DNA from: Candidatus Zapsychrus exili
GTDB lineage: Bacteria > Omnitrophota > Gorgyraeia > Zapsychrales > Zapsychraceae
Direction of reading: 5' to 3'
NCBI GenBank assembly: GCA_030765585.1
Contig: JAVCCJ010000015.1
Span: forward strand, 1-37,268
DNA length: 37,268 bases
Shown: one piece after another, positions 1 to 37,268 of the stretch
How the letters are laid out: every line of letters starts with the position of its first letter
How positions within the stretch are numbered: the stretch's first letter is position 1
The notes under the pieces: model-generated
The model's database searches: none
The model's input: the letters and a program-made list of their open reading frames with translations, nothing else
What the model was told of the DNA's origin: nothing
Made by a program: the position numbers and the translations under genes

Positions 1-3000
1 GTTTCTAACATTTTGCGGTTTTGGGATAGTTTAGATAAACAAACTTCGTTTATTAAGAATGTTCATACTTTGTCCAGTCTTAAAACATTAATAATCAATG
101 CAACATCTTTTGAGAAAGGTCCTGGCGTACATATTTTTCAAGTTAATAAGGAAAATCCTTTTAATTTTGTTGAATCTTCTAAAGCCCTGTTTCCTATCAA
201 AGATCGAGCGATGGTAAGTTCTGATTTTACGCTAGATAAAGAAAGTCTTGTTATTGGTCCTGTTTATGATGGTAGTGAACAAGAAAGAAAACAATTAGTT
301 AAAGATAAAATAAGCTCTATATTAGGTAAACTTGAAAGTTTTGATGAAGCAGATTCAGGAGAGTCTTTATACATAAAGAAGCAAGGTATTAATTATGTAT
401 TAGATTTGTCAGATTATGATTTAGGTTTGTTTGATTTTAGAATCTTCGTACATGGCGAAAGTGATAGAGATATTGGATTTTGGGTGAAAGTAATTTATGA
501 AGTGTCGGGAAAAGAGCATTTTGTAAATTATTTCTCAACAAAATCAGAAAATAATTTTAGCAGTCAAATTATATGGGAAACACAGGGTTTAATTCAATTA
601 TTGAAAGGTAATGAATTTGAAGTTCATAATAATATTAAAACTGCCCAAGCGTTTGATAGAAATTTTTGGGATGATTGGGATTTAGAACATAAATCTTATC
701 AAAGGTATCAACAAGAAATTCACCCAACAGCTGTTAATACGGTTGTTAATATTGTTAAGACGAAATTTAATAATAAATATGTAAATATATTTGATATCTT
801 TTCGGCTGATGGAAGTTTTGTAGAGAAATTAAGAAATGAATTATCAGAAAATAAAAAAATTAGTTATTCTCTCCTAGATGGTAGCAAGCAAGCATCTTTG
901 AAAGCAAAGCAAAAATTTGAAGATAAAGACGATGTTAATGTCTTGTCCTCACGAGATATACTGTCACTTGAGAGATTTGATAGTTTATTTCAATATAGGC
1001 CACAAATAGTAATAGCTATAGGCGGTCTTACTATTAATCCTTTAGAATCTAAAGAAGACGCCATTAAAATAGTTGAGATGGTTTATGAGCTTCTTTCTTA
1101 TGAGGGGTATTTTGTGGTCTCTGGGTTAACGAGGACTTTTTTAAATTCCAATGATTATAAAGCGATAAGTTTCAATGTAATAAATAAAAGTATACCGCAA
1201 CATTTCTTTTGGTATCAAGGACAAGATCTGCATTTGAAAGAACTTTATATTTTACGAAAACCAAATGAAGAATCTACTCGGGTCATTAGAGACCAAGCAA
1301 TGATGGCTGCAAAAAAAGCAAGATGGGCTTATGGCAGCTACGCAAAAATAACCCCACTCAAGATTATTACTTTTTTAAGTGTATTATTATCTCCCACATT
1401 GTCTTTATCACAGGAAAACACTATGTTCGAATCTAGCTTAGGCATATCTTTAAGCGAAGAGCAAAAAAGTAAATTTTATCCAGATATGTTTTATGTTGGA
1501 CAGGATACTTTAGGACAAAGGTACTCGTTTAAGGAGTATTATCGAAAAATATTTGATCAGCTAGGCGCTGGTAGTATTAAGCACATACAAAGTAAAGATC
1601 AGTGGAATGAAATTATATCCCGCTATGGCAATTTGCCTGAATATTTAGATGGATTTCTTGCTGAAGACTTTATTGATGAAAAATTTGTCTCATCTGTTTT
1701 TATAAATGAAACGGAAGCCAAAGCAAGTGCGCCAGAGACCTCCGATAGCGTTATTTATGCCAGAGAATCTCTTAAGATGATGTACGTTTCGGTGTATCCT
1801 TCGTATTTCTAAAATGCTGATTACAAACAGATTAAAAAACATTTTATAGGGGACAATAGAAATACATCAAAAGAGCGACGTTTGTTCTTTAGGAAAATGA
1901 TTAAATCTTTAAAAGAGCATTATCAAAATCATCTTGCAGCAGATGAAATATATTTGAGAGAGGAATTTTATGCACGATATTATAGTTATTATATAAATGG
2001 ATTGCTTGAAGAAGCGCCAGATGAAAGTTTGGGTGAAGATGCCAATCCAAACAAAAAGATACTTAATATATTTAGAGAATTTCAGAGTAAATTAAGTTCA
2101 GAGACTAAAGAATTAATATTAGATCATTATAAGACTTTGGGCTTTATTGTTGATAAAGAATACGACCAAGATCAATCTTTGCGCTACATTTGGCTTAATC
2201 AAATAAAAGGGGAATTTTTCGAGAGGAATGAAAGATTCGATATTATAAGAGACAGAATAAAAAGTGCTAAAGATTCAGTTGAGTATACGCATCAGGATAT
2301 GCCGTTGTATCCTTCTATCAATTATTATGAGAATGTTTTAGAAAAAATAGGGCTTAATGGTTTTAAATATATAAATGATTCAATTGCGTGGGGAAAAATA
2401 CGCAAAGGCTCTTTTGCTTCTTTTGTTGAAGAAATATATTTTTCTAGTTGGGATACGATAATGCCCGTATCTCCGATATTCATAGAAACATTTAAAGGGC
2501 ATAAAAATTTAAAATATTTCTTAACATCCCATGAAACAGTTCACGCTGTTCATTCCTACGCATATTCTCAGGAAAACATAGCTAATATTCTTGATGATAT
2601 TTCAATATCTTTTGTAAGAAATAGTTCTGATAAAAAGCTAGCAAAAGACTTTTTATTAAGAATGACCGATGTTCTTGCTTCTGCATATAAACAGCCTTCG
2701 CAGTTTCAGGTAGGATCTGAACTCTTAGCGTATTATTATGCATTTTATATTACAAATTTTATGGGTAAGTCAATTGAGCAAAAAGAAGCAGAGATAAAAG
2801 AAAAAGGCAAAGATCCTGATAACAATCTTTTCTTTATTTTTTATAAGTTTGATCAAATGCTGGATCAAGAAACACGAGATATAATTCATAGGCATTTAAA
2901 AGAATCTGGTCTTATTGTTGATAAATTTTATTTTGATGAACAATCTGTAGGATCATCTTTACGCGAAGATGCCACCGTTTATTTTAAGTCACAAGACGAT

Positions 3001-6000
3001 AAAGCAATGTTAGCAGGTGAAGATTTTCATATAGTTGCAAACGAGATTTTAGATGAGTTAAATTATTTATCAAGACAAGAGACAGAAGATGACAAGTATG
3101 TTTTGGAATTCTCAGGCAAAGAGTATGCTTCAATAAGACATATGGATATGTCCTCTCCAGAATTTCTTTTACAATATAGGGCGCAATCTAATCCTTCAAT
3201 TGTAGTTTTTCCCCAGGTGCCAGTAAATAAAAGCTTTATTCCTGAGATCTTGTTAAATGAAGGTTATTACTATGAATCAGAAGAGCATAAAATAGGCGAA
3301 CAGCAACAATATAATTATTATATTACAAGAAGGTTTAGTGAGGAAGATCGTAATTTAACGGCTGATGAGGCTAGATTTGTTTTGGCAGTTGTCGCAGATG
3401 ATGCTGGGTATAGCGATGCAGCTATAAAAATAATGTTTGATTTAGAAAATAAGCAAGACATCGTTGCTGAAACAGTATTAAAATTTTATGAGATAATTAC
3501 TAGTTCTAATGGAAGATATAAGGCAGTTGCTGGGCACTTAAGAGAAGCGTTCCAAATTAATGGTAGGCAGTTTGTTTATAATAGATATTTTGGGGATAAC
3601 AAATATGGATTGATTTCTGAGCATTTATTATTTGCTGTTAAAAGACTTCATGTTTTAAGTGAAAATGAAATAAATATTGATGAAGCAATGATAACGAACA
3701 ATAAAGATCAAACAGTAGGTGATTTTGAAATAAAATATGAAACAGGATCTGAAATAGGACTTGAGAAAATAGGCGAGTGGCTTAGTCAAAGAAAAGATGT
3801 AATCGACAAGAAGCCTGTTGTTATTGTGCTAACTGGTAGGCCAGCAGGCGGAAAGTCAACGCTTGTTAAAGCAATTTCCAAGGCGTTTTTAAAATCTCAA
3901 GGCGTTGATTATGACCCTTGGCAGCATACTTTAAATAGAATAAATGGATTTGAAGCTTTACAGTCCGAGCTTGAAGAGAGAGGTATTTATTATCAAAATG
4001 AGAAATTTGCTGACGATCCTTATGACAATTGGCCGCCAAAGCCTAAATGTGACTGGACGACAGCTAAAGAAAAGCAAGGTCTACATATTTTTGAAGTTAT
4101 TAGCAATAAAATTCCTAGATGGCTTAGGAGAAGAAAAAATACGCTTTTGATAAAAATGGATTCACCTGATGATATTACTTGGGAGAGATTGATAAAAAGG
4201 CATCCAGATATGACTGCAGAACGACTTGAACTGTTTTTTAGTGTAATAAGCGTTTATGACTTCCCTATTTTTACTCCGAAAAAACCTAAAAATTTTATTG
4301 AAGTTGGTAACGAGAAGAATCAGAAACATGAAAAGCTTGTGCAGGCTTTTTTAAATGGTTTTTCAAAAGTAGATGATGAGGCAATGATAGCGGATGAAAA
4401 ACTAAAAATACCTTTTATTTTTAATTTAACTCCAGAACTTGCTGAAAAAGGCGCAGATATGTATTTGTCGAAAGCTAAGAAAGCCCTTGTAGACAATAAA
4501 ACAGAAAAAGCTAGAAAACACTATAAGAGAGCATACTCACTATATATAAAAGCCATTGACCTTGATTATACTTTTTCTATGTTTAGCGAAGATGAAGATA
4601 GAGTGCCTAGGCTTAATAGAAAAGCAGAAAGACTGAGGGATGAACTTCTAACATTTGGATTTGATGATTTATTAGCTGTTACTAAAGAAGAGTTTATATT
4701 CTCTAATTTTTATAAGAAACGAAAAGGGTCTGATGTAAGCAAAAGCAATCTAACTAAATTTGGGAATATTACAACAGCGAGTTTTATCGGGGAGCCTTTT
4801 TATTTTATTTCTCAGGCATTAAAAAGAGATTACAATCGTCAAAAGGCGAAAGTTATCGAGAAATGTTTTTCAGAGCTTAACAACAATACAATGCGCAGAG
4901 GATCTGGGGGTAGATTTAAGAGCGCAAGTTTTTATAAAGACAAAAAAGATAGATATTTTGTAGAAATTACTTTTGAACAATATGGGGTCGCTGAGCCTCG
5001 ATTTTGGGATATGATCAAGGGCAATGTTGAAAAATCAAGAGAGCATGAATCATTTAAATTGGCAGGTGAGGAGTATACAGATATAAGAAAAGAAGGAATA
5101 GATTTTGTAGGTAAAGGAAGAGGTTTTAGAAGTGTTGCTAATCTTGCGAAAAATACAAGAATAGCAATAGGGTATGAAAGAGGTGAATTAGGCAAAATAA
5201 CTACAACACTTTTTGTTGATTTAGAGCCATTTTTAAAGAAAGCTTCTGATAAAGCAATGATAGCAGATAAAATCGATAGTGTTTTTATTAAGAATGTAGA
5301 TAAGCTAGATTGGGTTGCCGCGAAAGAGGTAGAACGGAGAGAAATTGTTAGAAATATTGAAGACGAGTCTATTTTAGAAACTCAAAATCAAAAGAATTAT
5401 TTTGCTAATAATATAGATATAAGAGAAATGTTCTTAGAATTTTTAATGAACGAAAAGTATAAGGATTTTGATGTTCTTAAAGAGCATTTGTTAAGATGGC
5501 ACAAAACTTTGATAATGGGTAAAGATGGAAATAGTATCTACACTCCTAATATAATGTCAGAAGAGGAGGCTATAGAACAGGCTGGAAAATTTGATAAAAT
5601 TATTTCTATAGAGGCAATTGATAAGAAAGTTAAAAATATTCAGAAAGATATAATCTTTTTTATGGAGTTTGATCCAGGTAGCGCCTATCCTCTTGAAGTT
5701 GTTGAAGCTGTAAATAGGGTTTTTGAAAGTTTTCATAAAGATTTGTGGTTATTTAAGAATGGCAATAATTCTTTATATATGAATATAGTTAATGCAATGT
5801 TGCGTTTACATGGATTGAAAAGCATTAGTCATTATCAGCTTGACGCTGGAGTTAAAGGCTCTCCTACAACCAGAGGTTTAGGAGTGGCTGGTATTAAGTT
5901 AGATAAAAATGATCCAACTCGTAATTTGCAAGCTGCTGTATTTGAAGCAAACCCATATCTTATAAAGAGTTCTGATAGAAAATATTTAATTGAAGAAGCT

Positions 6001-8895
6001 AAAAAAGCAATGCCATCTGTTAACAGTAAAGAGAAGAATTGGACTCATTTTAATAAAATAATAGAAATTTTACGCAAAAGAAAAGATACGGAAGTAGCTG
6101 TAATCGGCGGAGTAGATTTTAGTGTTAGTGAAAACCCTCTAATTTACAGGATTGTTGATCAGGTGCATCCTTATGGATCATATGTAGATGCGCTGGAGTC
6201 TGATGGTTTTAAAGTGATTTTAGGTAGTGCAGAATCTGTATTTTTAAAGCATATATTTGATAATATTTTATATCAACACGTTAGGTCAAGCTTGGTGTTT
6301 GTAATAAAAGAGAGATATGCAAATTACAACAAGATAACTATTGTTGATAATGGAGAAGGGTTTAAGGATAAGAAGGATCAGTATGTTCTGATTTTAGACG
6401 CTATTAAGCGTGGAAATTCTTTTGGTGACGGCGGCGATCTTGGCACAGGCTTTACACAAGTATTTAACTCAGGAGTTGATTATATATCTATTACAGGCTC
6501 AAAAGAATGGGTAATACTTGAGGGTTCAAATAAGAATAATAGGGAGAATTTTATGCCGCTTGTGTCTGGTAAAGAAGCTGCTAAACATGGAACAGTTATA
6601 GAAGGATATTTTTTAAATAATAATTGGTCAATATTTAATAATATTTCTAAGCGTAGAATTAGAAAAACATTTTCAAAAGATAATATTTTATCTGTGGGGC
6701 AATCAAAGAAAACGTTCGAGGATTTATTGGGTTCTTCAAAAGATCAGGCGATGATAGCAGAAGGATATAATATATTTGATTATAGAAAATTTGTGGATGA
6801 TGGTTACACAGAATATGTAGCAGGAGGTAGTAGGCTCTTATTTACACTGCTTAGGAACAAATATGATAAATTGTCAGAGCTAGAAATTTATTCTATTAAT
6901 GTTATTGATTTAAATACAAGGCAAGCAATTGGTTATCTTGATTTTAGTATTAATACAGAAGAGTTAATAGCCGGGGCAGATTCAAATGCAAATCTTAATT
7001 GGATATCAGGTGATTATGGATTGCCTAATTATATAAAATATTATGGAGTTGGCATTAAGGATATGATGTCTATTCGGACAAAAGATAACGGCAAATCTCG
7101 TGCTGTTGGATTTTTTATTAAAGAAGAATATAGGAATAATCCAAAGGTAGAGGCTAGTGAGAATAAAAATATTTGGAATTTGGATAAATTGCTTATGGAA
7201 ATAGCTTTTTCTATTTCTAAAGACGAGGGAGTTAAAGAAGAATTTCGCATTCTTCCTACATCTAAGAAAATAGATTATTATAAAAATAATTATGGTGCTA
7301 CTGAAATGATAGGTAATGGAGCTTGGCATAAAATTATGTTGGAGGAAAATTCGAAATCTTTCGCTATAAGATTGGGCAAAAATATTGATGGAAAAGTTTC
7401 AAAGATGTTTGTAGAAAATAGTCCGTTAAGCAGAGGGGTTAAGCTTGTAAGAAATTTAGAGAATTTTAAAAGTTTTATTGCAGGAGTGGATGAGCAGCCT
7501 ACTTCATATAATGAATTTGAGTATCGAGAAGTTGTTGATTTTAGTCCGTTTTTATTTAGCGCAGATGTTGGGAAAATTATCAATGAAGCAATTGCTGAGA
7601 TTAATCGCAGATATCATAAATCTTATGATAGGAAATTTTATGGTAGAACATACGACAAAGTTTCATATTTAGGTAAAAAGAAGATAAGTAAATTAGAGAA
7701 TATTATTGAAAAATTAATGCCAGTTTATAAAGAATATAAGGTGCATGCTTCTGTCGAAAATAAAGGACAACTGTTTAATCAACTTCTTTTTACATTGCAC
7801 TTAGATAGTAAGAAAGAGCCTGAATATTATATTTTGCTTGAAACAAATAGAGATGATATATGGGAGGTTTCGTCAGGCCCGTGGGCTGACGAAGACATTA
7901 AAGGTGAGACAGTAGAAACAGCAGTTAAGGATTCTGATTTCGCGCTTATGGCGGATAGCGAGGAGGATATAGGGAACACTAGAACTTTAGACTACTGGCG
8001 AAATCATTCTGAAATTAATATTATAGAAGGAGGGAAAGAAGGTATCACTCCTGAGGAAGAAGAAATTGAGGCTTTACGTGTGGTTGATAAAAAAGGAAGT
8101 GTATATAAGAATGTGTACATTTCCAAGAAACATGCGCATCAGCGTGGATTTTGGCATCAGACAGCACATGTCTATGCATTTTATAAAGGAAAGTTGCTTA
8201 TTCATAAACGCAGTAATAAGAAGGATACATCAAAGAATAAGCTTCAAGTATCATTTGGCGGACATGTGGATTTTGAAGATAAAAGCTTAAAAGATGCCGC
8301 ACAAAGAGAAGGGTCTGAAGAGTCGGGGATAAAGCTAGACGAAAAACGTTTGATTCAAGTATCAGATATTAATGCTATTAGGAGAGAATATAAATTGGAA
8401 GATGGATTTAATCGTGAATTCTCTACCATTTTTATTTATGAATTAAATGATAGCGAGCTTAAAAGTTTAGAAAAAAATTACAATATAAATGAAATTGATG
8501 AATTTTGGTTATTGCCATTTAAAGTCTTTGAAGAAATGACAGATAAAACTCCAAATCTTTTTTCAAGAAGTTTAAATCATATTGTTCGCGAAGGTAGAGA
8601 TATTTATGAGACTATAAAACAAAAGGCTGTTCAATCTGACAATGCGCTTATGGCAGAAGAAGTAGGTGGTATTGACTTTAATACTTCAGAATTAGAGATA
8701 AAAGAGATGGGAGAGAAAATAGAATTTGATGTTAATATTGATATCAAAGCTCTAGAAAATGCAACAGGATTTGTACCTGTAATTATAAATATTACTCCAA
8801 TAACAAACCTTCCTATGTTTTTAGGTTTGAACAATAAAGAAAAACTTCCTAAGCAGGAATTGGCTTCTAAAGACATGGCCTACCTAAAACCTTAA
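1..8895 (+). CDS. Giant modular multidomain protein, 5'-truncated by the window, with one in-frame TAA at 1810-1812 (joins track ORFs 13..1812 and 1882..8895)
   Basis: Frame 1 is open from base 1. Both track ORFs are in frame 1, and 1813-1881 has no further stop (NADYKQIKKHFIGDNRNTSKERR). A duplicated domain spans the stop. Recognisable motifs: HETVH, GRPAGGKST, DNGEGF/GTGF, Nudix box, and repeated DxAM linkers. Confidence 0.8.
202..8655 (+). repeat. Dispersed in-frame linker motif D-x-A-[ML]-[IMLV]-[AST], 9 copies (starts 202, 1291, 2998, 3679, 4375, 5248, 6742, 7936, 8638)
   Basis: DRAMVS, DQAMMA, DKAMLA, DEAMIT, DEAMIA, DKAMIA, DQAMIA, DFALMA, DNALMA read directly from the translation. 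Spacing is 227-569 codons. Confidence 0.85.
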
Positions 8896-8952
8896 ATGGT
8901 TTGTTTTTAATAAATTGACTCATTATTGTTTTTATGATAAGTTTATCAATCT

Positions 8953-9642
8953 ATGATAATAAATAATATTATTAATATAAGAAAAGAGATAGCATCTGTC
9001 TGCGAGGCTTCTAGCAGAGACCCAAAAGATATTACACTTGTTGGCGTTACGAAGTATGTTGAGTTAAACAAGGTAAAAGAAGCCATTGAATATGGCATAG
9101 AACATATTGGAGAAAACAGGGTTCAGGATGCTAGGGAAAAATTTGAAGAATTAGATTCTTCAGGCTTTGAAGTTATTAAGCATATGATAGGACATCTTCA
9201 AACCAATAAAGTTAAGTCTGCAGTTGAGATATTTGATCTTATACAGTCTGTTGATAGTTTAAAATTAGCTTTAGAAATAGATAAATGTGCTCGTGCAGTA
9301 AACAGGCGAGTTGATATCTTAATTCAGATAAACATTTCTGGAGAAGAGCAAAAGTTTGGGACAGATAAAGAAGTTGGTCTTGAATTAATTGATCATATTT
9401 TGAAACTCGAGAATGTTAGAGTGTTAGGTCTTATGACTATGGCGCCTTTTACAGAAGATGTAGCAATAATTCGCAATTGTTTTAAGGGTTTAAGGCTTTT
9501 TAGGAATCAAATCAATCAGAAATTTCAAGGAAATAGAAATATTGAGATGAGATATCTTTCAATGGGAATGAGTTCAGATTTTAAAATAGCCATTGAAGAA
9601 GGAGCAAATATGATACGAATTGGAGGGGCATTATTTCAATGA
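8953..9642 (+). CDS. yggS: PLP homeostasis protein YggS/PROSC family
   Basis: LVGVTK, GENRVQD, HMIGHLQTNK, LSMGMSSDF and IRIGG motifs; adjacent to proC. Confidence 0.95.
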   Translation: MIINNIINIRKEIASVCEASSRDPKDITLVGVTKYVELNKVKEAIEYGIEHIGENRVQDAREKFEELDSSGFEVIKHMIGHLQTNKVKSAVEIFDLIQSVDSLKLALEIDKCARAVNRRVDILIQINISGEEQKFGTDKEVGLELIDHILKLENVRVLGLMTMAPFTEDVAIIRNCFKGLRLFRNQINQKFQGNRNIEMRYLSMGMSSDFKIAIEEGANMIRIGGALFQ

Positions 9643-10424
9643 AAATAAATATAGCTTTTATAGGTGCTGGAAATATGGGAGAGGCGATTCTCTCCAAGGT
9701 TGTTAAAGATTTTCGTGTGTCTGTTTTTGAGAAAGATAAGCAAAGATTGCGATTTCTAAAAAGAAGGTATCCGGTCAAAGTTCCTGATTTAAAAATAACA
9801 GTTATGGAAGCGGATATTATTATCTTAGCTGTTAAGCCGCAGAATTTTAATGAGGTATTAAAAAATATAAAAGAATACATAACAAAAGATAAATTGGTTA
9901 TTTCAATAGCAGCTGGTGTTACAGCTAAGTTTATCGAACAAAGATTAGGCAATGCAAGAGTTGTTCGTACAATGCCTAATTTGCCTGCAAAGGTGGGTGA
10001 GGCGATTACAGCTATATCTAAGGGCAAATTCGCAAAAGTTTCAGATGTAAAGATTGCGACCAAGATATTTAATTTAATTGGGAAGACAATTGTCGTTGAT
10101 GAGAAGTGGATTGATTCTGTAACTGCTGTATCTGGCTCAGGACCTGCGTATGTATTTTTATTTGTTGAATGGCTAATATCTTCCGCAAAATCTTTAGGTT
10201 TTAAAGAAAATCAGGCAAGGGACTTAGCTTATCAAACTTTAAAAGGAAGCGTAAAGCTTTTAGATGAAACAAAAGAAAAGCCAGAAGTGTTACGAAAGAA
10301 AGTAACATCAAAGGGAGGCACAACAGAGGCTGCTCTTCGCATATTATTTAAAGCGAAAATAAATAAGACATTTGAAAAAGCTATAAAAAAGGCAAAATCA
10401 AGAGCAAAAGAATTATCAATGTAG
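9639..10424 (+). CDS. proC: Pyrroline-5-carboxylate reductase
   Basis: FIGAGNMG, LAVKPQ, RTMPN, SGSGPAY, VTSKGGTT. Confidence 0.96.
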   Translation: MKINIAFIGAGNMGEAILSKVVKDFRVSVFEKDKQRLRFLKRRYPVKVPDLKITVMEADIIILAVKPQNFNEVLKNIKEYITKDKLVISIAAGVTAKFIEQRLGNARVVRTMPNLPAKVGEAITAISKGKFAKVSDVKIATKIFNLIGKTIVVDEKWIDSVTAVSGSGPAYVFLFVEWLISSAKSLGFKENQARDLAYQTLKGSVKLLDETKEKPEVLRKKVTSKGGTTEAALRILFKAKINKTFEKAIKKAKSRAKELSM

Positions 10425-10432
10425 GAGGAACA

Positions 10433-11296
10433 ATGGCTAAAATTGGAATAATTGGTGGAAGTGGGCTATATGAAATTGAAGGCTTGGAAAACATAGAAGA
10501 TATAACGATTATAGATACTCCTTTTGGTCAGCCTTCAGGACATTTTGTGACTGGTACTTTTGCTGGTGTTGATGTTGTATTTTTATCTCGCCATGGAAAA
10601 GGTCATAAAATATCGCCAAGTTGTATTAATTATAGAGCTAATATTTTTGAAATGAAAAAGTTTGGTGTAGATGCTATTCTTTCTGTTTCAGCTGTAGGAA
10701 GTTTAAAGGAAGAAATAAAGCCGCTTGATTTTGTTGTTCCAGATCAATTCATAGATAGAACAAATAGATGCAGACAAGCAAGTTTTTTTAATGAAACAAT
10801 TGTTGCACACGCTCCTTTTGCACATCCAATTGATAATAAGTTATCAAAGATACTTGTTAATAGCGCAAAGAAATCAGGTGCGATTGTGCATACTGGCGGA
10901 ACATATGTGAATATGGAAGGACCTCAGTTCTCCACAAAAGCAGAATCGAATCTTTACAGAAGTTGGGGTATGGATATAATCGGTATGACAAATATGACAG
11001 AAGCAAAATTAGCTCGCGAAGCTGAGATAGCTTATGCAACACTTGCTGCAGTTACTGATTATGATTGTTGGCATCCTGATCATGATTCCGTTACTATTGA
11101 TATGATTTTAGATAATTTAAATAAAAATGTTTCAAAGGCAAAAGAAATTCTAAAATTAGCAATTCCAGAAGCTGGAAAAATAGATAAATTTGATGCAAGT
11201 GATGCATTAAAATGTGCAATTGCGACAGATGTATATGTTATATCAGAAGAAATTAAAAGAAAATATAAAGTTTTAATAGAGAAATATATAAAGTGA
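10433..11296 (+). CDS. mtnP: S-methyl-5'-thioadenosine phosphorylase
   Basis: IGIIGGSGLY, RHG, EGPQFSTKAES, IGMT, TDYDCW; AGGAGG RBS upstream. Confidence 0.93.
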   Translation: MAKIGIIGGSGLYEIEGLENIEDITIIDTPFGQPSGHFVTGTFAGVDVVFLSRHGKGHKISPSCINYRANIFEMKKFGVDAILSVSAVGSLKEEIKPLDFVVPDQFIDRTNRCRQASFFNETIVAHAPFAHPIDNKLSKILVNSAKKSGAIVHTGGTYVNMEGPQFSTKAESNLYRSWGMDIIGMTNMTEAKLAREAEIAYATLAAVTDYDCWHPDHDSVTIDMILDNLNKNVSKAKEILKLAIPEAGKIDKFDASDALKCAIATDVYVISEEIKRKYKVLIEKYIK

Positions 11297-14094
11297 TTGA
11301 TTATCAAGAAACGCTAAATTTACCAAAGACAGAATTTTCTATGAGAGCAGGGCTTGTAAATAAAGAGCCTGCAATGCTTGAGAAATGGATAAATGAAGGT
11401 CTTTATGATGCTATAAGAAAGAAATCAGAAGGCAAGCCTATCTTTTTTCTCCACGACGGACCACCGTATGCTAATGGTGATATTCACATTGGACATGCAT
11501 TAAACAAGATATTAAAAGATGTAATAATTAAATTTAGAACTATGCAAGGTCGTGACGCTTTGTATGTTCCTGGATGGGATTGTCACGGGCTTCCTATCGA
11601 GCATAAGCTGCTTAAAGAGATGAAGAAAAATAAGTCTGAAGTAGATTGTGTTGATTTTAGAAAAAAGGCTCACGATTATGCTTTAAAATATGTTGATATA
11701 CAAAAAGAACAATTTAAACGTCTTGGTATATTTGGTGAGTGGGATAAACCGTATCTTACCCTTAATACTGAATATGAATATTGGATTTTAAAATCATTAG
11801 GTGAGCTGGTAAGTCAGGATTATATTTATCACGGACTTAAACCAGTTAATTGGTGCTTTGATTGTGAAACAGCTTTGGCTGAAGCAGAGGTTGAATATGA
11901 AGATCACACATCACCGTCTGTTTATGTTAAATTTGAAACTAATAATAAAGAAGTTATAAAAGACTTACCTGATAAACAGTTATCTTTGCTTATTTGGACG
12001 ACAACTCCTTGGACGCTTATGGCAAATGTTGCGGTTGCGGTAGCTAGTAATTTTGAATATTCTTTTGTTGATATAGGTGATGAAATAATAATTATTGAAA
12101 GCACTCTTGCTGATTCGGTTTTGGCCAAAGCATATGTTCAAGATTTTAAAGTTTTAAAGAAAGTAAGTGGAGATGAACTTACTAAATTAAATTATAAACA
12201 TCCGTTTGGTATATTGGATGAATGTCGCGTTGTGGTTGCTGACTATGTTACAAAGGAAGATGGCACAGGTTTGGTTCATACCGCTCCAGGTCACGGACAG
12301 GACGATTATCAAACAGGATTAAAATATGATTTACCTGTTTTAATGCCAGTTAATAGCAGAGGAGTTTATAACGAAAAAGCTCTTTCGTATGAAGGCAAGC
12401 ATGTTCTTAAAGCTAATAGTGAGATTATAGAAGATTTAAAAGCTAAGACTATGCTTTTTGCATCTGAAAATATTGCACATTCTTATCCACATTGTTGGAG
12501 ATGCAAAAAGCCTATTATTTTTAGAGCGACAAAACAATGGTTTTTAAAGATTGATCATAATGATTTAAGATCTAAGTTGATGGATATTGTTAAAAAAGAT
12601 GTTGAGTTTATACCAGAAGCAGGACAAGAAAGAATGCTAGGAATGGTAAGGTCGCGTCCAGATTGGTGTTTATCTCGCCAACGTTATTGGGGTGTTCCAA
12701 TTCCTGCGCTTAAATGCAAGGGATGCGCAGATGAAAGCAAGCTATTTGTTGATGTTATTAACAACTTTGCAGATATTGTAAAAGAAAAAGGCACTAATGC
12801 CTGGTTTGAATTAGAGGTAAAAGACTTGTTGCCAAAAGGGTTTAGTTGCCCTGATTGCGGTGGGTCTGAATTTGAGAAGACAAATGATATACTGGATGTT
12901 TGGTTCGATTCAGGGGTAAGTCATCAAGCTGTTGTAAAAGGTACGCTTGGCAAAGAACTTCCAGTTGATTTATATCTGGAGGGCTCTGATCAGCACAGAG
13001 GATGGTTTCAATCTTCGTTGATTCCTTCTGTCGCAATTGAAGGAGAGGCCCCTTATAAAGCTATCTTAACCCACGGTTTTGTTGTAGATGCCCAAGGGCG
13101 AAAAATGTCTAAATCATTAGGAAATGTAATATCTCCTTTGAATATTATGAAGAATAGTGGTGCTGATATCTTAAGGTTATGGGTTGCAGCAAGCTCATAT
13201 CATGATGATATAAGGATATCAACTGAGAATTTAACTAGAATAAGCGATGCATACAGAAAGATAAGAAATACTATACGTTTTCTTTTAGGTAATTTAAATG
13301 GATTTGAAGTAGAAGAGCATTCTTTGCAATATGATGAGCTTTTTGATATTGATAAATGGGCGCTTGGTAGATTATCAGAAGAAATTAACAAGACTTACGC
13401 AAGCTACAATGACTATGATTTCTCTAAGGTTTATAAACGTATATATAGCTTTTGTAATGAAGATTTGTCCAGTTTTTATCTTGACATTTTAAAAGATAGA
13501 TTGTATACTTCGGCAACCAATCAGCAAGCAAGACGTTCAGCGCAGACAGTTCTTTACCATATATTGGATTATTTAGTAAGAGTTTTAGCTCCTGTTCTTA
13601 GCTTTACTTCTGAAGAGGTGTTTAATCTTATGCCAAAGAGCTCTTTAAACAAGAATGTAAAAAGCGTTCATTTGCTTGAATGGCAAGATACGCCAAAAGA
13701 ATGGGGCAATGAAGATATAATCAAGAAATTTGAGCTTCTAGTGCTTTTAAGGCCATATATATTAAAATCTTTAGAAGATAAAAGAAGAGACGGCGCGATA
13801 GGAAGTTCTCTTGAAGCAAAGGTAATATTTAATACTGCGAGTAAAAGAGACTTTGATTATCTGGCTGAATTTAAAGATATGTTGCCAGCCGCCTTTATTG
13901 TTTCTCAGGCTGAGATCAACAAAGTCGAAGATGTGACAGAAGGTTTAAGCGAAGAATTTAACAAGACAGAAATTATTATAGAAAAGGCTGATGGAGACAA
14001 ATGTCCTAGATGCTGGAATTATAAAGTTGACATAGGTAAAGACCCTAAACATAACACTATTTGCGCTCATTGCGCTACTATGGTAAAGGAATAA
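11293..14094 (+). CDS. ileS: Isoleucine--tRNA ligase (type 1)
   Basis: DGPPYANGDIHIGH, KMSKSLGN, GSDQHRGWF, C-terminal CPRCW..CAHC zinc finger. Confidence 0.98.
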   Translation: MIDYQETLNLPKTEFSMRAGLVNKEPAMLEKWINEGLYDAIRKKSEGKPIFFLHDGPPYANGDIHIGHALNKILKDVIIKFRTMQGRDALYVPGWDCHGLPIEHKLLKEMKKNKSEVDCVDFRKKAHDYALKYVDIQKEQFKRLGIFGEWDKPYLTLNTEYEYWILKSLGELVSQDYIYHGLKPVNWCFDCETALAEAEVEYEDHTSPSVYVKFETNNKEVIKDLPDKQLSLLIWTTTPWTLMANVAVAVASNFEYSFVDIGDEIIIIESTLADSVLAKAYVQDFKVLKKVSGDELTKLNYKHPFGILDECRVVVADYVTKEDGTGLVHTAPGHGQDDYQTGLKYDLPVLMPVNSRGVYNEKALSYEGKHVLKANSEIIEDLKAKTMLFASENIAHSYPHCWRCKKPIIFRATKQWFLKIDHNDLRSKLMDIVKKDVEFIPEAGQERMLGMVRSRPDWCLSRQRYWGVPIPALKCKGCADESKLFVDVINNFADIVKEKGTNAWFELEVKDLLPKGFSCPDCGGSEFEKTNDILDVWFDSGVSHQAVVKGTLGKELPVDLYLEGSDQHRGWFQSSLIPSVAIEGEAPYKAILTHGFVVDAQGRKMSKSLGNVISPLNIMKNSGADILRLWVAASSYHDDIRISTENLTRISDAYRKIRNTIRFLLGNLNGFEVEEHSLQYDELFDIDKWALGRLSEEINKTYASYNDYDFSKVYKRIYSFCNEDLSSFYLDILKDRLYTSATNQQARRSAQTVLYHILDYLVRVLAPVLSFTSEEVFNLMPKSSLNKNVKSVHLLEWQDTPKEWGNEDIIKKFELLVLLRPYILKSLEDKRRDGAIGSSLEAKVIFNTASKRDFDYLAEFKDMLPAAFIVSQAEINKVEDVTEGLSEEFNKTEIIIEKADGDKCPRCWNYKVDIGKDPKHNTICAHCATMVKE

Positions 14095-14098
14095 ATCA

Positions 14099-14479
14099 AT
14101 GGAATCGAAAGAAATGGATAAGAAAAAATTAGAATTTTATAAAAAGATGCTTCTTAAAATAAAAGAAGATCTTCTTCATGATGTTAAAAATATGGCACAT
14201 AACTCTGATTCAGCAGGAAATGAAGGTGATGTGTCAGGCCATGTTTTGCATATGGCTGATGTTGCAACAGATATGTATGATAAAGAGTTTAATTTAGGAT
14301 TAGCTTCAAAGGACAGAGAAATCCTTCAAAAAATAGATGATGCTCTTATACGTATTGAAAAAGGTACCTATGGAATTTGTTTGGGTACTGGAAAGAAAAT
14401 TTCACAAGCTCGCCTTAAAGCGATTCCTTATACAGAACATTGTTTAAAACACCAAGAAGAAATCGAAAGCCAAGGTTAA
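14099..14479 (+). CDS. dksA: DksA/TraR family protein with atypical zinc finger
   Basis: HMADVATD coiled-coil tip; ALIRIEKGTYGIC..ARLKAIPY..C. Confidence 0.85.
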   Translation: MESKEMDKKKLEFYKKMLLKIKEDLLHDVKNMAHNSDSAGNEGDVSGHVLHMADVATDMYDKEFNLGLASKDREILQKIDDALIRIEKGTYGICLGTGKKISQARLKAIPYTEHCLKHQEEIESQG

Positions 14480-14480
14480 A

Positions 14481-14960
14481 ATGAGGGATCTGTCTCGATC
14501 TCAATTTGATACTTTACTATCTATTCTTACAACAGTTATTGTTGTGCTAGTTGATCGTCTTACCAAAATTTTCTTTATAGATTTGCTTTCCTATGGAGAA
14601 TCTCTTCCAGTTATTCGCAATTTCTTTCATGTAACATTGGTTTATAATACAGGTATAGCTTTTGGACTCTTAAAAGATAATGGAGTCGTTTTTCTGATAG
14701 TTCCTATTATTGCAGTTGCGCTTTTGGCCTACAATATCTTTTATTATAAACAAAATAATGAAGTATTAAGTCGTTCTTATATTTTTGCTTTTTCTTTGAT
14801 ATTAGGTGGAGCAATGGGGAACTTGATTGATAGAATTAATTATGGTTATGTAATTGATTTTATTGATTTTCGTATTTGGCCTGTTTTCAATATTGCAGAC
14901 AGTGCAATAACAATAGGTGCAATAATAATAGCTATCAAGTGTTTTCATCCTGACAAGTGA
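14481..14960 (+). CDS. lspA: Lipoprotein signal peptidase (signal peptidase II)
   Basis: YNTGIAFG, GGAMGNLIDR, VIDFIDF, WPVFNIADSAI. Confidence 0.96.
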   Translation: MRDLSRSQFDTLLSILTTVIVVLVDRLTKIFFIDLLSYGESLPVIRNFFHVTLVYNTGIAFGLLKDNGVVFLIVPIIAVALLAYNIFYYKQNNEVLSRSYIFAFSLILGGAMGNLIDRINYGYVIDFIDFRIWPVFNIADSAITIGAIIIAIKCFHPDK

Positions 14961-14985
14961 CAAAAGACCATTGACAAGTGACAAA
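14951..14985. repeat. Heptamer-period tandem repeat (TGACAAG-type), left flank of the four-helix-bundle gene
   Basis: TGACAAG TGACAAA AGACCAT TGACAAG TGACAAA. Confidence 0.75.
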
Positions 14986-14988
14986 AAA

Positions 14989-15348
14989 ATGAGAAATTAT
15001 AAAAATATTAATGCGTATAAATATGCAGATAATTTTATGATAGAGGTTTATAAAACAACGAAACATTTTCCTCAAGATGAAATCTATGGAATAACATCTT
15101 AGTTAAGAAGAGCAGTTGTATCAATCGCAACAAATATAGCCGAGGGAGCTAGTCGTCAGCATAAGAAAGATTATTTAAATTTTCTTTTCATATCTAGAGG
15201 CTCTTTATCTGAGACGGAATGTTTATTGAATTTATCAAATAGATTGGGTTATTTAAAAAATGGTGAGTTTGAGCATTTAAATCAAATTAAAGAAAATATA
15301 TCAAAGGCATTGTTTGGTCTTATTGAAGCTGTTAAGAAAGAAGTTTAG
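14989..15348 (+). pseudogene. Four-helix-bundle protein (23S rRNA IVS-like, TIGR02436 family) with in-frame TAG at 15100-15102; missed by the ORF track
   Basis: My translation: MRNYKNINAYKYADNFMIEVYKTTKHFPQDEIYGITS*LRRAVVSIATNIAEGASR...SRGSLSETECLLNLSNRLGYL. The stop replaces the conserved Gln of 'YGLTSQLRRA' (CAG>TAG). Confidence 0.88.
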
Positions 15349-15351
15349 TTT

Positions 15352-15386
15352 TTAGTCAGCTGTCAATAGTCACTTGTCATCAGTCA
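15352..15386. repeat. Inverted heptamer-period repeat, right flank of the four-helix-bundle gene
   Basis: GTCACTTGTCA (15369-15379) is the exact reverse complement of TGACAAGTGAC (14951-14961 and 14972-14982). Confidence 0.75.
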
Positions 15387-15391
15387 AAAAA

Positions 15392-16131
15392 ATGTTTCCT
15401 ACGATTTGCAAAATTGGATCACTAACAGTTTATTCTTATGGAATGATGTTGGCACTCGCCATTATTGTCTGTTCTTTTTTATTGACTAGAGAAGCAAAAA
15501 AGAATGGTATAAACAAAGATTTTATTATGGATCTAATTTTCTTTTCTGTTGTAAGCGGTATAGTGGGTGCACGCTTATTTTTTATTACGTTAAATATTAA
15601 TTTTTTATACAAAATCCATTAGAGATAATAATGATTCATCATGGCGGCTTGGCATGGCAAGGTAGTTTAGTATTTGGTGTGTTTGGAGGGATATGGTTTA
15701 TAAAAAGAAAAGGCTTAAGTATTTTAAAGGTGCTTGATTTGACTGCCCCGTATATTGCTTTGGGACAGGCAATCGGTCGGATTGGATGTTTCTTAAACGG
15801 ATGTTGTTATGGAAAGCTTTCTAATGTTGGTATTTATTACCCCGTACATCAAGAGACTCTTATCCCTACACAGCTTTATTCTTCTTTAGGGTTATTTTTA
15901 ATCTTTTTAATTTTAAAGTTTTATAAAAAATATTCTAGTCGTGACGGAGAAGTTTTTGTGTTATACCTTATCTTTGCTCTTACGTTTCGTTTTTTTATAG
16001 AATTTTTAAGAGCAGATCATTATGAATTTTTATTTGGTTTAAGTATCTATCAACTTGTTTGTTTATCACTTTTTTTAATTTCAACTTATGTCTACACACT
16101 CATTAAAAATAAATCAAGAAAATCATCATAA
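15392..16131 (+). CDS. lgt: Prolipoprotein diacylglyceryl transferase, frameshifted at the T-run 15601-15606 (joins track ORFs 15374..15622 and 15631..16131)
   Basis: MFPTICKIGSLTVYSYG, GARL, GGL, LGQAIGRIGCFLNGCCYG, PTQLY, RFFIEFLR. Adding one T gives a continuous LNINFFIQNPLEIIMIHHGG. Confidence 0.9.
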
Positions 16132-16996
16132 GCGTTTAGATATTTTCTTAGCAGAAAATTTAGATTGCGTTCCTTCGCGTAGTTTTGCTAAGAAGTTAAT
16201 AGACCATGGTCATGTGCGCGTAAATGAAATAAAAGCAAAGGCACATTATAAAGTGATAGAGGGTGAAGATATTGTTGTCGAGATACCAAAAGATTTCTTG
16301 TCTAACAAATATATTGCTCCAGAAGATATACCTCTTAATATCTTTTATGAAGACGACTATCTTATTGTTGTGAATAAAGCAAATGGTATGATAGTCCATC
16401 CCGCAAATGGCAATTATTCTAATACGTTAGTTAACGCTTTGTTGCATTATTCAAATCAATTATCGAGCGTTAATGATGATGATATTCGTCCAGGAATTAT
16501 TCATAGACTTGATAAAGAAACATCAGGTTTGATATTAGTAGCCAAAGACAATATAACGCATACTAGGATTGCTAAACAATTTCAGCGTCATGAAGTTAAG
16601 AAATGTTACATTGCGCTTGTCGAAGGAGAAGTTACTTTTGATGAAGGCAAAATAGATGCTCCTATAGGAAAACACAGATCTGCACATGAAAAGAAAGCTA
16701 TTTCTTATGGAACAGATTCAAAAGAGGCTTTGACACATTATAGGGTTATTAAAAGTTTAGATGGAGCTACATTGGTTGCGCTCTTTCCAAAGACAGGAAG
16801 AACGCATCAGCTACGTCTTCATATGAAGCATATAGGTCATGTAATATTGGGCGATGATAAATATGGCAGAAAAAGCACATTTACAAGGTTAGCTTTGCAC
16901 GCTCAGTCAATAGGATTTACTCATCCAATTTATAAAAATTATATAGAGTTTTCATCCATTATTCCTAAAGAATTTTTATCACGTGTAGGTTTGTGA
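16088..16996 (+). CDS. rluD: RluA-family pseudouridine synthase with S4 domain (RluD-like)
   Basis: RLDIFL S4 domain, VNKANGMIVHP, HRLDKETSG, TGRTHQLR. Confidence 0.93.
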   Translation: MSTHSLKINQENHHKRLDIFLAENLDCVPSRSFAKKLIDHGHVRVNEIKAKAHYKVIEGEDIVVEIPKDFLSNKYIAPEDIPLNIFYEDDYLIVVNKANGMIVHPANGNYSNTLVNALLHYSNQLSSVNDDDIRPGIIHRLDKETSGLILVAKDNITHTRIAKQFQRHEVKKCYIALVEGEVTFDEGKIDAPIGKHRSAHEKKAISYGTDSKEALTHYRVIKSLDGATLVALFPKTGRTHQLRLHMKHIGHVILGDDKYGRKSTFTRLALHAQSIGFTHPIYKNYIEFSSIIPKEFLSRVGL

Positions 16997-17260
16997 TTTA
17001 ATCTGATTGGCCCCATGAAAATCAAGCTTACCTTGAAAAGTAGATTTTTAGCACTTTTTAAAATAGTTCAATAAGAAGTTTTTATTAATAAAATTTTGTG
17101 TATAATATAAATATCTAGCAGTTTAATAAATTGTTTCTTTATATTTTAGTTAAATTGCTAGAGATTACGGTCTTTTCTTGAAAAAATTGTTGACTATAAT
17201 ACTAGTAGTATAATCATCAAACCAAACTTATTTTAATATAAGGAGTTAGGGAGGATTGAT

Positions 17261-18127
17261 ATGAAGATGAATTCTTCTGGAAAAATTGTAACTATATTTC
17301 TTGTAATCTTTGCGCTTCTTTTGATTTCTTTGACAGCTATTTCTATGTTCTTTTTTCAAAAGGAACTTGGGTCACGGAGAGCAGCTGAAAAAGGACTAGA
17401 AGAGGCTCAAGTTAATATCACAAGCCTTGCAAGTAGTCTTGAAGTATCGAAGAAAGAAAACTTTGTTCTTGAGGAAAAAAATAAAGAAGCAGATGAGAGA
17501 ATTAATGATTTGTCTGATGAAATAGAGCTTGAAAAAGGCTTAAGGGAAGAGATGAAACTAGAAAATGCTTCTCTAAAAGAACAGTTAGAAAATGAAATAC
17601 AAGCAAAAAAACAAATTAAAGATAGTTTAGAATCTCAATTAAAAGAATCGATTGATAAGGTTGACCAATTAGGAGCTAAGATTCAGGCTAGTGAACAAAA
17701 AAGCCAAGAATTAGAAACAAGTTACAGACGCTTTGAAGAGGAGAATGTTGTTCTTAAGGGAAAGATTGCTGATTTAGAAGAAGGTATTTCAGTTGCAACT
17801 GCAAAACAAAAAGAATTAGAAATCAAAGAAGTGGAAGTAGCAGCTGCCGAAGAAAAACAAGTAGAACTAGACAAGATAGTTGTTGCTAACGTTGAAACCC
17901 CAGAAGGTCGTATACTAAGCGTTGATACTGAAACAGAGTTTGTAATTATAAATCTCGGAGAGAAAGATGGTGTTAAAATGGGTGACCTTCTTTCTGTATA
18001 TCGAGGAAAAGATTATTTAGGAGATGTTGAAATAACTCGTCTTCAATCAGAAATGTCAGCTGCTGATTTGCTTCCGCCGTTTTCAAGCAAGCTTGTACGT
18101 AAAAATGACCAGGTTGTAAGTAAATAA
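17261..18127 (+). CDS. Membrane-anchored coiled-coil protein with a C-terminal beta domain (FlgT-C-like)
   Basis: N-terminal hydrophobic helix, long heptad-rich region, GRILSVD..FVIINLGEKDGVKMGD; GGAGG RBS. Confidence 0.7.
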   Translation: MKMNSSGKIVTIFLVIFALLLISLTAISMFFFQKELGSRRAAEKGLEEAQVNITSLASSLEVSKKENFVLEEKNKEADERINDLSDEIELEKGLREEMKLENASLKEQLENEIQAKKQIKDSLESQLKESIDKVDQLGAKIQASEQKSQELETSYRRFEEENVVLKGKIADLEEGISVATAKQKELEIKEVEVAAAEEKQVELDKIVVANVETPEGRILSVDTETEFVIINLGEKDGVKMGDLLSVYRGKDYLGDVEITRLQSEMSAADLLPPFSSKLVRKNDQVVSK

Positions 18128-18161
18128 TTGGGTCATTTTGTTTAAAAGAATGATGACTCAT

Positions 18162-18266
18162 GATTGCACAGATTAAACGCACCTACCTGCTGGTAGGCAG
18201 GGATTACACCGATTAAAATATAAAAATTTGTTATCTGTGTAATCTTTTTTTTTGATCAGAGTAATC
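18162..18266. repeat. Composite palindromic intergenic element
   Basis: GATTGCACAGATT (18162) and GATTACACCGATT (18202) face ATCTGTGTAATC (18233) and ATCAGAGTAATC (18255). A GC-rich hairpin CCTACC-TGCT-GGTAGG-CAGG (18182-18201) lies between the first two units. Confidence 0.6.
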
Positions 18267-18304
18267 AGGTTCTTTGTTCAAAATTAAAAAGAAAGAACCA
18301 AATA

Positions 18305-19591
18305 ATGACTCTCCATGTTAAATCCGCAACTTCTTTAAAAGGAAAAGTAGCCCTTCCTGCATCAAAATCATATTCTATACGTGCATTTATAATCGCATCA
18401 TCTGGTGGAAGATCTATTATTAAAAATACTTCCAATTGTGACGATGCTATCGTGTCAATTAAAGTAGCCTCTTTACTGGGATCTAAGGTTATTAAGCAAA
18501 AGAATAATGTTTGGAAAGTAGATGCTTCTAGGGTCAAAAATATTTCTTGTAAAATTGATGTAGGAGAGTCTGGAACAGTTTTGAGGTTTTTATTGCCTAT
18601 TGCGTCTTTATCTAGTCAAAAAATATCTATTGTAGGTAAGGGAACGCTTTGTGGTCGACCTAATTTGCATTTGACCAATGTTTTAAGAAAGATGGGAATC
18701 AATATAAAAGGTGCAGGCAAAAAAGATAGTGTGCCGATTTCTTTAAATGGCGGAGAGTTGAAGGGAGGTAAGATAAGTATTGACGGAACGTTGAGTTCTC
18801 AGTTTATTTCAGCTCTTCTTATAGTAGCGCCTAAGTTAAAAGAAAATACAAATATATTTTTAACAGGTAAAAAACTAGTATCTTCTGATTATATTGCAAT
18901 GACGCTTCAGGTTTTAAAGTTATCGGGAATAAAAATTACAAAAAGAAATAGTAGGAATTATTATGTTCAAGGAAATCAAAAGTTTAATGGCTTAAAGAAT
19001 TTTGTTGTTCCTTCTGATTATGGCTTAGCTGCATTTTTGATGGCAGCGGCAACGCTTATTAAATCAGATATAATTTTAGAAGGACGTTTTAATGATAAGT
19101 TGATTCAAGCTGATGGACATATCCTTAGGATATTAAAGAAAATGGGAGTAAAGTTTACTAAGACCTCCCAAAGCATCAAGATAAAAGGTCCATTTAAATT
19201 AAAAGGTGGAGAGTTTTCTCTTAAAGATTGTCCTGATCTTGTACCTATTGTGTCTGTGTTAGCATTATTTGCTAGTGGCAAAACTCGTCTTTATGACATA
19301 GGGCATGTTCGAGCAAAAGAATCTGACAGAATAAGCGATTTAAGAAAAGAACTTCTTAAGGTAGGTGCAAAGGTATCTGAGAAAAAGAATGAATTAGTGA
19401 TTTATCCGCAAAAAGAGTACAAAGAAGATTGCGTGTTTAATCCTCATAATGATCATCGTCTTGCTATGTCTTTTGCTGTTTTAGGTTTAAAATTAGGGTC
19501 AAGAGTTGAAAATATAGAATGCTCTAGTAAATCATATCCTGGATTTGTACGTGATTTTAAAGCTATTGGGGCAAAAACAAAAAGCAAGTAA
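18305..19591 (+). CDS. aroA: 3-phosphoshikimate 1-carboxyvinyltransferase (EPSP synthase)
   Basis: PASKS, GESGTVLRF, SSQFISALL, PDL, RAKESDRI, DHRLAMS, KSYPGF. Confidence 0.96.
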   Translation: MTLHVKSATSLKGKVALPASKSYSIRAFIIASSGGRSIIKNTSNCDDAIVSIKVASLLGSKVIKQKNNVWKVDASRVKNISCKIDVGESGTVLRFLLPIASLSSQKISIVGKGTLCGRPNLHLTNVLRKMGINIKGAGKKDSVPISLNGGELKGGKISIDGTLSSQFISALLIVAPKLKENTNIFLTGKKLVSSDYIAMTLQVLKLSGIKITKRNSRNYYVQGNQKFNGLKNFVVPSDYGLAAFLMAAATLIKSDIILEGRFNDKLIQADGHILRILKKMGVKFTKTSQSIKIKGPFKLKGGEFSLKDCPDLVPIVSVLALFASGKTRLYDIGHVRAKESDRISDLRKELLKVGAKVSEKKNELVIYPQKEYKEDCVFNPHNDHRLAMSFAVLGLKLGSRVENIECSSKSYPGFVRDFKAIGAKTKSK

Positions 19592-19613
19592 CTTGCTATC
19601 ATAAATAAACCAT

Positions 19614-19642
19614 TTGACAGCAATTTCCTTTTAATATATCAT
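19614..19642 (+). promoter_or_regulatory. Putative sigma70 promoter for the mre operon
   Basis: TTGACA (19614-19619), 17-nt spacer, TATCAT (19637-19642). Confidence 0.6.
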
Positions 19643-19772
19643 TATTTATATTAATTAGTATTATATAAATTCAGCACCTTTATTCAATTTTTTAAATAAA
19701 GGTGCTGGGTAAACTTAAACATCTTTAATCTTTCCACAATTCTTTCAGGATTGTATCCCAAAGGAACTATTA

Positions 19773-20846
19773 ATGTTACAGAAAATCTTTAAAATTATTT
19801 TAAAATTCTTAAATTATGTTCTTGGACTCTTTTCAAATGATATGGGTATTGATTTAGGAACTGCTACTACTTTAGTATTTGTTAAAGGAGAAGGTGTTGT
19901 TCTGTGCGAGCCGTCTGTTGTTGCTATAGAAAAAGAAACAAACAGAGTTATCGCAGTTGGAGAAGATGCGAAGAAAATGCTTGGAAGGACGCCAGGAAAT
20001 ATTATAGCAATAAGACCTATGAAAGATGGTGTTATTTCTGATTTTGAGATAACAGAGGCTATGCTTAAGTATTTTATAAAGAAGGTTCACAAAAGAAAAG
20101 TTTTGGTACGACCTGCTATGATAATTGCTATTCCATCAGGTATTACGGCAGTTGAAAAAAGAGCAGTTAGGGATTCAGCAGAACGTGCAGGAGCTCGTTC
20201 AGTTGAACTTATTGAAGAGCCGAAAGCTGCTGCAGTTGGTGTTGGTCTTCCCGTTGAAGAACCTGCTGGAAACATGATAATTGATATAGGTGGTGGTACA
20301 ACAGAGTTTGCAGTTATTTCTTTAGGTGGGCTTGTTTATGCAAAATCTATTCGTATAGCAGGAGACGAAATGGATGCTGCTATAATTGAATACTTAAGAA
20401 AAACATATAATTTGATGATTGGAGAAAGAACAGCAGAAGAGATAAAAATAAGAATTGGTTCTGCTTATCCTTTGGAAGAAGAAATTAATATGGATGTTCG
20501 TGGTCGCGATCTTATATCAGGATTGCCTAAAACTATTGCGATAACATCTGTTGAAATACGAGAAGCTTTACAAGATCCAGTTCAAGCCATTGTTGATGCA
20601 TCTAAGTCTACTCTAGAACAAACCCCACCAGAATTATCTGCAGATTTAATTGATCGTGGTATTGTTATGGCAGGCGGTGGTTCTCTTTTAAGAGGATTAG
20701 ACAAAAGAATTTCAGAGGAGACAGGCTTACCAGTTCATATTGCTGATGATCCTTTAACAGCAGTTGTTTTAGGGACAGGCCAAATGTTAAATATGCCTTC
20801 TCGATTAAGAAGAAGAATAATTGTTCCTACAAAATTAGATTTTTAG
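19773..20846 (+). CDS. mreB: Rod shape-determining protein MreB
   Basis: [29 protein letters not shown]-terminal amphipathic extension. Confidence 0.98.
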
Positions 20847-20882
20847 TTTTGATAGGCAATGTTTTAAAGTGATTTTTATTTT

Positions 20883-20911
20883 GTAGGGAACGGCTTTACG
20901 CCGTTCCCTAC
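20883..20911. repeat. GTAG-type REP-like hairpin or terminator-like stem between mreB and mreC
   Basis: Perfect 12-bp stem GTAGGGAACGGC-TTTAC-GCCGTTCCCTAC followed by a T-rich tract. Confidence 0.7.
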
Positions 20912-20928
20912 TTCTATTTTACCTTGAT

Positions 20929-21714
20929 ATGATTTCTCATAATAAAATTAAAAATTTCGTTTATCTATTAATACTTGTGTTGCCATTCTTTCTATTTTTT
21001 GTCCGCCCAAATTTTTTAAATTCTTTTAAATTAAAATTAGTAGAGATAACAGCTTCTCCAATTAGACTTATATCAATACCGATAAAAGAAGCTAAGAAAA
21101 TACTTTATTATCATCGTACGTTTGACGAATATAAAAAAGTGAAAGCTCAGGCAGATGTTCTTAGCGCAAGACTTATTGGGTTTGAAGAAGTATCAAAAGA
21201 AAATTCTCGACTAGAAAGATTACTTGAATTTAAGAGAAGATCTATATATTCATCGGTTGCGGCAAACGTTGTTGGAAGAAACCCATCTCATTGGAATTCT
21301 TCTATAATTATTGATAAAGGGAGCCGAAATGGCATAAAACAAGGTTTTTCTGTTGTAAATTCTTTAGGAATTGTTGGTAAGGTTTTAGAGGTGTCAGAAA
21401 ATATAAGTAAAGTAATGCTTATTGTTGATCCGCAGTTTAGTGTTGCCGCGCTTGTTCAACGCCCTAGAGAAAGTGGGCTTATTTCAGGGACACTGCAAGG
21501 TATGTGTCGTATGCGTTATTTAAGCGAAGACGTAGAGATACTAGAAGGGGACAAGGTAATAACGTCTAAGCTAAGCTCATCTTTTCCTGAAGGATTGTTG
21601 ATTGGAAAAGTTATTTCGGTAAATCAAAGCCTTCGTGATTCATCGTTAGAATGTATAGTTCAGCCAGCCGTTTCTTTTTCTCAAATTGAAGAAGTTTTAG
21701 TAATAGTTAAATAG
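20929..21714 (+). CDS. mreC: Rod shape-determining protein MreC
   Basis: N-terminal TM, ENSRLERLL, IIDKGSRNGI, FPEGLLIG; position in operon. Confidence 0.93.
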   Translation: MISHNKIKNFVYLLILVLPFFLFFVRPNFLNSFKLKLVEITASPIRLISIPIKEAKKILYYHRTFDEYKKVKAQADVLSARLIGFEEVSKENSRLERLLEFKRRSIYSSVAANVVGRNPSHWNSSIIIDKGSRNGIKQGFSVVNSLGIVGKVLEVSENISKVMLIVDPQFSVAALVQRPRESGLISGTLQGMCRMRYLSEDVEILEGDKVITSKLSSSFPEGLLIGKVISVNQSLRDSSLECIVQPAVSFSQIEEVLVIVK

Positions 21715-21790
21715 CAGGTACTAGATTCTAGCGTCTAGAGTTTTATTGTATTGTAAATTTAAGAACTAATCCTCAGAACTTATTTATATC

Positions 21791-22276
21791 ATGCGCAAAA
21801 TAATTATAATAACCGGTGCTATCTTTGTATTCTTTTTAATTGAATTCTTCTTATTCAATTTTATTGGTAGGTGGATAGTTCCAAATTTTGCTTTGCTTCT
21901 TGTAGTATTCTTTAATCTTTATTGGGGGATAAGGTATGGATTATTCACTGCTGTTTTGGCCGGAACATTACAAGATAGTTTTAGTACTAATCCTTTTGGA
22001 GTTAATTTGTTTACACTTGTTGTTTGTGTTTATGCTACTACTTTCTTAAAACAATACATTTATCATGTAGGATCGTCTACTGCTCGTTTTCTTCTTTTAT
22101 CTATTGTTTGTATTATCAGTATAATAGTGCAATGTTTTTTGCATGTTATGTTAGGTATTGTAGATATCAGACAGACCTTTCAGTATGTTTTAATTCCAGA
22201 AACTCTCACAACACTTATTATTGCAACATATATTTTTGAAAGATTAAAAAAATGCGTCTTAAAATTATACGTATAA
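21791..22276 (+). CDS. mreD: Rod shape-determining protein MreD
   Basis: Hydrophobic 161-aa protein with PNFALL and GTLQD, between mreC and mrdA. Confidence 0.88.
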   Translation: MRKIIIITGAIFVFFLIEFFLFNFIGRWIVPNFALLLVVFFNLYWGIRYGLFTAVLAGTLQDSFSTNPFGVNLFTLVVCVYATTFLKQYIYHVGSSTARFLLLSIVCIISIIVQCFLHVMLGIVDIRQTFQYVLIPETLTTLIIATYIFERLKKCVLKLYV

Positions 22277-23964
22277 TAACAATTATCTTGTTTTTAATAG
22301 TCATCCTTGACTTGTTCTATGTTCAAGCGATTCGTGGACGATATTATTATAATTTAAGCAAAAATAATAGAGTTAGAATTGTGCCTCTTGAAGGGTGGCG
22401 CGGAAGGATTTTTGATAGCACAGGAGAGGTGCTTGCAGATAATATAGTCTCCTTTAATGTAATGATAACTCCTCAGGAGATTAAGAGCAAACAGGAACTT
22501 TTTTCTTTTTTAGCAGATACGCTTGGTATAACTTATAAAAAGATTGAAGAGTTATATAAAAAGAAAAGGTCAACTCCTTTTGCTCCGATTGTTTTAGTAG
22601 AAAATATAGGACGAGAAAAAGCAATAATTTTAGAAGAAGAAAAATATAGGTTTCCAAGTCTTTTTATACAGGAAAGTTTTAGAAGAGTATATCCTAGAGG
22701 GGCAGACACTTCTCATGTTGTTGGTTATGTTGGAAAAATGAATAAACAGAAGATAGAGAGATTTAAAGAGTATGGGTATTCGCCGCAGAGCATTATTGGT
22801 TATTCTGGAATTGAAGAATATTATGATAGTTATTTAAAGGGAGGCTATGGAGGCCTGCAGGTAGAGGTTAATAGTCGTGGAGAGCAGGTTAGATTATTAA
22901 GCTTTAAAGAGCCTGTTAAGGGTCAAGACTTAGAGCTTACTATAGATAGTAGAATGCAAAGAATGGCAGCAGAATCTCTAGACGAAAGGCCAGGCGCTTT
23001 TATTGCTCTTGATGCAGATAGCGGAGAAGTCTTAAGTATGGTTAGTAGCCCAAGTTTCGATCCAAACGTTTTTAAGAAAGCAATATCTAAAAACAGTTTA
23101 AAGGGTTTGTCTTCTAGTAAGTTCTCACCATTCTTAAATCGTGTAATTAAGGGGTTGTTTCCGCCGGGGTCTGTATTTAAAGTTCCAATTGCGATAGCTG
23201 GTCTAGATACAAAGAAAATTACACAGCATAGCTCTTTTAATTGCCTTGGGTTTTATGAGCTCGCAGGAATAAAATTTCGTTGTACACATATCCACAATTA
23301 TCAAAATTTAATTCAGTCATTGGCTCATTCTTGTAATGTTTATTATTATCGTTTAGGTATGATTTTGGGAGCTGATATTATAAGTAAATATGCTAGACTT
23401 TTTTCTTTGGGAAAACTGACGCATATTGATTTGCCTTATGAAGAGAAAGGTTTTGTGTCTAGCCGTCGACATAAAGTATTGCAGGGAAAGAAATGGTATG
23501 CAGGTCATACATTAAACTTTTCGATAGGACAGGGAGACTTATCGACCACTCCTATTCAGCTTACTCGTATGATGGCAACAATTGCGTCTGATGGGATAGA
23601 AGTACAACCGCATATCATAAGAAAGATTGGCGGTAAGTTGGTAGATGACTATAATTCTAAAAGAAAATTAAAAATACAAAAACAAACTTTTGATATTGTT
23701 AAAAAAGGTTTAAGAGAAACAGTGAGATCATTTTCTGGAACAGCTCACATATTAGATATCGAAGGCATATATATTGCAGGAAAAACAGGCACTGCGCAAA
23801 CTTCTGGAAATAAGGAAGATCATGCTTGGTTTGTAGGATACGTTGAAACTTCTAAGAAAAAAATAGCTTTTTGTGTGTTTCTTGAACATGGAGGATCAAG
23901 CCAGAATGCATGCTTAACTGCAAGGCAGATTTTATTAAAAATGAATAGAGAGGGAATAATATAA
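22252..23964 (+). CDS. mrdA: Penicillin-binding protein 2
   Basis: PPGSVFK (SxxK), SCNVYY (SxN), GKTGTAQ. Confidence 0.95.
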   Translation: MRLKIIRIITIILFLIVILDLFYVQAIRGRYYYNLSKNNRVRIVPLEGWRGRIFDSTGEVLADNIVSFNVMITPQEIKSKQELFSFLADTLGITYKKIEELYKKKRSTPFAPIVLVENIGREKAIILEEEKYRFPSLFIQESFRRVYPRGADTSHVVGYVGKMNKQKIERFKEYGYSPQSIIGYSGIEEYYDSYLKGGYGGLQVEVNSRGEQVRLLSFKEPVKGQDLELTIDSRMQRMAAESLDERPGAFIALDADSGEVLSMVSSPSFDPNVFKKAISKNSLKGLSSSKFSPFLNRVIKGLFPPGSVFKVPIAIAGLDTKKITQHSSFNCLGFYELAGIKFRCTHIHNYQNLIQSLAHSCNVYYYRLGMILGADIISKYARLFSLGKLTHIDLPYEEKGFVSSRRHKVLQGKKWYAGHTLNFSIGQGDLSTTPIQLTRMMATIASDGIEVQPHIIRKIGGKLVDDYNSKRKLKIQKQTFDIVKKGLRETVRSFSGTAHILDIEGIYIAGKTGTAQTSGNKEDHAWFVGYVETSKKKIAFCVFLEHGGSSQNACLTARQILLKMNREGII

Positions 23965-23966
23965 TT

Positions 23967-25073
23967 ATGCGTCGAGATTTGGGGGATAAAATTTGGTTCT
24001 TTCTTGTTGCAATTATATTTGTAGGATTGGTTGCTTTATATAGTGCGTCTTGCGATAATGTTCGTGTTGCGCAAAATATTTTTTATAATCAATTTATATT
24101 TGCTGTCTTTTGTCTTTTTGTTATGTATATTTTGCAAAATATAGATTATAGAAAGTTTTATGATGTAGCGTATTTACTTTATATTTTTAATGTCTTGCTT
24201 CTTATATGGGTTCTTATTGCCGGAAAGTATACTCTTGGAGCTAAAAGATGGATTCAAATAGGTGCTTTAAATTTTCAACCATCAGAATTTATGAAATTGT
24301 CTTTAATATTAACTTTAGGGCGTTATTTTAGCAAAAGAAGAGCGAACATTTCTTTTGGACTATTAAATAAGACACAACTTTTGTGTAGAGATATTTTAAT
24401 ACCATTTTTTATTACAATTGTGCCAATGTTTATTATTTTTAAACAGCCTGACTTGGGGACAGCTTTGCTATTGTTTGGCATATTTCTTGCTATGCTTTTT
24501 GTTAGCGGTTTAGAATATAGATACATTTTTTCATTTTTAGGAATATGTTTAGGCGTACTTCCTTTTGCGTGGAATGTATTAAAACAGTATCAAAAAGACA
24601 GATTGCTAGTATTTCTTAATCCCAACATTGATCCATTGGGTGCAGGGTATACTATTATCCAATCTAAAATAGCAATTGGATCAGGTCAAATATTTGGTAA
24701 AGGTTGGCTTGCTGGTACACAAAACCAATTGAATTTCTTACCAGAAAGGCATACAGATTTTATATTTTCTGTAATAGGCGAAGAGTGGGGGCTTTTAGGA
24801 GCGATCTTAACAGTTTGTTTGTATTTCTTTTTAATTATGCATTGTCTTAATATAGCAAGTCAGGTTAAAGATAGATTCGGAACAATAGTTGCAGTTGGAA
24901 TGGCCTCAATTCTTACATTACAGGTTGTTATTAATGTTGGTATGGTTATGGGGTTATTCCCGATTGTTGGCTTAACACTTCCGTTTATAAGCTATGGTCG
25001 TTCTTCGTTTTTAGTTTTTATAATTATGATAGGATTTTTGCTGAATTTAAGCAAAAGAAGGACAATATTTTAG
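23967..25073 (+). CDS. rodA: Rod shape-determining protein RodA (SEDS family)
   Basis: GAKRWI, QPSEFMK, QPDLGT, FLPERHTDFIF, LPFISYG. Confidence 0.95.
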   Translation: MRRDLGDKIWFFLVAIIFVGLVALYSASCDNVRVAQNIFYNQFIFAVFCLFVMYILQNIDYRKFYDVAYLLYIFNVLLLIWVLIAGKYTLGAKRWIQIGALNFQPSEFMKLSLILTLGRYFSKRRANISFGLLNKTQLLCRDILIPFFITIVPMFIIFKQPDLGTALLLFGIFLAMLFVSGLEYRYIFSFLGICLGVLPFAWNVLKQYQKDRLLVFLNPNIDPLGAGYTIIQSKIAIGSGQIFGKGWLAGTQNQLNFLPERHTDFIFSVIGEEWGLLGAILTVCLYFFLIMHCLNIASQVKDRFGTIVAVGMASILTLQVVINVGMVMGLFPIVGLTLPFISYGRSSFLVFIIMIGFLLNLSKRRTIF

Positions 25074-25186
25074 GGCAGGTTTATAGGACATAGCTGAGCT
25101 TTAAGAAATTAGTGTTTGTTAAGTTAATATAAGTATAGTATATTACTTATATTAAATAATATTTATAGTATTATTAGAGTGAAATT

Positions 25187-25633
25187 ATGGAAAGATTTAA
25201 AAGAACATCTAACAAACAATTGGGAGAACTCCTTATTGAGCGCGGCGTTATTACTCGCGAACAATTGAAGGTTGCTATTGATAAACAAAAGCAACAAAAA
25301 GGAGGTCTTATTGGTGAAATTCTTGTTAATTTGAATTTTGCTACAGAAAAGGATATTGCTCAGGTTCTTACCTGTCAGTATGGATTTCCGTATCTTCCTT
25401 TGTCTAATTATGATATTGATCAGGAAGTGATTAGTTCTGTTCCAGAAAACGTTTGTCAAAAACATTGTTTAATTCCAATCGATAAAATTGGAAAAAGTCT
25501 CACGCTTGCTATGGCTAACCCTCTTAATGTACAAGCTTCAGAAGATGTTGAATTGGTTACAGGTTGTATTGTACAAATTTTTGTTAGTACAGCAACAGAA
25601 GTGCAGCAGGCAATAGATAAGTATTATAAATAA
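25187..25633 (+). CDS. Stand-alone MshEN/T2SSE_N-domain protein
   Basis: LGELLIERGVITREQLKVAIDKQ and IGEILV repeats, LAMANPLN; no ATPase domain. Confidence 0.85.
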   Translation: MERFKRTSNKQLGELLIERGVITREQLKVAIDKQKQQKGGLIGEILVNLNFATEKDIAQVLTCQYGFPYLPLSNYDIDQEVISSVPENVCQKHCLIPIDKIGKSLTLAMANPLNVQASEDVELVTGCIVQIFVSTATEVQQAIDKYYK

Positions 25634-25736
25634 TAAACCCTAAACCCTAAACGCGAAATCCTAAATAAACACAAAGTATAAAATTAAAATTATTTAAAGT
25701 TTTATTGTTTTGATTTTGTTTAGTGTTTAGGATTTT
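25634..25736. repeat. Heptamer tandem repeats with an inverted partner and no gene between
   Basis: TAAACCC TAAACCC TAAACGC GAAATCC TAAATAA ... GTTTAGTGTTTAGGATTTT. Confidence 0.6.
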
Positions 25737-25745
25737 ATTCCAAAT

Positions 25746-27491
25746 ATGTCTTCCCTTAAAGAACGCCTACAAAATATACTTCTTCGTGATAAGTTAATTT
25801 CTCCTGAGGATCTTGATATCGCTCTTGCTGCTCAAAAAGAAACAGGTGGAGAACTTAGCAAAATACTTTCCCAGCTTAATCTTATTGATCAAGATACATT
25901 GTCTCAGGCTTTAAGTGAGGGCCTAGGCTTACCCCCAATAAATATTTCCCGTCTTTCTGTTGATCCAAAAGTTATTGGTATCATTCCTTATGAAATTGCT
26001 CAGAAGTATAAGATTATGCCAATCTCTTTATTAGGTGATCAACTTACATTAGCTATGGCTGATCCGCTTAATATTTTTGTAATAGACAATGTTAAAGCAT
26101 TGACTGGTTTTACGATAGTTCCAATCATAGGTCGTACAAAAGATTTAGAAGAGGCTATTAGAAAATATTATGAAGAAGGTGCAGATGATGGTGATTCAGA
26201 TGAGAAATTTAATGAAATTATTCAAGACATCAAAAGCGTTGAAGATTTAGAACTGGTGTCTGAATCTGGTTTGGGAGGGTCTACAGAAGTTGTTGGCGAA
26301 ATTTTAGAAGAAGCTCCTATCATTAGATTAACAGACACAATAATACAGCAGGCAGTATTAGCTAAGGCTAGTGATGTTTTTATAGAACCTCTAGAAAAAA
26401 CGCTTCGTATTCGATATAGAATTGATGGTCTTATTCGAGAAATTGATAAAATGCAAAAATTCTTGCATGCTCCAATTGTCTCAAGAATAAAGGTCATATC
26501 TAATTTAGATATATCCGAACATCGTCTTCCACAAGATGGAAGATTTAAAACAGTGACTTCTGGTAAATCTGCGGTTGATTTTCGTGTTTCTGTTTTACCT
26601 ACAGTGTTTGGGGAAAAAATTGTTTTAAGGGTTTTAGATCAGCAAGGAACTGTTTTAGATGTTGATAAATTGGGATTTGAACCCGAATCATTAAAAAGAC
26701 TTAAAGCCTGTGCTATTAAACCTCATGGTTTGATTCTGGCTTGTGGACCAACAGGGTCTGGTAAAACAACAACACTTTATTCAATATTAAAATATATAGA
26801 TTCTCCAGATAAAAATATTGTAACTGTTGAGGATCCTGTTGAGTATCAATTTAAAGGAGCAAATCAGGTAAACATTAAACCATCTATGGGTTTGACTTTT
26901 TCGGCTAGTCTTCGTTCTATTTTGCGTCAAGATCCTGATGTTATTATGATAGGTGAAATTCGCGATAAAGAAACTTTAGATATAGCTGTTAAAGCAGCTT
27001 TGACAGGACATTTGGTTTTAAGTTCTTTGCATACTACAACTGCAGCAGGATCAATTGTACGTATGACAAATATGGGTATAGAACCATTTTTAATCTGCTC
27101 ATCTGTGCTTGTCATAGTCGCGCAAAGGCTTCTTCGTAAAATTTGTCCTAAGTGCAAAGAAGAATATACTTTATCAGAAGATGTTGCGAAAAAAATAGGT
27201 TTAACAAAAATATCGAAAAAGAAGACACACAAATTATATAGAGGAAAAGGATGTAAACATTGTTTTGATATAGGATACAAAGGTAGAGTGGGAATTACAG
27301 AAGTACTTATTCTTACAAACAGAATAAAAGAATTAATTTTGTCTGGAGCAAGTGAGGCAAGAATAAAGCAGACTGCAAGAAAAGAAGGAATGAAGACAAT
27401 GAGAGAAGATGGCTTGGCAAAGACGTTAGAAGACTTAACGACTCCAGAAGAAGTAATGAGAGTAACAGCTCCTGATGAGGAATTAAAATAA
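25746..27491 (+). CDS. pilB: Type IV pilus / T2SS assembly ATPase (PilB/GspE family), copy 1
   Basis: ASDVFIEP, RLPQDGR, GPTGSGKTT, TVEDPVE, LRQDPDVIMIGEIRD, TGHLVLSSLH, four-Cys zinc motif. Confidence 0.92.
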   Translation: MSSLKERLQNILLRDKLISPEDLDIALAAQKETGGELSKILSQLNLIDQDTLSQALSEGLGLPPINISRLSVDPKVIGIIPYEIAQKYKIMPISLLGDQLTLAMADPLNIFVIDNVKALTGFTIVPIIGRTKDLEEAIRKYYEEGADDGDSDEKFNEIIQDIKSVEDLELVSESGLGGSTEVVGEILEEAPIIRLTDTIIQQAVLAKASDVFIEPLEKTLRIRYRIDGLIREIDKMQKFLHAPIVSRIKVISNLDISEHRLPQDGRFKTVTSGKSAVDFRVSVLPTVFGEKIVLRVLDQQGTVLDVDKLGFEPESLKRLKACAIKPHGLILACGPTGSGKTTTLYSILKYIDSPDKNIVTVEDPVEYQFKGANQVNIKPSMGLTFSASLRSILRQDPDVIMIGEIRDKETLDIAVKAALTGHLVLSSLHTTTAAGSIVRMTNMGIEPFLICSSVLVIVAQRLLRKICPKCKEEYTLSEDVAKKIGLTKISKKKTHKLYRGKGCKHCFDIGYKGRVGITEVLILTNRIKELILSGASEARIKQTARKEGMKTMREDGLAKTLEDLTTPEEVMRVTAPDEELK

Positions 27492-27519
27492 TAACAAGAA
27501 TGAAGTCTTACAATTTACT

Positions 27520-29232
27520 ATGCGATCAAGAAATCTAAAAGAAGAAGCTATACAAAATTTAATTAAGGCTCAGAAAATAAAGAAAGAAGACTTTAATAGA
27601 GCTGTAGCTTTGCAAAAGAAAAAAGGTATTAGCTTAGATAAGGCTTTAATAGAAGAGGGGTTGATAAAAGAAGAGGACGTGTTGATGTCTCTTGTGAAAG
27701 AACTCAATGTTCCTTTTATTAATCTTAATAAGTATAAAATAGATCCAGATCTTAAGGATTTGGTTTCTCAGAAAGTTGCTAGACAATATAAGATAGTTCC
27801 TGTTTCATGTCTTGGAGATACTTTAACAATAGCAATATCAAATCCTTTAAATGTTTTTGTTATTGATGATTTAAAGAATATTACAGGAAAGCAAGTAGAA
27901 TTAGTAATGACGACAGAGTCAGAAATTCTAAAAGCTGTTGAGAATTATTATGAATTTAAATCAGAGACAAGTGTAACAGATATCAGCAAAGATATTGATA
28001 GTGAAGATTTTGAAATTGTTATTTCGCAAGACGATGAAGAAGCTGTAGGAAGCGGCGCTGTTAATGAAAGTGAAAAGGCTCCTATTATCAGAATGGTTAA
28101 TTTGATAATAGAGGAGGCTCTTAAACAAAGGGCGTCGGATATTCATATTGAACCTACAGCAGAGGGTGTGCGTGTTCGTTATCGTATTGATGGAGCTTTA
28201 AGAGATATTTTAGAGGTTCCTAAAGAAAATCAGAATGCAATAGTTGTAAGAATTAAGATTATGTCACGTTTAGATATAACAATGAGCCAAATTCCTCAGG
28301 ATGGAAGGTTTAAGTTAAAGATTTCTGGTAAGGAAATAGATTTCCGTGTATCACTTCTTCCTACTACATTTGGTCAAAAAGTTGTTATGCGTATTTTAGA
28401 TAAAAGAAATTTATCGGTTGGATTAAATGGATTAGGTTTCGGTAAAAAAGATTTAAAAACTTTTGAAAGCTCAATATATAAACCATTTGGTATGATTTTG
28501 GTTACAGGACCAACAGGATCTGGAAAATCAACGACTCTTTATTCTATTATAAGCGAGTTAAATACGGTAGAGAGAAATATTATTACTGTAGAAGACCCTG
28601 TTGAGTATTTAATAGAAGGCCTTACACAAATTCAGGCAAGGCCAGAGATAGGATTAACATTTGCAGAGGGTTTGCGTTCTATTTTGCGTCAAAGTCCTGA
28701 TGTTGTTATGGTAGGTGAGATTCGCGACAATGAGACTGCAGACATTGCTATCAAGGCGTCTTTAACTGGACAGTTGGTTTTATCAACACTACATACAAAT
28801 GATGCTGCAGGAGCTTTAACTAGACTTGTTGATATGGGAGTAGAACCTTTTTTAGTAGGCTCTAGTTTGGTTTTGGTTACTGCTCAAAGGCTTTGCAGAA
28901 AAATATGTTCTAACTGCAAAGAATCTTTTGATGTTGACGACAAGATCCGAAAACAGTTTAAATATAAATTTAAAACTAAGGCAGTTTTATATAGAGGAAA
29001 AGGATGCAGCGCTTGTAATGATACTGGATATATGGGTAGAGTTGGAATAACAGAGATATTGGAAATTGACGACACTATTCGTGAGATGCTTATAAATGGA
29101 GATTCATCAGATCAGATTAAAGAATATGCGATGAAAGAGAAAAATATGACAACATTATGGTCAGATGCTATGGATAAGTGTGTTTCTGGTACGATAACAT
29201 TAGAAGAAGTATTAAGAGTTACGTCAGAATAA
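27520..29232 (+). CDS. pilB: Type IV pilus / T2SS assembly ATPase (PilB/GspE family), copy 2
   Basis: ASDIHIEP, PQDGR, GPTGSGKST, LRQSPDVVMVGEIRD, four-Cys zinc motif. Confidence 0.92.
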   Translation: MRSRNLKEEAIQNLIKAQKIKKEDFNRAVALQKKKGISLDKALIEEGLIKEEDVLMSLVKELNVPFINLNKYKIDPDLKDLVSQKVARQYKIVPVSCLGDTLTIAISNPLNVFVIDDLKNITGKQVELVMTTESEILKAVENYYEFKSETSVTDISKDIDSEDFEIVISQDDEEAVGSGAVNESEKAPIIRMVNLIIEEALKQRASDIHIEPTAEGVRVRYRIDGALRDILEVPKENQNAIVVRIKIMSRLDITMSQIPQDGRFKLKISGKEIDFRVSLLPTTFGQKVVMRILDKRNLSVGLNGLGFGKKDLKTFESSIYKPFGMILVTGPTGSGKSTTLYSIISELNTVERNIITVEDPVEYLIEGLTQIQARPEIGLTFAEGLRSILRQSPDVVMVGEIRDNETADIAIKASLTGQLVLSTLHTNDAAGALTRLVDMGVEPFLVGSSLVLVTAQRLCRKICSNCKESFDVDDKIRKQFKYKFKTKAVLYRGKGCSACNDTGYMGRVGITEILEIDDTIREMLINGDSSDQIKEYAMKEKNMTTLWSDAMDKCVSGTITLEEVLRVTSE

Positions 29233-29357
29233 TTTTATGTTGTGTATGTGTTTTATAAGTTAGATTTTTATTTAAAGGTCATTTTCTTGTTTTAAACAAT
29301 TGTTTTAATGGTAGAATAAAATATAATTTAAATAATAAAATTAAAAGCTTTAAAAAT

Positions 29358-29807
29358 ATGTGTTTTGAGAAAAAACAAACTATACCCAAGAAAGAGCTTT
29401 TGGGGGAAATATTAGTAAAGAGAGATTTGGTTTCGCGTGAGCAATTAGACAAGGCTCTTGAAATACAAAAAGAAGAAAGTCGCTATATAGGAGATGTTCT
29501 AGTCCAACATGGGTTTGTAGAAGAAAAAGATATTGTTGTAGCTTTAGTTGTACAATGTAATTTGCCGTACATAGCAATTGATCAATATGATATAGATAAA
29601 AATATTGTTAATATTATTCCAAAAGATGTTGCCATAGGATCTAATATTATTGCGCTTGAACAAGTAGGAGATGTGTTAAGCGTTGTTATGGCAAATCCTT
29701 TAGACCTTGTTTTAAGAAAGAATTTGGAAAAAGTAACTAAGTTAAAGATAGCTCCTTTTATTGCAACAAGAAATGAAATTAATAAAGCAATAGAGAAATC
29801 TTATTAA
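29358..29807 (+). CDS. Stand-alone MshEN/T2SSE_N-domain protein, paralog of 25187..25633
   Basis: LGEILVKRDLVSREQLDKALEIQ..IGDVLVQHG, LPYI, VMANPLD. Confidence 0.85.
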   Translation: MCFEKKQTIPKKELLGEILVKRDLVSREQLDKALEIQKEESRYIGDVLVQHGFVEEKDIVVALVVQCNLPYIAIDQYDIDKNIVNIIPKDVAIGSNIIALEQVGDVLSVVMANPLDLVLRKNLEKVTKLKIAPFIATRNEINKAIEKSY

Positions 29808-29825
29808 GATAGGAGACAAAATATT

Positions 29826-31031
29826 ATGTCTACATTTAAATATACTGCTAAAGATCAAAACTCACAAAGTCGCACTGGAAAAATAGTAGCAGATAATAAA
29901 GATGCTGTAATAGAACAGTTGAGGAAGCATAATTTAATTATTATATCTATTACAGAAGTAAAAGAGGCTGCAGAGAAACAATCTTCATTTTTAAGCAAAA
30001 AGATAAAGCCAGAAGATATAGTTATATTTGCTCGTCAGTTGGCAACTATGGTTGATGCGGGTCTTCCTGTTTTGCAAGCATTGGACGCTTTGGCAGAGCA
30101 GATAACTCATCCTGTATTTAAAAAGACTGTAACAACTATTGGGCTAGATATTCAGCATGGTAGTAGTTTATCTGTAGCTTTTTCTAAACATCCAAAAGTT
30201 TTTGATACGCTTTTTGTTAATATGATAAAGGTAGGTGAAACAGGTGGTGTTTTGAGCAAAGTATTGGATCGCGTCTCAAATTATATGGAGAAGAGTCTTA
30301 AATTAAAGAGAAAAGTAAAATCCGCGCTCGTTTATCCGGCTGTTATAGTTTCTATGGCAACAGTTATTACCATAGGTCTTTTGGTTAAGGTTGTTCCTAC
30401 TTTTTCTAAAATATATGATTCGTTTAATAAAGAACTTCCTTTTATGACAAAGATTCTTATAGCTACGAGCGATGTCCTTAAAAAAGGTTTACCGTTTATG
30501 GTTGTTGGCATTATTGCTATTATTTTTGCAGTTAAGAAAATATATAAAACAGAAAAAGGTGGGAAGATAATTGATAGTTTTATTTTAAAAATGCCTGTGT
30601 TCGGAGATCTTATACGTAAATTTATTATAAGTAGATTTAGCAGAACATTAGCTACTTTAGTTCAAAGCGGAGTTCCTATTTTAGAGTCTTTAAATGTTGT
30701 TCAAAAGACGATTGGTAATAAGGTTTTAGAAGATGTTATAGAAGATGTTAAAACTCATGTAAAGGAAGGCGAAAGCATAGCTGCTCCTTTAGGGAGAAGC
30801 GGAGTTTTTCCTCCAATGGTTACTAGAATGATCGAAGTTGGAGAAAAGGCAGGTAAAATGGAGAGCATGTTGCTTAAGATATCTGAATTTTATGATGATC
30901 AGGTGGATGCTGCGGTAGAGGGATTGACGAGTATTATTGAGCCGCTTATTATAGGGGTTCTTGGTATTGTTATAGGTTTTATTGTTGTTGCTTTGTTTTT
31001 GCCTATTTTATCTATTACTCAACTTATTTAA
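29826..31031 (+). CDS. pilC: Type IV pilus / T2SS inner-membrane platform protein (PilC/GspF)
   Basis: FARQLATMVDAGLP, VGETGG, ALVYP, FSRTLATLVQSGVP, IEPLII. Confidence 0.95.
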   Translation: MSTFKYTAKDQNSQSRTGKIVADNKDAVIEQLRKHNLIIISITEVKEAAEKQSSFLSKKIKPEDIVIFARQLATMVDAGLPVLQALDALAEQITHPVFKKTVTTIGLDIQHGSSLSVAFSKHPKVFDTLFVNMIKVGETGGVLSKVLDRVSNYMEKSLKLKRKVKSALVYPAVIVSMATVITIGLLVKVVPTFSKIYDSFNKELPFMTKILIATSDVLKKGLPFMVVGIIAIIFAVKKIYKTEKGGKIIDSFILKMPVFGDLIRKFIISRFSRTLATLVQSGVPILESLNVVQKTIGNKVLEDVIEDVKTHVKEGESIAAPLGRSGVFPPMVTRMIEVGEKAGKMESMLLKISEFYDDQVDAAVEGLTSIIEPLIIGVLGIVIGFIVVALFLPILSITQLI

Positions 31032-31045
31032 TTTAAACTTTTTAT

Positions 31046-32008
31046 ATGAAAAAAAATATTCTAATAATAATTTTTGTATACACTTTTTTAGCTTCTACTT
31101 TTGTATTTGCTGGTAGTTTTGATTATGAGGTAGATATTATAAGAGAGAAGATTAGAAAACTTTCCGAAAGAAACATATTGCTTACAGGAGAAACTAAGTT
31201 ATTAAAAGAAAATGTTGAGTCGTTACATAAAGAATTAGATAAATTAAAGAAAGAATTATATAAAACGAAAAATGAGATTGTAGCAAAAAGAAAAGAACAA
31301 AAGCGTTTGTCAGAAAAATCAGCATCTGAGGTACTTTTATTAAAGGAACAAGAAGCAAGATTGAGACAAGATTCTTTGCAGGTGAGCAAAGAATTGGTAA
31401 GGCTTGAACAAGAACTTAATATTCGTCAAAAGCAGAGCGAAGAATTTGAGTCTAATATGAGTGACATTAATAAGCAGATAGATGATTTGCGTAATAAGGT
31501 AGCGTCTTTAGGAGATGAAGACAATAGACAAAAAGAAATGATTTTAAGGGAGATAAGAAAATCTGAAAAGAATCTTAAGATTGCAAAAAGAAAGTTTAAG
31601 CAAATTAATAAAAAACATAAAAAACCTTTGAATGAGGTGAACAATCTAAAGAGCGATAATTTTGCTTTAAAGCAAAAATTAATAGTTAATCAAAATAGCT
31701 TAAACGTTCTTTTGGAGAAAGAAAGAATTTATTTTAATGAATATAGCAATTTGTCTGGTGTAAATAAGAACAGATCTAAAGGTGCGGATAATAAAATTAT
31801 TAAGTTAACGTCACAAAAAGAAAAGTTAGAAGATATTTTAGAGGAAGCAAACAATAGATTAAAGTCTAAGAATTTGAGGCTGGATTTATCCGAACAAAGA
31901 CAAGGCTTAAAAGATCTCAGTTCTAGGTTAAAGACTATTAAAGACGAGAATGAAGCGTTGAAGAAAAAGTTTACTATATTAAGAGAAGCCTTGGAGAGTG
32001 TAGAATAA
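31046..32008 (+). CDS. Exported coiled-coil hypothetical protein
   Basis: Signal-peptide-like MKKNILIIIFVYTFLASTFVFA followed by a long K/E/L-rich coiled coil. Confidence 0.7.
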   Translation: MKKNILIIIFVYTFLASTFVFAGSFDYEVDIIREKIRKLSERNILLTGETKLLKENVESLHKELDKLKKELYKTKNEIVAKRKEQKRLSEKSASEVLLLKEQEARLRQDSLQVSKELVRLEQELNIRQKQSEEFESNMSDINKQIDDLRNKVASLGDEDNRQKEMILREIRKSEKNLKIAKRKFKQINKKHKKPLNEVNNLKSDNFALKQKLIVNQNSLNVLLEKERIYFNEYSNLSGVNKNRSKGADNKIIKLTSQKEKLEDILEEANNRLKSKNLRLDLSEQRQGLKDLSSRLKTIKDENEALKKKFTILREALESVE

Positions 32009-32062
32009 AAAGCCAAAAGAAAGTTTTCTATTTCTATTTCTTTGAAGCGTTATATTGTTTTT

Positions 32063-34028
32063 ATGAATAGTGCTACTAAGAAGGTAATAATCAAAGCGTT
32101 TAAGATTGCATTGGTAGTTGCTATTGTTTATCTTTATCTTGAGAGCATAGAAATTGTTACATCATTGCAGCATTATCTTCCTTGAGGAAATTCCTTTTCG
32201 GTTATTTTTGATTTTAGTGCATTAAAGTTTGTATTCCTTCCTGTCTTAAAACTGCTTATTTTTACCTCCACTCTCTATATTATTACTTTATTTCTATTTC
32301 TTTTTGTTTCTGTTGTATTAGAAGAACGTTTGAATTTAAGATTTAAGCTTAAGAGATGGCAGAATGTTTTATTTCACGGAATAAATATATACTTCGTCTT
32401 ATTTGCTCTACACTTATAATGCGTTTTTAGGTCCACAATCTCAAGTGCGTCATTTTTTGTTTTATGGCTATATCTTTCCCCAAGGACATTTTAAAGAGCT
32501 GCTTCCTATTTGGTTGGTAACTCTTTGTGTGATATTTTTATTTTATTGGATTATTCAAATTTGTTTGGCGCTTTATTTTCTTGGTAAGAAATACATAAGA
32601 AATATGAGTATAGTTGTAGTTGTTTGCGCATTATTTTTGTTTGCAAGAAGCAAGTCTGAAACAAAAATATTTCAATCCACAGGCAAGAAGAATGTTATTT
32701 TTATTGGATTAGATTCTTTGCAATACAATCTTTTATCAAAGGACTGGGGCTATGAAAAGGATATTTCTCCTTCAGTTTCTGATTTTTTAAATGAGTCAAT
32801 TTGTTTTACAAACGCATGGACATCTTTTGCAAGGACTAATACATCTTATATGACGATGTTAACAGGCCGTTATCCTGTTCATAATGGAGTAAGGGCAAAT
32901 CTTTTGCCAGAACGTTTTTATAACCTAGACAATATTTATTTAGGGAAGACCTTACAAGAGCACGGATATTATACTTTCCACGCAACTGATGATACCAGGT
33001 TTAGTAATATTCGAAAATTTCATGGCTTTGATGAACTTTTTCATCCACGAAAAGATGTTGCAGGAGTGCTTATCGCTTCTTTTTATGATTATGCATTCTC
33101 TAATATTTTATTGTATCACGATATTTTTAAATGGGCATTTAAGGATGTTGTTAACAATAGAGCACATCCGCTGTATAATCCAAAAACTTTTGTAAAAAAT
33201 GTTATTTCACGTCTTAATAAACTTCCTGCTGATAAGCCTAAATTTATGGTTTTTCATTTTTGTGCGACGCATCATCCGTATACGTCTCCTTTTATATATG
33301 GTCGAAATCCAAAGTATACAACTGTCTCTGAGGAATGTATTAAAATGGCAGATGACCAGTTTGCGATGTTATTAAACTATATAAAGAAAAGTGGTTTGTA
33401 TGATAATTCATTAATTTTTGTTTTTTCAGATCATGGCAGTGGTTGGGATAAGAAAAGACGTCAACTTTCTCATGGAACAGATTTTAATTTTTTGTGGGCC
33501 AATCGTGTTGTTTTGTCGCTTCATAAAAATAAATTAAATCAGCATAAAAAGATTGATAATTTGGTTCGAAATTTTGATATTTATCCAACTGTTTTAGAGC
33601 TTTTAGGAATTGATATTCCTGAGAATATTGATGGGAAAAGTTTAATTGGGCTCATGGAAGGCAAAGAAGAAGATAAGACTCGTACTTTAATTGCTGAGAC
33701 AGGCTATTCATATAAATATATCTATAGTGATTATTTTAAAGAGCAAGAAGTTGGTATACAAGATAGTCTTAAAAGTTTTGCTGTTGACTCAGAAAATGGG
33801 TGTCTTTTTATTAAGAAAGATGATTATTATGATCTAGTTCTTAAAAAGTGGTATATGTATCTAGAAGATGATTTTAGAATTGTACATAATCCATGGTATA
33901 AAAAGACAGTATTATATGATAAAGATAATAATGAGTTGTTGGGTAAAGAATATGATGTATTGAGGAAAAGGATGCTGGGTGAAATCTCAGAATACAGGGA
34001 ATCTTGGAGGAGAATAGACGATAAATAA
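32063..34028 (+). pseudogene. Membrane-anchored sulfatase/alkaline-phosphatase-superfamily protein; 5' part broken by TGA (32183-32185) and a frameshift near 32385-32416. The track ORF 32403..34028 is the intact 3' part
   Basis: ATG at 32063 gives hydrophobic helices (MNSATKKVIIKAFKIALVVAIVYLYL...HYLP*GNSF...) in a different frame from the catalytic part. The catalytic part has NVIFIGLDSL, ARTNTS..LTGRYP, HHPY, SDHG and DIYPTVLELLG. Confidence 0.7.
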
Positions 34029-34181
34029 TAAATAGATGAAGAGTGTTTTGTTTGGGTTTTGTTATTTTGATCTAGTCTTATGATTAAGTTTGATATGAGA
34101 CAATTTGGGAATATGTTTATTTCTAGTTTTTTTGGCAAATCGATATTTTATATGCTACACTTTATATGTAGATAGCAATTG

Positions 34182-34267
34182 AAGTGAAAAAGGTAAACCA
34201 TTCGTAAGAGTGGGACACAAAACTAAAGGGCCCAAACGGAAATAATGTGGGTAGCTAGTTACCGCTT
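34182..34267 (+). ncRNA. Cyclic di-GMP-I (GEMM-I) riboswitch aptamer
   Basis: GGTAAACCATTC-GTAA-GAGTGGGACACAAAACT...GGTAGCTAGTTACCG closely matches the Vc2-type consensus. P1 is AAGTG/CGCTT, with a GNRA tetraloop. Confidence 0.92.
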
Positions 34268-34284
34268 AGATTAAGCAAAATGTG

Positions 34285-34320
34285 ACCTATTCTTACAATG
34301 TAAGAGTAGGTTTTTTTATT
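34285..34320 (+). terminator. Intrinsic terminator forming the riboswitch expression platform
   Basis: ACCTATTCTTAC-AAT-GTAAGAGTAGGT followed by a T run. Confidence 0.85.
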
Positions 34321-34377
34321 GTAAATTATTGAATTTAAAGGTTTTAGCGGAGGAAGGGTAAATTTAACTTAAAATGT

Positions 34378-34407
34378 TTGACATATAAAGGAGGTGAGTG
34401 CTAAGAT
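34378..34407 (+). promoter_or_regulatory. Possible second sigma70 promoter upstream of the major pilin
   Basis: TTGACA (34378-34383), 18-nt spacer ending TGC, then TAAGAT. Confidence 0.35.
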
Positions 34408-34599
34408 TCTAGAGTAGAGGAAGATAAATTTTAACCTGAGCTTAGGGATTTAATTGATTAAAGAGATAAGGTAGAGCAAAGAAGGCAGTAAAACGTCATT
34501 ATTCTTAATTCTTTTATCATTTCTTGTTTTCCCTTAAATTAGTTAGTCAGTTTTCCTAAAAGCTCAAAATCCCCTAATATTAGGGAAAAGGAGAAAGAA

Positions 34600-35016
34600 A
34601 TGAGAAACAGAAAAGGTTTTACACTCGTTGAAATTATGATCGTTGTTGCGATCATAGCATTGCTGGCAGCTATTGCTATCCCGAATTTGCTAAGAGCAAG
34701 GCTTTCTGCAAATGAAGCTTTAGCACAAAGCACACTTCGTGCTATGTCAACAGCAGCTGAAACATATAGTTCAGACAATAACGGAAGCTATCCTTCTGCT
34801 ATGTCAGATCTAACAGGAGCTACTCCTTCTTATATTGAAAATGATTATTGTGCATCAGGTGATAATGAATTCGCTGGATATGCATATACTTGTCCAACAG
34901 TAGGTTCTGGCGGATATAGTTTTGTTGCTACTCCTATTACTGTAGGAACAACAGGAAATAAGACTCATACAATTTCAACTGGAGGTGTTTTAACTTCAGC
35001 AGCGTCATCATCATAA
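34600..35016 (+). CDS. pilA: Type IV major pilin-like protein
   Basis: Class III signal MRNRKG|FTLVEIMIVVAIIALLAAIAIP; Cys pair; AAGGAG RBS. Confidence 0.9.
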   Translation: MRNRKGFTLVEIMIVVAIIALLAAIAIPNLLRARLSANEALAQSTLRAMSTAAETYSSDNNGSYPSAMSDLTGATPSYIENDYCASGDNEFAGYAYTCPTVGSGGYSFVATPITVGTTGNKTHTISTGGVLTSAASSS

Positions 35017-35060
35017 TGACACTGAAGTTTTGTGTGTAAGTTTTAATTATTGTTTATATA

Positions 35061-35090
35061 AAGGGGGCTTGACAAAGCCCCCTTACTTTT
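35061..35090 (+). terminator. Hairpin terminator/attenuator after the major pilin
   Basis: AAGGGGGCTT-GACA-AAGCCCCCTT then ACTTTT. Confidence 0.7.
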
Positions 35091-35103
35091 GTGGAGAAAA
35101 TAA

Positions 35104-35529
35104 GTGAATGCAATATTAAAGAAGAAAATAAGAAGAAAGCTTAGCAAGGGTGGTTTTACTCTTGTTGAGGTTATGGTTTCGCTCTTTATTGTTGTAGTGG
35201 GCATAATTGGCTCCATGGCATTTTTTGTAAGCGCAATAGCAGCAACTAAAACAGCAAGAGATACTACATTAGCCACAACGCATGCCGAGTATATTTTAGA
35301 AGACATGCAAACAAAGGAAGGACTTCAGGAGATAGTCGATACTGATTGGGTTGTTTTTTGGGATTCACTCGTTGAAGGCAATATTGTAGAGTCGTTAGAT
35401 AGCGAAACAGTATCTGTTATTTATAAAGATATAGACGCAGATCCTTTGAATGTTATAGTTTTGGTAAATTGGGAGACTAGTTTAAGAGATTGCAGTACAA
35501 GCATTATGACGGAGGCAACAAATAGATGA
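35104..35529 (+). CDS. Minor pilin (PilV-like)
   Basis: G|FTLVEVMVSLFI prepilin motif; ATTHAEYILE. Confidence 0.85.
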   Translation: MNAILKKKIRRKLSKGGFTLVEVMVSLFIVVVGIIGSMAFFVSAIAATKTARDTTLATTHAEYILEDMQTKEGLQEIVDTDWVVFWDSLVEGNIVESLDSETVSVIYKDIDADPLNVIVLVNWETSLRDCSTSIMTEATNR

Positions 35530-36014
35530 GAATGGAGTCTAACAAAGGGTTCAGTTTAATAGAGATGATGATATCTTTAGCAATCTTTTCTTTTATTGCG
35601 TCCGGACTTTATTCGATACTTATGGTAAGTAACAATTCTTGGCATACACATGTTGCTAATATTGATGCTCAAGGGCAGGCAAGATTAACTGCTGATTTCT
35701 TGGCGCGTGAACTAAGAACAGCTGAAGCCATATTGATTATTCAGGATGAAAATAGTGTTAATTTATCTTTTTCGGTTCCAGGTGCGGATAATGTAGCATA
35801 CAGTTGGGATAAATTTGGGGAACATAATGATCAACTTATTCGTACGACTTCGGAGAATTCGAGAATTGTAGCAAGAGATGTTTTTTCTTTAAGTATTGTT
35901 GAAGATAATGACGAAGTTTTAATAGATTTAATGATAAGCGTTGATAAGTTAGAAGATATGCGGGGTTCTGATTCGTCTGATATTAGGATTGTAAGAAAAG
36001 TAGCAAAACGGTAG
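35526..36014 (+). CDS. Minor pilin (PilW-like)
   Basis: KG|FSLIEMMISLAI; LARELRTA. Confidence 0.85.
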   Translation: MRMESNKGFSLIEMMISLAIFSFIASGLYSILMVSNNSWHTHVANIDAQGQARLTADFLARELRTAEAILIIQDENSVNLSFSVPGADNVAYSWDKFGEHNDQLIRTTSENSRIVARDVFSLSIVEDNDEVLIDLMISVDKLEDMRGSDSSDIRIVRKVAKR

Positions 36015-36032
36015 ATATTAATTTGTAAAAAA

Positions 36033-37241
36033 ATGAAGGTGAATATGTTAAGAAAAAATTATAACAAAACAAAGATACAAGGTTATGGTCATTTGGGTAA
36101 TAATAAAGGCATTATGTTTTTAACTTCCATTTTTGTTGTTATTATTCTAATTGGCCTTATTGCAAGTTTTGCTATACTTAGCTCTTCAGAATTAAATAAT
36201 TCTAAAAGATATCAGTATTCTACTGCAGCTTTTTGGGCTGCTGAAGCTGGAGTCAACAAATTTATTCATAATACATCCATGCTAGATATTGAAAATGTTA
36301 CAGAGGCTATTGGGCTAGGTTTTGTTTCTTTAGAAAAAGACGATTCAAATCCTGCTTTAAGGATTGTAACAGCAACAGGCACTTATAATGATATAAGTCG
36401 TTCTATTCAAATAGAATTTCCTGCAAATCCACCTTCATTATTTGATAATACAATATCTTCTGGCGCAAATATTATATTAGATGGTTTCATTTCAGGTATG
36501 TCAGTTGATGGCAAAACAAGGCTTAGCGGAGAATATGATGATCAGGGATTTTGGACAACAGCAAACTTTGAGGACAAAGTAGAAGGGGTTGATAATGGGT
36601 TGACTACTTTAACTTATCCTGATTTAAATGAAAATGGACAAGAGGATTTTGATGATTTTGTAAGCTACAACAGAAGATTTGTTGATCCTGAAGACCCAGA
36701 CTATACTGGCGAATACTCGGAAGACGAGGTATTACACATTCAGACAAATGGTGCGGTAGATATTTGGCCAAATGAACAGCTTGTGGGAAAAAAAGTTGTA
36801 TTTATTGAAGGCTCTTCTGCTGGTCAAGGAGATGCAAGAATTTGGTTTGATGCAACATGGAGAAGCGATCAAAATATAACAATTATATCAACAGGTTCTG
36901 TTGATTATGTTCAACCGTTGCAGAGTCCTGCAGCGAATTCTCAGTTAAACACAATATCATGGGATGACTATAATGAGGCAGCCATTCTCTTAAGCACACA
37001 TAGCGGGTCTACATATACGCATGAAGATGCAAATTATGGATCCATTATATCTTTGTCACACACTACAGGGAATTTGATAGCAAATGGAGGTGTTCATTTG
37101 GATCTTATTTTTGTATGGAAAATGTTTGATTACGAAAATCCTGTTGACGAGAATGGACTTGTGCCTCCTGGATTTCAAGGATTGATAAATACTAGTTCGT
37201 CTGGCTATTCAGATACTCCTAGTAGTTGGGCTGAAATTTAA
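36033..37241 (+). CDS. PilX-like minor pilin with an extended C-terminal domain
   Basis: NNKG|IMFLTSIFVVIIL lacking Glu5, AFWAAEAG, IVTATG; follows PilV/PilW-like genes. Confidence 0.8.
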   Translation: MKVNMLRKNYNKTKIQGYGHLGNNKGIMFLTSIFVVIILIGLIASFAILSSSELNNSKRYQYSTAAFWAAEAGVNKFIHNTSMLDIENVTEAIGLGFVSLEKDDSNPALRIVTATGTYNDISRSIQIEFPANPPSLFDNTISSGANIILDGFISGMSVDGKTRLSGEYDDQGFWTTANFEDKVEGVDNGLTTLTYPDLNENGQEDFDDFVSYNRRFVDPEDPDYTGEYSEDEVLHIQTNGAVDIWPNEQLVGKKVVFIEGSSAGQGDARIWFDATWRSDQNITIISTGSVDYVQPLQSPAANSQLNTISWDDYNEAAILLSTHSGSTYTHEDANYGSIISLSHTTGNLIANGGVHLDLIFVWKMFDYENPVDENGLVPPGFQGLINTSSSGYSDTPSSWAEI

Positions 37242-37242
37242 A

Positions 37243-37268
37243 ATGGAGAGTGAAATTGATATTTTATA
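37243..37268 (+). CDS. Possible start of the next gene, truncated by the window end
   Basis: ATG one base after the preceding stop, open to the window end (MESEIDIL). Confidence 0.3.

What the first reader, a model, noticed from the sequence alone, without database searches (positions are those of the whole stretch)
1..8895. Giant 'polyprotein' of unrelated enzyme modules punctuated by a conserved DxAM linker: candidate undescribed effector-array system
Seen: one frame of at least ~2960 codons in which D-x-A-[ML]-[IMLV]-[AST] recurs nine times, with spacings of 363, 569, 227, 232, 291, 498, 398 and 234 codons. The copies fall between, not within, recognisable domains. The order is methyltransferase-like, tandem zincin-like, unknown, P-loop kinase, helical+GHKL-like, Fic-like+GHKL, GNAT-like, Nudix, tail. 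Known: MARTX toxins carry effector strings released by proteolysis, and Omnitrophota are reported to carry giant genes and host-dependent or predatory traits. Inference: the linker is a processing site or module-junction signal, making this a cargo array of host- or prey-modifying enzymes that is secreted and cut into units. I know of no formal description of this linker.
Basis: partly seen in the sequence, partly recalled or inferred. Interest (0 to 1): 0.92.

Follow-up and report, generated by a model that had tools for sequence, protein, structure and literature searches.

The report
Clasped, punctuated Omnitrophota enzyme polyprotein
This gene is the broken tail end of one member of a very large, apparently undescribed family of exported Omnitrophota proteins, in which a fixed head and tail appear to lock together around a swappable string of normally cytoplasmic enzymes separated by a short Asp-x-Ala-Met motif that behaves like a cutting site, although cutting has not been shown.

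Summary
The nine D-x-A-M-type motifs are real (9 against 0.04 by chance). The frame is not one ORF: a stop lies at 1810-1812, probably a strain variant, and the gene start is off the contig.

The gene belongs to a family of about 20 scattered paralogues in this genome, with 8,314 clusters in public data: signal peptide, ~320-aa head with no matched fold, variable cargo, ~65-aa GGIDLN tail. Head and tail are predicted to bind (0.84, controls 0.00), making the cargo a loop.

Motifs avoid folded blocks, bracket whole glycolytic enzymes, and are followed by signal-peptide-like segments (30 of 63 after, 4 before). Other genomes use SSP[VIL] at the same junctions. Cargo is tenfold depleted in cysteine, as expected after export.

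Best reading: an exported precursor cut at the motif by a separate, lineage-specific protease, possibly inside prey. Cutting, protease and destination are unshown. It is not MARTX. No description turned up in six paper searches; the scan noted this family and motif before on other DNA.

The parts
1..8895 (+). 3' part of a head-cargo-tail polyprotein gene; 5' end (signal peptide, head domain) lies off the contig; interrupted by one in-frame stop
202..219 (+). junction motif 1 (DRAMVS)
220..1290 (+). module: methyltransferase-like (weak hint only)
   Evidence: NCBIfam E 0.012; Pfam E 0.25
1291..1308 (+). junction motif 2 (DQAMMA)
1363..1401 (+). internal signal-peptide-like hydrophobic segment, 24 aa after motif 2; the most hydrophobic 13-mer of the frame; same layout after SSPL in homologue P0269
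1429..2172 (+). zincin-like repeat 1 (HExxH not intact), containing the stop
   Evidence: E 2e-13 to P0269 across the break read as X
1810..1812 (+). in-frame TAA; present in the contig of run X1, sense codon in one low-depth contig of run X2
2191..2997 (+). zincin-like repeat 2 with HExxH (HETVH)
   Evidence: E 2e-16
2998..3015 (+). junction motif 3 (DKAMLA)
3016..3678 (+). module of unknown family; a weak homologue in G260 also lies between two motifs
   Evidence: (E 3e-4)
3679..3696 (+). junction motif 4 (DEAMIT)
3697..4374 (+). P-loop nucleoside/nucleotide-kinase-like module; homologue in G252 ends at DNAML
4375..4392 (+). junction motif 5 (DEAMIA)
4393..5247 (+). helical part plus GHKL-like part; homologue in G264 ends at SSPV; also present in an 85,816-aa frame of G276
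5248..5265 (+). junction motif 6 (DKAMIA)
5266..6741 (+). two modules with no motif between them: a ~200-aa unit ('Fic-like', unconfirmed) that is motif-bracketed on its own in P0214, P0055 and C80, and a GHKL/HATPase-like unit that is SSPV-bracketed on its own in G264
6742..6759 (+). junction motif 7 (DQAMIA)
6760..7935 (+). module shared with paralogue C103, starting at the motif in both ('GNAT-like' unconfirmed), plus an unassigned part
7936..7953 (+). junction motif 8 (DFALMA)
7954..8637 (+). Nudix hydrolase module
   Evidence: Pfam PF00293 E 2.6e-9
8638..8655 (+). junction motif 9 (DNALMA), 9 aa before the tail domain
8665..8850 (+). conserved C-terminal GGID[LF]N...G..P.I..I.P domain, predicted to clasp the head domain

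Best explanation
The gene encodes an exported precursor polyprotein. Step 1 (inferred, well supported): an N-terminal Sec-type signal takes the whole chain out of the cytoplasm. Step 2 (predicted): the ~320-aa head and the ~65-aa tail fold into one 'clasp' domain, which can close only once the last residues have been made, so the cargo hangs as a loop; the clasp is probably the handle for a downstream export or delivery machine. Step 3 (inferred): a separate protease, not the clasp, reads the lineage's junction motif (D-x-A-M-hydrophobic-small here, S-S-P-[VIL] elsewhere) and cuts at or next to it, freeing each module with a new N-terminus. Step 4 (weakest): release happens where ATP, NAD and a secretion machine exist, most plausibly the cytoplasm of a host or prey cell, where glycolytic, nucleotide and signalling enzymes redirect metabolism and signal-bearing modules go to the membrane. 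Modules are exchanged between genes at the junctions. This copy is interrupted by a stop in the assembled strain.
For: Architecture: 16 head and 16 tail domains in this genome; 8,314 clusters at 50% identity; 47 of 251 genomes of the phylum. Motif: D.AM 412 against 26.9 expected, E.AM 28 against 33.2; top de novo motif with SSP[VI]. Boundaries: 1 of 46 motifs inside blocks homologous to housekeeping enzymes (12.0 expected) and 29 of 286 inside family-shared blocks (102.6 expected); GAPDH-GAPDH | PGK | enolase and UGPase | PFK | PGI lie between motifs; all three motifs of the modelled paralogue fall in segments with pLDDT under 50. Both cargo ends are marked: 14 of 16 tail domains have a motif 7-18 aa upstream. 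New N-termini: 30 of 63 hydrophobic segments start within 60 aa after a motif, 4 before, null 11.8%. Export: cargo Cys 0.11% against 1.19%; 9 against 70 in paired alignments, GAPDH keeping one Cys. Clasp: score 0.84, best control 0.00; the mark was reached by 116 of 157 solved complexes and 2 of 215 mismatched pairs; runs agree in at least 87% of contacts; partner pLDDT at least 69. Reader in trans: dialects exclusive per protein (61 DxAM-only, 24 SSP-only, 0 both, of 240) and largely per genome; 13 label changes on the head tree and no diagnostic column; six DxAM also lie in this genome's 9,937-aa giant, which has no head domain.
Against: No cleavage product, protease or RNA evidence was obtained. 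155 of 240 cargo regions have fewer than 3 copies of either motif, and only 47 of 162 complete proteins have a motif at both cargo ends. Some junctions lack a motif (GAPDH-GAPDH; the two units at 5266-6741). Only about 26% of shared-block ends lie within 20 aa of a motif (null 11%). The first motif of the modelled paralogue precedes a strand that is itself part of the predicted clasp. Only 2 twin-arginine-like motifs were found, 1 after a motif. No delivery machine or protease gene flanks the paralogues consistently (read from N-terminal sequences only). The head tree was a quick tree whose well-supported branches force only 2 changes. The host is unknown, and at least 5 of about 20 genes here are interrupted.
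Confidence: 0.55

Rival explanations
1. Exported but not cut: the motif is a binding site for a chaperone, a translocation motor (such as the SecA-like modules of the giant proteins) or a modifying enzyme, and the chain stays an intact tethered multi-enzyme string at the cell surface or host interface.
For: All boundary, enrichment, dialect, cysteine and clasp results fit a non-proteolytic reader equally. SSP resembles a modification site. In the giant protein the DxAM cluster has spacings of 35-321 aa in a region with no Pfam domain.
Against: Hydrophobic signal-like segments sit after, not before, motifs (30 against 4), which is simplest if the motif creates an N-terminus. The enzymes carried are oligomers (recalled) joined by linkers of about 10-25 aa, awkward in an uncut chain.
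Confidence: 0.22
2. Cut at the motif, but in the producer's own periplasm or on its surface; the modules work there or in a contact zone, not inside another cell.
For: Same evidence for cutting and export as the best explanation; no injection apparatus was identified beside the genes; a dialect that follows the genome fits a self-encoded protease.
Against: Kinases, GAPDH, PGK, PFK and receiver domains need ATP, NAD or cytoplasmic partners, which a periplasm normally lacks (established knowledge); signal-like segments after motifs would have no secretion machine to act on from outside.
Confidence: 0.13
3. The junction is mainly a DNA feature: a short recombination or gene-conversion site through which modules are shuffled, the peptide being a by-product.
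For: The Ala codon of the motif is biased to GCG: 33 of 91 against 51 of 307 in head domains here (P 1e-4), 69 of 157 against 494 of 1,695 in other genomes (P 2e-4). Shared modules end at motifs.
Against: GAT and GAC interchange freely while Glu is not enriched; all four Ala codons occur; SSP uses both TCN and AGY serine codons; the favoured codon differs between genes (GCG in L039, GCC in L072). The bias is about twofold and fits copying of linkers as a secondary effect.
Confidence: 0.06
4. The Met of D-x-A-M is an internal translation start, so the gene behaves as a fused operon.
For: Met at the fourth place in 84 of 91 motif copies; signal-like segments follow.
Against: Shine-Dalgarno-like words precede 5 of 85 motif ATGs, 41 of 592 other internal ATGs and 8 of 21 gene starts. 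The SSP dialect has no Met, yet signal-like segments follow it too.
Confidence: 0.04

Closest known systems
Omnitrophota giant multi-enzyme proteins (Archaeovorins, 10.1101/2023.11.21.568195; multi-enzyme metabolic class, 10.64898/2026.06.07.730766)
   Same: Same phylum; same cargo types (methyltransferases, Nudix, HATPase, GNAT, sugar-phosphate enzymes); cleavage into separate products was proposed there; one module of this gene occurs in an 85,816-aa frame of G276, and DxAM occurs six times in this genome's 9,937-aa protein.
   Different: This family is 750-5,000 aa, multi-copy, nearly free of hydrophobic segments (63 in 257,659 aa) and bounded by a head and tail domain not found in the giants of this genome. 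Text searches of the two preprints gave 0 hits for 'linker' and 'polyprotein'; the 2023 one says cleavage points are unknown.
MARTX toxins (recalled)
   Same: Conserved ends around a shuffled string of enzyme domains that are released one by one by proteolysis.
   Different: No RTX/MARTX repeats or cysteine protease domain found; Sec-type signal instead of a C-terminal type I signal; no invariant Cys or His in head or tail; cargo rich in central-metabolism enzymes.
Type IX secretion cargo of Bacteroidota (recalled; comparison prompted by e1-1079412)
   Same: Sec signal plus a short conserved C-terminal domain shared by many unrelated cargos.
   Different: Here the tail is predicted to complete a fold with an obligatory N-terminal head; no Pfam or NCBIfam CTD hit; internal junction motifs have no T9SS counterpart that I recall.
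Viral polyproteins with conserved cleavage sites (recalled)
   Same: One short motif at protein junctions, strict at two or three positions.
   Different: Chromosomal, multi-copy, exported, with no protease recognised in the chain and with lineage-specific dialects.
DUF1598 (PF07643) proteins of Planctomycetota
   Same: Atlas structure search gives TM 0.59 by query (0.43 by target, 254 aligned) between the head and a cluster in which 97% carry DUF1598.
   Different: No sequence-level match; both sides are predicted models; function unknown; no paper found for DUF1598.

Membership tests
MARTX toxin | N- and C-terminal glycine-rich MARTX/RTX repeats | tested here: not met
   No such Pfam or NCBIfam hit in the window or in 23 paralogue ORFs; head and tail alignments are non-repetitive.
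MARTX toxin | Internal cysteine protease domain (C80) that cuts the chain | tested here: not met
   No peptidase C80 hit; no invariant Cys or His in head or tail; the frame has 2 Cys in 2,964 codons. The missing 5' part of this copy could not be examined.
MARTX toxin | Type I secretion genes nearby, no Sec signal | tested here: not met
   Complete paralogues begin with a signal-peptide-like sequence ending A-x-A/S-x-A-Q (read by eye); neighbours are housekeeping genes.
Polymorphic toxin systems (CDI, Rhs, MuF and similar) | Variable C-terminal toxin with an adjacent immunity gene | tested here: not met
   The C-terminus is the conserved part; the next gene in the window is a 229-aa YggS/PLP-homeostasis-like gene (named by eye); no recurrent small downstream gene among paralogues, though only ORFs of 120 aa or more were listed.
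Type IX secretion cargo | C-terminal CTD sorting domain | tested here: not met
   Tail scanned alone: no Pfam hit, no NCBIfam hit below E 0.14.
Type IX secretion cargo | por/spr machinery in the genome | not tested
   Not searched.
Omnitrophota giant proteins (Archaeovorin type) | Length above 30,000 aa, many transmembrane helices, SecA-like and C39/S8 domains | tested here: not met
   Family members are 744-4,969 aa among the best 150 hits; no SecA, C39 or S8 hit. Cargo and motif are shared.
DUF1598 | Match to PF07643 | tested here: inconclusive
   Structural likeness TM 0.59; no profile match in 91 head domains or over the cut-off in the genome.
Proteolytically processed polyprotein (mechanistic class) | Cleavage at the junction motif | not testable with these tools
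   Only indirect evidence.
Head-cargo-tail family (this report) | Tail domain preceded by a motif | tested here: met
   Tail HMM E 1.8e-29, with this sequence in the training set; 21-50% identity to 73 tails from other genomes; motif 9 aa upstream.
Head-cargo-tail family (this report) | Signal peptide plus head domain | not testable with these tools
   Off the contig end; no contig overlap of 15 bases or more links C39 to a head-bearing contig.

The most novel reading that the evidence does not exclude
An undescribed delivery route of predatory or parasitic Omnitrophota: Sec-exported polyproteins are sealed by a split head-tail clasp of new fold that serves as a completeness check and handle, are passed into a host or prey cell, and are cut at a lineage-specific peptide code into active glycolytic, nucleotide and signalling enzymes and membrane-targeted modules that take over the prey's metabolism; the same code operates in parts of the phylum's giant proteins.
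Probability: 0.35. Interest if true: 0.95.

Novelty: categorically new. Interest (0 to 1): 0.8.

Why it matters
Whether Omnitrophota's very long multi-enzyme proteins are cut is an open question in print; the 2023 preprint says that cleavage points are unknown. The motif gives exact candidate sites, and the shorter clasped family (from about 750 aa) gives expressible test substrates. If right, it is a bacterial polyprotein export system with a new fold, thousands of members and a swappable peptide code, and it shows how an abundant uncultured phylum may manipulate prey metabolism. Splitting the proteins at the motif would also improve annotation: database entries are now named after single cargo enzymes.

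Tried and rejected
Alternative genetic code for the stop: rejected; in-frame breaks in this genome's family genes are TAA (C39), TGA (C83) and TAG (C67), and downstream genes read normally.

Joining C39 to its 5' half by contig overlap: none found. Orthologue with the same module order: 4 of 40 relatives matched, each weakly over one module.

Fold identity of the head: Foldseek gave no match at E up to 0.001; best VIA-align Z 4.5, rmsd 3.4, 86 aligned; sequence search of PDB gave only E 0.85. Searches with the full-length model returned only the cargo's helical bundle. A weak match does not prove a new fold. Atlas search of the tail: no usable hit.

Head or tail as the motif reader: no diagnostic column (best separation 0.58-0.59). 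A second signal peptidase as reader: one S26 gene only. ATP/ADP translocase search rang nowhere, controls included, so it is uninformative. Intermediate dialects SSA, SSG and DxP: not enriched; DxSM (2.3-fold) and SSPM (6-fold, 5 copies) are. My idea that DxAM and SSP are one DNA site read on opposite strands: not supported by codon use. No RNA holder listed. A 2,931-base skip in one X1 contig (22 letters on the short side) does not fall at motifs and was ignored. 40 kb of the G276 giant frame showed no DxAM, SSP or RSExR punctuation, so not all giants use these motifs.


Full report
Observation. Frame +1 holds nine D-x-A-[ML]-[IMLV]-[AST] motifs at the reported spacings; shuffles give 0.037 on average and never more than 2 in 10,000. 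The frame is broken by TAA at 1810-1812 and is open at the contig's 5' end. Read with X at the break, the region aligns across it to a homologue with the same HExxH repeat (P0269, E 2e-13 and 2e-16). Of three runs laid, the contig of X1 has the stop, one contig of X2 (depth 3) has a sense codon, and no listed piece of X3 spans it. A strain-level nonsense variant is likeliest. At least four other family genes here are also interrupted (C67, C73, C83, C119).

The family. The motif is concentrated in 25 ORF pieces, about 20 genes: 71 strict copies in 34,021 aa, against 13 in 411,835 aa of other ORFs of 300 aa or more (the list was first drawn partly by motif count, then confirmed by end domains). 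Complete members (9 of 25 pieces) have a signal-peptide-like start, a ~320-aa head ending P-K-K-Y-F-S-G-G, variable cargo and a ~65-aa tail starting G-G-I-D-[LF]-N; 16 heads and 16 tails were found. The genes are scattered among housekeeping genes. The head profile finds 8,314 clusters at 50% identity and 47 of 251 genomes of the phylum, 18 of 20 in the same order. Of 79 loci from named genomes, 56 are titled Omnitrophota, 22 'uncultured Planctomycetales' and 1 'bacterium'; MreB of three Planctomycetales-labelled and two Omnitrophota genomes is 89-91% identical to the window's, so these look like one lineage. No Pfam family fits the head.

The motif marks module ends. In one paralogue two GAPDH units, PGK, enolase and an aldolase-like unit lie between motifs; in another UGPase, PFK, PGI and PGM. 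In 240 non-redundant cargo regions (255 before removing near-duplicates; 257,659 aa), 1 of 46 motifs fell inside blocks homologous to housekeeping proteins (12.0 expected) and 29 of 286 inside family-shared blocks (102.6 expected). Against this, only 26-27% of 183 block ends lie within 20 aa of a motif (null 11%), and 155 of 240 regions have fewer than three copies of either motif. The window's modules recur elsewhere in other orders with the same ends: the kinase in G252, the unit after motif 6 between PGI and a receiver domain in P0214, the unit after motif 7 in C103. No relative has the same string.

A code with dialects, read at protein level. De novo counting in 145,456 aa of cargo gave D-x-A-M (240 against 14.9) and S-S-P (156 against 21.6) as top words. 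No protein has three of both. Near tail domains, G252 shows DxAM in 15 of 16 loci and SSP in none; G264 shows SSP in all 4 loci read, with one DxAM. The same GHKL-like unit ends at DKAMIA in the window and at SSPV in G264. Asp is strict (E.AM 28 against 33 expected) while its two codons interchange. A twofold GCG bias at the Ala suggests that linkers are copied at DNA level, but it varies by gene. Dialect does not follow the head tree (13 changes on 64 rows; quick tree; at least 2 forced) and no head or tail column separates dialects. The 9,937-aa giant of this genome, which lacks head and tail, has six DxAM; its other giants and 40 kb of the G276 giant have almost none.

Signs of new N-termini and of export. 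Of 63 hydrophobic segments in cargo, 30 begin within 60 aa after a motif and 4 within 60 aa before (null 11.8%); many have basic residues ahead, some a lipobox-like Cys (judged by eye). The window has one after motif 2, and P0269 has one after SSPL ahead of the same zincin module. Internal initiation is unlikely. Cargo cysteine is 0.11% against 1.19% in other ORFs, and 9 against 70 in 18 paired alignments; each GAPDH keeps one Cys, in the recalled catalytic ASCTTN motif.

Head and tail form a clasp (prediction). AlphaFold2 models the head at pLDDT 80.6, with no match among solved structures and a likeness to Planctomycetota DUF1598 proteins (TM 0.59). In a 757-residue model of the shortest paralogue, head and tail are confident and all three motifs lie in low-confidence segments. 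As separate chains head and tail score 0.84, best of 3 controls 0.00; the mark was reached by 116 of 157 solved complexes and 2 of 215 mismatched pairs; runs agree in at least 87% of contacts; partner pLDDT at least 69. The counts hold only roughly, as my own alignment was used; I found no solved look-alike that the model could recall. The closest contacts join the tail's invariant GGID to the head's invariant WVNL, VWI and QDY residues. This was modelled on a paralogue, as this copy's head is missing.

Mechanism. Shown: motif, family, boundaries, shuffling, dialects. Predicted: clasp. Inferred: Sec export; cutting by a trans-acting protease; release in a compartment with ATP, NAD and a secretion machine, most plausibly a host or prey cytoplasm. 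Confidence in export plus cutting is about 0.65-0.7; in the whole chain with delivery to another cell about 0.35-0.55. Rivals are an uncut tethered chain, cutting in the producer's own envelope, a DNA recombination site and internal starts.

Literature. Six searches found no description of the motif or family. 10.1101/2023.11.21.568195 (passages and section 7) proposes cleavage of giant proteins and says the points are unknown. 10.64898/2026.06.07.730766 (passages and section 21) treats proteins of 10,000 aa or more and has no hit for motif, linker, polyprotein or cleavage. PMC10066038 (passages) gives the predatory or parasitic background. Supplements were not read (those of the preprints are closed), subscription papers are not searched, and the original Velamenicoccus proteome paper was not seen; any of these could bear on novelty. 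MARTX, type IX secretion and viral polyproteins are recalled, not looked up. The scan's own notes report this family and both dialects on other DNA; in the few lines shown of them I saw no head-tail complex test and no polarity count.

Verdict. A real, apparently unpublished architecture with testable cut sites. This copy is truncated by the assembly and interrupted by a stop, so a complete paralogue is the better experimental subject. Interest 0.8.

Noticed in passing
G000:C80:14983-23955 (L009:3984-12956): Paralogue carrying GAPDH twice (no motif between), PGK, enolase and an aldolase-like unit in pathway-like order; its head is nearly identical to that of C83, which carries UGPase, PFK, PGI and PGM. 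Together they cover much of glycolysis.
   Followed up: partly
G000:C24:37451-109729: Four consecutive very long ORFs (9,937, 3,548, 2,776, 7,894 aa) that overlap or abut; the DxAM copies cluster at residues 5686-6263 of the first.
   Followed up: partly
G000 C67, C73, C83, C119, C13:472-3654: Several family genes are interrupted by single stops or frameshifts, or lack a tail; decay, strain variation and assembly error were not told apart.
   Followed up: partly
   Followed up: no
P0269 (database protein): Divergent family member whose tail starts GGIDF but continues as a different, longer helical-looking domain: a second tail type.
   Followed up: no
window 25187-37241: Type IV pilus or type II secretion cluster (two PilB/GspE-like ATPases, PilC-like protein, prepilins; named by eye) 16 kb downstream; no link to the polyprotein was tested.
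   Followed up: no
window 14960-16131: The lgt-like ORF is listed at only 166 aa after a 670-base gap; it may have an upstream start or be broken.
   Followed up: no
L021, L028, L031 and 19 other loci: Records titled 'uncultured Planctomycetales' carry the family; the three tested have MreB 89-91% identical to the window's, so the labels are probably wrong.
   Followed up: partly
all complete members: Two motifs often lie 16-46 aa apart right after the head; the strand between them is predicted to be part of the clasp.
   Followed up: partly
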